A stretch of 64,000 nt of DNA, taken from NCBI GenBank assembly GCA_009859145.1, contig VRVR01000051.1:2549-66548 (forward strand), given 5' to 3'. The first letter of the stretch is position 1. Each line of letters begins with the position of its first letter. The position numbers and the translations under genes are program-made. Positions 1 through 64,000 of this stretch are shown one piece after another. The notes beneath the pieces are model-generated. The model was not told the DNA's origin. It did not search any database and saw only the letters and a program-made list of their open reading frames with translations. The stretch comes from Andalucia godoyi And28. Lineage: Eukaryota > Protista > Jakobida.

Positions 1-988
1 CGATCGTTATACCTCTGAATGCCGTTGGCGACGAGGGACTTCACCGCTCCTGCGTTCCCAAAGTTGGGCATGCACCGAAGGCCGGCCAGGTGCTTGATGC
101 ACATCTCGGCGACATCCCGAGGTATGTCAAAGTTTGCAGACCTCGCATCGCCGACCAGAATGCGCTCCAGCTCCGAGTCCGAGAAGTCGTCCAGGCGCAG
201 ACGACGCTCAAATTGCACGCGACGACTGAGGCCGGGATTCGCATTGCGGATCATGTCCTCCATCTGCTGTTCGTACCCCGCCAAAATCAAGCACATATCA
301 GCACCAGGCTCCGGAGACACGAGCCCGACAAGGGTGTCGATGGCGGACTTGGAATGCGACGTGCCAGCATCCAGTTGGTACGCCTCGTCAATAAACAAAA
401 CATTCCCGCGTGCCGCCTCCAGCAGTTCTGCAGTCTTCTTCTCGCTTCCACTCGTCAGATCCTTTGCGGTTTTCTCCAGAAAATCTCCTTTGCTCAGCAG
501 CCCCAGATCCTTCAGCAGACCAGCATAGCGCCGGGCAAAGGTCGTTTTGCCCGTCCCCGGATTCCCAACAATTGCAAGATTCAGAACCACAGAGTCCGGC
601 TCGAGACCCGCGTCTTCGCACCGATCATGCCTTCAATCGCCAGCCAATGCTTGTTGTCCCGCGGGAGAGTCCGTGGGCCCAGCACGTCATCCATCCGCAG
701 AGCCCGGGCTTCGAGAGGCGGAACGCTCTGGATGGATCCATGTGCAGTACAGCCAGAGTCAGTGTCGCACGATCTGTGGGGGATATGGCTGTGTGCTGTA
801 CGAGTGCGTGACGGGGAGAATTCTGGTTTGCGAGGAAGAAAACGACCGCAATGTGGAACACCGAGTCCGTGACGGGGACACGCCCACGTGGCCGGCAGAT
901 GTGAAGCAGCGGCAAGCACTTCGCAAACCCAGCGACGCAGGAGCTCTGAAGAAGCCTTGCTGGAAGAAATCGATGAGCTTTCGATCAT
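1..988 (-). pseudogene. CbbX/SpoVK-like AAA+ ATPase, interrupted by a frame change near 620-635 and running off the window edge
   Basis: Manual translation of the minus strand, 632 to 3: VVLNLAIVGNPGTGKTTFARRYAGLLKDLGLLSKGDF (Walker A), NVLFIDEAY (Walker B), LILAGYEQQMEDMIRNANPGLSRR and MPNFGNAGAV. This frame has TGA at 633-635 and no ATG before Walker A. The upstream homologous segment (LRMDDVLGP...WLAIEGMIG) is in the 581..988 frame. Confidence 0.7.
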
Positions 989-1439
989 CCACTAGATATT
1001 TTACGATTGACCAACAACAGGTTTGAAGAATCTCCCCAAAGTAGTTGTTTCTATGAATACAATTCTAGCTTGAAATTCGTTTGGTTTGGTGGTTTCCCTG
1101 TCATCTCCGCCCGACCCTGACCCGAATGATCCAGCGGCCATTGTCAACTCCACATATCCTCCTTGGTACAATCAGTAAACCAGCGAACAGACAGAGCAAA
1201 AGAGTTTTAGAGTGCTGAAATTGAACGCAGGATACGGCTTCGGGTATAAGAAAGGGCGAAATAATGAACGCAGTGATGACACTCTTCTGCTCTCAAAGAG
1301 CAAATATGTATGTGAAAGAGCAAGGCAAAGAAAAAAGGCGTTGGTCCGTGAAGCACTGCAGACTGTATGTGGTGCTCTCGAAGGAGACTCCTGAGGGTTC
1401 TGTATATGTACACGCTTCACCAAACACACTTGTGATTCA

Positions 1440-2954
1440 TCATCCATCTCCAAAAATGATGAGAACAACTGTGGATATGATCGACAGCATTATTCCAAGT
1501 GGGAACAATGCAATCGACACCATTCGCATGTAGGGAAAGTCTTTCTTCGCAAGCATCGGGACAATTCTTCCCGACACGTGAAAACTGCGCTCGCCTACAT
1601 CTTCCAGTTTCTGCCAGAATGCCCAACGCGAGATCTGCGGATATCCTCCGTGTGTCTTCAGAAACATCAGCGGCGGAAGAATGTAACAGACGCTTGTGGA
1701 AGCAATTGCACCCGCAATGGAATACACAATCGTGAGAGAAGGGACGAAGAGTGTAATGAGAAGTACCACGGCTACAATCGCAGTCGACAGCCTGAGGGAT
1801 CGTTTCGCAGACGACGGTTTTCCAGCCCAAAACAGTTCGTCAATCGCACTTCGCATTGGAAAGGAAGAAAAGGGGTATGTCGTTGCCAACGAGACCACAT
1901 ACACCAGACGAACAGCCTTGAACATATCCTGTCCGGACTTTCCCATGTTCACAAGCACATCGGCGCTCGTATTGTCCCAGTATAGATAGTACGCGCAGAA
2001 TCCAATGACGGAATACACGACAAAACAGAGAATGGAACCCATGGATATGACCCATGCCATTTTCCCCGGGGACGATTGCTTCAGCTCAAACTGGATCGGA
2101 TATAGATTCGAATGGCATGTGTATGCAAACGAGATAACTGGAATTGCAACGAAAAGCGTGATGCCATCCCCAGAAAATCCGGCATGGAACGACCCGCTTC
2201 TCTTGCCTCCGTCGTTCTCCTGGCCATTCGTTCCTGAAGAATCTGCATCTGGCTCGCCACCCTTCATAGAACACTCCGCAATGAGTGCAAACAAAAAGAA
2301 GACGATGATAGCCATCGACAAGTAGGACGTGAATCGCAGTGAATTCATCCTTCGCAAGCAGGCAAGCGGCCAAAGGACAAAGACGGACAGCATCGTCATG
2401 ATCCCTGCTCTCGAAAATATTGTGTCTGCAACGTCTTTGGAGACAAACGATTGCAAGTCTTGTTCTAGTACGTCGGTCATCACATATGTGTATGCTGTAC
2501 AAGCTCCGAGATTAATGATGATCATGGAGATCACAATCCACAATCGTCCGTACTTTCCAAAAAGCACAAACGCAATTTCTTCATACGATGGAATCCGCAA
2601 TAGATGACCGACGTACACGAGCAGTTGGAGCGAGACGGCGGACAACACCGCACCAACCACCAGTAGAAAAATCATCATTCCGGCACCATTATCCTTGAAG
2701 AGAAGCGGGAGGCTCAGCACCCCAGCTCCAATGATCGAGTTTGCCAAGTTCACAGTGGAGGACACAATCGTCCCCGTCGCTTCATGTGCCGGAATTGCGG
2801 ACAAGTTTTCCCCGTCCTCTTCTCCGAGCTCCTCTCCGTCTCCAACCTCTTCCTGCGCATCTTCTTGCTCCTGATACTCTGCACCCACGAGCGACGTCGA
2901 TGATGAGACATGACGGCTCGTTAACTCTCCAAGCTCCACATGGTCTGAAGACAT
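1440..2954 (-). CDS. Amino acid transporter (Aa_trans / SLC38-AVT family)
   Basis: NLANSIIGAGVLSLP, FAYTCHSNLYPI and YPFSSFPMR motifs, about 11 hydrophobic segments and an acidic N-terminal tail. First ATG is at 2954. Confidence 0.9.
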   Translation of the reverse strand: MSSDHVELGELTSRHVSSSTSLVGAEYQEQEDAQEEVGDGEELGEEDGENLSAIPAHEATGTIVSSTVNLANSIIGAGVLSLPLLFKDNGAGMMIFLLVVGAVLSAVSLQLLVYVGHLLRIPSYEEIAFVLFGKYGRLWIVISMIIINLGACTAYTYVMTDVLEQDLQSFVSKDVADTIFSRAGIMTMLSVFVLWPLACLRRMNSLRFTSYLSMAIIVFFLFALIAECSMKGGEPDADSSGTNGQENDGGKRSGSFHAGFSGDGITLFVAIPVISFAYTCHSNLYPIQFELKQSSPGKMAWVISMGSILCFVVYSVIGFCAYYLYWDNTSADVLVNMGKSGQDMFKAVRLVYVVSLATTYPFSSFPMRSAIDELFWAGKPSSAKRSLRLSTAIVAVVLLITLFVPSLTIVYSIAGAIASTSVCYILPPLMFLKTHGGYPQISRWAFWQKLEDVGERSFHVSGRIVPMLAKKDFPYMRMVSIALFPLGIMLSIISTVVLIIFGDG

Positions 2955-3161
2955 GTTACAAACAGCCGCTCTGCCAACAAACAAGCAAACACAGACGACG
3001 GAACGAAAGCATCAGAATCCCCGAAAACGCGGTCCCGCCGTCCTTCCTGTTTCTTCTTGTCTCAGGTGCACTGTGCAGCTACTGCTGGTAACTCTGGAGC
3101 CTTTTGACTTCCGCGATCCTGCAACTACAGCAGACGGAACCTGCTGTAGGTCTGCTACAAA

Positions 3162-4622
3162 ATGTGTTTGAGTCGAAGCTGGGGCCGTCGATTCGTTTCA
3201 AAAAGCAAAAACCTTTTGAGTGATCAAAACCGTGTGCGTTTCACTCTGTGAACCTTTCGTGGAAGTGTCCAATCAATTTTTTTCTCCTTTTCGATTGGAC
3301 TTCTTTTTTTATTTCTGTTATCCATATATATATATTTATTTATTTTACTTTTAAATCCCCCGTTTCTTATTGGCATTTTTTTGGGGGATAGTTTAGAATT
3401 GCCATTCCGTGATTTTTCCAAGATAACGGCTACAATTGATTCCAAGCTGTCTCCCGTCTTTTCTCGGGAAGACGAGTCGGCACAGCTCCAGCTCCAGCTC
3501 CAGCACCAGCATCTGCCTGTCAGCGTGCTTCACCCTGCCGGCAGCCTAATACCGCTGCCCTCCTGTTCTTCTTCATCATCCTCTTCTTCCTCCTCCTCCT
3601 CCTCCTCCTCATCATCATCATCATCATCATCATCGTCGTCGTCGTCGTCGTCGTCGTCGTCTGCCGCTGCATCGTTGCTAAAGGACCCAGCTCACATCGA
3701 TATTTCACCGTTTGCACACCAGGTTGCAGGGCATGGGATTCTTCTTTCTGTACCTGGCGGGAAGCTCTGCAAGCCTGCCAAGACTCGGGAAGTCAAATTC
3801 TACACACTGCTTGCAGAAGGAAAGTACCCGATGATCAAACCGTTTGTCCCAAAGTACTATGGATGGCTGGAGATTAACGTTGGTCACAACAACAATGATC
3901 GGACGGAGCACTTGGATGACAGTACTATGGAAATGCACACAACCAATGATGTGAAGTGCGGCACGATTTCGTGGAAGAAGCTGCTGTTGGAGCGATTTCA
4001 TGCGGAGGTCATTGCTTCGCAGGAGTCCTCGCAGAGATACATAGTAATCGAGGACATGACATACAAGTTCAAGAGGCCGTGCGTCCTGGACTTGAAAATC
4101 GGCTTGAAGCAATCCGGACCGGATGCACCGTTGTCCAAACAGCTTGCACAGCAGGAAAAAGTGTCGAAAACGACGTCTGCCCGACTTGGTGTCCGTATGT
4201 GCGGCATGAAGTTTTGGCAGATCGACACAGCACAGTACGTGTACCAGGACAAGTACGTCGGGCGTGTTGTGACGGAAGACAACCTGCGAGATTCTGTCGA
4301 GGCATTCTTCAATAACGGTTGTGAAGTGAGGCGAGATGTCGCCCAGGTATTGCACGACCGTCTTGCCCAAGTGTTGGATGTGATGCTTCTTCAAAAGGAA
4401 TTGAAATTTTTCTCGTCCTCTCTTCTTGTCGTGTACGAGGGCGACAAGGAAGCGGCTGCGCAGTCGGGTCTCGTTGCGGAGGTTCGAATGGTGGATTTTG
4501 CGAACACTTATTTTAATCTGGATCTTGATCAGGTGGACCACGGTTACATACGGGGTATCCAAACGACTCTTCGCGTTCTCGATGACATCTCGCGGGACAC
4601 CCGCCGAGAGTCTTATCTCTGA
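3162..4622 (+). CDS. IPMK: Inositol polyphosphate (multi)kinase, IPK family; probable short 5' exon 3162-3233 and intron 3234-3422
   Basis: HQVAGH, PCVLDLKIG (PxxxDxKxG), SSSLL and MVDFA motifs, plus a poly-Ser tract. The main ORF has no ATG before 3831. An in-frame ATG at 3162 with GTGCGT...TTTCCAAG (189 nt, AT-rich) would restore the N-terminus; this splice is inferred. Confidence 0.85.
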
Positions 4623-4998
4623 GCATTGGCCGATTCGTTCCAACCCGCCTTCTCTCTTTTTTTTTTTTTTTCTTCTTTTTGCGTCTTGGCGCTCCACATT
4701 CGGAGACGTTTGGTGGGTCGCTCCAAGGAGTACATTGAACATGGAGCAGAGACCATTCTGCTGTATGATTCGTTTGTTCTCGTCAACGCATCTCCCTGCC
4801 CGTTCAAAACTCTCACTCTCTCTCTCTCTCTCTCTCTCTCTTCCTGTCGTTAGTCGCGTCGAATATTCTTTGGATAGCTTGTTCCATTTTTGCGGAGATT
4901 CGTGCTGTAAAATGTGTTTTGGTCTCCTCTGTTTGCTTGTCTGTTTTGTCTGTTTTTTGTTTGTTTTTTGCTATTTCGTGTCCGAACTCGGACGTCTC

Positions 4999-5430
4999 CC
5001 GCTCGCCAAAACATGAATCATTATTGGTCATCGGCTAAGATGTCACCGAAAACAGATCCAAGCCACACGTTTCATTTCAATTTGAGAAGGGCACCAGCAC
5101 TTCCATGCAGACTGCTCTGCATCAAAGGGGCGTCGCAACCACGGGTTTCTTGGTTCTCGGCATCTTCGGGCATGGCCGGATTGAGTTTGTTGAGAAGATC
5201 CCCCTTTGGAGCCAGGCGATGTTTTGTCCTTGATGAAAGGGGCTTCAGTGTTCGATGAAAGACAGACCGAAAAACATGGAAAGAAGAAAGAAAATGGTGA
5301 AGAAAATTCTGGACTTGACTACGGTAGGGAACACCGCGTCTGCTTGGGGTTAGATAAAGTAAACTTTCTGGTATGATGTTGTTGTTTGATGTTCAATGCT
5401 GATATACAAAAAAGCTGTCAACCGTCGTCC
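4999..5430 (+). repeat. Dispersed repeat, copy A (homologous to 60240-60684, opposite strand)
   Basis: Four conserved blocks are alignable by eye. The core 5150-5214 matches the reverse complement of 60451-60515 at 60 of 65 nt. Confidence 0.85.
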
Positions 5431-5573
5431 TGGTCCACAAGTGTCCAGCTACCGCGAAGAGGAAAGAAAAAAGACCAGAAGAAGATTGTGCAGGCACGTA
5501 TCGATAGACCTGCATACCTGCATTCGTTGCATACATACATACAAAGAGAGAAAGTAGAGGGTGATTCTCGGCG

Positions 5574-6299
5574 ATGTCTGTACTCACTGCAGAATTGATT
5601 TTCCAAAAGACCAAGTGCTCGACGCTTGAGGAAGTGAAGATGCTCAACATTTGGGGCTCTCGAGTTCGGGATGTGTCGATTCTTGAAAGAATGCCGAACG
5701 TGGAAGTCCTTTCGCTAACAATGAACCAGATTTCCTCCATCGAGCCATTTACAAAGTGCCCCAAGCTGAAAGAGCTCTACTTGCGCAAGAACGAGATCCA
5801 GTCGTTGGACGGTCTGGATGTTCTGTCGCGATCGTGTCCTCAGTTGCGAGTGCTTTGGCTGTGTGACAATCCATGTGCAAAACCACCTTCCTATCGCTCT
5901 GATGTCATCCGGCTTGTTCCGCAGCTTACGACTCTTGACAACGAAGCCATCACAGCATCGCAGCGGGCTGAGGCCGGCCGCCCTTCTGATGCTCGGTCAC
6001 CAAGCAGTGGCGGTCGGGATTCTCCACGCAGTCTTCCGCCTCGCACTCCTTCGCCCTCGCTCGATGTTCTTGCTCCATCTCCTCGGTCCACACCCATCCA
6101 GCCTGTTCCTGCGCCAGCTCCAGCACCTGCTCCACCGCAACCGCAACTGCAGCCGCAGCCGCAGCCGCTTTCCCAAGCCCCTCCGCACCGCGCCGACGAT
6201 TCTTCCAGGTCTTCCAACGTGCTGTATGCAGTGCTGACCCTGCTCAAAGAACTGAATTCTGAAGAAAAGCAAATTGTGCTTCGTGAGCTTTTGCGATGA
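5574..6299 (+). CDS. CFAP410: Cilia- and flagella-associated LRR protein CFAP410/C21orf2
   Basis: VKMLNIWGSRVRDVSILERMPNVEVLSL, LKELYLRKNEI, LRVLWLCDNPC, an LRR cap (YR..VI..VPQLTTLD) and C-terminal SNVLYAVLTLLKEL. Confidence 0.9.
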   Translation: MSVLTAELIFQKTKCSTLEEVKMLNIWGSRVRDVSILERMPNVEVLSLTMNQISSIEPFTKCPKLKELYLRKNEIQSLDGLDVLSRSCPQLRVLWLCDNPCAKPPSYRSDVIRLVPQLTTLDNEAITASQRAEAGRPSDARSPSSGGRDSPRSLPPRTPSPSLDVLAPSPRSTPIQPVPAPAPAPAPPQPQLQPQPQPLSQAPPHRADDSSRSSNVLYAVLTLLKELNSEEKQIVLRELLR

Positions 6300-6585
6300 A
6301 AATCTATCAGAACAGCTCCTCAATTGACTGAGCAGTCCCAACAACACGTACTGGAAAAAAGACATGTCTTGGATGCATAAATTACTCGTTATTGCTCTGC
6401 ACTTTCCTCTTTCTTCCTTTTCTGGTTTTCTTTTTTTCTTTTTTATCTTTTCTTTTTAACTTTTCTAGTGGACTCGTTAATTTCTTGGCTTGGTGTCTCT
6501 TTTTTTCTCCTCTCCACCTGCCCGTTCTTCCATTGCATTGCGCATTTGCTCCCACATCATGTCTGCAATCCGTTCTTTCTTTGTC

Positions 6586-7578
6586 TCACTGAGGCACAAT
6601 CGCTTCAAAGTGCGCACGGATGTTTGCAATCTTTGAAGAAAGGACCGACAACCCTGTTCGTACAATCTGGACGGCAGGCATGCTTCCCGTGCTTTCAACA
6701 TCAAATTGGACATCCAAAGCGCCATTGTTTGCATCTCTGCGCTCCCCTACGGTCAACAACGCTCTGTCTCGTTGTCTCCAAATCCCTGAAACCGCCTCCT
6801 TTGTTCTGACAATCTCTTCCGACTTGCGCAAGCACTCTCGGCAGAAGGTGCAGCCGTCCGGTCTTTCCACCACCAACTTGTCCGACTCTTCGACATACGC
6901 GAACACGCGAGAAGGACAACTTGCAGCAATTGCCTCCTTATCCTCTGGCTCAAGCTTCGCCAGCGATGACTCGTTGAGCTTAATGACGGGTCTGCGCACA
7001 AACCGCGCAGTTCCAACTGGGGACCATTTTGCATGAACCTTTCCTACTCCTTTGTATGCAATGCATTTCAAATGAAGCCTTTGTCCGCGCTTCAATCGCA
7101 TGATCTCAATGCCAGGGTCCGAGTCCCCTGCAAGGAACACGCCAACATTGGTGTTTGATATGGGCTTGAGATCCCTGGCTGTCACTCGGATCGGGGGTAG
7201 CTCTTCTCCTTCTGCAGACGCCGTCGACGGAGGGAAATCGAATCCGGCACGAAGCTCGAACACAATACAGCAGTGGTCACATCCGTCAAAGCATGAGCAC
7301 GACGTCTTGTCTGTGAACTGCTCCATGTGAGGCACCGCAAGAGGCACAAGTCCTAGGCGATGTGCAATAAACTCGTCAAACAGAATCGACGAATTCTCAA
7401 TAACATCCACGTGGTCAATCGTCATTGTCGCAACTTCTGCAATCATCGATCTTCGAAGAGCATTTGCCAATGACAGATCCACATTATTCACATCAAATAC
7501 ACACCGCGCGTCAGTCATCTCGTGGATTATCACAGGCGGCGCACTTTCCAGCCGCCCAAACTGCGCAAACGACGCCAT
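6586..7578 (-). CDS. RPB3: DNA-directed RNA polymerase II subunit RPB3
   Basis: LANALRRSMIAEV, DEFIAHRLGLVPL, Zn motif CSCFDGCDHC, GKVHAKWSP and FDVESTGSM. Confidence 0.9.
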   Translation of the reverse strand: MASFAQFGRLESAPPVIIHEMTDARCVFDVNNVDLSLANALRRSMIAEVATMTIDHVDVIENSSILFDEFIAHRLGLVPLAVPHMEQFTDKTSCSCFDGCDHCCIVFELRAGFDFPPSTASAEGEELPPIRVTARDLKPISNTNVGVFLAGDSDPGIEIMRLKRGQRLHLKCIAYKGVGKVHAKWSPVGTARFVRRPVIKLNESSLAKLEPEDKEAIAASCPSRVFAYVEESDKLVVERPDGCTFCRECLRKSEEIVRTKEAVSGIWRQRDRALLTVGERRDANNGALDVQFDVESTGSMPAVQIVRTGLSVLSSKIANIRAHFEAIVPQ

Positions 7579-8096
7579 CCTTCAAGAAGAAGAAGAAACA
7601 ACCGAAACTTTGGGGGAGAAGGAAGAGGTCAGTTTGGTACGTGACCAAAAATAACAATAACAATAACAATAATAATAACAATAATAATAACAATAATAAG
7701 TGGGAATCGAAGAACAGCACAGAATGCAGGAAAATGTAAAAGCTAAAGACGACGACAAAAAGGAAAAGTGGAGGTAGGGCACATTAGGGAAGTGGGAAGC
7801 GGGCCTAGGCTCAATTGATCCAGGCTGGACTTCACCCCTTTTATTCTTTTGCCATGCAAGCCTCTTTTTTTTTTTTTGACCGCCATTTCCCCACTCCTCC
7901 CGTCTTTTGCTTTGCGCGACTGCAGAGACCAGAGACCTTTTGCGCGCGCGCGCGAGAGAGAGAGACAGAGAGAGAGAGGCAACGAAAAAGAGAAAAGAGG
8001 AAAAGAAGAAAAGAAGAAAAAGACCACAAAACAAAAAAAAGACAACCAGCAAAGACGCGAGTGAAGGGGTGCGTTCGGTTTCGGTGCAGAAAAGGT

Positions 8097-8798
8097 ATGA
8101 GTCAAGCGATGATGATGTCTCCTTCATACGAAGGCTCTTCACTTGCGTTGCTTCGCGCTGCGGTTCTATCACACCTACCGGACGAGGAGTCTTGCCAGAA
8201 GTATCTGAGTCTTTTGCGGTCGTTTTTCCTTGCGAAGGTGTCGGTGTCGGAGATGCACGACGTCCTCACGACGCAGCTCTTTACCGATGCCCCAGGCGGA
8301 CTCGTTGCTCACAATCGCTATTTATTCGGAATTCTATTAGCTGCACGGACAGCGCCAAACCAGCTTCCATCGCGAGATGCTGCGTTTGAGCAACTGCAGA
8401 AGCTGCATGCGGCCATTCACTCGTCCCAGCGGCAGGCGCAGGTTACCATTGTTCCCCCAACAGAGTCCAGCCCTCTCGACGCAAGACTTCGGAAGCGCAT
8501 CGAAGCGCTTTTCCAGCTTGCGGATAACCCTACTCAGCCTGCCATGTCCGTCGACGATCAGGTTCTTCCTTTTCTCCGGCTTGCTGTTGAATCCCATATC
8601 AAGGATCTTATAATGCGCATGATTTCGTTTGCTTCTTCCAGTGTCATTCGCATTGACGAGCTGCTGTGCATGGTAGTGGCCGATGGATCGGATCTGCTCG
8701 GCGACGAGGCGGTTGCAGAGCGGGAAAAGGTCCTTGCGCTGCAGCGTGTCAGTCGCGGTGTCCGAGACAGGCGTCTGGAATGGATTTCCAGAGAGTGA
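8097..8798 (+). CDS. TADA1: SAGA subunit TADA1/Hfi1-like
   Basis: KYLSLLRSFFLAKVSVSEM...AHNRYLFGIL N-terminal motif and a histone-fold-like C-terminus (LRKRIE...FLRLAVESHIKDLI). ATG at 8097; the upstream part of the ORF is repeat-derived. Confidence 0.7.
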   Translation: MSQAMMMSPSYEGSSLALLRAAVLSHLPDEESCQKYLSLLRSFFLAKVSVSEMHDVLTTQLFTDAPGGLVAHNRYLFGILLAARTAPNQLPSRDAAFEQLQKLHAAIHSSQRQAQVTIVPPTESSPLDARLRKRIEALFQLADNPTQPAMSVDDQVLPFLRLAVESHIKDLIMRMISFASSSVIRIDELLCMVVADGSDLLGDEAVAEREKVLALQRVSRGVRDRRLEWISRE

Positions 8799-9063
8799 AC
8801 TGTGCACGATGCTAGCATCCGGCGCTTCACCCAAATCCTCCTTTGTACATACCTAGCAGCAGTAACAATAGTTTGTAATTTAAAAAAATATTTGAACAAG
8901 ACAGAGGGAAAACGAATCATGCACCCCACCCCCATGCAATAGAACAAGAACAGAAAGGCATAATCCGCTAGCACGGAATAGTATACACTGAATGCAGACG
9001 CAGAAAGGAGAGAGGCAAATACAAGACAAGAGGAGGTTCCAAAGAGGTCTTCCACGGAGAGTG

Positions 9064-10029
9064 TTAGGATACTTCAAACTCGATTTTCAGAGAGTCGATG
9101 ACGGCGGTTGCACGGCCGCGGTCAAGGCCGTCTTGGGAGACTGCAATCGCCAATCTGTGATCGAACAGCCTTCTTAGATCCGCTTCGTGGAAAATACGTT
9201 CTTCTACAATCTGTGCGACAACCGAATCGCGAAGGACAACATACGCATCTTCTTCTTCGTACTGTTGCTGATGCGGTTGTGATTGTTCTTGTTGCTGTTG
9301 TTGCTGTTGATGTGCACTTTGGCTGCCGTCCACGGTCTTTGACGGGGATTCGGAATCCGAACTGGGGACCGTGTCCCGATAAGGAGACTCCACAGAGTGC
9401 GAATGGCTGTTTGCAGTATGCGGTCTTCCGTTCGCACCGGGGCTGCTAGACAATGAACGAGACCCGTGTGCAGCCGTTCTTGGCCTTGCCCTCTCCTTCT
9501 CCTTTTCCTTCAGTTGCAGCTCAGCAACAACAGAGGAAAGAGACGCGGCTGGTGTCCATGCTCTGCGCATCAACATGGACGGATGCACAGTCGGATCAAA
9601 CGGGTTCTTCTTTCGCTGCGCAACCGAGTCCAGTTCCATAATGCGTTTCTGCAGACTGGAGAGGTTCCGCTCATGCTCGGCCTGGTTCATCGTTCCGATG
9701 CGGCGCTGACGCTGTGCAGAAAGCTCGCTGGACATGTGAAACGAGCTTGGCTCTTTGCAGTCCACGCTTGGTTTGATGCGCGACAAATCGTATCCAAGCG
9801 ATGCAGTGGAGGAGAGCGACGATTTCAAAGTCGTGGAATGGTTCAAACTGGGAGAGCGGCTTCCAGAACGGGATGACGGACGCGCAGAAAGCGGCTTGCG
9901 GGGCTGGTGAGAGTCAATTGTCGGACGAACCATTGCCAACCGCTTCGAATGCGCAAGCTTTTCCTGAACAATCAGCGAACGGCCGGAATCCGATCGTATG
10001 TCGGGTACAAACACTGCAGACTTGCGCAT
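9064..10029 (-). CDS. SPATA7: SPATA7/HSD3-like ciliary protein
   Basis: N-terminal LIVQEKLAHSKRLAMVRPTIDSHQP and C-terminal EEDAYVVLRDSVVAQIVEERIFHEADLRRLF...LKIEF resemble the two conserved SPATA7 blocks, joined by a low-complexity linker. Confidence 0.55.
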   Translation of the reverse strand: MRKSAVFVPDIRSDSGRSLIVQEKLAHSKRLAMVRPTIDSHQPRKPLSARPSSRSGSRSPSLNHSTTLKSSLSSTASLGYDLSRIKPSVDCKEPSSFHMSSELSAQRQRRIGTMNQAEHERNLSSLQKRIMELDSVAQRKKNPFDPTVHPSMLMRRAWTPAASLSSVVAELQLKEKEKERARPRTAAHGSRSLSSSPGANGRPHTANSHSHSVESPYRDTVPSSDSESPSKTVDGSQSAHQQQQQQQEQSQPHQQQYEEEDAYVVLRDSVVAQIVEERIFHEADLRRLFDHRLAIAVSQDGLDRGRATAVIDSLKIEFEVS

Positions 10030-10379
10030 ACTGGACGAATTCCTTCTCAGGAATTTGAGAACTCGGAAACCACAAATAAATAAAGCCAAGCAGGATTGAC
10101 CAGAAAACAGCAATCAGCAAACCCAACGGAAATCAAGATCGAAAACCTAAGCATCCGAAATCAGCCAAAACTCGGGGGGGGAAGGGGTAAACAGGGAAGA
10201 GCTACAAAAGGCAGCGGTTGGCCGCTGCCACTCATTGCGCATGGGTGGACAGTTACTGTACCAGCGCCAAAGATTTCCAGTCGCAGATTTGTTTTTACAG
10301 CAGGGATGCCTGGTTCCCGTGCTGATTCTTTTTAACGGTCGCTAATGTCGGGTAACTTTTTCCATCCCGCACCTGGACC

Positions 10380-10840
10380 TTCTGGATTGGTTGTTGTCGT
10401 ACCCACGATGCTATACAATTGAAGCAAACGCGGACGATGAGGCAACAGATTCAAGAATTAAGACGCCGTGTTTCTTCCGAACGAATTTCAAAGTCATGTT
10501 CTCAGCCGAAGTCCGGAGGGTTGCTGGTTGGATGGTCCCCCCCCCCCTTCTGCCGCTAAACATGGCGACGGCATTCGCGGACCGCGAGATCCACGTTGTG
10601 GCTGAGGAGCACGCCTCCAAGAAGACACGTGGGTCTTGTGGCATTGTTCGTCAGCCGCTAGGCGGAACAAAGTGTTACGATGCCCGTCCTGTCCGGCGAT
10701 CGGCACGTCTGGTTCGAGATTGGAATGGTGCGTGCAACGTTTACCAGGGAAGAATGCTTCGGCGTACTGGGGCATATCCCCCGTTCTGAGTTGAATTCCC
10801 CTTCGCTTCGGATGCAGGACTGAATATATGGATGGTCTCA
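10380..10840 (+). mobile_element. Highly decayed Fanzor2/TnpB relic (copy 3)
   Basis: Pieces in shifting frames: MRQQIQEL, LLVGWSP, REIHVVAEEHASK, GSCG, KVLRCPSC, RDWNGACNVY and GAYP. The 3' DNA gatgcaggactgaatat resembles gatgcaagattgaatat of copy 2. Confidence 0.75.
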
Positions 10841-10934
10841 CCGATGAGGAGGAATTGTCGTACGCGATCGCTTAAAGAAGAATGCATGCATATAAAAAGT
10901 ATGTGTACGAATGGGTGTCGTCTGTTCAAAAATA

Positions 10935-11927
10935 CTACTGGATGCCGCAGCCGGATTCGTCGTCTTGGAGCGCGTCGACGACCTCGATGACGCCATCAAC
11001 AATGCTAGAGACATCGCGAAACGCGGCTTCTTCGAGCTGCGCGCTGCGCTCTGCATTCTCGAGGACCTCCGACTTTCCGGCGGCCTTGAGAGACTGGAAT
11101 GCCTCGTACACAGGGATGTTGTCAAACCACTGCTGCTGAACGCTGTCAGAGAGTTCCCAGAATGAAATGGACCCGCTGGCGTCCTTGTCGACAGCTTGGA
11201 ATGCAGACAGGATATACTCCACACAAGAGTGCCACAGATCATCCAGGATATGCGGGACTCCAAGCACTGCAACGTCCGACGCGACCATTCTGCGCATAAA
11301 CGACAGGAACTCCTCCTTTGAAATCACACCGTCCTTATTCAAGTCCATCTGCGAGAACATAATCTTCATGCGCTCACGATCGTCTGCGCAAGTAAGCGAG
11401 GAGACTCCGAATGCAAACTCTTCGAAATCAATCTGTCCAGAGCGATCCGCATCGAAAACATCAAACACAAGATGCAGCTTTCCAATCTGCTGGTCTTGCG
11501 GTTGTCGCTCGGGGAAAACATCCAGCAGCGCAAGCTTGAATCCTTCGCGATTCAGCTTTCCCTCCGCTGTGGACCGTGCCTTGAAAATGGAAAACAGCTT
11601 TTCAATCTGCGCAGCAGTAAGATTCGATGCATGGCGCAGCTTGCGTACTTTTTGCTCGTTCAGCTCAAGCTGTTGCGCACGAGACTCTGCGGATTTTCCC
11701 ATCACAATCTCGGGATAAGGAGGCGCAAGACTCGCGCGGATCGAAAAATAATTTGCCGCATACTTGACGGGGTCCACAGGTTGCACGCGCAGGATTTCCT
11801 TTGTAAACTCTTTCAGAATCGGAGCCAGCTCCTGCGGAATGCGTATCTGCTCTGCGCAGTACAGCACATCCGTATCAAGACCGTTTGCGGGCGCACGCGT
11901 CGATCCGCTGGAATGTGAAAACGACAT
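10935..11927 (-). CDS. RIIa-type D/D (ropporin/RSP11-like) domain plus EF-hand protein with C-terminal CGIQ
   Basis: YCAEQIRIPQELAPILKEFTKEILRVQPVDPVKYAANYF; EF loops DADRSGQIDFEE, DLNKDGVISKEE and DKDASGSISFWE. ATG at 11927. Confidence 0.8.
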   Translation of the reverse strand: MSFSHSSGSTRAPANGLDTDVLYCAEQIRIPQELAPILKEFTKEILRVQPVDPVKYAANYFSIRASLAPPYPEIVMGKSAESRAQQLELNEQKVRKLRHASNLTAAQIEKLFSIFKARSTAEGKLNREGFKLALLDVFPERQPQDQQIGKLHLVFDVFDADRSGQIDFEEFAFGVSSLTCADDRERMKIMFSQMDLNKDGVISKEEFLSFMRRMVASDVAVLGVPHILDDLWHSCVEYILSAFQAVDKDASGSISFWELSDSVQQQWFDNIPVYEAFQSLKAAGKSEVLENAERSAQLEEAAFRDVSSIVDGVIEVVDALQDDESGCGIQ

Positions 11928-12385
11928 TGAGTACCCCGGGAACTGTGAAATGCTGCTGCAGGACGGATAGATCGAGTATCGTGAAACGTAGAATTTACTA
12001 ATTGCAGCAAAGAAAAGAGGAGGAGAGGAAACGAAAACTATCCAATCCAAATCAATCCAATCCAAAACCAAACCAAACCAAACCATACGAACAAAACAAA
12101 ACGAAACCAAACGGAGCGAAGGAGTAAAAAGAACCCACTTGGAGGAATGTCGGCAGTTGAGACACCAAACGGTTTCGACTACAGTAGGAAGTCAAGCACG
12201 CGGGTATTTCAAGACCCAGAGGCAGATTGACTGGGGGATCGTGGACGGCTTGCTGAACGAAGCACCATCTGAAGAACACGGGGTAGGGGGGTAGGAGAAG
12301 AAAATTAAGGAGAAGAAAATGAAAATGAAATGAAATACTGCAATAATGACCCAAGCAAACCATTCATACTCTGCAAACAACTGTA

Positions 12386-13087
12386 CTAGAACTTCATCCA
12401 ATCATCGCCGCTGCTCTGTTGCTGCGGCTGTTTTTGCGCACTTGCGAAATCGCCAAACATGTCGGTGGTTCCAGCCGCGGGAGCCTGTGCGTTTTTTGCC
12501 GACGGCGGTGGCAAGAGTCCGGCACCCTTGGGCTTCGGGAGCGTTCCGATGGAGGAACCCGAGGAGCCCGGTCCAGCGGAAGCAGACGGCTTTGCGGTCT
12601 TTACCTTTCCCTTGATGTCGATTTTGATCGACTGGCCTTCTTGCAATGAATAGTTTGTCGCCGGGACATTGGACTCGACGGGTGCCTCATGTTCGCGTTG
12701 GATCTGCTTTGCATAGTCCTGGAGCGCAACTTGAAAATCAAATGCATCGGAACGTTCTGTAAAACCCATTCCAATGAATGCATGGCGGCCGGAACCGTCC
12801 TCAATACGAAGAACAAAGTACCGTGAAGAGTCCAGCACTCGCTCCACTGCTTGTGGCGCTCCAGGGGCAGTGTTGACCGTGCAGGTTGCAAACAGCGATC
12901 CATTGGTCTTGTCTTCTAGCTTGATGCTGCAGATCTCTCCCTTTCCAAAAACAGTACAGCGACCATTCCAGATCAGATTGCCCTCCCAATCGCCAGCCTT
13001 GTATCCGGCAGACGTCTGACGAGGAGGAATCTTGTAAACATGGACGTCATTGCACGTAAATAGTAACCGTTCAATCTCGTCTTCCAT
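12386..13087 (-). CDS. NECAP: Adaptin ear-binding coat-associated protein
   Basis: VHVYKIPPR, AVERVLDSSRYFVLRIED, HAFIGMGFTERSDAFDFQVALQD and C-terminal WxxF (DDWMKF). Confidence 0.93.
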   Translation of the reverse strand: MEDEIERLLFTCNDVHVYKIPPRQTSAGYKAGDWEGNLIWNGRCTVFGKGEICSIKLEDKTNGSLFATCTVNTAPGAPQAVERVLDSSRYFVLRIEDGSGRHAFIGMGFTERSDAFDFQVALQDYAKQIQREHEAPVESNVPATNYSLQEGQSIKIDIKGKVKTAKPSASAGPGSSGSSIGTLPKPKGAGLLPPPSAKNAQAPAAGTTDMFGDFASAQKQPQQQSSGDDWMKF

Positions 13088-13964
13088 GACTGCCCTGTGA
13101 TGATTGGTGGTAGTATTATATAATATAAAAAAATGTGAACTGGGAAACTTGCGCGGCCGTGCGGGTGCGGGTGCGGGGCAATGCGGGGCGGGACGGAGGG
13201 CAGGGAAGAAAATGTGTCAAGCAGGCAGGACAAAAAGTGGTGGGGGGAGAACAGAAGAGAATGCAAGATCATAAGAACAAAAAAACAAGAAACTAAAAAA
13301 CCATTGGGTAGTGGAGCCCTTCCCCAATCGGGCCACGTTTCTTTCATCACAGCTCTGGGTAATTTCAATTCAACCTCTTGGAAAGAGGAGGGGTTTTCAG
13401 GGAGGGTTTTCGTGCAAAATACAAAACAAAAAAACAGTGGGGGAAAACCCCGCAAAATATTTTGGAGAAAAGTCGTGTCTCCTCCACCCCCAATCGATGC
13501 TCCAGCAGTTTCGTCTGCTCTCCTTCGTTCTTTTAATTGTTTTTCTCTTTTTTTGTTTTTGTTTTTGTTTTTGTTGCGCTGTTTCGGTCTCCACAGTCTT
13601 GTACAAAATATGCAAGTCTCTCGTATGTCATTCATATTTTTCCTCTAAATGTGCTTTCCCAGAGCTGAGCAACCCATTCTTACAGAAAAGCGAAGAATCC
13701 TTCATACGGCAACAGGCAGACATCCTCAACCACCTTTCCTACCTGGTATGCACTCGCACTCCCATCCACGCGGTTTTCTTTCCCGCGTGGTGTTTTTTCC
13801 CTTTCGTCCATCGCATCCACTTCTACACACATATACACACGCACACGCACACGCACACGTACACTCAACTAACCGTGCTGAATTATCCGTAACGCAATCA
13901 GGAATCGGAGATTAGAGCGAGGAAAAATGAACGGCAGGACCGAAACAAAGAACTCGAAGATGGA

Positions 13965-16793
13965 ATGCGAGAGATCGGAACGCTGCTGGAGTCACTGCGA
14001 GCCGCAAAGAACACACTGGAAAGCACGGCACAAGCAAAACGGGCAACGACAATGGTCGTCTATGCGCTGAACAAGGAACAGGAAGAAACAATCCAGCGAA
14101 AGGAATCCATTCTTAGCACCGTCGAAGAGGCTGTTTCAAAACGAGAGGAGCTCCTGCAAGACTGCAGCGGCGTGGAAAAGGAAGTTCTTGGCATTCTGGA
14201 GAAAATGAAAGCTGCAAATGACGATGCACAGACGCTCGCGAACATGGAAACCAGTGCGCAGAACCTGAAAGCACAGTGCGCACACATGGAAAACCTGGTT
14301 CAGCAAGCGGAAGCAACAAAAACGGAGCTATCTCAGAAGAAAGCAGCACTTCATGTAGACCTTGTCCGCACAAAGGTAGCTGCGGAAACCGAGCGCATGT
14401 CTGTAGCTTCTCGCAAATCGCTCATGGACGCGGAGCTCCAGCGACTGAGTGAGCATGTTCGACAAATGGAAATGCAAGTCGAGAATGCGCAATCCGAAAC
14501 AGCCATTTTGAAAGCGCAGGAACAGGAATATGAACAAGCAATCGAGACGTCGATCACGGAGCTGAGAAACGCTGTGGAGCTCGCAAACAGCGAGCAGCTG
14601 AAGATATCGCAGGATCTGCAGACTGCCAGCACGCTGTACGACGACGCGGACCACCGTCGCTCCATTCTCTCCAGAAATGCCGAGAAGTGCACAACCAAAA
14701 TCCAGGAAGCACAGCTTGCACTGAAGCTGACAGCAGCACAGCAACTGGCGTGGAAAAACGAGAAACTGAAGCTGGAAGAGGAAACTGAAAATGCTCGACA
14801 GAAACTCAACAAAGTGCAGGAGAAAGAAGCGCAGCTCCTCGAAGCAATCGGCGACCAGGAACGCATCACGGACACCGAGAAGGCTGTGCTGAACGATCTG
14901 CAATGCAGAGGAAAACTGCTCAGAGATGCCGAGGAGTCTGCGAGGCTCCTTGCGAATGAACTTCAAGCCACAGCAAATCGCATCAGTCGTGGCGAGTGGA
15001 ATGATCAAGCCTCTGGACTGTATGAGAAACTGCGCTTGACAGTCCAGCCCCTTCTATCGGGTGCAGTGACAGCAACAGCCGCCATTCCCGACATCGAAGA
15101 ACTGGCTGCAAAGACACGCGTCATGCGTTCCAAAAGAGAGTCCCTGAGTGTTGAAATCCTGAAACTCGAATCTCTTCGAAGCCGGTTGCAAGAAAAGCAG
15201 GCCCACTGCACCGACGACCTCAAAGCTTTGCAAGAAAACAACGCTGTGATCCAGCAACGTCTGCAGGAAAAACAACTGTTGCGAGACCAGCTGAATGCCC
15301 GCATGGCACAGCTCTCGTTGCAGAAGGAAGAGCAAGCATCCGTGGCAACAGCGCTTCAAAGCGATCTGGAAAGCAAACACGTCAACTGGAAAGACCTGGC
15401 TGCAGTGCTAGCAAATAACGACGTCAACGTAGAAAACTTCGACATTTTTTCACAAAAGATCGAACAAGAAATGGAGCGTGGAAATGCAGCTTTCTTGGAA
15501 CAGGCTACGAAGCGAATCCGAGATATTCTGCGAGAGCAAAATGCCGCCGGTGCTCCGAAAAACACTGCTCCTTCTGTTATTCCATCCTTCGCCAGGCGCG
15601 TGTCAACCAGCGAACACAGTGCAGCTCCGACTCCCGTGGTGGAGGGAGCCTCCAGTGAAACGCTGACACAGAGAGAAGAATGGTCGGTGCGCCAGACGGT
15701 GCAGAATGGAGGAGAAGCCGATTTCGTGGATGACCTCGAAAACTCGAATGAAGTGGACTGTGCGGCTCTTCAAGAAGATGCTCGTGAAAGCCGTCTGCGC
15801 TCCCCGGATACCGAGGAAGCCAGTAAGCCTCCCGGAAGACCCGTGGGAAGCTTCCAGTCCGGGCAGTCGGTGGACAAGAATTTCACAGTCGACAGAATCC
15901 TCCAAGAAATCGCGTTCGACGACATTGATGACGTTCTCAGTGATGATTATTGCCAGAAGCACCTCCGAAAAGACCTCGGAGGCGAACCGATGGAGTCTGC
16001 GCAGCATATGCCAGTTGTCTCCAGTCCGGTGGGTCCGGAAACCGATGCAGCGCAGGTGGAAAAGAGGACTGCGGAGAATGAAAGAACAACCAGTCGTCGG
16101 CCTGCGCTGTCGGAAACGGGAACAAATGCACTTTTGAAACGGTCGAACCCGTACTGGAAACCAGGATCCACGCAAGAAAAGCGAGGTCAAGCAATATCGA
16201 TAACTCAGTCCTCCGTTGCAGCAGCGCCAATCCTCTCGCAGGTCTTTGAATTCGGAGAACTGCCACAGTACGGGCAGTCTCCAAACGGACCGTCTTTCGC
16301 GTTATCCTTGCAAGAAGCCTCACAACAAGCTTCCAGCAAAGCAAGTCGTGTTCGCATCGCGAAGGAAGAAGTAAGAGCAAGCCGATGGCGAAAGAACATC
16401 GTTTCTGCAGAGGCTCCGCCACTTCAGCCGAGCGCGCCGGATTATTTGAAACGATCCAAGCGCATCGTCCAGGAAATTCCACTTCGGGCGGCATCTCTGG
16501 ATAAGGAACAGACACGTCCTACGCCGGTGCGTAAGGCAAAGGAAGCAGACTTTCCTTGCGAGCCTCCCCAAATGAGGGCCTCCCAGACGCCCCCGAACGC
16601 ACCAGCAGTCCCCTGTGTACCGCAGAAGCACGCGGAAGAAAACTGCACTGCGAAGCTCATTGCAGCCCCGCTTGAACCGAGACCGATGTCCAAGAACAAG
16701 GACAAGGACAAGAAGTCTTCTTTGCACACGCTGTCAGCAACCAACGCGCCAGCACCCAAAATTCTGAAAGCCATTTTTGAATTTGATGGCTAG
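13965..16793 (+). CDS. Long coiled-coil protein with disordered C-terminus, function unknown
   Basis: 942-aa ORF with heptad-like E/K/Q/L-rich composition over the first ~520 aa. Confidence 0.8.
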   Translation: MREIGTLLESLRAAKNTLESTAQAKRATTMVVYALNKEQEETIQRKESILSTVEEAVSKREELLQDCSGVEKEVLGILEKMKAANDDAQTLANMETSAQNLKAQCAHMENLVQQAEATKTELSQKKAALHVDLVRTKVAAETERMSVASRKSLMDAELQRLSEHVRQMEMQVENAQSETAILKAQEQEYEQAIETSITELRNAVELANSEQLKISQDLQTASTLYDDADHRRSILSRNAEKCTTKIQEAQLALKLTAAQQLAWKNEKLKLEEETENARQKLNKVQEKEAQLLEAIGDQERITDTEKAVLNDLQCRGKLLRDAEESARLLANELQATANRISRGEWNDQASGLYEKLRLTVQPLLSGAVTATAAIPDIEELAAKTRVMRSKRESLSVEILKLESLRSRLQEKQAHCTDDLKALQENNAVIQQRLQEKQLLRDQLNARMAQLSLQKEEQASVATALQSDLESKHVNWKDLAAVLANNDVNVENFDIFSQKIEQEMERGNAAFLEQATKRIRDILREQNAAGAPKNTAPSVIPSFARRVSTSEHSAAPTPVVEGASSETLTQREEWSVRQTVQNGGEADFVDDLENSNEVDCAALQEDARESRLRSPDTEEASKPPGRPVGSFQSGQSVDKNFTVDRILQEIAFDDIDDVLSDDYCQKHLRKDLGGEPMESAQHMPVVSSPVGPETDAAQVEKRTAENERTTSRRPALSETGTNALLKRSNPYWKPGSTQEKRGQAISITQSSVAAAPILSQVFEFGELPQYGQSPNGPSFALSLQEASQQASSKASRVRIAKEEVRASRWRKNIVSAEAPPLQPSAPDYLKRSKRIVQEIPLRAASLDKEQTRPTPVRKAKEADFPCEPPQMRASQTPPNAPAVPCVPQKHAEENCTAKLIAAPLEPRPMSKNKDKDKKSSLHTLSATNAPAPKILKAIFEFDG

Positions 16794-16801
16794 CGGCAGT
16801 C

Positions 16802-16832
<31 letters not shown>

Positions 16833-17046
16833 GTGTTGCGAAAAGGACCCTCGTCGCTGCCACGTCGCAAGAATCTCCTCTTTTATTTTTTCTCCTACCA
16901 TGTCTGTGTCTGTTTGTGCTTCAAAAAAACCATAATAAATCCGCTTAATTAATAAAGAAACGAGAGTTGCATCGCAAGCATGGAGGGGCGCAACACAAAC
17001 ACTCTTCCACACATAATAATAATAATAATAATTTTAATTTAAAGAA

Positions 17047-19704
17047 TCACTTTTTTGCGGACGAGGAAGAGGCTCGCAAGGCGGCTTGTGCAGCAGCCAA
17101 TCGAGCAACAGGAACGCGGTACGGAGACACAGATACATTGTCAAGCCCAACCGAGTGGAAAAACTCAATGGAGTCTGGATCTCCTCCAACTTCACCACAT
17201 ACCCCAATGTCACAACCTGGTCGAACGGATCTGGCGCGCTCCACTGCAATGCGGATTAGCTTACCAACGCCATTTTGGTCCAGCGACTGGAACGGATCCG
17301 CCTTGTAAATTCCCTTTTCCAGATACCGCCGCAGGAACTTGCCAGCGTCGTCCCTCGAAAATCCACAAGTCGTTTGCGTGAGATCGTTGGTGCCAAACGA
17401 AAAGAACGAGCAAACAGAGGCGAATTCGTCTGCAGTCAGCGCCGCACGTGGCGTTTCAATCATCGCGCCGTATTTCCATGCAATGGGTGCAAAAGCAGGA
17501 TTGCGCGCAGCAACCTCGTCAATAACCTGCTTCAGCACAAGGAGCTCGTTCACGTTGCCAGCCAGAGGGATTTCAATGTGAGGGAGCGGCACAAATCCTT
17601 CGTTGAGAACGATGACGGCGGCCTCAAAAATACCTTGGCACTGCATTTCAATGATCTCGGGATACAAGATGCCAACACGGCATCCGCGGGTTCCGAGCAG
17701 GGGATTAAACTCGGCGAGCTCCTTGACCTTCTTCTGCAACTTCTCGTTCGAGATTCCCAGTTCGGAAGCAACTGCTGCGATTGCAGACGGCTCGGTGGGC
17801 AAGAATTCGTGCAACGGCGGATCCAGCAGACGAATGATGACAGGATGCCCAGAAAACTTGCGGAACAAATCCAAAAAGTCGTCTCGCTGGAACGGAAGCA
17901 ACTTGTTCAATGCCTTGACTCGCTCTTCGGTGGTTTCCGACAAGATTACCTCGCGCATATGGATGATTCTCCGGGAGTCGAAGAACATGTGCTCCGTGCG
18001 CACCAGGCCACAACCCTTTGCACCAAAGTTCACGGCAGTGGTGGCGTCTTCGGGAGTATCCGCGTTGGCAAACACCTTCAGTCGTGCAAACTCATCTGCC
18101 CAATTCAAAATAACTTCAAATGCACCCTCCACTTGGGGACTTACCAAGGGCATTGTGCCCAAAAAGACTTCTCCGGTAGATCCGTCCACCGTCAGAACAT
18201 CTCCCTCTTTGATCTGTACACCCTTCAGAGTCGCTATCTTGCGATGCTCGTCCACTACAAAGTCTGCACATCCCGCAACGCAGCACTTGTTCATTCCACG
18301 GCACACAACTGCAGCATGGCTTGTCATACCGCCACGAGCCGTCAAGATCCCCTCCGCGACGTGCATTCCCACAATGTCCTCCGCAGACGTTTCTTGGCGG
18401 ACTAAAATGGAAGGAATCTTGGACTCCGCGAGTTTGACGGCATCCACAGCGTTGAACACCACGCGTCCTACCGATGCACCGGGCGATGCTGGAAGGCCCT
18501 TTCCAATCGCTTTTGCAGCAAGTCTTGCCTTCGGATCAATCTGCTTGTGCAGAAGGTTGTCGATCTGCTTTGGCTCCACGCGCAGCACGGCTTCGGACTT
18601 TGAAATAAGCTGCTCGTTGACCATGTCCACTGCAATGTGCACTGCTGCTTGCGCAGTGCGCTTGCCAGATCGACACTGAAGGATGTACAACACTCCTTCT
18701 TCAATAGTAAACTCGACGTCCTGCATGTCCCGGAAATGCTTTTCGAGGGTTGCAAAGACCTCACACAGTTCTGCATGGACGGCGGGCATCTGTTTCTGCA
18801 TGTCATGGAGTCCGAGCGGAGTGCGGATTCCAGCAACAACATCTTCTCCCTGTGCATTTGCAAGATACTCTCCATAGTACGCATTCTCTCCCGTGGACGG
18901 ATTTCTAGTAAATGCAACTCCAGTCGCCGAGTTCGCGCTCCAGTTTCCGAACACCATGGCCTGCACATTCACCGCAGTTCCCATGTTGTGGTCAATTCCA
19001 TTAATGTTGCGGTATGCGATTGCTCGCGGGTTGTTCCACGAGTTGAACACTGCATTGATCGACATTTTGAGCTGAGCGCGAGCGTCGGTGGGAAACTCGG
19101 CTCCGGTCTCGGCCTTCACAAGCGCCAGGTACTCCTGAATCAAGGCCGCAAGGTCTTCCGCGGACAAATCCGAGTCAAACTTGACCCCCTTTCTTTGCTT
19201 TGTGGCATCCAGAATGTGCTCGAACTTGCAGTGCTCAATCTGCAGTACCACGTCTCCAAACATTTGGATGAATCGGCGAAAAGAGTCGTTCACGAATCGT
19301 GGATTTCTAGTCGTATTCTTCAGACGTTGCATTACCTTGTCATTCAGACCTAGATTGAGCACGGTGTCCATCATCCCAGGCATCGATATTTTTGCGCCCG
19401 ATCGAACGGAAAGGAGCAGCGGGTTGTCGGCATCTCCGAGAACCTTTCCGGTCTTCTTTTCGAGATCCGACAGCGCCGTCTCGATCTGGGACTCCAGGTT
19501 CGCAGGCCACTGGGACTTTTCGTTCCAAAACGCAATGCAAGTTTCTGTAGAAATGGTGAATCCGGGAGGAACACGCAGACCCATCAGTGTCATTTCGGAC
19601 AAGTACGCACCCTTTCCTCCAAGAAGCGCCTTGTCGGCCGCAGATCCTTCTCCAAAGCCATACACCCACTTTTTGGCCGCAGTCATTCTGTCGTTTCCAC
19701 TCAT
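17047..19704 (-). CDS. PPDK: Pyruvate, phosphate dikinase
   Basis: LLGGKGAYLSEM, PLLLSVRSGAKISMPGMMDTVLNLG, phospho-His signature GGMTSHAAVV, GLVRTEHMF, IRLLDPPLHEFLP and FSFGTNDLTQ. ATG at 19704 or 19686. Confidence 0.97.
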   Translation of the reverse strand: MSGNDRMTAAKKWVYGFGEGSAADKALLGGKGAYLSEMTLMGLRVPPGFTISTETCIAFWNEKSQWPANLESQIETALSDLEKKTGKVLGDADNPLLLSVRSGAKISMPGMMDTVLNLGLNDKVMQRLKNTTRNPRFVNDSFRRFIQMFGDVVLQIEHCKFEHILDATKQRKGVKFDSDLSAEDLAALIQEYLALVKAETGAEFPTDARAQLKMSINAVFNSWNNPRAIAYRNINGIDHNMGTAVNVQAMVFGNWSANSATGVAFTRNPSTGENAYYGEYLANAQGEDVVAGIRTPLGLHDMQKQMPAVHAELCEVFATLEKHFRDMQDVEFTIEEGVLYILQCRSGKRTAQAAVHIAVDMVNEQLISKSEAVLRVEPKQIDNLLHKQIDPKARLAAKAIGKGLPASPGASVGRVVFNAVDAVKLAESKIPSILVRQETSAEDIVGMHVAEGILTARGGMTSHAAVVCRGMNKCCVAGCADFVVDEHRKIATLKGVQIKEGDVLTVDGSTGEVFLGTMPLVSPQVEGAFEVILNWADEFARLKVFANADTPEDATTAVNFGAKGCGLVRTEHMFFDSRRIIHMREVILSETTEERVKALNKLLPFQRDDFLDLFRKFSGHPVIIRLLDPPLHEFLPTEPSAIAAVASELGISNEKLQKKVKELAEFNPLLGTRGCRVGILYPEIIEMQCQGIFEAAVIVLNEGFVPLPHIEIPLAGNVNELLVLKQVIDEVAARNPAFAPIAWKYGAMIETPRAALTADEFASVCSFFSFGTNDLTQTTCGFSRDDAGKFLRRYLEKGIYKADPFQSLDQNGVGKLIRIAVERARSVRPGCDIGVCGEVGGDPDSIEFFHSVGLDNVSVSPYRVPVARLAAAQAALRASSSSAKK

Positions 19705-20182
19705 CCTGTCTTTTTCTTCTTCCCTTTTCTCTTTCTCTTTCTCTTTCTCTTTCTCTTTCTCTTTCTCTTTTTCTTTTTTTCTTCTCTTTTTTGAAAGAAG
19801 AAAAGAGATGTTGTGCAGTGCGCACTGAGAGGTGCTTATCAGGTAATGCAAGTCTCGAGTTGAAAACGGAAAATTTTGGACGCCCCGGTGGATGTGCCAA
19901 AAATAGCTTTCCGTAGAAGCACGAATTTCCATTTTGGGAAAGTGCACTCCAATATTTTTTGCTTATTTATTTCCTATTCTTATTATTCTTGTTATCCTTT
20001 CATTTTTACGGACATGTCACTGCCGGCATTGGTTGGAAACAACCATGAACCATCGACACAACGAACTCCAACAAGAAAAACGAACTGCATCCAAAAGGAA
20101 GCAAATACATATAAAAGAAGGGGGAAAAACATGCATATAAATAAATAATAATCAAAACAAAATCAAACAAAATCAAACGAAA

Positions 20183-21400
20183 TCAAACAGCTGGGGTGTA
20201 CTCGATGAACACTTGGTCGCGACTCCAGAGAAGACCATCATTGCTTACCTGGACCATTGCTTGCCCCGGAACAGCGCACTGCGGAACAGTGCACTCGATT
20301 ACAGAGTCCATGTGAAACACGGCTTTCGTGACAACCGCCTTTCCAAACCTGCATTGGAGGTCTTTTGAATTCACAAAGTTTGAGCCAGAAACCAGGATCG
20401 TCTGGGAGAACGTCTGGGGCACGGCAGCTGGGGAGATTTCCCTGACAATGGGTACATTCCCACCGCGTGGCTGTCCCGTGAGGTAGCCGCCCATGCACGT
20501 ATCCATTCCGCCAGAAACGGTGGCGATCTTCGTGTTCGACGTCAAGTTCATAACCGCAACAAACACGGAATACGATCCTGATGAGCCGCACAGGAATGCA
20601 GTGTTGCTTGTTTGATCAATGGTCAGCGTCGAGACGTACCCTCCCAAGCTACCATAGTCCCATCTCCCAAGCAGCTTTCCAGACATCAAATCCAGAATCA
20701 CCATGTAGCTGTCGTTTGGATCCCCAATGAAAATCCTGTCCGATGTCATTCCGACGATCGCAGGTTGCCAAGGAAGCGGCACGTCCGGCGCGCACGCAAG
20801 CTTCATGGCGTCGGTGGATTTTCCATCCAACCGAAGCGAGTACGCGCATGGACACGGCTGCGGAGTGCACGAGCCATACGACGTAAAGTACAAGTAGCCA
20901 GCATTGAAAAACATTCCGTACGATGAAAAGGAGAGCTGTGCAACATGTGTAAACTGCAGCGTATCAGGGTTCAGCGCGTAAATGTCATTCGAACTGGCAA
21001 GTACATACAGAAGCCCGGATACTTCGTCAAACGCAAGATACTGGTCCTGGGACGATCGTTGGATCCACACATAGTCCGATCGACTGGTATTGAGCGGCCT
21101 CCCAGTCGACAACCGCGCCGCTCCAATCCACGGCTGCGGCGACTGCGTCAAGTCCAAGTAAATCCAGTAGACTGCATCCCGTGCAACATCTACCTGGACA
21201 CTGCGCGCATACGGAGCATTTCCGGCATCCCCTTGCACAAGCACCGAGTAGTCCGCACACATTGGAGCCGTGCACTGATGGATGCCAAAATACCCGGATC
21301 GCACATACAAATTCGCACTGCCATCCCCTCCTCGCACTACCGTCGGTAACAATGCCACATACACCACACACACACACACCACAAAAAAAAGCACGTTCAT
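20183..21400 (-). CDS. Secreted protein with a beta-rich (propeller-like) body and C-terminal IPT/TIG domain
   Basis: Signal peptide MNVLFFVVCVCVVYVALLPTVVRG; C-terminal PIVREISP...VSGSNF...LQCRFG...IECTVP...VQVSNDG. Confidence 0.75.
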   Translation of the reverse strand: MNVLFFVVCVCVVYVALLPTVVRGGDGSANLYVRSGYFGIHQCTAPMCADYSVLVQGDAGNAPYARSVQVDVARDAVYWIYLDLTQSPQPWIGAARLSTGRPLNTSRSDYVWIQRSSQDQYLAFDEVSGLLYVLASSNDIYALNPDTLQFTHVAQLSFSSYGMFFNAGYLYFTSYGSCTPQPCPCAYSLRLDGKSTDAMKLACAPDVPLPWQPAIVGMTSDRIFIGDPNDSYMVILDLMSGKLLGRWDYGSLGGYVSTLTIDQTSNTAFLCGSSGSYSVFVAVMNLTSNTKIATVSGGMDTCMGGYLTGQPRGGNVPIVREISPAAVPQTFSQTILVSGSNFVNSKDLQCRFGKAVVTKAVFHMDSVIECTVPQCAVPGQAMVQVSNDGLLWSRDQVFIEYTPAV

Positions 21401-22100
21401 GTCAGAATACGAACAGCGTTTGCAGCAAAGCACGAAAAACAGAAGACAAGGAAAGGAAAACACAGGAAGGAAAAGGAAAAAGAAAAACAGGTAAAAGAAC
21501 CGCTGCCGCTTATTGCGATTTCATGACGCAATCTGAAGCGCACGTAAACAGAACCACTGCCACGCACCATGCCGCATGCGTTTGTTATCTTAACAGCTCT
21601 GTCACACGATGCCCGATTCGTTTCGCCCCATTTTGATCATGAAATCCCTATATAAACACGCCGCCGCGTTGCATTATGCATGTTGTTGGGTTGCAGCATT
21701 GATTATGGGTGATCAGCGATGATTATCCGTGGTTAGGTAATGTACAATGTAGACGAGCGCAGGAGGCAAACGCTCCGCTGCAGCATCGCCGGCTGTAGAC
21801 GAGACTTTTTTCCCCGAGGGAATTCCCAGCGGCTTTGAGCTGTTTTGCCATTACACACAGCACTTCTTCACACATTCACCCATTCTCGAGTCTTGCTGTC
21901 TTTTGTTCTTCTCGGACTCGTTTCTTCGCTCCTTCTTTTTGAAAATTCCTATTCACGTCTTTGTCTCCCGTTGCGTCTCTCTGCATTACTACCGCTTCAC
22001 TATAATTGTTATTGTGGTTACTTTACACTTTTTGGAGGAAGCCTAATCAGGATTGCTCAAACATTTTTACACAAGCTGAAACGAGCGGGAAGAAGAAGAA

Positions 22101-25100
22101 ATGGTCGTTGATCCTAGCCGCGACCCAATGCGACTGATTCGCAACAAGAGACTGCAGCTGGTGTCTTCTCTGGAGTCAAATACGTTGGTGGAGTTCACGG
22201 AGCATCCTTCACTTGTGACGCGCTTTGCAGTTCAAATTACAGCTGCGCCGCCTTCGCCGCTGATGTACATTGAGCGAATTGCGCAGATTCTCAAAGAGGA
22301 GTTTTCGTCTAAGCTTGTGGACTCTTATATCCATCTTTCCTCGAACGAGTTATTCTCAGTAACCGTCTTTCCCGAATTGTACTTGTCAAGATCAGATGCT
22401 TATCGACTAACGCAGTACGTGCAACTCAGACTGCTCATCGATGAACCGTCTACTCCGTGGGTCGAAATCGTGTCGGCGTCGTTGTTTTCAGAAGATGCAC
22501 AGATCCCTGTGTATTTGTCCAGCGTATTTGGATCGAGATTGACTCTGTCTGCCGTGTCTCCATTCATGGTCTCGCAACTGACTGTTCAAATGACGAGTGT
22601 CTCTTCATCCTCATCCTCATCTTCATCCTCACTATCAACGTCCGCGGTTGGAAGCAATGTATCCGACAATGCGGCTAGAAGCGAACTGTTCCCTAATTCA
22701 CTCCCTCTCAGCTCGGTCTTGTCTGTCAACTCCCAGGAGTACTCCTCCAGTCACGGGGAAGGAACCGGTGGCGATGCCATCGTTGCGCAGTTTCCGGGAA
22801 ATTCCCCTGTGCATCTGGTCAAGACTCCGTCGTTCTGCGCAGTCGATTTGTCCTCCGCCTCTGCTGCCTCTACGAACTGCCCGCGAGAAATCCTGCTCTC
22901 TGAACACCCGATAGATCACATGATGGTGTTTGCCCGGACGTGTTTGTATTTGTCCGACTCCGATGTAGATATTCTAAGAAAAGAGTCTCGTGTGTGCCAG
23001 CTTGCTGCGACACTAGATTCCAAAGCTGTTACGCTGTGGAATCGCTCGGAAACTTTGCCAAAGGAAACCACGAGCATTGTAGCTGTTGGATCGAGTTCTC
23101 AAGAGTCGCCGTACTCCCTCACAACATTCACGGGCTCGGTTTTCCTGGAGAGGATGTCGAGAGAGCTCAATACCCTGGCAGCTTTGCAAGGAACAAATGG
23201 AAACAACAGCACCACAGCTCATGCTGATTCCAATGAAGGAGCTGCCCGCAGATCAAGCGCAGCCTCGGCAGAGAATATGGGTGCGGATGAGTTTGTCCAC
23301 CTAGACAAGCTCAAGACTCCCAATCTTTCCATTGTCGAAATTCACGCAGGTTCTGACTTTTTGGTCATGAGAGATATCGTCGGTGCGGTGTACACGGTTG
23401 GTTCTCCTGCTTCCGGTCGCTTGGGGAGACCAGTGTCTGCGCCAAATCCTTCTGCAGATGTCTTATCACGAGTACTTGCCGTCGCAAATCCAGTTATCCA
23501 AGTTGTCGGAGGACACTCCCATACTCTGGTTCTGACGGATCAGGGTGAGTTGTGGGGCTGGGGTGCCAACTACCAAGGACAGCTCGCAACAGCGGTTGTA
23601 AAGGAACACCAGCAGGGGAGCGCGCGAATCATGTTGCCGGAGCTCCCTTTTGCTGCAGTTCCTCAAAGGATTCAGCTTCCGGCTTTCCCCGTGCATGCTA
23701 TCGCGGCAGGCGAGTCTTTCTGTGCCGCCATTGCCGGGCCGCGACGCGAAGTCTTTGCGTGGGGTGGCTCGTGGGGCCACCAGCCCCGCATGATTCCAAA
23801 GCTCGAAAAGGTGCGGTGGGTCTCGTGTGGCGGATCGACAGACAGCCCGTTTGTCGTCGCATGCCAAGATCTGCATCCGCGTGGCGATCTTTTGCACGTC
23901 TACGGTCCACCGTTTGGATGCGTGGGGCCCAATGCGCAAGCGCTGAAGATTGATCTGGAGTCTTCAGGTTCTGTCTTCCTGTCGGCGAGCTGCGGTGTCT
24001 CCAGAGGAATTGCGTTCTTTGTTGTCCACACTGCAGATGGCCTCATTTTCGTGATCAAGGCCAAGTCGTTGAAGGAAGGTGGAGATCCATTTGAAGTGAT
24101 TGAAGTGCCGTTCTTTGAAGCTGCGCAGATTCGCGTGTCACATCTCTCTTGTTGCAACACATTTGCAGCCGCGGTGTCGGATGACGGTGATGTTTATGTA
24201 TGGGGTGACTTTTTGGGATCTCCGTCGCCTTCGCCTTCCATTACGCCTAGACACTCCATGCCCAACATGCATGCGCAAAGCGAAGCGGACATGTCACACA
24301 CCACAGCAAACTTCGGCCTTGGAAGCCACAATCACGGCTCTTCATCGTCTTCCTCATCCGTGTCGACGCCGCAGTCCGCAGGAGCGAACGCCAAGGCTCC
24401 TACATCGCATGCACAAGGACAGCACACTCCGAATTCAGCACCGGTGCGCTCGCCATCGTATCACACGTCGTTTGGAACTTCGACAACCTCGACCCATACA
24501 GATCAGTGTGATATTTCATTGTTTGAACCGGCGCCTGTCAAGTTTTCGTCATTTGAAGGGAAGCACGTCCGCAAAGCATATGTCATTGATTCCTCGGAAT
24601 TTGGCAGAAGCATGATCGCTCTTTGCGAACGGAATCCATCATCGCGCTCAAAGCTGATTCGTCGATTTGTCAGTGACGAACGACTCTACAATAGTCGGCT
24701 GCGGAGACTCTGCGACCAAGTGTGGGCGTCGACTGGTAAGTATCTAAGCAACATTGTGCCAAATCACACTCTGCTTTTGCTGTCGTTGCAAGAGTGGTGC
24801 CATCAGTTCTACCTGTTTCCAAGGTTCTCATCTGTGTTTTCACGGTTCTCCCGGAAAATCGCAGTCGCCCACCGAGATTTTGTGCTCGCAAGAAACGACC
24901 TGAAATCATTCATTGCATCCCATTCCGCAATTCACCGCATGGCGTTCTACGAACATTTCTTTTATCAATTGCTGAAAGTGACTCCGGTAGATCATCCGGA
25001 TAGACATGCCTGCAAAGAGGTGCTTGACTTTGTGTCGTCGTACTGCAAGTTCTTGTATTCGTCAATGGATCGATACTCGGGCCGTCATAACGATGTTGGT

Positions 25101-27200
25101 CTTGCGGATGGCTGGGGTACGTGGCACTCGCACCGGGGAGATGTGTTTGAAGGTTTCTTTTCCAATCACTTCCCGTATAGATTCGGAATGTTCTGCGATG
25201 CTTCGTCAAACACTCAACGACCGGGGAATGAATTCACCGATCGTCCCTCCGTCCCGTCTGCTGGTGGCATGAAATCTGCTTCCGCCGCAGGGGCCACGAC
25301 GCTCAAAACACTGCTTGCCCAGGCCATGGTAACCTCCTCCAAGGACGTTGTTCCATCCGGTATGGGCGGCGCATCTGCGCGGTCCTTGTCCACAGGCGGA
25401 TCAGACGGCGGTGAATACATTGGTGGATTTTGGAAGGGTCTTCGTGATGGATACGGAGTATACACTTCGCGTGTTACTGGTGAGAGGTATATCGGCATGT
25501 GGAGTCACGGACTTCCTCACGGCAGGGGCGTTTGGCTGACTGCCTCGGGGGAAATTTTGCTCAGCTATTTTGATCAGGCTCGCATTGCTTCTTGTCGACC
25601 AGATGCACTGTCGGAATGCATGGTTGCCCAAAGCAATGCTGGCTGGAACGGAGGTCTGGTTGTGCCTTTGTCCTCTCCTGCGTCTCCGACCCCGACTTCC
25701 CCGACCCCGACCCCGGCGTCTCCCACATCGCCCGTTTCTTCTGGCATGCAAGGCATCTCCTCCCCTTTGCTGCCAGGCGACTTGACACTGTTGACTACGG
25801 TGCAGGCGTCGTTCCCTCCAGCTTCCTCTCTGAGTCTCCTGCGGTCCATGCCGGATGGCGAGGTTTGCTTGATGGTTTTTTCTGCATCTCCATTTGTGTT
25901 GTCGGGAAGATTTTCCCAGAAGGGATCCATATTGGATCCTGTGAAGAAGCGTGGCGAAGTCGTTGTTGGTGACGGATCTTCCGTTTTTCGTTTGTTTGGA
26001 GAATCGGAGGACTTCTCGTTGAACTCAACTGTTCAGAAGATTGTTCACGGTTTGTTGACTCCTTCGCACGATTTGTTAGAGCGATTCTCATACTTCTCGT
26101 CTGCTGTTTCACATTTCAAGAGATCCGAGCCGCATTCCACGCTCGCCGCAGAATGCAAGTCTGCCCTGAAGAGGATTGACGACAGTGGATCTGTAATGAA
26201 TTGCAGCTGCCGCCTCTGCGGTGAATCGATTGATATTGAACGAGATGCACAGGGCGACAGCCAGCAGTACCTGACGTTGATGAAACGGGGAACATTACTG
26301 CACATTCGATGCTTGTTTGCAGTTCTCAAAAGCCTGTCGAACTCGAAGTCGCACGTTCATGTCGACGACTTCCTTGCCGCAGTCCGACAAATGTCCGTTT
26401 GTGGTCCGGAGAGTCGAATGCCTGACGAAGCCATCTATGAGTTCTGGATCCAAGCGATGTCAGATCCGCTCATTTGGGCTTGTCGCTTTGCAGAAACATG
26501 TGCTCGCGAGTATCGTTTGAAACTGCACGACCTGTCTCCGTCCCCTGTTGCCCTGCGGTTGGCCGTACTGGATCCCATCCAAGTCGAGAACATGTACGAG
26601 CAGTTCTGCGGCAAGGAGCGAATGGACTATTCTCGCTACGGTCAATTCTGTTTTGCACAGGCTCTTGCATCGCAGTATGCACGATTCGAGTGGTGCGGAC
26701 GCGAGGCCTTCTTGCTCTACGAGCGCCGGTATGCGCACCAAGATGCCCTTTGCAATGCAGCAATCAAGCGTCTTACGACTTCGCTGCCGACAGATTTCGG
26801 TGTACGCAAGGAATTCTCTCTCCAAACCAGCCCGGACGTGGTTCCTTATCTGGCGGCAATCCGGTTCTTCTCCAATTTGTTCTTCACAAATCTGTCGCCT
26901 TTTGATTTGCTGGATGTGTTGGTGATTGGGAAATACTGGATCAACGCCTGTTGGTTGATACATTTTGAGAACAGTGGCGAGGCCGTCAAAGCTGCGGGCG
27001 GTGACGAGACCCGGCCACTCTACTGGTACTGCCTGGTGCGAGCGCAGATTCCGAACCTGTATTCCAAGATGATGTACTTGTCGCAGTTCTATGCGGCGCG
27101 CCAACTTTCAAACGTTTTGCCTCCTGAGCGTACCGGAGTGTATGATATGGTACTTGCCGATATGGAAGGATGCTGCCAGTTCCTTCTTCAGCAAGAGTAG
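22101..27200 (+). CDS. Alsin-like protein: RCC1 repeats + DH-like + MORN + VPS9
   Basis: RCC1 repeats (GGHSHTLVLTDQGELWGWGANYQGQL), DH-like segments (FVSDERLYNSRL; QLLKVTPVDHPD), MORN repeats (YIGGFWKGLRDGYG; YIGMWSHGLPHGRG) and VPS9-like GGDETRPLYWYCLVRAQIPNLYSKMMYL. Confidence 0.8.
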   Translation: MVVDPSRDPMRLIRNKRLQLVSSLESNTLVEFTEHPSLVTRFAVQITAAPPSPLMYIERIAQILKEEFSSKLVDSYIHLSSNELFSVTVFPELYLSRSDAYRLTQYVQLRLLIDEPSTPWVEIVSASLFSEDAQIPVYLSSVFGSRLTLSAVSPFMVSQLTVQMTSVSSSSSSSSSSLSTSAVGSNVSDNAARSELFPNSLPLSSVLSVNSQEYSSSHGEGTGGDAIVAQFPGNSPVHLVKTPSFCAVDLSSASAASTNCPREILLSEHPIDHMMVFARTCLYLSDSDVDILRKESRVCQLAATLDSKAVTLWNRSETLPKETTSIVAVGSSSQESPYSLTTFTGSVFLERMSRELNTLAALQGTNGNNSTTAHADSNEGAARRSSAASAENMGADEFVHLDKLKTPNLSIVEIHAGSDFLVMRDIVGAVYTVGSPASGRLGRPVSAPNPSADVLSRVLAVANPVIQVVGGHSHTLVLTDQGELWGWGANYQGQLATAVVKEHQQGSARIMLPELPFAAVPQRIQLPAFPVHAIAAGESFCAAIAGPRREVFAWGGSWGHQPRMIPKLEKVRWVSCGGSTDSPFVVACQDLHPRGDLLHVYGPPFGCVGPNAQALKIDLESSGSVFLSASCGVSRGIAFFVVHTADGLIFVIKAKSLKEGGDPFEVIEVPFFEAAQIRVSHLSCCNTFAAAVSDDGDVYVWGDFLGSPSPSPSITPRHSMPNMHAQSEADMSHTTANFGLGSHNHGSSSSSSSVSTPQSAGANAKAPTSHAQGQHTPNSAPVRSPSYHTSFGTSTTSTHTDQCDISLFEPAPVKFSSFEGKHVRKAYVIDSSEFGRSMIALCERNPSSRSKLIRRFVSDERLYNSRLRRLCDQVWASTGKYLSNIVPNHTLLLLSLQEWCHQFYLFPRFSSVFSRFSRKIAVAHRDFVLARNDLKSFIASHSAIHRMAFYEHFFYQLLKVTPVDHPDRHACKEVLDFVSSYCKFLYSSMDRYSGRHNDVGLADGWGTWHSHRGDVFEGFFSNHFPYRFGMFCDASSNTQRPGNEFTDRPSVPSAGGMKSASAAGATTLKTLLAQAMVTSSKDVVPSGMGGASARSLSTGGSDGGEYIGGFWKGLRDGYGVYTSRVTGERYIGMWSHGLPHGRGVWLTASGEILLSYFDQARIASCRPDALSECMVAQSNAGWNGGLVVPLSSPASPTPTSPTPTPASPTSPVSSGMQGISSPLLPGDLTLLTTVQASFPPASSLSLLRSMPDGEVCLMVFSASPFVLSGRFSQKGSILDPVKKRGEVVVGDGSSVFRLFGESEDFSLNSTVQKIVHGLLTPSHDLLERFSYFSSAVSHFKRSEPHSTLAAECKSALKRIDDSGSVMNCSCRLCGESIDIERDAQGDSQQYLTLMKRGTLLHIRCLFAVLKSLSNSKSHVHVDDFLAAVRQMSVCGPESRMPDEAIYEFWIQAMSDPLIWACRFAETCAREYRLKLHDLSPSPVALRLAVLDPIQVENMYEQFCGKERMDYSRYGQFCFAQALASQYARFEWCGREAFLLYERRYAHQDALCNAAIKRLTTSLPTDFGVRKEFSLQTSPDVVPYLAAIRFFSNLFFTNLSPFDLLDVLVIGKYWINACWLIHFENSGEAVKAAGGDETRPLYWYCLVRAQIPNLYSKMMYLSQFYAARQLSNVLPPERTGVYDMVLADMEGCCQFLLQQE

Positions 27201-27500
27201 TTTGTTTGTTTGTTTGCTTGTGATATTGTTGCACGTCCTCCATCCCCTGAACTTTGTCTTTTGCCTCTTTTCGTGTTTTTTTGTTTTGTTTTGCTTTGCT
27301 TGTTTTTTTGTGTTTCACAACATTTTTACCTGTACAAAGAAAGAAAAAGAAGAAAAACCGAAAGTACATTCTGCATGTTTTCTCTCATCTTCCCAGCAAA
27401 CGTGTTTTTTTTTTTTCTTCTTCTTCTTGTCCCCTTCTACTTCCTCCTCAAAAGCCACCCCTCCGACTGCCTCCCCAGCGGAGGAATTCGTAGCTCATTC

Positions 27501-29492
27501 TCAATACCAACCGAGTATTTTCCACCAGATGAGACCAACTCCGAGCCAAACAACACAGTGCACAATCGACACAAGAAAACCGACAGCGAACCACCGAGAG
27601 GTCGAGGTGGCTTTGAAGCCAAAGTATATGATGATCGGACCACTCGAGAACGTGGTCAAACACGCACAGAGGCAGCTCATATGCGCAAGCAGTGCTGTCA
27701 GCAAGAACGGAGGAACGGCCAGCATTCGTCCGACATTCATGAACAGCGGAACAAAGCACGTAATGTGAGCAGTAATCATACTGAACGAGTACATACTGTA
27801 AAAATAAATAACAGAAAGAAGAACGCACGTCAAGACTTTGGAGGCGAGCTCCAAATCTCGGACGAAATAGAACACTTGCTCAGCGACCCACGGAAGGAAT
27901 CCTAGTTCGGAAAGACCTTCGGCAAGCGACAGGATTCCGCCCAGCCAAATCAGACAATCGAACGCGCTGCTTTGTCGAATGATGTCATCCCAAGTCAGGA
28001 CGCCGAAAAATACCAGAGATGCCACTGCAGCCAGTGCCGCCACGGCGGTATCCACCGAGTACACCTGACCAGACACCGCCCAGACGAGGACAAGAATCAA
28101 AAACACCATCGCCAGCAATTTTTCCTTTCGGCTCAGAGCTCCCAGCTGAGACAGCATTTGCTCAGCATGATTGCGAGCATCGGAAGAACTGAGATACGAA
28201 TCGGAGATGCGCTTTCGAAATTGTCCAAATGCATTATGCGTCATCGCGGCGCGCTGGTAAACGGCAGAAGCTGAGGTCCGTGGACTTGCTGGTGCTGCTG
28301 CCGAGGAGCCTTTCAGCTTGCCCGGTGCTGGAAGAAACGCGACGAGCGCATACAAAAAGATGGGGACAATGAAAAACGAGACAAGCGCGGGAAGGACGGA
28401 CGACTCCAGCCATTCGATCCACCCAAAGTCGATCTGCAGCTCTGTCTTTGCGGCTTTTGACACCAGCACATTCGGCGCGCTTCCGGTCAGGACGTATGCA
28501 GCACTGATCAGATTGCAGTGCGCGCCGCACAGGATGAGAAACGCTCGAGACCGCCACTGCTGCTCTGTCTTTGGCTCCACAGACTGAACACCCGGCGCCT
28601 CTCCATGCCCAGGCTCATGCCCATGTCCGTATGCATGCCCAGGCGGTTGCTTGATACCGCCTTCGCTGGTGTGTGTCCGTTGCATCTCGATGTCATTGAC
28701 GGACTGTAGCATTGTGTTGCACAGACTGAACACAATCGGAGCCAATATTCCTCCTCCTCGAGCGGTGTTTGACGGGACGATCAGGGCCAGGAAGGCCTCT
28801 GCGACGGCAAACGAGAGCCCAAGCCCCAACAACGACTTTCCCAGCTTGACCATGACCGTCAAGGCGATTCGTCTTCCGAGGCCGGTCTTTTCCACCGCTG
28901 TCGACAGCAAAAACGCCGCCACAACAAGCCAAACCGTCGAGTCTCCGAATCCCGCAAAGATCTGTTGTGAGTTCAGCGTGTGTGTGAACCCGGCAATGCA
29001 CAACGACACGACTGTCACTTGACCCATAGGATACGGATGCAACAGAAAGCCCAAAATCGTAGACACGAAAATCCCAAAGCAGAACCAAGCGGCAAGCGAC
29101 AAACTCGGCGGTCGCGGAACCAGCAGAATCAGAACCGCAAACACATAGCACAGCACGAGCTTTGTAAATGGCGTGCAAAGCACCGACTTCCATAACGGAC
29201 GTCTTGCAGCTGCCGTCCTCACTCCCGCTGCTGCCATAGATATAGTCGATGGCGGTGTCATGAACAACGTATTGGAAGCGGGAGGCGCCGAATATAGAGT
29301 CGAAGGTGATGACACTGTTCCTGCACCCGTCATCGCACTCAACAGAGACGCACCACCGCTACTACTCCCATCATCATCATCATCATCATCAACATTAGTC
29401 AACTTGCTCTCATCAACTCGGTCATGATCGACGTCACCGTCATCGCGACTCGCAAGCATCGGCGTATGCTCTTCAAACTCTTGGTCATCCAT
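27501..29492 (-). CDS. DASS (divalent anion:Na+ symporter) transporter, 2-oxoglutarate/malate translocator (DiT/CitT-like) type
   Basis: GFGDSTVWLVVAAF, TGLGRRIAL, PSNTARGGGILAPI, LTGSAPN, YFYSMYSFSMITAHI and TTFSSGP. ATG at 29492. Confidence 0.88.
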   Translation of the reverse strand: MDDQEFEEHTPMLASRDDGDVDHDRVDESKLTNVDDDDDDDGSSSGGASLLSAMTGAGTVSSPSTLYSAPPASNTLFMTPPSTISMAAAGVRTAAARRPLWKSVLCTPFTKLVLCYVFAVLILLVPRPPSLSLAAWFCFGIFVSTILGFLLHPYPMGQVTVVSLCIAGFTHTLNSQQIFAGFGDSTVWLVVAAFLLSTAVEKTGLGRRIALTVMVKLGKSLLGLGLSFAVAEAFLALIVPSNTARGGGILAPIVFSLCNTMLQSVNDIEMQRTHTSEGGIKQPPGHAYGHGHEPGHGEAPGVQSVEPKTEQQWRSRAFLILCGAHCNLISAAYVLTGSAPNVLVSKAAKTELQIDFGWIEWLESSVLPALVSFFIVPIFLYALVAFLPAPGKLKGSSAAAPASPRTSASAVYQRAAMTHNAFGQFRKRISDSYLSSSDARNHAEQMLSQLGALSRKEKLLAMVFLILVLVWAVSGQVYSVDTAVAALAAVASLVFFGVLTWDDIIRQSSAFDCLIWLGGILSLAEGLSELGFLPWVAEQVFYFVRDLELASKVLTCVLLSVIYFYSMYSFSMITAHITCFVPLFMNVGRMLAVPPFLLTALLAHMSCLCACLTTFSSGPIIIYFGFKATSTSRWFAVGFLVSIVHCVVWLGVGLIWWKILGWY

Positions 29493-29835
29493 CTCGCAGA
29501 TTCTTCTTCTTTTGTTCGTCCCTCTGCGGGTCCTTTCGAGGATGCAGTCGTCGAATGAGAGAACTCCGCAAGTTTCTTCTGCAGAGTGCGGACGATTAGA
29601 GCATCGTTCGTTCGACGGGGCCATCGGGGATTTTGTGCCAAAACGGGGAAAATTCCCGGCTTTGTCTGTTGGTTCCTTAGTTATTTACTATGTTTTTGGT
29701 TCTTCGTTCGACGCGTTAAGCATCGTCTGTGCATCTGATCTTCTTTTCGTTTATGTACGCTGGACTCTGGAGTGCAGAGCGCGGACAAGTTCGAGGAAAA
29801 AGGAAAAGGTAAAAGGTAAAAGAAAAGGCAAGAGG

Positions 29836-30885
29836 ATGTGGCGGGCTGTTGGAGTGCTCGTTGTCGCTGCATTGGTTCTAGCATCGTCGACCGCGCCAAC
29901 GTACTTGTTCTACGACGAGTTTGACAGGCTTGATTTGCGCGTTTGGAAGCCAAAGGTGACGATGGACGGCGGAGGAAACGGCGAGTTTGAGGTTTACTTG
30001 AACAATCGGACGAATGCGTATGTGAGGAATTCGGTGTTGTACATTAGACCAACTTTGCTGTCGGACGCTCTTGGCGAAGGCAACATCGAGGCTGGATTCA
30101 CGATGGATCTATGGGGTGAAGATGTGAACGTAGGCTGCACGTCGAACTGGAACGGCGGGTGCGTCAAGTCTTCGCAGTCTGCGGGTCTTATTCTTCCTCC
30201 TATTCAATCTGCCTCGCTGCGGACAATTGACTCGATGAGTTTCCGGTACGGGACAATGGAAACCCGAGCAAAGCTGCCAAGGGGCCAGTGGCTGTGGCCT
30301 GCAATTTGGCTCTTGCCGAAGTGGGGTCAGTATGGAGGATGGCCCGCATCTGGAGAAATCGACATTATGGAAGCCCGCGGAAACCTCGGGGTCAAGGAGT
30401 TTGGATCGACTCTGCACTGGGGACCGATGGGCGGACAGGATCCATGGTGGAAGACACATCAGGACTTCCAGTTGCCCAACGGCGGGTCTCTTGCAGACGA
30501 CTTCTACGTCTACGGGCTCTCCTGGAACTCGACTGGCATTGAAACGTACATCTACGGAGACAATCTTGCAAAGCACACAGTCCTCGACGTCTCATTTGCA
30601 GACATTCAGTCGTTTTGGGATCTCGGAGGATGGGAGTCGACGTATAGCAATCCGTGGGCTGGGAATGAGCCTTGGGCACCGTTCGACCAAGAATTCTACA
30701 TTATTTTAAACGTTGCAGTTGGAGGCACTGGCGGATACTGGAGCGATGGATACGACAACAAGCCATGGAACAACAGCGATCCACTGGCGATGAACGCCTT
30801 CTGGAAGGCTCGAAACGAATGGTATTTGACTTGGAATGGTGAAGACGCTGCACTTCAGATTGACTGGATCAAAGTCTGGCAGTGA
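29836..30885 (+). CDS. Secreted GH16 beta-1,3-glucanase (beta-glucan-recognition-protein type)
   Basis: Signal peptide; catalytic WPASGEIDIMEARG, LPRGQWLWPAIWLLP, PFDQEFYIILNVAVGG and LQIDWIKVWQ. Confidence 0.93.
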   Translation: MWRAVGVLVVAALVLASSTAPTYLFYDEFDRLDLRVWKPKVTMDGGGNGEFEVYLNNRTNAYVRNSVLYIRPTLLSDALGEGNIEAGFTMDLWGEDVNVGCTSNWNGGCVKSSQSAGLILPPIQSASLRTIDSMSFRYGTMETRAKLPRGQWLWPAIWLLPKWGQYGGWPASGEIDIMEARGNLGVKEFGSTLHWGPMGGQDPWWKTHQDFQLPNGGSLADDFYVYGLSWNSTGIETYIYGDNLAKHTVLDVSFADIQSFWDLGGWESTYSNPWAGNEPWAPFDQEFYIILNVAVGGTGGYWSDGYDNKPWNNSDPLAMNAFWKARNEWYLTWNGEDAALQIDWIKVWQ

Positions 30886-30998
30886 GGTTAGGATCGACCA
30901 AAAAAGAAGAAGGAAAGGGGGGGAATCACGAAAGAAAAATAGCAAGCATTTTCGTCTCCTATCCCAAATTATTATTTATTAAATTAAAAAAACAAGTC

Positions 30999-31811
30999 TC
31001 AGAACATCGGCGTACCCGAGATGCTCAGCGGAGCGCTTCCTTTGATGAATTCCGCCATGAAACAAGCAAGATCGGAACTGCACCGCGCCACAAATCCTTC
31101 CTCTCGCGCCAATTCGACTCTTACGAGAATATCGCGTACAGTCTCGCGATCTGCTGCTCCAGCGTCTGCAATCTTGGACAGAAGCGCATGTTCATACTCT
31201 GCTGTGAACTCCGGATGTCCTTGCACGGAAAACGCCCAGTTTCCGTACATTAAACATGCAAATTCGCAGTGCGCCGACCACGCAAGAACCCGCACACCGT
31301 CGCGATGGCAACCATTGCTCGGAGGCAGCTCCACCACTTGATCCTGGTGAACTGCAAACAAGTCCAGTGCGCTTCGCGATTGGATCTGCGAAGAACACTG
31401 CGACAGCGGGTTTTGCGGCGTGGTGGTGTAGGACGATGGGCCCATTCCCCAGCCCTTTCGAGACTTCTCCACGCGTCCCCCAAGCGCGGCCGCGAGAATT
31501 TGGTGTCCAAAGCATATTCCGACGATCTTCTTCCGCTGCGCAGCGCACTTTTGGATAAACGACTCGAGAACGCACATGAACGGCAGCCGGTCGTACACAC
31601 CGTGCGGCGAGCCCGTGATCGCGTATGCATCGCATTCATCAATCGTAGTCGGGAACTCGCCTCGGGTCTCGCATTCATACACACGGAACGAAAATCCGGG
31701 ATCCGCATTCGAAAGCATCACTCGAGTCATCTCGGCATACGTGCCGAACGTCGACGCCAGATCGCTTGTCGGTGACCCGCATGCGAGAATCCCTATGTGC
31801 ATCGTAATCAT
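30999..31811 (-). CDS. Class I glutamine amidotransferase-like protein (gamma-glutamyl peptidase type)
   Basis: ITGSPHGVYD, nucleophile GICFGHQ and QGHPEF. ATG at 31811 or 31802. Confidence 0.9.
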   Translation of the reverse strand: MITMHIGILACGSPTSDLASTFGTYAEMTRVMLSNADPGFSFRVYECETRGEFPTTIDECDAYAITGSPHGVYDRLPFMCVLESFIQKCAAQRKKIVGICFGHQILAAALGGRVEKSRKGWGMGPSSYTTTPQNPLSQCSSQIQSRSALDLFAVHQDQVVELPPSNGCHRDGVRVLAWSAHCEFACLMYGNWAFSVQGHPEFTAEYEHALLSKIADAGAADRETVRDILVRVELAREEGFVARCSSDLACFMAEFIKGSAPLSISGTPMF

Positions 31812-31852
31812 ACCAGCAGCAACTAGCCGAGTCGCAGAAACTCCAGTAGCCA

Positions 31853-31858
<6 letters not shown>

Positions 31859-31936
<78 letters not shown>
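31859..31936. repeat. (CT)n microsatellite, ~39 units, just upstream of the GATase start
   Basis: Perfect dinucleotide run. It produces the spurious ERERER N-terminus in the ORF track. Confidence 0.95.
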
Positions 31937-31939
<3 letters not shown>

Positions 31940-32194
31940 AAACAAAACCAAATGAACATGAAACATGAAACACCCAAGCTCTTATCGCAATAGCCAACAC
32001 AAATAAGAAAAGCACCTCATACGGACTCATATGAGGTCACTTGAGCATTCTTGCGTTATCATCGTTTGTCTTCATTTGTTTCATTATATGAACTTAATGT
32101 TTTATTATTTATTGTATATTTGATGCTGATGTTTCGAGACAGAGACAGTGGGAGGGAGAGAGACAAGTAGGAAAGAGTGGATACGATTGGAGAA

Positions 32195-34643
32195 ATGTCG
32201 AATGCTGCGTCGTCTGTAATCCAGCTGGACAACAGCAAAGCTGGGATGCAGTCTGTTGACAAGGCGACGGTCGAACGAATCATTTATGAAAACTCCAAGC
32301 ATTCGCTGTTTTATCAGCAGCAACAGAAGAGACATGCGCGGACGCAGGATCGGATTCGCCTTTTGCGAGAGAAGAAGGCGAAGCTGGGTGATTTATCTCG
32401 AGACTCTCGACTGATGCACAGTGTTGATCAGATGTTTTCGGCCGCGACGGCAAGGAGAAATGCAATGCTGGACAGGAATGATCTGGAAAGAGGGCTGGTC
32501 GCAGTCGGAACTCCGATATTTGTACATATTGACATGGATATGTTCTATGCTGCAGTGGAAATCCGCGATCAGCCGCACTTGGCGGACGTGCCGATGGGTG
32601 TTGGAGGCGAAGGCATGCTGTGCACGTCAAACTATAAGGCGCGCGAGTTTGGGGTGCGGGCGGCCATGCCTGGGTTTATTGCGCGGAAGCTGTGTCCGCA
32701 GCTTGTGATTGTGCGGCCCAACTTTGACAAGTACACTGCGGTTTGCCACAAGATAAGAACGGTGCTTGCGACGGAGTTCTTGAACTCCAGGGCTGACATG
32801 GAGTGCATCAGTCTGGATGAAGCATCTCTTGACTGGACGCAGTGGGTTGTATCGCAGAAGGAGGCGGTTACGGAAGACGGGACGATGATTTTGTGGGGAA
32901 AAGTAGGGGAACTCGTCGCGAAGATGAGAAGAAGAATCGTGGAAACGGTGCAGGTCACGTGCTCCGTGGGAGTGGGTCCTTCAAAGACGCTGGCAAAAAT
33001 ATGTTCAGAGAAGCGAAAGCCCGATGACCAGTTTCTCTTGTTTCCCCATTCTTCGACGGTGGACGAGTTTCTGTTGCCCATGGAGGTTCGAAAGATCCGG
33101 GGAGTCGGAAAGGTGACGGCACAGATTCTGACGGATGCTTTCGGCGTTCACAAGCTGTCTGATCTGTATGAACAACGGTACTATCTCAAGGCACTGCTGT
33201 CCGATTTGCAGTTTGAGTTTTTGCTCAGCTCGTATCATGGCTGCATCGAAGATCCTGCTTCGTTTGAATCACCAAAGAAGGAGCGAACACTGGACTCGTT
33301 TTTCCGGAGACAGCCCGGTTCACGGAAGACCGCTTCTGTTCTCGACAGCGGCACTGCCGACTCTGCTGAGGATGCGGATTGCAATGACCGTAATCACCAT
33401 GCAACAGATGAGCGTGGTAGCGGTGGCGGCGACGACGACAACGACAACGACGACGACGACGAGAGATGATGATGATGATGATGATGATGATGACGCCGAT
33501 GATGTTGGGGGCGATGCGAAGAAGCCTGGTGAGAATGGTGTGCGTGGAGTTGGGGATGACGGAGAGCTGGAAGTCTACGTCGAAGGCAGAAAAAGCATCT
33601 CCGTCGAACGGACATTTGCGCATACCAACCGGGTGGATGTCATGATGGATACATGCAAGCACCTGTGTCTCAGCCTCGTCAGGGATATCGACCACATTTG
33701 CTCCAAGATCGGGCAGAACCAGGAAATGGTAGGCCGAACCATCACATTGAAGATTAAGACGGATCACTTTGACTCGCTTCAGCGGTCAAAGAGTCTTCCG
33801 TATGCCGTCAGAGACTTTGATTCGCTGTATCACGTTGCTACAGACCTGTTGAAAACTGAGCTGCAGGCACATCACCAGAAACTTTCTCTGCGCCTGATGG
33901 GAGTCCGTCTTTCCAATCTTGAAATTCGCCGGGTGTCCAAGAAACGGGCTGTCTCGTCAGCATCGTCCTCCCGACATACCGTTGCTGACCCAGACGTGGG
34001 TGTGGCAGAATCGGCAAGCGATCCCCAAACTGACTTTGATCGAATAGGTGTTTCCGACGCCAACCCTGGGCCGCACGACAAGCCTTTCGCCAGAGAAGCG
34101 AATTCTTCCGGCATTGCGTTGGACACGAATATCGATGACGACGAGAGCATGTGTGATCATGAGCTGGAGACGTCGTTTGACGACACTGCGCTGGATTCGC
34201 TGCTTGCGGATACTGTGCACGCAGAGAATTCATCAGCGGCGTCTCGACTGACCTCAGTTGTTCTGGATGAAAGCAAGATGAAGTTGGCTACAACAGCCAC
34301 GTCGACGACGGCCGCAACTCCAACGACGTTGACGACGACGACGTTCCCAAAGACAGCAGACTTGGTGTTCATTTGCTGTCCAGTATGTGGTAAGCGTGAC
34401 AAATCCTTCGTCGATAATGATGCGCTGAATCGCCACATTGACTATTGTTTGAATCGTGAAGCCGTTGCATCCGCGACGTCACTGGCCGAGGACAGCTCTT
34501 GCCAACACGCGCCTCACCAAACCGTCGCCTCTTCTTCCAAGTCTACTAGCCCCGTGCAGAAGAAGAAGCAGAAACAGAAGCAGTCGGATGCAGGGTCTTC
34601 AGAGAAAGTGGATATTTTGTCGTTCTTTGCAAGGAAGATGTAG
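32195..34643 (+). CDS. POLK: Y-family DNA polymerase kappa (DinB), with a frame break at ~33465
   Basis: KAGMQSVDK, HIDMDMFYAAVE, CTSNYKAREFGVRAAMPGFIA and ISLDEA in the first frame. RKSISVERTF, GRTITLKIK, LRLMGVRLS, UBZ (CPVC...LNRHIDYCL) and PIP-like DILSFF in the second frame. Confidence 0.9.
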
Positions 34644-34764
34644 TCGCAGCCGCGAAATGTTTTTGTTTTTGTTTGCATACACACGGCCTGTCAGTCTCAG
34701 CGATGCTCTCTATTTATTAAACTGTTGCTACGCTGTTTCTTTTCGCGGCGTCTACTACAGATTG

Positions 34765-36027
34765 CTACGCAAGCGCAAGAGAAAACGTGTGACCCGTGCC
34801 AATGTCCAATACATGGACCCCATGAAGTGCATCTACTGCGGTAAGACTGTATCGATCGAGATCATCGCCGTGCCCAAGTTGCATGTGAGTGTTCGCACCT
34901 GCGGAAAAAACCCGACCATCCGAGCTCAACACAAGGGAATGTTGCCAGGACTGACGGACCGCAACAATCCGCGGCGCATGCTCCAACTGAAATGCATGAT
35001 ATCCGGTTGGCTCTCGAACGACCTCACCATCTGCAAGACCCAAGCATCCATGATCATTCATTCCCCATCCCATCAGCGATCCTCGCTGCGAAAGTGCCAT
35101 CGTCGACGACCCGCCAGCGGACACATCCTTCATCGCCATGTTGTCGCTGAGCTCCAAACGCACAGGCCGCAAAGCGAGTCCCGTCTGCAACCGGTCCTTT
35201 GCAATTTTTCCAAGCTGGTGATAGCTGTTATCACCCCAGCTCCACATCCTTCCCTTCTTATCAATCGCCACAGTATGACACATGCCGCACGAAACACGAC
35301 TGAACAACACTGGCTCTCCAGGCTGCCCAGGCTCTCTGGGTTGTCGATGCTCGTGTAGATTGGCATCCTCCAAAATGTCATCCAAAGCAGTGGGTTCTTT
35401 TGTCATCCCGCTTGTTTTTCCGAGTCCCGTCTTCCCTTGCTGGTTGCTCCCATACAAATACAATTTTCCTGATTTTGTGAGGATTGCGCCGTGGTCTGCC
35501 GCCACGGACACCTGGACTGCTCCGTCCCCACCGTGCTGCCGATGGCACGCAGCATCGAAGACCAAGACTGGTTTTCGGATCTTGTTTCCCATAAAATCTC
35601 GTCCAGCATGCCACACATTTCCCTGCTGTGTAAGGAACAGAGTAGAAAAGTGGCCGCAAGCAACATCCACTATCCAGTCGTCGTCGTCGCCGAGGTGGTG
35701 GCTCGTAGACGATACCCATGACTTCTTGGTCCTGGAGAACAGCGGATCGACACTCCATTTTTGACGTTCCGAGGTGTTGCGATCCTCGATGCCGAGCTGG
35801 AAGTCATCGTTGAGCCCCCATCCAAACACCTGGTTGTCCGTCGTAATGAGCACTGCATGAGCTCCACCACACGAAAACCGTCGGATGCCCTGCGGAAACA
35901 GCGCATTCGGAACGCTCGTTGGAACTCTCAGCTCGGCACAGGCACTTCGCGGAATGCCCAGCTGCCCACACGAATTGCTGCCCCATGCATACAAGCGCGT
36001 TGCGAACCCGAATCCTCTCGCACCCAT
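34765..36027 (-). CDS. RCC1 repeat beta-propeller protein
   Basis: Repeated xCGxxHxxxxxxxGxxxxWGxNxxGQLG units. Confidence 0.9.
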   Translation of the reverse strand: MGARGFGFATRLYAWGSNSCGQLGIPRSACAELRVPTSVPNALFPQGIRRFSCGGAHAVLITTDNQVFGWGLNDDFQLGIEDRNTSERQKWSVDPLFSRTKKSWVSSTSHHLGDDDDWIVDVACGHFSTLFLTQQGNVWHAGRDFMGNKIRKPVLVFDAACHRQHGGDGAVQVSVAADHGAILTKSGKLYLYGSNQQGKTGLGKTSGMTKEPTALDDILEDANLHEHRQPREPGQPGEPVLFSRVSCGMCHTVAIDKKGRMWSWGDNSYHQLGKIAKDRLQTGLALRPVRLELSDNMAMKDVSAGGSSTMALSQRGSLMGWGMNDHGCLGLADGEVVREPTGYHAFQLEHAPRIVAVRQSWQHSLVLSSDGRVFSAGANTHMQLGHGDDLDRYSLTAVDALHGVHVLDIGTGHTFSLALA

Positions 36028-36531
36028 CGTATCTTCTTCTTCTTATTATTATTATTATTATGATGATGATTATGATGATGATGATTATGATGATGATGAT
36101 GATGATGATGATGATGGTTATAATGATGGTTATTGGTTATTCTTTCCTTTGTTTGCTTTCCCTGCTTCCGTCCACCGTCCTCCGTCTCCTGATAAAGCCT
36201 TCATTAGTGCGTCTTCTTTTTCTTTTTCTTTTTCTTTTTCTTGTTTTTGTTTTTTGCTTCAGTTTTTGTTTTTGTTTTTCAAGTGGAAAACGCTTGCGAT
36301 ACACTGCATCAATACTAATCGATTCTAATTGATACTATTGCGATGCTGCATGGCAATCAAATCCTGCGAATCGATCCTCTTGAGGGGTGCACGACGATAA
36401 CAAAATCAAGAAGAAATATTAAAACAGACTTTCGAAAAAAAACCGCGGAAGTACTGTTATTTAGTTATAACTGGAAGGAAAGACGATGAAAAAACGAAAT
36501 AAAACGCAATAAGAATAGTTCAAAAGCTGCA

Positions 36532-36685
36532 AACGCCTACATTATACACTGAGCATGCATATCTACGAATAGACATGCATACTCAATCTTGCGTCCCGTT
36601 GCTGGGAAGGGGATAGGCCCCAACACACCTCTCTGCGTTCTTCAGATAAATGTTCCGCGCTCCGTTCCCAATCTCGATCAATCTG
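36532..36685 (-). ncRNA. Putative omega-RNA scaffold of Fanzor copy 1
   Basis: Overlaps the ORF 3' end and runs to the element end, with a 12-bp stem and UUCG loop (36554-36581) conserved in copy 2. That it is an RNA is inferred by analogy to TnpB/Fanzor loci. Confidence 0.6.
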
Positions 36686-37065
36686 CGAGCTACACGCGGG
36701 ACATGCAAACACTTTGCTGCTTCCGCCTCGACGTGCATGGATCTCACCGCAGCGCCCGCACGTTTTGGACGTGTACTCCTCCGTCACGATGGCAACATGG
36801 CGCTCGCGATACTCGGTCGCCTTACGGAACAGACGTTGCAAAAAGTGAAACCAAAAAAAGTGAAACCAACGAATGGTAGAATAGATGGCTACGGATGCTG
36901 CGTTAAAGAGTGTCAAAAATGCAGAGCCTGTATCACAGGCTGAATTCTGGCCGAGCGTGCGTAAGCACGAGTTCCTGTGAAACAAAACGTGCTGATGTCG
37001 GCCAGTGTCGACCGTGTCTGTTTATGGATACTTTCCGTATGCGTGACAATGGCGTGTTGTTATTC
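36532..37065 (-). mobile_element. Non-autonomous Fanzor2/TnpB element, copy 1 (left end + C-terminal ORF remnant + omega-RNA-like right end)
   Basis: FLQRLFRKATEY...IVTEEYTSKTCGRCG...SKVFACPACSSQIDRDW, then after a 1-nt shift NGARNIYLKN. Both ends are homologous to 62975-63587. Confidence 0.9.
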
Positions 37066-37315
37066 AACGGTTCTCTGCACCAAAAAAAGTCAGGTAAAGC
37101 TGAAGCTGAAAACTCGCTTTGATGGCGTTTCACGAGAACAGTATTTTTGCAACAACATCAATAATAATTATAATAATAATAATAGTAACAACCAGATTAA
37201 TAAGAATAAGAATAATAACAACAAATAACAGCAAAGGATAGCATCGCATCAAACTGCGGTAACAGCAAGAGTTAACGAGAAAAGCAGCAAGAGAGGTGAT
37301 TCATCTGCGGTTGAG

Positions 37316-39133
37316 ATGACTCGTGGGTGTTTTGGGTTTTTGAGTCGAAGCGGGCGACAATCGCAGGACAGCAGAGAGAGACAAGTAAGGAGCAGTAGTG
37401 TACAGGGTGCAGTTGAGAAGCAGCGAGTGCGAGGGGATAGTGACGGGTCCGTGGAAGCGGGAGCAAAGCAAGAAGGAGCGCTTGAAGTTCAGAATGCGGC
37501 GACATCTGTGCAAAAGGTAATGAAGCAAAATGCCGTGCTAATGTCGCGTTTGGAGTCGTTGGAGCTGCAGCGAGTCAAAGACAAGCAGGCGATGGCGTCA
37601 TTGACATGCACACTGGCGTCGCAACATGCACGCATTCAAACTCTGGAGCAGCAGCAGCAGCGGCAGCTCGAGTCCGTTGATGCGGATGCTGGGATGATGC
37701 TGCGCAAAGTCAAGGATCTGGAGTGGCAGCTTCAGGTGGTGCAACGGAGACTGGACGCGCAGTCCACATTGATCACGTCTCCGTTCATGAACACCAGCTG
37801 CACCTCTTCACCGCTCGTACTACCACTGCAGCATCACCAAGGAATGAAGCCGGGGCATCGACAGAGTGGTGATGTGGTCGGTAAGAGTGGTCGTGGCCCC
37901 AGTAATGACGGCAATGATGATCGCGATGGTCGCGATGACGGTGATGCCGTCGTTGATTTAAAGGCGTTTGCGCAAAAAAGCCCGCTGTTCACGAACGGGC
38001 GTCCTCGACAACGACACCTGTTCAGCGACTCGGAGAATGGCTACTTGCCTTTTCCAGCTGAGCAGCCACAACAACCAGACATCGGGATGATGATGATGAC
38101 GGCGAACATGGCGAATGATGAAAACATCGATCCAGTGCAAATCAGCTTCAAGGAAAAAGATGATGAAGATGATGCGGGACAAGTTGGACAAGACGAGCGA
38201 GAAGAGGGACATAGTGTGGTTCGAGCATCCAGTCGACTTGTTCTTGGTGAGCTCAATTCTGCAATGGCGAGCATCACTCGGTCTGTGCATCTCGATTCGC
38301 CTCCACCTCTGCCTTTTCAAGACCTGCAAAAGAGGAAGAAAAGCGGGCATTCGCGGAAGACGGTTTCTCCGATCACCGTCGAGTTTTCTCGGCAGGTATT
38401 CGCGACCGTCTTTGGATGGCTCCAAGCAGCCAGCGCAGCGGAGTGCGCACAAGACTCTTCCCGCGCCGTCTCCCTGCTCACTTCCGCAGCAGCCATCGGA
38501 CTCTCGCCGCAGGACGCGCTGTTGGTGGAGTTGGTTTGCAAACACCCCGCATCTGTTGCTGCAACACGACTTGTATCGAATCTCGATGCCGGCGAGCGTC
38601 CTCTGCCTCGTACCACAACTGTGTCCCCGATGCAGGTGGTGATGGAGCACATCGCAAGTCTGCAACTCACCACTCTCATCGCTACGAGTGTGCAAACGAC
38701 AGCGACGCCAGCCACAGCGACGACGATGATGACACAACTTCACGTCATGCGGTCTCAAGAGGAAATCAAGGAGCTCTTAGCTTCCTGCTGCTCGTCATCC
38801 GCCGTGTCCGCGTCATTTGCCACGCTGGGGTCCGAGGAGCACAGCACTCTCTTCACGGAACGGTTTTCAATGTTTTCGAGCGCGGCTGCCAACCAGCGCC
38901 TTGCGATCGGGTTCTACGCCATGCACTGCTGCGTCGAAGCGCTTGTTCGTGACGGAAAATGCTCTGAGAAAAGAGCCATCTTTCCAGGTTTCAGCGGTCA
39001 CTCGCACTCGGAGCTGGAGCTGGAGTTGGAGTTGGGCAGCAGCAGCAGCAGCAGCAGCATCGTGACCGTGTTCCCTGGAATCGACTCGTTTCCACCGACT
39101 GCACCGCAACGTGCAAGAATTCAACGCTTGTAA
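37316..39133 (+). CDS. Hypothetical protein with an N-terminal coiled coil
   Basis: 605-aa ATG-initiated ORF with a heptad-rich segment (aa ~55-150); no family recognised. Confidence 0.7.
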   Translation: MTRGCFGFLSRSGRQSQDSRERQVRSSSVQGAVEKQRVRGDSDGSVEAGAKQEGALEVQNAATSVQKVMKQNAVLMSRLESLELQRVKDKQAMASLTCTLASQHARIQTLEQQQQRQLESVDADAGMMLRKVKDLEWQLQVVQRRLDAQSTLITSPFMNTSCTSSPLVLPLQHHQGMKPGHRQSGDVVGKSGRGPSNDGNDDRDGRDDGDAVVDLKAFAQKSPLFTNGRPRQRHLFSDSENGYLPFPAEQPQQPDIGMMMMTANMANDENIDPVQISFKEKDDEDDAGQVGQDEREEGHSVVRASSRLVLGELNSAMASITRSVHLDSPPPLPFQDLQKRKKSGHSRKTVSPITVEFSRQVFATVFGWLQAASAAECAQDSSRAVSLLTSAAAIGLSPQDALLVELVCKHPASVAATRLVSNLDAGERPLPRTTTVSPMQVVMEHIASLQLTTLIATSVQTTATPATATTMMTQLHVMRSQEEIKELLASCCSSSAVSASFATLGSEEHSTLFTERFSMFSSAAANQRLAIGFYAMHCCVEALVRDGKCSEKRAIFPGFSGHSHSELELELELGSSSSSSSIVTVFPGIDSFPPTAPQRARIQRL

Positions 39134-39347
39134 AGAAATTGAAAAATGAATCCCTCCTTTTGAGGCTGCACTTGAGGTGCTGTAGTTCAGTGTCGCCTTC
39201 TTTTTTGCTTCCCAAGTGTCCTTCGAAGAATACTTTCCTCTTCTTGTTCACTATTCCCTATAATTTCTTTTTCTTAATGATGATTTCTTGGTTATTTATT
39301 ATTATTATTATTATTATTTTTAAATTTCTCTCAAGCTGCTGGATGAC

Positions 39348-40346
39348 ATGTCCTCAATTGTACTGAGTGCAGAGAGCATATCGCGGTTCAGTCCGGCACA
39401 TGTATTCTCGGAAGCGCATCAGGCCATCACGAGTCTGAGCTTCTCTTCGTCCGGATCGCACATAGTGTCGACATCTCTCGATTCGTCGCTTTCACTTTAC
39501 GACGCGCAGACGGCGACGTGTCGGTGCACGCTCTACAGCCGCTCGTCGGGTGCGTCGCATGCGGTGCTGGTGCACGACTCCCATGCCGCGCTTTATGCAC
39601 CTACCACAGGCCGCGACGACGCCATCCGACTGCTGTCCTTCGCCGACAACCGCGTTCTCGCGGAGTTCCACGGCCACCGCGACCGCATCACCTCACTCAA
39701 GCTCGCCACCTCCTCGGCCGACGGTGCCGACTCCTTCTTCTCGGCCTCGCGCGACGGCACCGTGCGGCTGTGGGATCTCCGAGATCCAAAATGCCACGGT
39801 CTCTTGCGACTGCCCACTCCAACCCCCGCATCTTCCACCACCAGCACGACTGCGGCGGCGGGGGACATCAGCGTCGAGACGGACCCCGAGGGTAAGGTGG
39901 CGGTTGTGGCGCGTGGGGCATCGGTTCTGTTCTACGACGTGCGCAACATGAGCGCGGGGCCGTTTCGCACGGTGGTGCAGGAGGCGCTGGGCGGGCTGAC
40001 CCACGTCGATGCACTTTGCTTTACATCCGATGCGCAGCGTCTGGTGCACGTCGCCGACGATGGAGTGCGTGTTCTGGATGGGGTCTCCGGCAAGGTGCTG
40101 CGCGTGCTAGCGGTCTGGGAAACACGGGTCCGAGGTGCAGCCGCAAACGCATCGCCAGATTCAAAGTTTGTCGTCGCAGGAACGGACGACGGCGGCGTTC
40201 GTGTATGGGACATGGACTCCGGCGCTGAAGTACGAGCATGGGCAAAAGTGCATCCCGGCGCCGTCCGATGCGCTGCATGGAGCCCACGAAACGCCCTCTT
40301 TGCCACCGCATGCGCAAACATTGCCCTTTGGATCCCCGCCGAATAA
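39348..40346 (+). CDS. WDR82: WD40 protein WDR82/Swd2 (COMPASS)
   Basis: ITSLSFSSSGSHIV, DAIRLLSFADNRVLAEFHGHRDRITSL and FFSASRDGTVRLWDLR...CHGLL. Confidence 0.8.
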   Translation: MSSIVLSAESISRFSPAHVFSEAHQAITSLSFSSSGSHIVSTSLDSSLSLYDAQTATCRCTLYSRSSGASHAVLVHDSHAALYAPTTGRDDAIRLLSFADNRVLAEFHGHRDRITSLKLATSSADGADSFFSASRDGTVRLWDLRDPKCHGLLRLPTPTPASSTTSTTAAAGDISVETDPEGKVAVVARGASVLFYDVRNMSAGPFRTVVQEALGGLTHVDALCFTSDAQRLVHVADDGVRVLDGVSGKVLRVLAVWETRVRGAAANASPDSKFVVAGTDDGGVRVWDMDSGAEVRAWAKVHPGAVRCAAWSPRNALFATACANIALWIPAE

Positions 40347-40455
40347 AGGTAACAAAATCAATATAATCATTCTTTTATCATTACTGTTTTTTATGTTTTT
40401 TAAATTATTAAATACTGATGTTTTAAATATTTGAAAACAAAACAAAAAAATTAAG

Positions 40456-40553
40456 CGACACGAACAGGATTCGAACCTGCGCGGGAAATCCCAATCGATG
40501 ATCTAGTTGAAATGAATTCTAGTCGAACGCCTTAACCGCTCGGCCATCGTGTC
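40456..40553 (-). tRNA. trnS-AGA: tRNA-Ser(AGA) with a 17-nt canonical-position intron
   Basis: GACACGATGGCCGAGCGGTTAAGGCG-TTCGA-CTAGAA-[TTCATTTCAACTAGATC]-ATCGAT-TGGGATTTCCCG (long variable arm)-CGCAGGTTCGAATCCTG-TTCGTGTCG, followed by a T-run. Confidence 0.93.
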
Positions 40554-41180
40554 TCCACACTTGTCCTGCTGACTCTGTTCTTCATAGATATCCTCACTCT
40601 CTGCTATAGAAACCCCGCCCTCCATTCTGAAAGCCACTACGCGTCTTTTTCTCGTTGAGCTTTCTTCTGTCTGTTTCTTGTTTCTTCGATATCCCATTTT
40701 AGTTGGTCGCTTTTGCAGAAACCAAAGAAAAGACATCCGAAACTGCGCAATGAGACCAATTTGTGAATACGGTATGTCCAGTTCCACTTGATCTGTCAAA
40801 TATTCCCACAGAAAACAAAAGAAGAAAAATATATGTATGTGACACCGTGTCGTCTAATGATCATCCATCTGTCCATCTATCCATGTGTTGGTGAATTGCG
40901 CATTGCTCAGCCCCGTTCGTCCTGTACGAGTACATTGATCCAACGTTTCCAAAGCAAAGCGTTTGTATTTTCATATCCTTTTTTTTATTTAATTTTTTCT
41001 GTTGTTGTTCCTCCCCTTCCTCACATGCATTTTTCAGTGGTCGCGCATACTCATTACTCACTGTTTTGCTGTTGGGTTCGTGGTCATTGGTTGCTTTGTT
41101 GTTGTTTTAATATTATAATTTTGTTTGAGAGGAGAGGGTAGCAAAATGCAATTGCGGATGATGGAGACTCGAGCAATTCG

Positions 41181-42195
41181 ATGCCTTCGTCCTCGTCTTC
41201 TGGTCGTCGAACGACTCGCTCGAACCGCAACAAGCCGTCTAGTACGTCGTCGAATAGTGCAGTGTCTGTGGTGCCCAGCTCGTCAATGGGATTAAATTCT
41301 ACGGCGGCGGATGATGCCTATCCAGTTGCAACGTTTCGATATCCCGATGAGATCAATGATGTGCTGCTTGAAAAGTCCGTCGCGGCTGTTCAACATTCGA
41401 AAACAAGCATCGACCTGCAGGACGCCTGTGTCATTGAGCACTCGTTCATGACAACGGCTAATGACTGTTCGACGTTGTCTGCTGCTGTGCTCCCACCGAC
41501 ATCAATGATGGTATCGAACCCAGAGCTGTTCCAACAGGTTGCTGTTTTGCCGCGGTTCACGCAGAATTGCTTGCTCCCTCCGCAGCTCGCTGGCACGGGT
41601 GATGCGCAGGATGACGACAATGACACAGATCGTACAACTGCAATTGCGCCTGCGCCTGCGCCTGCGAATGTGTGTGTGTCGCTTGTCTCGCCGTCTCCGC
41701 AACTATTCTCCACTTTTTTGGCGCTGGAGAGAATACGAAAGCTCCGCGAAAGGATTCGAAAGGATGTCGGACAGCCGGTATTTGTTCGACAGCATGAATA
41801 CTCTATGCGGTCTGCACTGGATTCGCTGTCGAGCGCGCAGCAGAATCTGCAGACTGGGTCGCACTCGGGATTTTCGCCGGCAGCACTGCGGGCGTTCGTT
41901 TCTGCAAATCTGATGCTGCAAGGCGCGGATGCTGCCCGGTGTTCGGCACTCGATATCCTTGCTGCACTCGCGAAACGGTACATTTTGGGAATGGTGAAGA
42001 GACTGCGGGTTTTCGTCGACTCGGCTGCAGTTCAAACAAGCGACATGCAACCGTACATGTTATTGCTAGGATCTGGCGCAACAACGGCCACGGACTTGCT
42101 TCTCTACTACCGACGCGAGGTCAAGGGCCTCGTGTCACAGATCCTTCATGCAGAAACCAAGATTCTGCACAAGTATCGAAAACTTGTTTCCGTAT

Positions 42196-42277
<82 letters not shown>

Positions 42278-42287
42278 TTTTCTTTTC

Positions 42288-42322
<35 letters not shown>

Positions 42323-43344
42323 TACGTAATGTGTGATGATGTTTCTGAGCTGTTTTTTCTGACGCCCATGTTGCTTTTCTTCTTCATTTTTATTTTTATT
42401 TTTTTTATAATTTAATTTAATTATTTATTTATTATTATTTTTTGTTTTTTGCTGTTGCATTTCGCGGGTATAGGCCGATGGAGGGAAAGGTGGGTATTTG
42501 AACGAGGCAAACGTCTTGTTCTTCTCTTCCAAGTTTTCGGATGCACAAGACACTCGAGCCGGTGGTGATAATGATGTAGATTTTTTGTTCGGAGCTACAG
42601 AACCCAAGCCACCTCAGACCGCGGCAGTCAAGGCCGAGCCAGGCCGAGCCGATTTGGTCACATCAATCAAGATTCCTGCCAAGTACGTGTTTCTTTTTTT
42701 CCTTGTCTCTCTGTCACGTGTCTTTTGTTTGTTCTTCATCGCTGCTGTAGACTAGGCGCTGACAATTGATTCCCTTCTTTCCCTTCCTTTTATGATGTAG
42801 AGCTCGGGCTGCTGCGGTGTCTGCTGCCGAGGAAAAGAAGCCTCCAAAGAACACGAAAAAGAAGGCTGGAGCTGCTGCAAGTGCAGCTGCCGCTGCTGCT
42901 GCTGCTGCCGCCGCCGCTGCTGCTGGTAGTGCAGCCGCAGGTCCTGTTCCTCCGAGTGCCAACTCCGCTCCAGCTTCTGGGACTGCTGCAGGCTTGACTG
43001 TGCAGACGCCTTCGACGTTTGGGCCGTCTGGATCGCTGCACGTTCCGTTGCTGACTCCTAGTCCGTCGAACGCGTCTGCGCAACCGTCAACTGCAGGCAC
43101 GCCGTTTGCAGGTGCGCCGGTGGACAGCCGGCCAATTCCAAAGACAAAGGCAACGGTGAAGAGGGAAAATGACGGTACTGAACTGGAGGGCAAACCACAA
43201 GCAAAGAGAGCAAGGCCTGCACGACCTCCCGCGACTCCGTCGGCTGGTGCCGCTGCTCCGCCCGGCCCTTCGGCTCCTGCGACTCCTGTGCCAATTACTC
43301 CTGGAACTCCGTCCGCCAGCACTGTATTTCCACATTCCGGATAG
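41181..43344 (+). CDS. Bromodomain-associated histone-fold protein (SPT7/SUPT7L-like); 3 exons: 41181-42191, 42474-42682, 42801-43344
   Basis: Histone-fold-like ALRAFVSANLMLQGADAARCSALDILAALAKRYI. The introns GTATGT...TATAG (phase 0) and GTACGT...TGTAG (phase 2) join the three ORF pieces in frame. Confidence 0.65.
42199..42321. repeat. Compound (CT)n-(AT)n-(GT)n microsatellite inside intron 1 of the SPT7-like gene
   Basis: Seen directly in the sequence. Confidence 0.95.
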
Positions 43345-43808
43345 ATCTGTGTGCGTGTGTGCGTGTGTGTGCGCGTGTGTGTCAGTTTCTCTCTCTCTCT
43401 CTTTCTCTCTCGCGCGCGCGTTGATATACAGCAAACGACAAATTGCACAGAGCCCCCAGTACATAGAACGAAATACAAAGTCTTTCGTTTATTTTTAATC
43501 ATCCCTTTTTTCCTTCCGAATCATACAGAAGAAGAAAGCACACGGAACGAAGAGAGGATGTGGATTGCACCAGAAAGCCTGTACTGCATCCACGAACAAA
43601 AGCTCAGCGGGCCCATATTCAGAGTGTCAACGACGAACGTTTTTTCTACTTCATTACCGGCGTTGACGCAAACTGTGCTGAAAAATGCAGGCGTCTGCCG
43701 GTAACTCCCAGTATTATTACCAACAACCGCGTCAGTACAGTGACTGACTGGCCTCGGCTAAGGACAGCCGAGGAGTTTGCGTGTGGGAGATGCGCCAATC
43801 CGACACCG

Positions 43809-44798
43809 CTACGAGTCAACGTAGATGGCGCAGAACGGGGACATGTGTTCAAACTTTGGAGTTCTCCAGTCGGGTCCGAACACGAGTTTCAGAGAGCCTT
43901 CGATATCTTTCTGGACTCTCATTTGGCGTCCTAGACAGACATTGCCCCACGTGAGCCCGGCGAGGAACTCATCGGTGACTCCTCCGAAGCCAAACAGGTC
44001 AATGATCTTTGGCTCCCCATCTCTCTCGTAATACTGCGGTCGCACAGGCCAGTTACCCTCGTCAAACCGCACTGCGATCCCTGAGCCTCCTCGCAGCACC
44101 TCAAACTCGAATCCCGCAGCCGCGAGAACCTTCATTGCCGCACCTACATCCTCGATGCGCATCCCGAGGTCCAGATCGTGCTCCCACGGTATCGGGAATC
44201 CGGGGTGTCGCCCATAAGCAAGAAGCGAGCCTTGGACCGCCCACGTCTTGATTCCTGCAGCGTCAAGCACCGCAGTCACCTGCCCGCCTCGCTCGCACAT
44301 CAGCTCATGGTATCCGCGCGGATAGGCACACCACACATGCCACAGCATGAGCGACTTGGCAGCCAGCACAATGCCAAGCACCAGCGCGAGGACCATCGAC
44401 ACCTTTGCATTCCGCTGCAACAGCGCCGAGAATGAGGACAGCCGAGAAGCAGACACCAGTCCCTGCGGGGCCGTCGTGCAGCATCGCTTGTAAACGTAAA
44501 CAGGAAGCAGCAGCACGAACACAAGGATGCAGGAAATCGTCGTAAACACAGACGCAACCATCGCTGCCGCCGAAGACTTGTTTGACGAATGTGCGTGAGC
44601 ATGATGGGCGTGAGCGGATGCAGAAGCCGATGCGAGATTCGGCATCGTGAACACATGACTTGAAAAAAGATGGACAAACGTCATCGGGAGGAACAACATG
44701 CTCAGGACCGCCGGATACGGACTGAACTCGCGCCAAAAGTATGAGAAGAACACGCTGTTGAACAAGAGCAACAGAAACAAGAGACTCCTACTCAACAT
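43809..44798 (-). CDS. Membrane-anchored LicD/fukutin-family nucleotidyltransferase
   Basis: TWAVQGSLLAYGRHPGFPIPWEHDLDLGM, IIDLF and C-terminal FGPDWRTPK, with N-terminal hydrophobic segments. Confidence 0.8.
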   Translation of the reverse strand: MLSRSLLFLLLLFNSVFFSYFWREFSPYPAVLSMLFLPMTFVHLFSSHVFTMPNLASASASAHAHHAHAHSSNKSSAAAMVASVFTTISCILVFVLLLPVYVYKRCCTTAPQGLVSASRLSSFSALLQRNAKVSMVLALVLGIVLAAKSLMLWHVWCAYPRGYHELMCERGGQVTAVLDAAGIKTWAVQGSLLAYGRHPGFPIPWEHDLDLGMRIEDVGAAMKVLAAAGFEFEVLRGGSGIAVRFDEGNWPVRPQYYERDGEPKIIDLFGFGGVTDEFLAGLTWGNVCLGRQMRVQKDIEGSLKLVFGPDWRTPKFEHMSPFCAIYVDS

Positions 44799-44846
44799 TT
44801 TTTCTTTTTCTTTTTTTCTTCCCTCTCTCTCTCTCTCTCTCTCTCC

Positions 44847-44896
<50 letters not shown>

Positions 44897-45129
44897 AACG
44901 TGAGCCATTAAGAAGAGAGACAGAAATAGAAAAACAGAGGGAGAAAGAGAGATATCATTCGTGATGAAGCGATGATGGGTGGATGCGATTGATGGGTCTG
45001 AAAGCTGATGAGTTCCTTTTCAGGCATGGTACTCAACAGCCCACAAGAGTCGCTCAGATAATCTCCAAAAGCTCTTTGTCCACTTAAGGACGGCGACTGC
45101 CTGCTTGTCTCTGTTGGTCAGTCAGTCCT

Positions 45130-45212
45130 TGTGTGAGTGTGAGAGAGTGAGAGAGTGTGAGTGTGAGAGAGTGAGAGAGTGAGAGAGTGAGAGAGTGAGA
45201 GAGTGAGAGAGA
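45130..45212. repeat. (GAGAGAGT)n-type purine-rich tandem repeat directly upstream of the LRR-anoctamin ATG
   Basis: Seen directly in the sequence. Confidence 0.9.
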
Positions 45213-45222
45213 AAGGGGGAAG

Positions 45223-45483
45223 ATGCTGGATTTGTGTCCGATACTGGAAGACGACTTGTCGATCGTGTCGTTTTCGGATCTTGATGTTCTTGACTTGCGA
45301 GGCGTTTCGACAGTGTCTGGGCTGTCCGAGTTCAACACGGTCGGTACAGCGACAACGCGCGTCCTGCTCGACGAGTGCACGCTTCTGTTCACCCGGTCCA
45401 ACACTGTGCAAAACAAGAAACCACAATCGCAACCGCAACCGTCGCTGCTCAATAGCACCGACGCATACGACAGTTTATCAACA

Positions 45484-45527
<44 letters not shown>

Positions 45528-48500
45528 TGGTAGTAGTAGTAGCGGTAGTGGTAGTGGTAGTGGTAGTGCGTCGCTCGACTTTAGCGCAAAGAGTCGGATT
45601 TCCCAAAGTAATGTGCTGATGCGACTGCTGCCTGCAGTGCACTTATCGCGGTTGTCGCTTGCAAAACTCGTTCCTGCGCCCTCGCTGCTGGAGCTTTTGG
45701 AGAATATCCCGTTTGCATTTCCAATGCTGCAGTGCTTGGATCTGTCCAACACGCCGCTTTCCGCACAGTATCTGACGGCAGTCGCTGCGGCAGTCGCTCC
45801 ATACTCGGCAGTCTCGCATGCGGTTGGAGTCCAGGAACTGTGCTTAGCGGGTTGCGAAATTGATCCAAAGGGTTGCAAGGCGTTCGTCGATGCCGTTTGC
45901 GCGGGCGCGCAGGACTCGGCGCTCCGCGAAAGATCTTCCACCACCACCACCACCACCACCGCCAGTGCGGCCGCCAGTCTCAGCGAAGGACTTCGCGAGA
46001 ATGCGGCAGACGCCTCGGTAGACGCCGCAAGTTCGGCTCGGCTTGCGAATGCCAAGCTTGCACTGCAAATCCTGGATGTTTCTGGGAATTATCTGTCGGC
46101 ATCATCGCTACTCATTCTGTCGGCGGCCTTGCCACCGTCGTTGAAGACTCTCAACGTGGCGAAAAATCCGATCCGAGACTCGGCAAAGTTGGATGCTGCT
46201 GCCGCGGCTTTGGGATCGCTTCCAAACTTGGAGGTCCTCTGTCTGGGCGGGACGATGATGTCCAGCTCGCTGGGCAGGCTGCTCATGATCATAAGTGAAC
46301 TCGGAGCTGTTGCCCGCAAGCAATTTGGGACGTATGCATTATCCACCCTCGACCTGACAAATTCAAAAATGTCTGAAAAGTGCTTTGAAGGACTCTCCTC
46401 GTTGTTGATAGCAGGTGGAGTGCGACTGTCAACATTGATCCTGAATCACATTGTGTTGGACGAAGACGCCTGGGTTGCGTGCCACCAATTCTTCAAAAAC
46501 GCAATCTCAGCGAATACCTTCCTTCGGGTTCTGGAGATCGATAACGTGTTTCCTGCTTATCCATCCATGTTTCCCCAGATGAAATCGCATCAATTGGCCC
46601 TCAGCTTGCCTGCAGAATTTGAGAATGATCCGCGAAGCGCAGTATATGACGGTGACGACGTAGACTTCCTGGTGAGGGAGTTGCTTGCGAGCATTGCGGT
46701 TTCTCCGTCGTTGCAGTCTGTATCGCTGAATGCAAATGGGTTGCATGATGGATACATGGATTTACTGGAACATTTTTGTTTGAAAAAATCCTCTGTGCTC
46801 AAGAAACTGCATGTTGCGCACAATTTCTTGACTAGGTTTCCCTTCGTCGGCGGACCTTCGAAACCCTTGCTGTCCATTCAAAACTCGGCCCCAATGCCCG
46901 ACTTTCCTCGACTGGAGTCGTTTGATTACTCGAAGAATCCAGTCATGTTGACGTCGTTTGCAGTGCAGCTGCCGGTTGTTCCAACATCAACCATTCCCGT
47001 TTCTGCTTCCTCTGCGAAATTGCCGACAAACACCAGTGCGCAGTCCTTCTCTGGAACGATCACAGATGCGTTTTTGGCGACGTTTTTGCCGCACGCTCCT
47101 GGTTTGAAGGAACTGCAGCTCTCCGGCTTGCCAGAAGTAACAATGCCGTTATTGGCGAACATGATTGGATTGTCTGCCATCGTTGGACTGAAGATCGACT
47201 GTTCCTCCTCCGTGGACCAGTCATTGGCCGTGTGCTTGAAGGATCGCAGCGATATGGTTTACGTGAATGGACTGAATCACATCTCGGAAATCACTGCTTC
47301 GTGGCACACCATTGTTGCTCCTTGGAAGTTCTTTGAGTCTCCCTCGAACATTCGGTTCGCCTCTGCTGCTGTTTTCCAGCGTGCTGTCTCCCGATGCATG
47401 CAGACAACCATCTTCCAAGCCTCTCCGCTGTTACTGCAACACGGATTCTCGTTGGGTGCGGCTCTTTCTGCACTGCGGTCGACGCTTGTGGTTCTGGATC
47501 TTTCCGATTGCAGAATTACGGACGAAGTGTTCAGCCGTGAAGTCCTGGGACACATTCCCCATCTTTCGAGTTTGTTGAAGTTGCGCCTCAAAGGCAACTT
47601 GCTCACTCTCGCCTCCATGAAGAAACTGTGTCCTGCCATGGAAAACACGGGCATTACATATGTCTCCCTCAATGTGTCGTATAACAAGCTGGATCTCGAA
47701 GGTCTTGTCTTCGTTACCCAAACGGCTCATAAGTTTTGTCGTAATCTGACAATTGTCCACGATGATATTTTTTCTCCAGCAGCAGCAGCTACAACAACAA
47801 CAACGTCGTCGTCGTCGTCGTCTTCTTTTGGTACTGGTGTTTCCAGTGCGTTCTCTCCTTCTGCGCAAGCTTCAATGAGTCGGATGATCGACATGCTGTT
47901 GCAAATCATGAATCGGCAAGACAGGCATCCCCTTCGATCCTTTTGTGGCATCAATTTTGATCAAGTCACCGCAGTGAATCGCAAAGAATTGACCTTCCGG
48001 CGCTTTTCATCTCAGTTTATGGCCGACATGTATCTTGGACTTGAAGAACGATTGGCGCCGACCACATTGGCGAATATTTGCACTATCGAGTTCGCGAATT
48101 CGTCGTTGTCCCGGTACTCCTTCGGGATCGTTGTCGGCCAACTCATCTGGAAGTGCGAAAACCTCAAACAACTGATTTTCGATAACTGTACCTTTGATCT
48201 TGATTTCTGTCGTGCACTGCAAGAGTACAGCCCCCCTTCGCAGTTGGATCGAGTGGCGTCGCAATTCAACAAGAGTGTGTTTTCCGAGTTTAAGAAGTCC
48301 ACTCGCAAGCCATGTGCCCTCGAATTTCGAAGCTGTCTTGTGCCGACCTTCTCGTTTTTGCTGAACATCAAGCTGTTTTCACTAAAAGAATTGTCCGTGA
48401 TGGACTGGAAGCGGGCCTTGAACGTCGAGGAGGTGGATGTTGGTGGCCCCTCACCTGAAGATTCCAGACCGCTGGAGCTCAGCACTGCGGACATTGGCGA

Positions 48501-51500
48501 TGTCATAGAATCGGAGTTTGCTTCTTCGTCGCTACCTTATTCTGCATCTCATCGTCGAGAATCGACAGATCCGATGATTGAAGTGATTCGATCCATCATC
48601 AATTGCCATGCACAAACGCTGAAACGGATGAACCTGTCAGGATTTCGCAGTTTGTTGAGCGGGGATTCTGAAACGACGTTTGCGACCATTGCTTCGTGTG
48701 AAAAATTGGAAGAACTGGCTGTGGACGCTACCCGCATCGGCAGGGACTCTTTCATGGCCGTTGTTCCGTTGCTCCTCCAGTACTGCTCCTCATTGCGAGT
48801 GCTGTGCGTATCGGGATTGGATCACGGTCAGAACTCCGGAAACGCTCTGTCGCTTGCTCAAGTCCGTCTGCTGCTCGCAGAAGTCCGACAACACAATTCC
48901 ATTCGGGTTCTCGCAGGTGTCTTTCCCGACGATCCATCGTCTGTTGAGTGGAAGAGGCTTTCGCTCGAATTGCGCTGCAATGGAACTCCCGTGATTGACG
49001 TTTCCTACTCTACGGAGGAACTGCAAGACTCTTACTTTGCATTGTGTATTTTGAGATCGATCTTCAAGCGGCAAGCTTGGTTGAACATGTTCGACATCAT
49101 CGAGAGGTTACCAGCAGCGACGTTTCCGTTGTGTCTTCCGCTGATATTTTGTACGGATCATGTTTCCTTTGTCCAGCAATCCGCAAAGGCAACAAAGGCA
49201 TTTGTGGAACGGGTCCCTGTGTTAGTGAACAAGTTCCCAGGTCCGTGGGCATTCGACCTGCAGAAGCTGCAGTTGAATCTGCAAATTGAAGCGGTGCCGG
49301 CCAAGTTGGCGGAGTCAATGATTGTCAGTTGCAACCCTTTGATTCTATCTCACGAGTATTGGTTCGTGGAGCGGGAATTCAGAGACTATGCAGACAAGTT
49401 TTGCAGTTCCAATGGTGTCGACATCTCCCTGTCTGAAATCTATCCTTTTGAAGACGGGTTTTTTGTGGCTCCCGATGATCCTCTTCTTGTGGGAATCCGC
49501 AAGGGGCTGGTCGCATGGGTCGCAAAAGTGTGCAGCGATTCGGAGATCCTCATGCGAACTAAAGTCGTGTTTGACTGTGTTGCCTACATATTCTCGCGAA
49601 CTGCAGGCGGGACGCTGGTGACTCCCTCTCTGAACTCTGCCCCAGGGCTCACTCTCACTCTCGCTTCTTCCTTGCCGGCGAACAGCCAGAGTCCCATGAC
49701 GGATTCTTCCTCTGTCCGGATGCTGCAGTCCCTTCTGGAGCGCGAGCCGCCGTTTGAACAAGCGTGGGTACCCTGGATCGTACGGTCTGTAGGCGTTACG
49801 TATCTCACACAAAGCGGGTCGTCGCTGTTTCACATGACTGCAAAACATGGTTGCACTGTTGTGCTTCTTGAACTATGTGATAGGCTGCATGCGTCATCCG
49901 CAGCTGGCGCACCGAATCTCAGTGCGTTCGATGGCAGCAAGGAATCGACCCTTGCGTTTCTTCTGCGTCGCAATGCCGCTGGCTTCACTGCCAGAGACCT
50001 GACATGCCCAAGGGATGACTGCCGGGAGATTCATGACAAGTTGTTGGCGGAGGAAAACAGAATGTGGGAAACAGCGGCCGATGTTCACGATCAGTATCTA
50101 GAACAAGCTGTGCGGCAGGCGCATTGCGTGCTGATCCGGACGATCCGAGAAGCATCTGCTGGAGAAGAAGCGTTGCTGGCTAGATTTCGAAGCAGCATGA
50201 TGCAGAAATGGCTCACCGTTGACCGATGTCCGCATCCCCATCGGCCAGACCTCGAAGTGTGGTGCATTCGAATGATTCCCTCCCGGGCGGCATTCCTGCA
50301 TTCCACTCTTCCGTCCAACTCCTTTGTCATCGGCCGCAGCGCTTCTCTTGACAACGCTGCAGATCTGAAGTCGCGAGATGCACAAATGACCAATACCTCT
50401 CCCTTCCCGTCTCTTCCTTCCCTTGTGCTGCAGTCGATTGTGCTAGACGTCATGTGCTCAGTGATTCAGACGTCTGTACCTACTCTTCTTCCACAGGGCT
50501 ACTGCCCAAACACGATTTTGGAAATGCTGGAAACCAAGCATTTCAAGGCTGCCTTCTGTCCGCATGAGCCTGCAGAAGTATCAGCCCTCTCGCACGCGTG
50601 GCTCGCGTCTATGGAGCCTCTGACCTCTCTTTCGTCTCGAGAATTTCTTCGCGAGACGCCGTATCATGTGCACGGCGGGCTGCAGATTCTGCGCGACTAT
50701 TTTGGAGAGCATATTGCAATTTATCTGTTGTTCGGCTGCACTCTGTTCTCGCATATTCTGCGACTGTTAATGTTTCTTCTGCTGTTTCATGGCTTCTGCT
50801 GGTACTATGACGTTTCTCGGCATGTCTCTGTCGTGGTGAATTCGTTTGCAATGATTTTTGGAGGAAGGATGCTGTTGACGGCTCTCAGGCAGAAGAGTTC
50901 CGAAGCGTCCTTTGCGTGGGAGGTCCTGGACTATGAAGACGCTCTGGAGCAAGTTCGGCCGCAATTTCGGGGTTTGAAGGGCCTGGTGTCAGTGAATCCG
51001 ATCACAGGGGAAGCAGAACCATATTTTCCATCGTCGAGAAGGCTCCTTCGCGTCCTGTTTTCTGCGTTGATTGCTGGAGGCTTCATGGTTATCGCCGGTG
51101 CAATCAACATCCTCAGGACACACTATGCTCGCAAACTGGAGCTCCTGTCCTCTGCGACCAATGTGGAAGCTGAGGCTGTGTTCTATACGAGGTTGCAAGC
51201 GTCTCTTTCTGTCGGATATGCGATCTCCGTGATCATCATGGCCGGCCTCTATCGGTCGGTCATGATGAAGCTGACGGACTTTGAGAATTGGCGAGCGCAG
51301 TCGCAGTGGGTATCTTCGCTTGTCCTCAAGAACACTGCGTTTTCCTTTGCGAACTCGTACGGTGCCTTGCTGCTGTTCTTGTATCATGGCTACGGCAACG
51401 TTGACACACTGCTCAGCGGCCTGTCTTCTGGCTTAACAAGCTTGCTGATTGCTCGGTTGGCATCGGGACCTGTTATTGAACATGTGTTTCCGCTGCTGCA

Positions 51501-52368
51501 ATTCCGCATTACGGCTCTCCTTTCGCGATCCTCCGTTTTCGGTCGGAAGAAAGACTTTTCTCCCACGTCGTCGTCACTTGCATCCGCATCCCCGTCATCC
51601 AGAGCGTCTTCCGTCGATCGCCAAGGATGGTCAAAACGAAAGGAAAAGTCAGGAAACAAGGCGGCGGGACAGGCAGCAACGTCCAGGACCCATGCTGCAG
51701 GATCCTCTCTTTTCCACCAGCTGCTGATGTCTTCCAAGTCCCCCATGAAGAACGTAGAAGACCGCCTGGACGAGTCGTCTCGGGTGTCGTATGGCGATCA
51801 TTTGTTCTCCGAGTATGCAGATCTCGTTGATGTTTTTGGGCTGCTGTTCTTGTTCGCCGCCAGTGCACCGGGCGCTGTTGCCTTGGCAGCGGTGTATATT
51901 GGCGCCCAGATTAAAGGCGACGTTTTCAAGTTCACGTTTGTCAACCGAAGAACGCAGCGCAGAATCACATCTGGAATCGGAGTGTGGCTTCCGGTGCTTG
52001 AGAACCTATGGATCGCGTCGATCTTTTCGAATGCATTCATGATTGCACATTCTCTCCGGCCGTTTCTAAGTCACATTTGCACGGTCCTCCAATCCGGGAG
52101 GTTCCTGTTTGACGCTGCGCAGATTTATCTGTTGGGAAGCGAAGCCCCGATTGTGCCGCTTGCTGGCTACTGTTCCGATCAGAGTGCTGCGCAAGCAGAT
52201 GTGTCCATTGTCTCATGGATGTGGATCCTCATCGTTGTGTTTTTGCTGTCAACCCTCATGGTGTTTCGCAATCTTGCCGTGGGATCCCTTCGCCACTTGG
52301 CCCCGTGGGTTCGAAAAGAAATCTATCGACAACGACTCCGTCAAAAAGCCAGTCGAAACGTTGCTTAG
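45223..52368 (+). CDS. LRR (RNI-like) + ankyrin-like + anoctamin/TMEM16 fusion protein
   Basis: Many LxxLxLSxNxL units; ankyrin-like SLFHMTAKHGC...RNAAGFTARDL; anoctamin motifs ILRDYFGEHIAIYL, VRPQFRG, LTDFENWRAQSQWVSSLVLK, EYADLVDVFGLLFLFAASAP and DVFKFTFVNRRT...GIGVW. Confidence 0.88.
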
Positions 52369-52653
52369 CCCGTCTCTTAACTTATATTTTACAGCCATCT
52401 TTGATTCACACACTCTGCTTTGTGAGTGTCCCGCACGTTGTACGTATGTGTGTGTGTGTGTGTGTGTGTGTCCGCGAGTTTCTGAGCCTATCGATGTCCC
52501 TCAGAAACTCCCAGTCTGTCTTTCCTACCTCTCAATTTCCAACAAGTATTGCTGTTTGAAACCCGAAAATAAAACAAGTCGAAAGCTCGACACAAAACAA
52601 ACGAAAAAGGGGAAGAAGAAGAAGAAGAAGAAGAAGAAGGAAGGAAGCGCTGG

Positions 52654-53754
52654 CTATTCCAGGATGTTGTAGGCCATATGAACGTAACGGAATGCCAAGA
52701 AGTGTGTCACACCCTGCAACACGGTGCAGATGTGCCAAATTGGATGTGACCACCAGCCGAAATCCAGCTTGCCAGGGGCCCATCGTTCCGGAATGCGGAG
52801 CACCACCAGAGTCGCACCAATCAGGAGGAAGACCCAGCCTTCGATCGTCGCCCGAGTAGTCGCCAGCCAGACTTCCAATGCGATTTCGCCAGGCTGGACC
52901 GGTCTATCTACTTGCTCGATTCCTCTGTGCGGCGACAGCCCGAACCACTGGTCAGGCCCGAACTGATCGAGCCGTGTAAACCCATGTGCAATCGGAACCA
53001 CAAAGTACAGTCCTGCAACAATGAACAGCGCCGATCGAAACCTGCGAAACTCGCGGCTGTGAAAGTGCTTCACGAACACTGCGGTATATGCATTCGCGGC
53101 AATCAAAAGGAGCAGCACCGCCGAGTGAACCCATCGAAACCCGTCCAGCGCAGCATCGTTCTTCCTCTCCGTGTCGTGACTCTTGAAAATTGCAAAGATT
53201 GGAAGAATCTGGCATGACACTGCAGTTCCAAGAATCGCTATGGCATCGCATCGCAAGCCGGTCTGATAGTGGCGATGTGAACAGCACCCAATCGTATGAA
53301 ACACAACCGAGCCTATGCACGTCACGACTCCGCCAACAGGAATCAGCGTGAGGAGGAACGGGTCGTTGCACGCGACGGAGTGCAGCGCAAGCAAAACGAA
53401 TAGCAGCGCACCCAAAACATGCGTCCAGCAATTCAGCATTTCATTGTGCCATTTTCCAACAAGCGACATCACGGACTCCAGAATACTCATCGGAGGCCGA
53501 TATCCGTGTATTACGTACGGAGTTCGATAGTACGGGGCAACGGCCGGAAAATCAATCAGCCGCATCTGCTGTGCACTTCGAAATGACGCGTATAACCGCG
53601 CAAGCATAGTCGTCTTCTGCAGTCCTCCCTTCACCAGTCGTCCATCCTTATCATCGACGCCCTGTCGTGCATCATCAGCGTGCTCTTTGCCGCCATCACC
53701 AGTCACCATCACTCTCCCGCTATTCCGCGGCAACCGTTGCTTGGAGCCTCCCAT
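52654..53754 (-). CDS. PAQR (adiponectin receptor / haemolysin III) family 7TM protein
   Basis: PYVIHGYRP, HNEMLNCWTH, SVVFHTIGC, CDAIAI and IPERWAPGKLDFGWWSHPIWH. Confidence 0.92.
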   Translation of the reverse strand: MGGSKQRLPRNSGRVMVTGDGGKEHADDARQGVDDKDGRLVKGGLQKTTMLARLYASFRSAQQMRLIDFPAVAPYYRTPYVIHGYRPPMSILESVMSLVGKWHNEMLNCWTHVLGALLFVLLALHSVACNDPFLLTLIPVGGVVTCIGSVVFHTIGCCSHRHYQTGLRCDAIAILGTAVSCQILPIFAIFKSHDTERKNDAALDGFRWVHSAVLLLLIAANAYTAVFVKHFHSREFRRFRSALFIVAGLYFVVPIAHGFTRLDQFGPDQWFGLSPHRGIEQVDRPVQPGEIALEVWLATTRATIEGWVFLLIGATLVVLRIPERWAPGKLDFGWWSHPIWHICTVLQGVTHFLAFRYVHMAYNILE

Positions 53755-54151
53755 GTCCTTCCTCTTTTCCTTTTTTCTTTTTCTTTTTCTTTTTTCTTTT
53801 ATCTTTTTTCTTTTATCTTTTTTTCCTTCGGTTTTTCCTTGCTTTAATTGTTATTCTTCGTTAATGTTTTCTTCTGCTGGCCTTTCTTCCCGCTCGGTGA
53901 AGCATTGCAGAGAAGCAGAAAGTGCGGGAAAACGAATCACTCAGACGGCGTTTGCTGCAGTGATGAGTTGAGACTGGAGACTTGACACAAGAGAGACTTG
54001 AGACTTGGGACAGCGCGCTCTCCCAAACCTCTCTTGCTCTCGGCTGGTGTAAAGAGAGAGTGTTTGTAAGAGAGAGTGAGAGAGAGAGAGAGTGAGTGTG
54101 TGTGTGTGTGTGTGTGTTCGGAGAAGAGACGAGGAAGGGCGGAATGACGAG

Positions 54152-55024
54152 ATGGTGGACAGCAGTGATGAAGTACGAGCGCTGAGTCGTCGCGGCATTG
54201 TTTGCGGACCCGGGGAAACGGTGCTTGCGTTTGCAGCGCGCGTAAAGCACCAATTGGGACTTACAGCAGATGAGATTCGGTTGCATCCGAGTTTTTCGTG
54301 TGCGTTCTCGGAGTGTGCGGTTGTGCATGCATGGGCGCTTTCTTCGTACAGACAGGCACTCGCATTGCTGAACGCGAGGCTGGATGCGAGTCTGGATGCG
54401 CTGGATTGGGTTTTGGTAGTGGTATCGGGTGCGGGGCTCGGCACCGGTATGATGGGTGCGTGTCATGAGCGCATTGACTTTCCGGGACGCGAGGGCGTTC
54501 GGCTCGTGTTTATCCAGCTCCATCCAACATGCTTCTGCAGTCCTGCGTTTGAATGCACAGTGATTGCACACGAGTTTGTGCATGCGGTGCGATCGCAGCT
54601 TGTTGGCGATGCGGACGACGACGATGACGAAGTGTTTGCGTACCAGCTGTCGGATTCAAGGCTGGAAAGGTGGGTTGGACCACTCCATCGATCTTGGTTT
54701 CGCCATCTGGTTGTCGGGTCGTTTGCAGTTGCGCTGAATCGAAATGTGCTGCGTGCGGCGTTTGTGGGGTCGTTGGTCGTAGATGCCGCTCATGCGTACA
54801 AGCTGCGTGGACTGCTGGCGCGTGTTGCGTCACGTCTGGAGGCTTCGGGAATGCCATGTTCCGGTTTACTTTTCCGCATGTCAGCAACCGAATTGCAGAC
54901 GTTCGGTGCGCTGCTCGAGTCAGGCGTTCCTGCTGGACTTGCATTGTCACGAACAGTCGGCGAGAACAACCCAGCCAGACTCCAAGCGCTTGTCATGTTT
55001 CTGCGTACGCCAAGCAGGCTGTAA
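54152..55024 (+). CDS. HExxH...E zinc-metallopeptidase-like protein resembling a conserved hypothetical family of Chlamydiae
   Basis: VIAHEFVHAVR followed by DEVFAYQLSDSRLERWVGP, N-terminal RGIVCGPGE and C-terminal LLFRMSATEL. The family resemblance is from memory and unverified. Confidence 0.65.
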   Translation: MVDSSDEVRALSRRGIVCGPGETVLAFAARVKHQLGLTADEIRLHPSFSCAFSECAVVHAWALSSYRQALALLNARLDASLDALDWVLVVVSGAGLGTGMMGACHERIDFPGREGVRLVFIQLHPTCFCSPAFECTVIAHEFVHAVRSQLVGDADDDDDEVFAYQLSDSRLERWVGPLHRSWFRHLVVGSFAVALNRNVLRAAFVGSLVVDAAHAYKLRGLLARVASRLEASGMPCSGLLFRMSATELQTFGALLESGVPAGLALSRTVGENNPARLQALVMFLRTPSRL

Positions 55025-55165
55025 AGCAGGCTGTAGGCGAAGACGATGACGGAGAGAAAAAACAGAGCTTCATAATGGAAAAATGTACACACACACGCAC
55101 ACACAAACCTACATACATACATACATACATAAATACACACTGGGTGCCCAGCGAGGTGGGAAGAG

Positions 55166-58100
55166 TTAAAGAACGCCAATACATTGGATGCTGACGTCGA
55201 CAGTTCCCGAAGACGTCCATGCAGCATTTGATCCGGAGGCCGGCGAATACAAGTACAGATCAACATAGGAGATGGAGGGATCGACTTGAAGAAAGAACGG
55301 GGCCCCGGAGAGTTGTGCAGTGCAGATCGGAGCTCTGTGAAATGCACTGGCAAAGGATATTCGCATGAGATTCGAGGCAACGGACGGCGTGGACATCAGC
55401 AAATTCGCCCCGGCCCCCCATGCGGACGGAGTCCCTGCGACGTAGGTTCCGCTGGTGAATCTGCCGGCTGCTGACGCTAGCGACGCAGTCCGCGAAGCAT
55501 GCGAGGCCGGATTCATGATCAGCGTGTGTGCTGCAAATCCGCGAGTGGAAGAAAGCGTGGATGACATTTGCATCTTCGAGCTTGTTCGCAGGGATCCTGA
55601 ACCGGAGAGAGTGAGATGGCCGCGGCTGAGGTGAAGTGCTGAAGTCGGACTGGCGGTGCCAAGACCAACTTTCGGAGACCCAATACCACTCACGACCAAT
55701 GACGGATCCACAGCGCCATCCGAGCCTGTCATCGCAAAACCAATTACACCTTGCGCTCCGGTAGAACGGCGGTTAAAAAGGAGCGAGGATGCGGCCGCCA
55801 ACCCCCAAAACGGTGTGCTTGTGTAAAAGGACGCCGTAACACCGTCGGCCGTTGGAATGGCAGAAGAAGGATCGTCGGAATGATAAAACAGCGTCGAGTA
55901 CGAACTGCGATTCAGCCATCCAGAAGAGCCTCCAATCGTCAGGGACTGTTGCACTCGCAACGAGTACACATCCACATCCGCAATAGGATTCGCATTTCCG
56001 TTTGTGGAAATTCGGCCATCGGACGCTCGGATGATCAACACCAACTGTCTCGCGCCGGAAGACTGCAATGTTTCGTTGTGGCTCCCGATAACCCCTGCAG
56101 TGGACGCAAATGCCGTTGTTCGGGGAGACGGACCGGACTGCCGAAAGAAGACGAAGTCATTGGCGGCATCCATCATGACGTCAAAGTTGTTTCCAAGAGA
56201 ATTATTGCTCTTCCACGTGACACGATTTCCAAGCTGGAAATCAGGTTCCACATAGCTATTCGCCAACACAGGGCGCTCAAGTCGGCCGTTTCCGCTGACA
56301 TCCAAGATATGCGTTGCATACAGTCCCGCAGATGCATTCAGATTCACAGACACGCGACCGAAACCATGAATCGTAAGAGCTGGGACAGGTATCCCAGACT
56401 GCACATTCTCAAACACGATTCCGCCCGAAACATTCTTGTTGGCTTCTGATAAACGAAACTCCATCAAATCGCCGAGTATGTCGCCGAGTACGTACCCCGC
56501 TGCGCTCGAGACGTTAAAGTAATCGCGAATTCTCCAAACATCAAAAATCTTGTTTCCGTGCGACGACCGTGTAATCAAACCGGAATCGGCGAGTCGACTT
56601 GTGTTGACAAAAATGACATTACCGGCAATGTGCAGCTTCTTCAAAGGCAGCATCCGCCCAATGCCGAAATTCCCAGAGATTGCCGCATACGACAACACAT
56701 GCTGGGCACCTCCGTACTGGCCGAAGTACACGACCATGGAATTGTCCGAGATCGACGCATTGACCCGCAACTGGACAGACGACGTATTTCCAATCACAAA
56801 CGGGAAATTCGTCTGCAGCCTTGGCGACTGATTCACAGAGACATTAACGCCCACCGCCCCTGTTGAATCGATGCGAAGTGTCTGCAAGAAGGAGACATGA
56901 CTTGCCCGCCCCACGGAATCGAATGCAAGGCTGAAGAATCGGCCAAATGAAGTGGTCTGGCTTCGTCCGACAAACCCCATTTCTGGGCACTGAATCGCAT
57001 ACAGGTCTGGCCGAACAGACAAGACTCCAAGGTCCACATTTTGACCCTGAACTGTCAGATTTCCAAAAACGTTCACACTTGCTCCCTGTACACTGCCAAG
57101 AACCACAGTATCCAACAACAATGACGGGGACGAAACTTGCAAGATGCTCGCCACAGCAAACGACGTCGCCGACGCGCCAGACGCAACAACGTTGCCAGTA
57201 ACAGACAGGGTTTTCGATAGCATCGCAGCGCCAACATTGATGCTCCGGGTAAGGAGGTCGGTGGAGACAAACCCATTTCCGGTGACAGCCAGAATTCGAC
57301 CAGTTGAAACGGAATCTCTCACCACACAATCTGCGAGTACGTCGATCGCACCCGATACATTGAAAACACCTCGGAAGACTGCATCTCCCCCTGCACGAAC
57401 GACGCCGTTCACTCCCAACGTTCCCGTGATGCTCGTAGACAAATTGAGCACAACAGCAAACTGGGACACAAGCCGGCTCGTCGTCACAGATGCTGCGGCC
57501 TGGACTGTCACAGGAGCTTCGATCACAGCAGATGCTGCCGTCAACGGGCCAAGCACGTACATGTTGTCCGCAAGGGATGCGCTCGACTGTACCAATAGGT
57601 TGCCGGTAGCAGTCATGGAACTTCCGAAAATCGCAGGAGCAGCGGCATTGACGCGAGAAGACGTAACCGGACCTAATGTACAGTTTTCCACGACAAACAG
57701 CGTCAGCAACGACACTGGCGACGACAAAGTCACCAGTTGATTCAGAACTGCGCTGGAGGCAGACGTCGACCCGATCACGACAGCATTCTGAGAAACAAAG
57801 TTCCCAAACATTGCGAATCCCTGAATTTCAAACCCAGCCGAGGCGGCGACGTCGTGAAATTTACAAACGTCCGAGCAAGAAGCGGAAACGTTGCCAAGAA
57901 CGACAACAGAAGACTTGAAAAGACTGGGAAGATTTGGAGATGAAATGACGAGCGCTTCCGAATCCAGTATGCCATTTGTCAAGGATACATTCGACTGAAC
58001 CACGACGTTCCCGTCAGCAACAACAGAGCCCAGCAACGCGACAGAACCAGACAAGCTGTTGCAGGCTGTCATGCCTCTAAAATAGGCCGACGCTGCATGA

Positions 58101-60073
58101 AGGTCCTTGGAAAGGAAAGCACTGCCACCGAAAACAGCATTCCCGTTAGAGATGATACCATGAACAAGCAGCGGTCCTCCAATCACAACTGCCGGTGAGA
58201 ACATTGCTGCACCCGACACCGCAATAGAGTGATTCAAAACAAGCGCTTCCATAGCAAAAGAGCTGTTGATGGCTAATTCACCCATAATCAAACCATTTCC
58301 CAACACCGCAAGTCTCCCCGACACGGCTCCGGAATGCAAACGCACATCGCTAAGAGAATCCATCGATCCAAACAGAGCGAATTCCGCTGCATTGGAAATG
58401 ACATCTCCAAATACAGAGAGGTTCGTGGTGTTCATCGCAAACACGTCGACGCTTTGCAAAAAGGAGACGTTCTGCAACTGCAGTGCCCCAGACAGCTGCA
58501 GTGCAGAACTTGCAACAAGAGATCCATTGAAATCCGAGGTGGCAATGTTTTCGAGGCCAATAAAACGGGCGGAAGTGGATGCAAATATATTCTGAGAACC
58601 CAAAGTCTGAAGACCGAGGACCGTTAGATTGCGATGAAGCTGCACCGATCCAGACACGATGAGGTCCCCCTGCACCTGCCAGGAGTTCGACACGAACACA
58701 GAATGTGCAAAAGCATCCTGGGTCACAGATGTGCTTCTGTTCGCATAGGCATCGGCATCAACCTCTAAGTTATGCATCACCTGCAGGGTTCCAACAGACA
58801 TATTCGACGCAACAGAAACGTGAAGTCCCACAGACGCGTTGCCGAGACTTTGAACGGCACCGCTGAGTTTCATTGCGCTCGTGGCCAACAAGTCACCAAG
58901 AACTGTCGTGTTTGACAGTGACACCGTAGAGCGAAACAATGTCTGTTCAACGAAGAACACATCCGCGGCTTGGACAACAAGACGCTCAAGGTTCACGGCG
59001 AATGCATCCAGACTGGGAGCAGTTCTGAATGTTGGCGGCTGCGATTGTCTCGTAATATTTAGCGATCCACCCTCAAATATGTGGATGGCGCGCGCGACCA
59101 AAGCGCCATCGTGATCACAATTGACGGCATCCAGATTACCGGCTACGCGAACAAGAGACCCATGGAAGGATGACAGTGTGGAGCTGTCCGTTGACAACGC
59201 CCTGGCAAGACCAGACGAGGGGGTGTAGATCGAAATATTGCCTTGAAGCGTCGACAGTGACGCACTCAGGAATGACCGCAGCTCCGCCACCCGAACGGGA
59301 CCGTGGACCGTGGATCGATCGGACACTGTCGCCAGCGAGCGAACATGAAGCTTACGCATGTGCGATACGGTTTCCATCGGCTCAAGTAAATCAATGCGCT
59401 CGACGGTTCCAGAGCCTGAAATCGCCAACGAATGTACAGTGGACGGCGAACTGGATATGAGAAGCGCTCGAGAGCCGAGAAGAGTGAAGCCTGTCGCGTG
59501 GATGCCTCCACGCAGTTGCAGCGGTGCTTGCAGAACGGAAATGCCACGGACTGACAGATTTTGCTGGACGACGACATCCCCGTTGGCAAACACTCCGCCA
59601 CTCGCGAACGTCCCCTTCGAACTGCGAAATGCTGAAACTGTCAGTGATTTGGCCCCCGTGAGCGAACCGGCAATCGCAACCGACCGCAGGAATTGGACCG
59701 GAGCCTCGATTTTCCGCACCGCAATCGCATGCAGGAAGAATATGAACACCGAAACACAAACCGCAAGCAACATCGCGTAGAGCGCAAGCCCAATCACGGC
59801 TCTTCGTGAGGGTGCATAGGGATGGATAATTGGGAACACCTCCCTTTGCAGAGTGCCGTCCAGTGCAAACTCATCGGCTTCGGCAGCCGATCGAGATATA
59901 CGGTTCAGAGGAACAATCGGCGGCAGCGAGCACACGATCTCAGGCGATGCCCCGTGCTCTAACAGATAGCTCCGCACCTGTCGGTCCTCCTCGGAAAAGT
60001 CAGCAAGTGTAAACGGTTGCGAACCCACCGACGGCATCACTTTGGCATTCTTCGGTGACGAAACTTGCAGCAT
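55166..60073 (-). CDS. Type II membrane protein with a long beta-repeat, phage/viral tail-fibre-like ectodomain
   Basis: Single TM helix (AVIGLALYAMLLAVCVSVFIFFL), ~900 aa of GxLxVxG-type repeats, GNFGIG/KVGLGTASPTSALHL repeats and C-terminal RISFASAFHRAP...IQCIG. ATG at 60073. Confidence 0.8.
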   Translation of the reverse strand: MLQVSSPKNAKVMPSVGSQPFTLADFSEEDRQVRSYLLEHGASPEIVCSLPPIVPLNRISRSAAEADEFALDGTLQREVFPIIHPYAPSRRAVIGLALYAMLLAVCVSVFIFFLHAIAVRKIEAPVQFLRSVAIAGSLTGAKSLTVSAFRSSKGTFASGGVFANGDVVVQQNLSVRGISVLQAPLQLRGGIHATGFTLLGSRALLISSSPSTVHSLAISGSGTVERIDLLEPMETVSHMRKLHVRSLATVSDRSTVHGPVRVAELRSFLSASLSTLQGNISIYTPSSGLARALSTDSSTLSSFHGSLVRVAGNLDAVNCDHDGALVARAIHIFEGGSLNITRQSQPPTFRTAPSLDAFAVNLERLVVQAADVFFVEQTLFRSTVSLSNTTVLGDLLATSAMKLSGAVQSLGNASVGLHVSVASNMSVGTLQVMHNLEVDADAYANRSTSVTQDAFAHSVFVSNSWQVQGDLIVSGSVQLHRNLTVLGLQTLGSQNIFASTSARFIGLENIATSDFNGSLVASSALQLSGALQLQNVSFLQSVDVFAMNTTNLSVFGDVISNAAEFALFGSMDSLSDVRLHSGAVSGRLAVLGNGLIMGELAINSSFAMEALVLNHSIAVSGAAMFSPAVVIGGPLLVHGIISNGNAVFGGSAFLSKDLHAASAYFRGMTACNSLSGSVALLGSVVADGNVVVQSNVSLTNGILDSEALVISSPNLPSLFKSSVVVLGNVSASCSDVCKFHDVAASAGFEIQGFAMFGNFVSQNAVVIGSTSASSAVLNQLVTLSSPVSLLTLFVVENCTLGPVTSSRVNAAAPAIFGSSMTATGNLLVQSSASLADNMYVLGPLTAASAVIEAPVTVQAAASVTTSRLVSQFAVVLNLSTSITGTLGVNGVVRAGGDAVFRGVFNVSGAIDVLADCVVRDSVSTGRILAVTGNGFVSTDLLTRSINVGAAMLSKTLSVTGNVVASGASATSFAVASILQVSSPSLLLDTVVLGSVQGASVNVFGNLTVQGQNVDLGVLSVRPDLYAIQCPEMGFVGRSQTTSFGRFFSLAFDSVGRASHVSFLQTLRIDSTGAVGVNVSVNQSPRLQTNFPFVIGNTSSVQLRVNASISDNSMVVYFGQYGGAQHVLSYAAISGNFGIGRMLPLKKLHIAGNVIFVNTSRLADSGLITRSSHGNKIFDVWRIRDYFNVSSAAGYVLGDILGDLMEFRLSEANKNVSGGIVFENVQSGIPVPALTIHGFGRVSVNLNASAGLYATHILDVSGNGRLERPVLANSYVEPDFQLGNRVTWKSNNSLGNNFDVMMDAANDFVFFRQSGPSPRTTAFASTAGVIGSHNETLQSSGARQLVLIIRASDGRISTNGNANPIADVDVYSLRVQQSLTIGGSSGWLNRSSYSTLFYHSDDPSSAIPTADGVTASFYTSTPFWGLAAASSLLFNRRSTGAQGVIGFAMTGSDGAVDPSLVVSGIGSPKVGLGTASPTSALHLSRGHLTLSGSGSLRTSSKMQMSSTLSSTRGFAAHTLIMNPASHASRTASLASAAGRFTSGTYVAGTPSAWGAGANLLMSTPSVASNLMRISFASAFHRAPICTAQLSGAPFFLQVDPSISYVDLYLYSPASGSNAAWTSSGTVDVSIQCIGVL

Positions 60074-60239
60074 CTCTCGTTTAATCGCACAGCGGTGCTC
60101 CGCGGAATCATCCAAGAAATGCCCCTTTAATCAATTCTTCTACGAATACGACTACTCCTAATAATGATGCTGATGGTCATTGGATGAATTGACTCTGGCG
60201 TCCGGGATCGAAGACCGAAAAATTGTTGAAACCACCACC

Positions 60240-60684
60240 GACCGCCACCAGAGACGCTGGGTACGGTTGACAGCTCTGTGCATCAGCGTTGAACATCGAA
60301 CAACAAGATTTTCCGACCGTAGTCAAATCCAGAATTTCTTTTCATTCTTCACTTTCCTTTCTCTCTTTCTTTCATTTTCTGTTTGATTGTGTTTTCATAA
60401 TCGAACCCTCAAACAGCGTCTTTCATCAGAGACAAAGACAAAGCATCTGGTGGCTCCAAAGAGGGATCTTCCCAACAAACTCAATCCGACCATGCCCGAA
60501 GATACCGAGACCCAACAAACGCGTTGATCCCCTGTCGTCGGAGGCGGAGAGCAACATGTTTTTAAATTCACGGAGATATGATCGATTGCGTTCGGAATGC
60601 AAAACAAAAACATGTGGCTAGGATCTCTCTTCGGTGACAGCTTAGCCGATGATGATCAATAGTGATTCATGTTCTGGCGAGCGG
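60240..60684 (-). repeat. Dispersed repeat, copy B (homologous to 4999-5430)
   Basis: Same four conserved blocks as copy A. Confidence 0.85.
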
Positions 60685-60888
60685 CCATGAAGGCGAATCT
60701 TTGGCTCAACTGATGTAACTGATCAACCGCAAAAAAATCAAGTTGAAACTTACTTACACTACCTTCTTTTTTCTTCTTTCTTTCTTATTAATCATTCTTG
60801 ATCTTGAGAGACAGTCGCGAACCGCAGATTCCTACTGCGAGAAGGACAAAAGGCTTTGACAGAGGACGAAGAAAAAAAAATGAAGACT

Positions 60889-60960
60889 TGCGCATGCGGG
60901 GAGTCGAACCCCGGTCATAACCTTGGAAGGGTCACATACTAACCGTTGTACTACATGCGC
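60889..60960 (-). tRNA. trnG-TCC: tRNA-Gly(TCC)
   Basis: GCGCATG TAGTACAACGGTTAGTAT G TGACC CTTCCAA GGTTA TGAC CGGGGTTCGACTCCCCG CATGCGC A, with a downstream T-run. Confidence 0.95.
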
Positions 60961-61140
60961 CTGATTGGACAATAGAGCATTCTGCAATCATCATGTCCCT
61001 TTCGCTGTACAGAATTCCTATTTTAAAAAATCTGCAAATTGCAGAAACGCTCGTTTTTTTATGTTTTGTTTTGGTTTTTTCCGGAATGAAATGCATCACA
61101 ATAACCATAAGAAGAGCAAGAACAAGGCGTGGCGTCGGAA

Positions 61141-61365
61141 ATGGAGTCGGAAATGACGGACTGTCTTGGATGTCGCATAATGGGAACTGTTTCTTTTCTT
61201 GCGTGCTCGGGATACACGCTTTATCATCGGCCCAAGCTGACGCCGACGATCTCTGCGTCGTCTCTTCGATGGCGCCAAGCGCTTAATGTCATCTCTCTCG
61301 GGTTCTTGGGAGCTGCCGTGTATCGCTGGAACATGACTATTCACAAGAGACCCACTGCTCAATAG
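61141..61365 (+). CDS. DMAC1: DUF4536 / DMAC1-like small mitochondrial membrane protein
   Basis: DCLGCRIMG CxxC motif, two hydrophobic helices and C-terminal GAAVYRW. Confidence 0.7.
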   Translation: MESEMTDCLGCRIMGTVSFLACSGYTLYHRPKLTPTISASSLRWRQALNVISLGFLGAAVYRWNMTIHKRPTAQ

Positions 61366-61406
61366 AGAAATATCCGAGGATGACATCTAAAGTAACCTGC
61401 TACTGT

Positions 61407-62819
61407 TTACTTTTTGCTGGTCGTGCTGCGCACTGGGACAATGTAGACGGGAAGCGCAGTCTTGTTGGGGACGAAGCAGTTTCGGTGGGAGTTGACGACA
61501 TCTGGATCGTACACCGTTAGTCCATTATATAGTTCTTGGTTCCAGCGCGCGTCCTGAGACCCGTATCTCTTGCTGACGAGTGTTCCGTTTGCAGGATCAA
61601 ACCGGGGCCTTGGCGTTCGAATGTCTTTTGAAAACGGCTGGGTCGTCACCAGGGCTTCCTCGACTGGAATAATCGAGTTCAATGCAGGTTCTTGTTTGGG
61701 GGCCTCTCGGACAGGAAATGCAGAGCGCGGACGACGTTTCGGATAGTTCCGCGAAGACGAAAGTGCCGAATCCGGCTCATACCCGCTTTGGTGACTGCCA
61801 TGCTGTTCGGCGTCGTATTCATAAGGCAGATGGTTTGCATCGTCGTGGTCGTTGTCACGGAGGTGAATGCTGTGCGAGTTAACGGACCTGAGAAACTGGT
61901 TTTGCTCAAAAATCTTCTTCTGTGTGTCTTCCTGCGCCAGTGTAAAGGGATCCGAGACGACAACGGCATGTGCTCGTGGAAACGCCGACGAAGGCCTCTT
62001 CGTCTTCCCCAGTAATGGCTTGGAGGCACCCACGGAATCGGCCATGGAGCTTCTGAATCGCTGCGTCGTGTACGTTCCTCCGATGATGTACCCGTGTCGA
62101 GGACTGCTGCAAGCGCTGTTGGTAGCGCTGTTGGTGGTGCTGTTGAAATTGCTCACTTCCGAGGCACATATGCTCACTCTGCTCTCCGCACGCGACGGAA
62201 TCACAGATCCACCAGGCGCAGTACTTTGCAATCCGCCCGCCTTTGAATGCGACAGCGAGCAGTTCTTCAGCGGTGTTGGATCCAGCGGCTTGTGCTGCTG
62301 CTGCTGCTGCTGCTGCGGGTTACTGTGATGAAACGACCTGTTCAAGTCTATTGGACTAGCGCTCGATGCTGTTGCAGATCTCGGAACAACAATCCTGGAC
62401 GACAATGATGATGGCGGCTGCTGATACTGTGTCTTGCCCTTGTTGCTGTTATTGTCGTTGTTGCTCGAAGATCGGTCTTCAAGTAGCTTGCTGATGGCAG
62501 CGTCCATGACATCTGGCTTTCGGTCATTCTCGTTTGCCGATCCAAACTTCCCGTTGCTCTTTGACGGCAACAGCGACGACGGCATGCTCAGTCCCGACAG
62601 TGCCGCCGTGACGGAAAGAAACGCCGTGGCGGCTGTTAGCTGGGTCGTTGTTGAGGTCTCTGCCTTGTTTGCACTGGCATTCGTTGTAATTCGGAACGGT
62701 GAATAGTCACTCGACACATTCGATCGATAAGGAGCCGATAACGGACGAGCAGTCGGCCGAAACGCTCGACGAGCCGCATCCGGCGGCACCATCTGTTCCT
62801 CAAAGACTTGCTTCTTCAT
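61407..62819 (-). CDS. Low-complexity hypothetical protein with RPxSAP/RPxSAFP motifs
   Basis: ~470-aa ORF containing RPLSAP, RPSSAFP and RPRSAFP; no family recognised. Confidence 0.65.
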   Translation of the reverse strand: MKKQVFEEQMVPPDAARRAFRPTARPLSAPYRSNVSSDYSPFRITTNASANKAETSTTTQLTAATAFLSVTAALSGLSMPSSLLPSKSNGKFGSANENDRKPDVMDAAISKLLEDRSSSNNDNNSNKGKTQYQQPPSSLSSRIVVPRSATASSASPIDLNRSFHHSNPQQQQQQQHKPLDPTPLKNCSLSHSKAGGLQSTAPGGSVIPSRAESRVSICASEVSNFNSTTNSATNSACSSPRHGYIIGGTYTTQRFRSSMADSVGASKPLLGKTKRPSSAFPRAHAVVVSDPFTLAQEDTQKKIFEQNQFLRSVNSHSIHLRDNDHDDANHLPYEYDAEQHGSHQSGYEPDSALSSSRNYPKRRPRSAFPVREAPKQEPALNSIIPVEEALVTTQPFSKDIRTPRPRFDPANGTLVSKRYGSQDARWNQELYNGLTVYDPDVVNSHRNCFVPNKTALPVYIVPVRSTTSKK

Positions 62820-62974
62820 TAAACAAGCATTCACAGGGTGGACTGTGTTTATCCATACGCAATAAAGCAAGGATCGGGGTGACTGTACGTAGACACTATT
62901 ACTTCAATCGTCTGTTCTTCCTTTGTCTTCAGGATATCCGTCTTCTCACTGCTGACTTTCCTGAGGGGAATGCG

Positions 62975-63587
62975 GAATAATAACACGTCATTGTCATGCA
63001 TACAAAAAGAATACATAAACCGACACGGTCAAAACTGGCCGACACTAGCACGTTTGTTTCACAGGGAATCCGTGCTTACGCACGCTCGGCCAGAATTCAT
63101 TAGGTAACACATTTTCGACATTATTTAAGGCAGCATCCGTAGCCATCTATTCTATCATTCGTTGGTTTCACTTTTTTATTCAAATATGGGCGTGAGTGCG
63201 CTGGGATGACGCATTCGCCTACGCCTACGCCGCCCGATGCAGGGCCTCCTAGGTCCCGCAGACCTCCTAAGAGACAACGTGTCACTACGCCTACCACCTC
63301 TTCCTACTCTCGTATCTCCAGTTGCATCAATCGCTGCAACTGAGGACACGAAAGCGCCTGCTGCTAGGGCCGTCAGAATCAAAAAAATGCACGCTTCTCA
63401 GGAACAACGTGTCACGCTGAGAAAGTGGCTCACCGATTGATCGAGATTGGGAACGGAGCGCGGAGCATTTATCTAAAGAGCGCCGTGAGGCGTGTTGGGG
63501 GCCGATCCCCTTCCCGGCAACGCGATGCAAGATTGAATATGCATGTCTATTCGTAGATATGCATGCTCAGTGTATAATGCAGGCGTT
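62975..63587 (+). mobile_element. Non-autonomous Fanzor2/TnpB element, copy 2 (left end + N-terminal ORF remnant + omega-RNA-like right end)
   Basis: 62975-63177 aligns with the reverse complement of 37065-36860. The N-terminal remnants PPKRQRV and AVRIKKMHASQEQRVTLRKWL are fused at ~63435 to IDRDW-NGARSIYLK. The last ~150 nt are closely similar to copy 1. Confidence 0.9.
63435..63587 (+). ncRNA. Putative omega-RNA scaffold of Fanzor copy 2
   Basis: GGGG/CCCC hairpin plus TATGCATGTCTA-TTCG-TAGATATGCATG (63538-63565), which is identical in copy 1. Confidence 0.6.
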
Positions 63588-63846
63588 GTACTGGATCGGC
63601 AGATCGTTCAGCTCATTTATCGTTCCAGTGTGGTGACGTTGATGGTCCGACCGAATCGACAACCTTCGACCAGAATGCACGATAAGCGTACATGCACGAT
63701 AACCGTTCTTTCGCTCTTGGGAAAGGATCCGTCCTATCGGTGTGTCCCGACCTATGATCATTTACTTTCTTCTTTGATGTGGCATTAATTATATTATTAG
63801 TGTATTTTAAATTCTCGGTGATTTGAGGTTGAGAGGTATAGAAGCC

Positions 63847-64000
63847 ATGGGCAAGCGAGACATGGCGCGTGAGAATGGGATTCGCGGAGATCGGAATTGG
63901 AAGAAGTCCAAGAAGATGCGCAAGGCGGAGCGTGCGAAGAGTGGCGGCGATGCGGAAGAGCCGCAGCCGTACGTGTCTCGTGTTGGGAATGGGTGGTCGC
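63847..64000 (+). CDS. 5' end of a gene with a basic N-terminus (truncated by the window)
   Basis: ATG after an AT-rich spacer; MGKRDMARENGIRGDRNWKKSKKMRK is open to the window edge. Confidence 0.55.
   Translation, partial: MGKRDMARENGIRGDRNWKKSKKMRKAERAKSGGDAEEPQPYVSRVGNGWS

Follow-up and report, generated by a model that had tools for sequence, protein, structure and literature searches.

The longest open reading frame in the 64,000-nt stretch of Andalucia godoyi And28 DNA analysed here (the window) corresponds to a single genuine gene in a protist with few introns, and its product is a giant member of the TMEM16/anoctamin family. The frame starts with an ATG and runs uninterrupted for 2381 codons; in DNA of 51% GC, an open frame of 7146 nt cannot have arisen by chance. 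When codon usage was scored as log-odds, with six genes from the neighbourhood as the training set, frame 1 beat both alternatives in all eleven 200-codon windows covering aa 1-2200. The initial annotation had placed leucine-rich repeats (LRRs), an ankyrin-like segment and an anoctamin domain in one 2381-aa ORF, and this layout stands, the frame being continuous and a coding signal being present in every window scored. The features of the gene are collected in Table 1.

Along the window, the confirmed genes alternate strands every few kb, a pattern on which a kinetoplastid origin was rejected, and the neighbouring genes are housekeeping genes. The PPDK resembles the Trypanosoma enzyme no more closely than it does bacterial ones, and an Rfam search of the window returned two tRNAs only.

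The C-terminal ~620 residues were shown, by sequence matching and structure prediction, to form a predicted complete ten-helix TMEM16 domain, which is closest to the intracellular scramblase TMEM16K/ANO10. Specifically, Pfam PF04547 matched over model positions 1-459 of 460 (E 3.5e-51; 175 bits, cut-off 28), and the top PDB sequence match was ANO10/TMEM16K (E 2.6e-19). The AlphaFold2 model, built on a 98-sequence alignment, had a pLDDT mostly above 90 over aa ~1765-2381 and a pTM of 0.72. When this model was searched with Foldseek, TMEM16K came first (E ~3e-20, target TM-score 0.63-0.67 over ~626 columns), and all 50 of the PDB matches listed were TMEM16K, TMEM16F, TMEM16A, nhTMEM16 or afTMEM16. 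The full-length Pfam match and the confident fold agree with the first description of this membrane domain as complete-looking.

Relatives of the protein were sought by an exhaustive HMMER search of 1.84 billion representative proteins, which yielded 1598 anoctamin matches, the best 150 of which were inspected. Among these 150, the close relatives were P0002 and P0001/L002 (E 6.9e-44 and 5.6e-55), the next ordinary anoctamin following at 3e-25, and P0002 was the only one to combine LRRs with an anoctamin domain; the domain combination had been called unfamiliar, and its rarity is supported by this count. P0002 is a protein of 2198 aa encoded on the 6.9-kb contig L001 of the Logan assembly of SRR15116022, with Pfam matches to LRRs at aa 155-434 and to Anoctamin at aa 1636-2176, and it shows the same order of LRRs, ankyrin-like segment and anoctamin domain as the window protein. 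P0001/L002, from JGI metagenome 3300042934, is 33% identical to the window protein and is cut at its 5' end. In the databases, both relatives are unnamed or annotated as 'hypothetical'. Metagenome contigs searched with subfamily-specific peptide patterns gave only ordinary anoctamins, mostly at 22-27% identity and on short contigs, and the viral contigs scanned gave no match. Two candidates with a longer upstream region, L010 and L020, were rejected as LRR fusions: they correspond to a 768-aa ORF and an intron-fragmented gene, and lack an LRR arm. Word-indexed homology searches with the whole protein, with aa 1781-2381 and with a three-sequence alignment including P0002 returned no match, their candidate lists being probably swamped by low-complexity words, and a literature search for the LRR-anoctamin combination found nothing relevant.

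An exact look-up of the 2381-aa product in the public protein collection found no entry, and nothing in that collection reaches 50% identity with the last 1200 aa of the product, although five of the six neighbouring ORF products tested are present there (source 'eukprot'); the public gene models are therefore without this protein. The same absence could be taken to mean that the ORF is an artefact, either two adjacent genes fused by misassembly or by an unrecognised stop or intron, or an untranscribed relic. We regard this as highly improbable, because the 7146-nt frame is unbroken with a coding signal throughout, because an independent assembly, of another organism (58% versus 51% GC), has the end-to-end layout within one ORF, and because the L002 frame remains open from the anoctamin domain upstream to the contig end, with homologous sequence.

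Table 1. Features of the giant TMEM16 gene, with positions in the window
Feature	Position (nt)	Strand	Evidence
Single intronless ORF, 2381 codons + stop: LRR - ANK-like - TMEM16	45223..52368	+	Frame-specific coding signal, aa 1-2200
Ser-rich, low-complexity N-terminus (~125 aa, 31% Ser), from (AGC)n/(AGT)n arrays	45223..45597	+	
LRR block 1, aa 166-226, 2 units	45718..45900	+	Core motifs, unit profile
LRR block 2, aa 280-396, 4 units	46060..46410	+	Pfam LRR_4, LRR_6, LRR_1 above cut-off
LRR block 3, aa 494-548, 2 units	46702..46866	+	Core motifs
LRR block 4, aa 753-827, 2-3 units	47479..47703	+	Pfam LRR_6 match, aa 754-768
LRR block 5, aa 950-1003, 2 units	48070..48231	+	Core motifs
LRR block 6, aa 1159-1198, 1-2 units	48697..48816	+	Core motifs
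Ankyrin-like motif, aa ~1527-1600: GSSLFHMTAKHGCTVVLLEL ... NAAGFTARDL; conserved in P0002	49801..50022	+	
Pre-TM cytosolic segment, aa ~1735-1822; common to L002 and P0002 (VL..MC, FCPH, RxYFGE)	50425..50688	+	
Anoctamin/TMEM16 ten-helix domain (predicted), aa 1823-2369	50689..52329	+	Pfam, PDB sequence match, AlphaFold2, Foldseek
TM6 stretch G2082-P2083-V-I-E2086: Glu kept; Gly-Pro in place of Asn-Gln (TMEM16K) or Asn-Asn (TMEM16A)	51466..51480	+	
Cytosolic TM6-TM7 loop, ~90-aa Ser/Lys/Arg-rich insert (aa 2100-2190), pLDDT <50	51520..51792	+	
TM7 Ca2+ ligands E2197 and D2200 (EYAD)	51811..51822	+	
TM8 Y2225-I-G-A-Q2229-I-K-G-D2233: Asn, Asn and Glu replaced, Asp kept (canonical N-N-x-x-E-x-x-x-D)	51895..51921	+	

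Upstream of the membrane domain, LRR core motifs number 15 in aa 1-1330, compared with 6.0 +/- 2.4 in shuffled sequences. They make up 13-15 units of the ribonuclease inhibitor (RI) type, arranged in six blocks between aa 166 and 1198, with low-complexity and other sequence between the blocks. Adjacent units within blocks are 26-37 residues apart, in keeping with the RI-type repeat of ~26-29 residues and its LxxLxLxx(N/C)xL cores. Searched alone, aa 130-600 exceeded the Pfam cut-offs for LRR_4 (30.4 bits, cut-off 27), LRR_6 (28.5, cut-off 23.4) and LRR_1 (26.0, cut-off 20.6). A profile of 13 units had as its top PDB matches ribonuclease inhibitor (E 2.9e-25), RanGAP1 and NLRP5/NLRP1, together with several axonemal or flagellar LRR proteins; the units had been chosen by an LRR regular expression, and therefore only the class ranking of these matches counts as independent evidence. 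The RI-type LRRs of the initial annotation are thus real, but they form separate blocks and not ~1300 continuous residues. An AlphaFold2 prediction of aa 126-1325 from a two-sequence alignment only had a mean pLDDT of 31, with no solenoid shape readable, and phmmer searches of the PDB with aa 130-600 and aa 1331-1822 turned up no informative match.

The ankyrin-like segment consists of one clear GxxxLHxxAxxG...LL unit and the beginning of a second, conserved with P0002 and predicted by AlphaFold2 with low confidence. Specifically, aa 1532-1612 align to P0002 aa 1353-1420 (BLASTP E 0.001), with a local alignment score 8.3 SD above shuffled sequences, and a two-sequence profile of this stretch matched almost only ankyrin-repeat proteins in the PDB (best E 8.7e-4). 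Pfam Ank gave no match, neither in the whole protein nor in segments scanned separately. The motif first noticed here is therefore reproducible in P0002 and in the PDB matches, but weak.

Aligned locally or globally and compared with shuffles, the LRR arm of the window protein shows no significant similarity to that of P0002, beyond the fact that both match LRR models; only their common layout speaks for a common origin of the arms. A hydrophobic-segment analysis of the whole protein found no signal peptide and no transmembrane helix before aa ~1831. Since the N-termini of TMEM16 proteins are cytosolic, we conclude that the whole arm of ~1800 residues is cytoplasmic, and that only an intracellular partner could therefore be sensed by it.

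TMEM16 channels and scramblases are gated by Ca2+ through acidic residues in TM6-8. Mapping on TMEM16K (E448/D497/E500/E529/D533 and N444/Q445/N525) showed that four of the five acidic ligands distributed over TM6, TM7 and TM8 are kept (E2086, E2197, D2200 and D2233), the Glu of TM8 being replaced by Q2229. None of the three additional polar (Asn/Gln) ligands, two in TM6 and one in TM8, is present: their places are taken by G2082 and P2083 in TM6 and by Y2225/I2226 in TM8. The readings EYADL for TM7 and YIGAQIKGD for TM8 were confirmed in their context (LFSEYADLV and AVYIGAQIKGD), and the alignment agrees with the earlier remark that the N and E of the TM8 motif are replaced. The TM7 sequence represents a conservative E-to-D change, TMEM16K itself having D as its first TM7 ligand and E as its second. 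Hence the site, proposed to be partly degenerate, has indeed lost the TM8 Glu and the Asn ligands, but is only weakened, as four acidic ligands stay. In TMEM16A, Ca2+ sensitivity moves from the sub-micromolar to the millimolar range when any one of the five acidic positions is neutralised by Gln or Ala, and three Asn also coordinate Ca2+ in the TMEM16 site (PMC8640346, review).

In the 98 homologues aligned, the column of the TM8 Glu holds E or D in 89 and Q in 3. At least one acidic position deviates in 15-18 of these 98 closest homologues, and deviant Ca2+ sites are therefore not exceptional. Q2229 is not a sequencing error, since the Gln (codon CAG) is common to L002, which also shares the Gly-Pro of TM6 with the window protein and differs in having Ser as the second TM7 acid. 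P0002, in contrast, keeps the canonical NNxxE...D and EYxE motifs. As P0002 combines the same architecture with a canonical Ca2+ site, the fusion and the degeneration of the site are separate events.

On the strength of these sequence features, we consider it somewhat probable that the protein is a TMEM16K-like scramblase or channel of low Ca2+ sensitivity, bearing a cytosolic LRR scaffold that would bind partners or act as a tether. Its membrane domain would form a dimer, probably in an internal membrane, and work there as a phospholipid scramblase and/or non-selective channel of the TMEM16 type. Its Ca2+ sensitivity is expected to lie far below that of canonical TMEM16 proteins, and with low Ca2+ sensitivity the activity would be basal or more reliant on other inputs, a candidate for which is the Ser/Lys-rich TM6-TM7 loop adjoining the gate. 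The LRR/ANK arm would be a cytosolic protein-binding scaffold that may position or tether the window protein itself, or act on the gate by way of a bound partner, in the manner in which the cytosolic LRR domains of LRRC8 may modulate their own pore; the window protein would not be a receptor for outside ligands.

Human TMEM16K/ANO10 (PDB 5oc9, 6r65, 6r7x) resides in the ER, where it scrambles lipids on activation by Ca2+ and also serves as a non-selective channel. The window protein shares with it the ten-helix TMEM16 fold and has acidic counterparts of E448, D497, E500 and D533. It differs in carrying Gln for E529 and Gly/Pro/Tyr for N444/Q445/N525, and in the ~90-aa insert of the TM6-TM7 loop; identity is ~19-25%, and TMEM16K has ~660 aa with an N-terminal domain of ~190 aa, whereas the window protein has ~1600 further residues of LRR and ankyrin-like sequence. 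The fungal nhTMEM16 and afTMEM16, non-animal TMEM16 lineages of the same fold, scramble lipids and conduct ions and are partly active without Ca2+, thus providing a precedent for a partly Ca2+-independent function; they match at E 1e-8 to 1e-6 and, unlike the window protein, have a canonical Ca2+ site and no repeat-domain extension. LRRC8/VRAC offers a functional analogy, with no homology claimed, in that a pore is covalently joined to a cytosolic LRR domain. The window protein is not a member of that family, its pore being of the TMEM16 type and its LRRs N-terminal, whereas LRRC8 has a pannexin-like four-helix hexamer pore followed by C-terminal, regular LRRs of ~400 aa. Rearranged cytosolic LRR domains of LRRC8 have been implicated in channel activation (PMC13586329).

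NLR sensors use LRRs of the RI type, and the unit profile has NLRP5/NLRP1 among its top PDB matches. Together with the weakened Ca2+ site, the fast divergence of the LRR sequence between relatives, as expected of recognition surfaces, and the rarity of the architecture (P0002 only among the best 150 of 1598 matches), this would suit a sensor-effector protein in which the LRR arm binds a ligand, for instance a danger molecule or one from a pathogen, to open the scramblase or pore without Ca2+, as in receptor-plus-pore modules of immunity and cell death. We nevertheless hold this to be rather improbable. LRRs of this type are just as characteristic of RanGAP, axonemal and scaffold proteins, and Pfam searches of the whole protein and of four segments (E up to 5) revealed no NACHT/NB-ARC, TIR, CARD, death or other signalling domain, so that the central NACHT/NB-ARC-type NTPase of NLR/STAND proteins is missing. 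Four of the five acidic Ca2+ ligands are kept, and the neighbours are housekeeping genes with no defence cluster. In addition, P0002 has the same architecture with a fully canonical Ca2+ site, and the LRR fusion therefore did not arise to replace Ca2+ gating.

A further proposal makes the LRR/ANK arm the primary gate: a bound cytosolic partner, or a cytoskeletal force passed on by the repeat solenoid in the way the ankyrin spring of NOMPC transmits force, would open the path for lipids or ions with little or no Ca2+, the Ca2+ site of the window protein and of L002 having been let decay (Glu to Gln, and Asn-Gln/Asn-Asn to Gly-Pro in TM6). We put this forward as a speculative and quite unlikely possibility; if true, it would add a new mode of gating to the TMEM16 superfamily.

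The arm might instead serve an inactive TMEM16 domain, used mainly as an anchor as has been suggested for yeast Ist2 and ANO8, by linking the membrane in which it sits to another organelle, the cytoskeleton or the flagellar apparatus. Ist2 and ANO8/TMEM16H likewise join a TMEM16 domain to a long cytosolic extension, although theirs are C-terminal and disordered or lipid-binding instead of N-terminal and made of LRR/ANK sequence. Mammalian ANO8/TMEM16H is a contact-site tether, and RIIa/EF-hand proteins, one of which is encoded in the window and hints at a flagellate, are often flagellar. Yeast Ist2 has been described as a tether between the ER and the plasma membrane (PMC5812556). The great length of the cytosolic extension (~1800 aa), the axonemal or flagellar proteins among the top PDB matches of the LRR profile, and the degeneration of the Ca2+ site, which goes further in L002, with its Ser in TM7, than in the window protein, all point the same way. 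A purely tethering role nonetheless appears unlikely, given the completeness of the TMEM16 domain and its confidently predicted fold, and given that the family-specific motifs KGDxFKF, GIGVWLP and EPYFPS, around the gate and the Ca2+ site, are conserved across three relatives only ~30% identical, which argues for selection on more than anchoring.

To our knowledge, structural and mechanistic work on TMEM16 proteins has dealt almost entirely with animal and fungal proteins whose N-terminal domains are short. The gene described here shows that very large genes made of a single exon can be absent from public gene models, and its practical importance is modest for now. For the family, a TMEM16K-like domain and a repeat scaffold of ~1800 residues are joined in one protein, and the intact Ca2+ site of P0002, set against the decayed sites of the window protein and L002, offers a natural comparison for control of the TMEM16 gate other than by Ca2+. 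The same trio also bears on the role of large cytosolic appendages.

The ORF at 45223–52368 (+) is an ATG-started open frame of 2381 residues, the longest of the 64 kb. A codon log-odds score, trained on six neighbours of clear Pfam identity, was positive for frame 1 and negative for the other two frames in 11 of 11 200-codon windows (aa 1–2200), and the frame 1 signal also covered the stretch linking the repeat region to the membrane domain. Codon-position GC is like that of the neighbouring genes. This unbroken frame, with its coding signal in all the windows scored, upholds the single ORF proposed in the initial annotation; an annotation or assembly artefact is argued against by the conservation of the single-ORF layout in P0002, a 2198-aa relative. 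Its divergent neighbour is a LicD-family gene and its convergent neighbour a PAQR/HlyIII-family gene, and microsatellite-rich intergenic DNA flanks the gene on both sides (Table). As SLSL, ERER and CVCV runs occur in the translated ends of neighbouring ORFs, microsatellites seem to be abundant genome-wide.

The window comes from a eukaryote poor in introns, in which genes alternate between strands and GC is ~51%; it encodes a pyruvate phosphate dikinase (PPDK) and a RIIa/EF-hand protein, the latter hinting at a flagellate. The PPDK ORF at 17047–19947 (-) has GTG as its listed start and begins ~90 residues ahead of the alignment with bacterial, plant and trypanosome PPDKs; the true start may lie further downstream, or a targeting extension may be present. 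The DinB/Pol-kappa-like gene at 32177–34643 (+) is broken up into two ORFs that overlap and differ in frame, the switch falling inside an Asp/Thr-rich low-complexity repeat, and this split is either a frameshift in the repeat or a short intron. No Pfam family matches the 1649-aa ORF at 55166–60115 (-), whose Ser/Val/Ala/Asn-rich product has one N-terminal hydrophobic stretch and resembles a large repetitive protein of the surface or beta-solenoid type. A tRNA-Gly(TCC) at 60889–60960 was called by Rfam and ARAGORN alike; a 98-nt tRNA at 40456–40553 (-), called by Rfam (45.7 bits) and not reported by ARAGORN, possibly contains an intron.

Residues 1823–2369 gave an end-to-end match to Pfam Anoctamin (E 3.5e-51), and the best PDB sequence matches were, in order, ANO10/TMEM16K (2.6e-19), ANO6 (1e-14), afTMEM16 (1.6e-8), nhTMEM16 (1e-6) and ANO1 (3e-3). 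The AlphaFold2 model of aa 1326–2381, built on a 98-sequence alignment, reached a pTM of 0.72; except in the TM6–TM7 loop, its pLDDT exceeds 90 over most of the stretch between ~aa 1765 and the C-terminus. When this model was searched with Foldseek, the top seven matches were TMEM16K chains (E between 3e-20 and 9e-18, target TM-score 0.63–0.67, ~626 columns), followed by fungal scramblases, TMEM16F and TMEM16A. The protein therefore belongs to the TMEM16 family by profile and fold, and its membrane domain, initially described as a complete-looking anoctamin domain, is indeed complete and TMEM16K-like. The cytosolic TM6–TM7 loop carries a ~90-residue Ser/Lys/Arg-rich insert adjoining the gating helix. 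An Ist2/ANO8-like tether, in which the membrane domain would be inactive, is disfavoured by the strong conservation of the gate-proximal motifs.

The Ca2+ site was mapped through a phmmer alignment to TMEM16K and a three-way alignment of the window protein, P0002 and the product of L002, a metagenome contig (Table). The replacement of the TM8 Asn and Glu noticed at the outset was confirmed (Y2225/I2226 and Q2229). The Q2229 codon is CAG in the window and likewise in L002, and the Glu-to-Gln change, being common to two organisms, is real. Of 98 homologues, 89 have E/D and 3 have Q in the TM8 Glu column. The window protein and P0001, the 474-aa relative encoded on L002, are the only two with Pro at the 2083 column, and at least one acidic position deviates in 15–18 of the 98, some via alignment gaps. 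Neutralising any one of the five acidic residues in TMEM16A takes its Ca2+ sensitivity from the sub-micromolar into the millimolar range, and three Asn are further Ca2+ ligands (PMC8640346). Given these effects and the ligand replacements, the Ca2+ affinity of the window protein is expected to be much reduced, which does not necessarily imply Ca2+ independence. As P0002 has a canonical Ca2+ site, the LRR fusion is older than the decay of the site and independent of it.

Table. Coordinates of microsatellites and split ORFs, and Ca2+-site residues (TMEM16K numbering)
Feature	Window	Strand	L002	P0002	Remark
Split DinB/Pol-kappa-like ORF	32177..33469	+			Pfam IMS match
Split DinB/Pol-kappa-like ORF	33135..34643	+
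Microsatellite upstream of gene	44823-44893				(CT)14(TG)22; long, perfect
Microsatellite upstream of gene	45131-45211				(GTGAGAGA)10; long, perfect
Microsatellite downstream of gene	52447-52471				(TG)12; long, perfect
Microsatellite downstream of gene	52612-52639				(GAA)9; long, perfect
TM6 N444 / Q445	G2082 / P2083		G / P	E / L
TM6 E448	E2086		E	E
TM7 D497	E2197		E	E
TM7 E500	D2200		S	E
TM8 N525 / N526	Y2225 / I2226		F / C	N / N
TM8 E529	Q2229		Q	E
TM8 D533	D2233		D	D

Hydropathy revealed neither a TM-grade segment N-terminal to aa 1831 nor an N-terminal signal sequence, and the N-termini of TMEM16 proteins are cytosolic, as established by solved structures; residues up to ~1800 therefore lie in the cytoplasm. 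LRR core motifs numbered 15 in aa 1–1330 against 6.0 +/- 2.4 in shuffles, with no enrichment over shuffles elsewhere in the protein, and aa 130–600 scanned alone matched Pfam LRR_4, LRR_6 and LRR_1 above cut-offs. Thirteen 28-residue units aligned without gaps, and their profile best matched ribonuclease inhibitors (2.9e-25 to 4e-15), RanGAP1, NLRP5 and NLRP1 in the PDB; because the units were picked by an LRR regex, matches to LRR proteins are partly circular, while the ranking of the ribonuclease inhibitor (RI) class is not. The RNI-like class first assigned to this region thus stands, but its length of ~1300 aa was overstated, since the units form six blocks within aa 166–1198, with low-complexity runs and unassigned sequence in between. 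The AlphaFold2 model of aa 126–1325 had a mean pLDDT of 31 and is hence uninformative on the shape of the arm.

The window protein has no Pfam Ank match, but in its ankyrin-like segment aa 1532–1612 (GSSLFHMTAKHGCTVVLLEL...NAAGFTARDL) align with P0002 1353–1420 (GNSVLHLAAKDACAEILDHIL...NSHGLIPRDL; BLASTP E 0.001), and the middle regions of the two proteins scored locally 8.3 SD over shuffles, with cross-controls at 0–1.4 SD. A two-sequence profile of this stretch retrieved from the PDB nearly exclusively ankyrin-repeat proteins and DARPins (best E 8.7e-4), and we read it as one to two putative degenerate ankyrin repeats. On L002, the TMEM16 gene is followed immediately, on its own strand, by a gene for an ankyrin-repeat protein (2202–2792 (+), several Pfam Ank families); in the window protein an ankyrin-like motif is fused in cis.

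An exhaustive HMMER search with aa 1182–2381 against 1.84 billion representative proteins returned 1598 matches, three of them below 1e-30. P0002, encoded on a 6909-bp contig of an SRR15116022 assembly, carries Pfam LRR at aa 155–434 and Anoctamin at 1636–2176, and thus shares the architecture although it belongs to another organism (58% vs 51% GC). Among the best 150 of the 1598 matches, P0002 alone scored with the LRR-unit profile, and no LRRs were found in the other long matches scanned. P0001, labelled 'hypothetical protein', comes from the 2806-bp JGI contig L002, whose frame is open to the 5' end; the extra 117 residues align to the pre-TM segment of the window protein (VL..MC, FCPH), which makes P0001 a truncated version of a longer protein. 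P0003 (2374 aa, below 1e-30) shows four tandem anoctamin copies in one model, probably merged tandem genes, though it may be a real fusion; P0102 (1367 aa), with an ammonium-transporter domain (aa 282–507) and an anoctamin domain (aa 804–1307), may be a merged model or a real fusion. Scans of metagenome and viral contigs yielded no closer relatives. The 2381-aa product, or any protein with at least 50% identity to its C-terminal half, is absent from the protein collection, in which 5 of 6 neighbouring ORF products tested occur as exact members (source 'eukprot'). The 707-aa Na/sulfate symporter ORF (27504–29624) is absent likewise, and public gene models of both loci apparently differ or are missing; for the 2381-aa product, withholding from the collection is the alternative explanation.

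In conclusion, a single ORF encodes a cytosolic arm of RI-type LRRs, which bears an ankyrin-like motif and is joined to a complete TMEM16K-like domain with a weakened Ca2+ site. Such a protein would act as a dimer, scrambling lipids and/or forming a non-selective channel, probably in an internal membrane, with an activity that may be less Ca2+-dependent than usual. Cytosolic partners bound by the arm would position or tether the protein or modulate it allosterically, by analogy with the LRR domains of LRRC8. The immune-like sensor-effector first suggested finds no supporting domain or genomic context. Lack of an NTPase domain rules out an NLR, and a different pore rules out an LRRC8 protein; the protein fits the TMEM16 family by profile and fold but lacks the full set of Ca2+ ligands. 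A literature search found no description of an LRR–anoctamin fusion, and the close relatives are all unnamed. Domain accretion is common in protist proteins, and the data demonstrate no new mechanism; the protein is a natural experiment on non-Ca2+ control, of interest to TMEM16 specialists.

Follow-up and report, generated by a model that had tools for sequence, protein, structure and literature searches.

A jakobid protein with a predicted membrane anchor and beta-helical stalk, and with C-terminal modules related to those of bacterial fibres

The jakobid Andalucia godoyi carries, as an intact gene of its own genome, the coding sequence of a 1635-aa protein that combines an N-terminal tail, a single hydrophobic helix, a long periodic stalk and a C-terminal region homologous to the modules of bacterial and phage-type fibres. 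We consider it reasonably probable that this protein is an adhesin, a type II surface fibre descended from the fibres of bacteria or phages; the topology, glycosylation, trimerization, surface location and ligand proposed below are predictions. The whole stretch of DNA analysed, 64 kb in length, is referred to as the window, and the features of the protein are collected in Table 1.

A complete gene of the host

The open reading frame extends over 55166..60115 on the (-) strand of the window, with its first ATG at 60073, and an identical 1635-aa gene model is present in the protein collection. The gene has a GC3 of 0.556 and its relative synonymous codon usage correlates with that of 13 neighbouring genes at 0.85. 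Genes of the window use both strands, which speaks against a trypanosomatid origin, and those flanking the fibre gene are eukaryotic (PAQR/HlyIII, LRR-anoctamin, PPDK and tRNA-Gly). The window agrees with the published account of the A. godoyi genome as compact, largely free of introns and often having adjacent genes on opposite strands. On an environmental contig that looks eukaryotic, P0002, a fragment orthologous to the C-terminal part, has the same gene as its downstream neighbour, indicating conserved synteny. Because of these eukaryotic neighbours, the host-like codon usage and GC3 and the syntenic P0002, the fibre gene is a host gene. No viral genes were found around the locus and there was no trace of a provirus. 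Insertion of a provirus or a giant virus is rejected in view of the ordinary host neighbours and the host codon usage.

Bacterial contamination or an assembly chimera, in which case there would be no eukaryotic gene at all, could be invoked on the ground that, apart from the jakobid proteins, all recognizable relatives come from prokaryotes or phages. Such a reading is effectively already refuted by the eukaryotic genes on both sides, which have the same GC, GC3 and codon usage, by the eukaryote-type signal anchor and excess of sequons, by the synteny kept on an independent metagenome contig and by the second copy in the A. godoyi proteome.

Table 1. Features of the fibre gene and its product; positions are those of the window
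Feature	Residues (aa)	Position	Strand	Remarks
Complete intronless coding sequence		55166..60073	(-)	1635 codons plus stop at 55166-55168
Hydrophilic N-terminal tail	1-92	59798..60073	(-)	without signal peptide or sequons; putatively cytoplasmic
Single TM helix (putative signal anchor)	93-118	59720..59797	(-)	top 19-aa hydropathy window
Beta-helical stalk (predicted)	119-1010	57044..59719	(-)	hexapeptide periodicity; 19 sequons; collinear with the P0003 stalk
Stalk segment	385-483	58625..58921	(-)	own match to phrog_5070 and phrog_7964
Decayed capping-loop motif GAVGVNVSVNQSPRLQTNF	1072-1090	56804..56860	(-)	aligns with GSVGIGPGVSSAQGALHV of P0003
Canonical capping-loop motif GNFGIGRMLPLKKLHIAGNV	1134-1153	56615..56674	(-)	pairs with the second capping loop of Bd3182 (family profile)
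Fibre module a (…FRLSEANKNVSGGIVFENV…ALTIHGFGRVSV…LDV)	1165-1263	56285..56581	(-)	decayed loop; MAFFT alignment with module b and bacterial modules
Fibre module b (…DG…F…LLFNRR…IGFAMTGSDGAVDPSLVV…KVGLGTASPTSALHL)	1393-1489	55607..55897	(-)	includes the last capping loop
Last canonical capping loop KVGLGTASPTSALHL	1468-1482	55628-55672	(-)	inside module b
C-terminal tip (predicted eight-strand all-beta)	1495-1635	55169..55591	(-)	alignment A2 with P0002, P0003 and bacterial P0020

A small jakobid family

The protein is collinear over its full length with the A. godoyi protein ANDGO_01802 (P0003; 3e-75), its paralogue or its orthologue, and these two, together with P0002, are the three eukaryotic members found. 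With only three found, this is a tiny family, and what it does could be peculiar to it. Overall identity among them is 26%, rising to 35% in module b and 42% in the tip. BLAST detected no paralogue elsewhere in the 64-kb window, and a literature search on the capping-loop motif and on ANDGO_01802 returned nothing.

Wider searches were mostly blank. When the full protein, the C-terminal 636 aa or the tip alignment served as query, word-indexed protein searches returned the query only or nothing, which is not evidence of absence because the candidate lists were saturated or relatives were missed. Scans of IMG/VR with profiles A1 and A3, of JGI metagenomes with A1 and of GTDB with P0020 also gave nothing; each used one or two short degenerate patterns and was insensitive. 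In 50,697 phage records, tblastn with the C-terminal region as query gave no match.

Membrane anchor and sequons

The single TM helix foreseen in the preliminary description is confirmed as the only such hydrophobic segment (Kyte–Doolittle 2.75, against 1.77 for the runner-up), and P0003 carries an equivalent helix. The N-terminal tail announced there is likewise present, but at 92 aa it is not especially short; it is not conserved with P0003, the BLAST alignment beginning at aa 77. On inspection of the sequence, the charges flanking the helix do not fix the topology.

Some 30 N-x-S/T sequons had been counted by eye. The actual number is 31, against 16.3-16.6 +/- 3.6 in shuffled sequences and a maximum of 29 in 2000 shuffles. 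None precedes the TM helix; all lie in the predicted ectodomain. The excess corresponds to a z-score of 4.3 in the target and 5.4 in P0003. The 25 further relatives that were recovered range from -3.3 to +1.8; wherever their source could be checked, they are prokaryotic or phage-like. Eight of the 31 sequons fall in an alignment column that also bears a sequon in P0003, where 0.8 would be expected. A signal anchor and enriched, ectodomain-confined sequons characterize eukaryotic N-glycosylated type II surface proteins, and both appear to be present here; the putative surface fibre is probably heavily glycosylated. The proposed adaptation to the secretory pathway is also favoured by the TM anchor together with a sequon excess that is confined to the eukaryotic members.

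The stalk

The stalk, about 890 aa rich in Ser, Val, Ala, Leu and Gly, shows a periodicity of hydrophobic residues and Gly of ~5.6-6, with multiples at ~12 and ~17-18. BLAST found no internal repeats in the protein, so the ‘repeats’ of the stalk are a degenerate structural periodicity and not sequence copies. This region corresponds to the ~900 aa of G/V/S/A/N beta-repeats previously described.

The class of this stalk is best seen in P0003, which matches Pfam Bactofilin (PF04519; 1.8e-14, 54.2 bits against a cut-off of 27.9), phrog_5070 (2e-23) and the tail-fibre family phrog_4549 (7e-15). The full-length target gives a PHROG match at E = 0.0032. When a 301-aa piece was scanned, aa 385-483 matched phrog_5070 (E = 1.6e-4) and phrog_7964 (E = 0.03), which are the top matches of P0003 at the aligned position. 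Neither the full-length target nor its pieces matched Bactofilin (PF04519): it is related to a member of that family but does not itself qualify. Assignment of the stalk to the bactofilin-like/phage tail-fibre beta-helix class is supported, via P0003 and, weakly, in the target itself, by these sequence comparisons.

Capping loops and 95-aa modules

The ~480-aa region that follows the stalk contains two canonical and two decayed ‘GxVGIGTxxPxxxLHV’ loops. The sequence units noticed earlier near the C-terminus were all found (GNFGIGRMLPLKKLHIAGNV, KVGLGTASPTSALHL and a terminal RISFASAFHRAP...IQCIGVL), and the surroundings of GNFGIGRMLPLKKLHIAGNV (query positions 95-175) are where most of the weak database matches align. 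Two modules of ~95 aa share ~30% identity with modules found in trimeric bacterial fibres, some of which end in an S74 chaperone; in bacteria this module sits directly upstream of that domain. Of 91 aligned positions, 23-29 are identical between module b and its bacterial counterparts in P0009, P0011, P0024 and P0027. HMMER searches of a 1.8-billion-protein library recovered bacterial P0009 and P0011 at 1e-5 to 3e-5 (P0009 at 1.3e-5, with module b). The strongest non-jakobid match, P0004 at 1.9e-10, has an E-value inflated by the 23 copies of a 20-aa motif in this repeat-rich protein, which itself has tail-fibre PHROG matches and whose contig also carries phage-like genes for a clamp loader and a helicase. 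For the 95-aa modules, the nearest relatives are fibre proteins encoded on bacterial chromosomes (one from a metagenome contig of bacterial origin, one from a Bacteroidota MAG).

A connexion with proteins of known structure is provided by P0011, which matches Bd2133 (8ond) at 3e-5, and by the jakobid family profile, which matches Bd3182 (8ojn_C) at 3.5e-4 with both canonical capping loops aligned. Matches to non-jakobid proteins are to short motifs or to the 95-aa modules, and much of the reasoning runs via P0003 and bacterial intermediates. The target has no Pfam match at E <= 1 in full length and nothing credible at E <= 10 in six overlapping pieces. It has no Peptidase_S74 domain (PF13884), the C-terminal intramolecular chaperone of such fibres, and the catalytic SDxxxK motif of that domain is absent from both the target and P0003. 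Searched alone against PDB sequences, it matched only a left-handed beta-helix acetyltransferase at chance level, and a single-sequence AF2 monomer model of aa 1000-1635 (pLDDT 32) was unusable. The preliminary description had named a lack of viral or prokaryotic homologues as the outcome that would speak against it. Prokaryotic homologues were found, and its view of the C-terminal region as fibre-like is borne out by the homology of the last 600 aa to phage- and bacterial-type fibre modules.

The tip

Two cysteines of the 141-aa tip are invariant in alignment A2. By sequence, the tip has a single relative outside jakobids, P0020, encoded on a bacterial contig of 68% GC. In BFVD, an AF2 model built from the four sequences (pLDDT 72, pTM 0.71) matched the terminal parts of tail-fibre, tailspike and virion structural proteins of phages as well as a Catovirus protein (best E 3.5e-4, TM ~0.45-0.55); it matched no PDB entry at E <= 0.001. 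The model, which is of moderate confidence, resembles phage fibre tips and no PDB entry. Identification of the tip as a tail-collar, gp53 or H-lectin type (xTFPxAFxxxP...WxAxG) was not upheld: no Pfam family, tail collar (PF07484), gp53-like and H-type lectin included, was matched by any of the four tip sequences even at E <= 10, and an H-type lectin phage protein ranked only 43 in the fold search (TM 0.37).

Comparison with known fibre systems

Phage fibres with S74 and triple beta-helix domains include the K1F endosialidase and the T5 L-shaped fibre pb1. The target shares the capping-loop motif and the 95-aa module with S74 fibres, both these and bacterial ones (L006, from a Bacteroidota MAG), and resembles phage tail fibres through the PHROG matches of P0003 and the modelled tip. 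Unlike phage and bacterial S74 fibres, it lacks S74 and SDxxxK, is membrane-anchored by prediction and lies outside any virion or tail gene cluster. With Bactofilin (PF04519) and left-handed beta-helix hexapeptide proteins it has in common the triangular beta-helix periodicity of 6/18, and P0003 passes the Pfam threshold. However, its stalk is ~9x longer than a bactofilin domain and, where bactofilins polymerize in the cytoplasm, is predicted to lie outside the cell.

A eukaryotic precedent is MYRF (myelin regulatory factor), whose S74/triple-beta-helix domain comes from phages and which shows that a eukaryotic membrane protein can be built with phage-fibre trimerization modules. MYRF self-cleaves, freeing a transcription factor on the cytosolic side, whereas the target has neither S74 nor a DNA-binding domain and its fibre would be the ectodomain. 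The PDB structure of MYRF bears the same capping-loop motif (PMC10769870).

The mosaic adhesive trimer (MAT) fibres of Bdellovibrio bacteriovorus (Caulton et al. 2024; PDB 8ond, 8oml, 8ojn; PMC10769870) are homotrimers in which a ~130-aa conserved beta-rich N-terminal domain directly follows the signal peptide, beta-helix segments are bounded by capping loops of consensus V-G-G/N-pi-x-x-P-x-x-x-L, and the C-terminus is an S74 chaperone or an alternative adhesive tip. Bd2133 and Bd1334 belong to the non-S74 group, Bd3182 being a further Bdellovibrio fibre, and the capping loops are those of trimeric intertwined beta-helices (PMC10769870). The jakobid protein resembles these fibres as a long beta-helix, putatively surface, fibre closed by VG(I/L)G..P...L loops (two canonical, two decayed), in having at its C-terminus no S74 but a 141-aa all-beta tip, comparable to the swappable beta-sandwich tip that replaces the chaperone in MAT, and in belonging to an organism that preys on bacteria. 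It differs in its eukaryotic host, in its TM signal anchor and 92-aa tail without a signal peptide, in its hexapeptide stalk, in its sequon enrichment and in its tip, which has no PDB match at E <= 0.001 whereas MAT tips are PDB entries. Judged by architecture, the MAT N-domain looks absent: the tail and internal TM helix are followed directly by the hexapeptide, bactofilin-like stalk.

Proposed origin and function, and the alternatives

We propose that the target is a jakobid type II (N-in, C-out) membrane protein with a 1517-aa ectodomain forming a long beta-helical fibre of the bacterial and phage receptor-binding class, whose modules serve bacteria and their viruses in gripping other cells. 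The internal hydrophobic helix would act as a signal anchor, leading the ectodomain into the ER, where many of the 31 sequons would be N-glycosylated. Three chains would join via the C-terminal modules, as in phage and Bdellovibrio MAT fibres, with their beta-helix segments intertwined and VGIGTxxPxxxL loops capping them. Trimerization is not a necessity, however, since a stalk of bactofilin type might consist of a single-chain helix. The hexapeptide stalk may form a rigid rod of roughly 30-100 nm, and the tip, a predicted disulphide-bearing beta-sandwich at its far end, would bind a ligand; the most plausible one is a glycan on the surface of bacteria that are eaten or stuck to. Such a protein would have arisen when a jakobid ancestor acquired a prokaryotic fibre gene, bacterial or phage, which was later duplicated, fitted with a TM anchor and enriched in sequons.

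The nearest relatives of the modules are bacterial; a ‘viral’ origin is unproven and the donor could equally be a bacterium. Acquisition from a virus, either a phage or a giant virus infecting protists, as a domesticated viral fibre that might serve as a decoy or entry blocker, is in our opinion unlikely, although phage tail fibres are the best-known members of the superfamily, P0003 matches several tail-fibre PHROGs, the tip model finds counterparts in phage proteins and in a Catovirus protein, and P0004 lies beside phage-like genes. The P0004 score is inflated by its repeats, the module alignments that are long and informative involve bacterial proteins encoded on chromosomes, IMG/VR (two profiles) and the phage records were blank, the sole sequence relative of the tip outside jakobids is on a GC-rich bacterial contig and the locus is devoid of viral genes. 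The domesticated viral fibre of the preliminary description is consequently not supported in the form given, the module relatives being chromosomal and bacterial, the viral scans blank and a provirus untraceable.

A structural protein of the coat, cyst wall or glycocalyx, whose beta-helix rod would be a glycan-bearing spacer or matrix without a specific ligand role, would account for the high and partly conserved density of sequons along the whole stalk. The composition of the protein, very poor in Lys (1.1%) and rich in Ser, Thr, Gly and Ala, would suit a protease-resistant coat, and the decaying capping loops of the target could mean relaxed function of the fibre tip. The tip and module b are nevertheless the best-conserved parts, which points to selection on the distal end, and we judge a mere coat role quite improbable. 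Still far less probable is a membrane-tethered intracellular polymer of a bactofilin-like cytoskeleton, or an ectodomain facing the lumen of a phagosome or extrusome. The Bactofilin match of P0003 and flanking charges that leave the topology unfixed are compatible with it, and a lumen-facing binder of bacteria is plausible in a phagotroph, but the C-terminal modules are of an extracellular fibre type, and a cytosolic location would leave unexplained the eukaryote-specific, position-conserved sequon excess and the invariant Cys pair of the tip. In terms of topology, an ectodomain in such a lumen is in the same position as one on the cell surface.

Significance

To our knowledge, little is known about the molecules by which free-living heterotrophic flagellates recognize bacteria, and jakobids matter for thinking about early eukaryotes. 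Tentatively, and as a possibility to which we give a minority weight, a bacterivorous eukaryote may have taken over a receptor-binding fibre of prokaryotic or phage origin and made of it a receptor for prey, anchored in the membrane and shielded by glycans: a eukaryotic counterpart of the MAT fibres with which Bdellovibrio, a bacterial predator, recognizes its prey. If the protein is a mere coat component, its significance is modest. If it is a prey receptor, the way in which early-branching phagotrophs select bacteria becomes directly testable. The protein is a concrete candidate receptor made of modules that are well understood, in structure and in behaviour, thanks to phages and Bdellovibrio. 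It would also be the second known eukaryotic reuse of phage-type fibre modules, after MYRF, and is a clean example of what a prokaryotic surface protein needs for the eukaryotic secretory pathway, namely a signal anchor and sequons.

Architecture and jakobid relatives

The fibre-like membrane protein is encoded by 1635 uninterrupted codons from the first ATG, in a frame that remains open upstream to a TTG at 60115, and an identical 1635-aa gene model is present in the protein collection. Its composition favours S (14.4%), V, A, L and G, whereas K (1.1%) and C (0.7%) are scarce. The preliminary description of a TM helix, a stalk, two motifs, a terminal domain and numerous sequons was accurate; we found 31 N-x-S/T sequons, every one of them past the TM helix. 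BLAST detected no internal repeats in the stalk, where hydrophobic residues and glycine alike recur with a period of about 6 residues and its multiples, 12 and about 17-18. Such a pattern characterises triangular beta-helices of the kind seen in hexapeptide or bactofilin-type folds.

Coordinates of the features discussed
Feature	Location	Remarks
Fibre-like protein gene	window 55166-60073 (-)
Hydrophilic tail	aa 1-92
TM helix	aa 93-118	sole strongly hydrophobic segment; hydropathy 2.75, next best 1.77
Stalk	aa 119-1010
More complex region	aa 1011-1494	holds both motifs of the preliminary description (aa 1134-1153, 1468-1482)
Module a	aa 1165-1263
Module b	aa 1393-1489
Terminal domain (tip)	aa 1495-1635	ends ...IQCIGVL
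Convergent neighbour	window 54092-55024 (+)	IAHEFVHAV
Its metagenome counterpart	L001 1020-2087 (-)	LAHELVHLM
ORF, mechanically listed	window 17047-19947	translated (GA)n tract reads KEKEKE; lies upstream of PPDK
Alsin (ALS2)-like architecture	window 22101-27200 (+)	1699 aa; RCC1-like, MORN and VPS9 domains
LRR-anoctamin	window 45223-52368 (+)	2381 aa; leucine-rich repeats N-terminal, anoctamin/TMEM16 domain C-terminal
Putative secretory/glycan-related genes	window 20183-21463 (-), 29512-30885 (+), 43809-44798 (-)	IPT/TIG-domain protein with hydrophobic N-terminus, GH16-like protein, LicD-like protein
tRNA gene	window 40456-40553 (-)	98 nt; found by Rfam, not by ARAGORN; intron presumed
tRNA-Gly(TCC)	window 60889-60960 (-)	about 0.8 kb upstream of the fibre-like gene
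Microsatellites (CA)n, (CT)n, (TGTA)n	window 54060-54130, 55080-55140	in short intergenic spacers
P0020	L003 853-1758	small bacterial protein; 68% GC contig
P0004	L004 691-7614	2307 aa
Bacteroidota MAG protein	L006 36-2111	95-aa module

A HMMER search with aa 1000-1635 against 1.8 billion representatives recovered just two strong relatives, and the jakobid family in this collection comprises two full-length proteins and one environmental fragment. The fragment, P0002 (E = 3e-67, 42% identical), is truncated by the end of its metagenome contig (GC 52%), which also bears Q_salvage and L51_S25_CI-B8 genes. Its downstream gene and that of our protein are homologous and both convergent, and this shared neighbour in the same orientation identifies P0002 as the orthologue from a related organism in the environment. 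The neighbour conserves an HExxH motif in both organisms, in which its pairing with the fibre gene is kept, and has no Pfam family.

The second relative, P0003 (1707 aa, E = 1e-52), is ANDGO_01802 of A. godoyi itself, annotated 'hypothetical protein'; a literature search on it found no paper. BLASTP aligned it end to end with aa 77-1635 (E = 3e-75; 26% identity, 30% in a global alignment). It is laid out in the same way, with a tail rich in Pro, a single TM helix, a stalk whose 6/12/18 periodicity is very strong, four capping-loop motifs (the VGIGTxxPxxxL type that closes beta-helix segments), the same tip and 43 sequons. P0003 is the less decayed of the two and is recognised by family libraries: Pfam Bactofilin (E = 1.8e-14), phrog_5070 (2e-23), phrog_7964 (5e-18), the tail-fibre family phrog_4549 (7e-15) and phrog_1469 (5e-10), with the tail-protein family phrog_3269 matching at its last capping loop. 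At the aligned position our protein matches phrog_5070 (E = 1.6e-4) and phrog_7964 (E = 0.03); it has no Pfam match of its own.

A resident eukaryotic gene

The gene resides in a eukaryotic genome, of which the window covers a compact, essentially intron-free piece. Genes lie on both strands (including PPDK, an SLC13 transporter, an RCC1-MORN-VPS9 protein, an LRR-anoctamin, a PAQR/HlyIII protein and tRNA-Gly), GC is about 51% throughout, and no viral genes occur near the fibre-like gene. This organisation agrees with the published A. godoyi genome of about 20 Mb, in which most genes lack introns, spacers are short and neighbours are usually oppositely oriented (PMC7050145). The GC3 of the gene, 0.556, equals that of its neighbours, with which its codon usage correlates at 0.85, the second-highest value. 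Contamination is excluded by the eukaryotic neighbours, the matching GC3 and codon usage, and the syntenic relative on a separate metagenome contig.

The sequons are in excess. Composition-preserving shuffles gave an expectation of 16.3-16.6 +/- 3.6, and the same test on all recovered relatives yielded z values of 4.3 and 5.4 for the two full-length jakobid proteins and 0.6 for the short P0002. In 25 other relatives, prokaryotic or phage-like where the source could be checked, z ranged from -3.3 to +1.8, centred below zero; the beta-helix repeat as such therefore does not account for the excess. Eight of the 31 sequons share an alignment column with a sequon of P0003 (0.8 expected). The charges flanking the TM helix are uninformative on topology. 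The TM helix is preceded by a long, hydrophilic tail free of sequons, no signal peptide is present at the N-terminus, and the tip contains a cysteine pair; together these features point to a predicted N-in/C-out signal anchor with a putatively glycosylated, disulphide-bonded ectodomain.

Bacterial and phage fibre modules

Judged from sequence comparison, the C-terminal region is built from bacterial and phage fibre modules. The HMMER search gave 23 further matches (E = 2e-10 to 9e-4) of three kinds. Proteins of the first kind (P0004, P0005, P0006) carry many copies of GN(V/L)GIGTxxPxxKLHVxGN; the C-terminal domain is of the phage tail-collar type in P0005 and an S74 intramolecular chaperone in P0006. 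The search matched P0004 in 23 stretches, and this protein also has matches to tail-fibre PHROGs; its sequence contains some 40 nearly identical NNLGVGTATPLQRLHVEGN units and finishes in a tail-collar-like region. Its contig (58% GC), which also encodes DUF5901, a helicase and a phage-like clamp-loader AAA protein, probably comes from a large phage.

Matches of the second kind (P0009, P0011, P0024) span about 95 residues and, aligned by MAFFT, share the module …DGFRxxY…F……LxFEKTD……GxIxFxxTGSDGxxEPALVIRGxGxVGIGTxxPxxxLxV, present in two copies in each jakobid protein; module b is identical to the bacterial copies at 23-29 of 91 positions. P0009 lies in an ordinary stretch of bacterial chromosome, with an S74 gene immediately downstream. 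Scanning GTDB located the module in a protein of a Bacteroidota MAG, in which it is chained with YadA-like head repeats, GIGT capping loops and a C-terminal S74 chaperone; this shows that mosaic trimeric adhesins are a vehicle for the module.

Such adhesins are known from Bdellovibrio as 'mosaic adhesive trimers' (MAT): surface fibres of intertwined trimeric beta-helix, akin to K1F and T5 fibres, with segments shut by 'capping loops' (V-G-G/N-pi-x-x-P-x-x-x-L) and ending in S74 chaperones or diverse adhesive tips (Caulton et al., PMC10769870). The capping loop also occurs in eukaryotic MYRF, and at least one MAT fibre binds prey glycans (PMC10769870). P0011 matches the fibres Bd2133 (8ond, 3e-5), Bd3182 (8ojn) and Bd1334 (8oml, 8on4), and a three-sequence jakobid profile matches Bd3182 (8ojn_C, E = 3.5e-4) in two stretches, both finishing on a VG(V/I)(G/N)T(T/A)AP…(L/I)HV loop. 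Our protein lacks an S74 domain and SDxxxK motif and so corresponds to the non-S74 MAT design.

The third kind is P0020, which matches the tip only; no other sequence relative of the tip was found outside the jakobids. P0020 consists of a signal/TM segment, a TPR-like region, a 20-residue poly-Thr linker and the tip, and lies between a vWA-associated-type gene and one for a Cys-rich-repeat protein. The tip aligns with those of P0002, P0003 and P0020 at 26-36% identity, with two cysteines invariant in all four (APIC… and …QCIG) and no Pfam family even at E = 10. An AF2 model from this four-row alignment is an eight-strand, all-beta domain (pLDDT 72, pTM 0.71) for which Foldseek found no PDB match at E <= 0.001. 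Its BFVD matches (best E 3.5e-4, query-normalised TM mostly about 0.4-0.55 among the better ones) are consistently virion structural, tail-fibre, tailspike and minor-tail proteins of cyanophages and enterobacterial and actinobacterial phages, plus one Catovirus protein. The model thus hints, without proving it, that the tip is one of the distal fibre domains of phage type.

Origin and function

The preliminary description had proposed a viral donor. This is possible, and we do not favour it: bacterial proteins account for the long module alignments and for the tip's sole relative by sequence, and no search of viral collections (IMG/VR, phage genomes) gave a match, although these scans are insensitive.

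The best-supported account is a fibre adhesin on the surface, or in a topologically equivalent lumenal position, in which the TM helix would anchor the protein, the hexapeptide stalk extend it, the capped beta-helix modules trimerise and the tip bind a ligand at the distal end. With each chain coiled into a separate helix of 18 residues per turn, the stalk alone would measure about 24 nm; an ectodomain with the rise per residue of Bd3182, reported to be 550 A long (PMC10769870), would have a length on the order of 100 nm. A glycocalyx or cyst-wall protein is a serious alternative. For a fibre adhesin, the most attractive function would be the binding of bacterial surface glycans, given the Bdellovibrio analogy and the fact that jakobids eat bacteria.

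The components of the protein are already known; what is new is the assembly of fibre modules behind a putative signal anchor in a eukaryote, the enrichment in sequons and the confinement to jakobids. The protein would be of greater interest if it were shown to take part in recognising prey.
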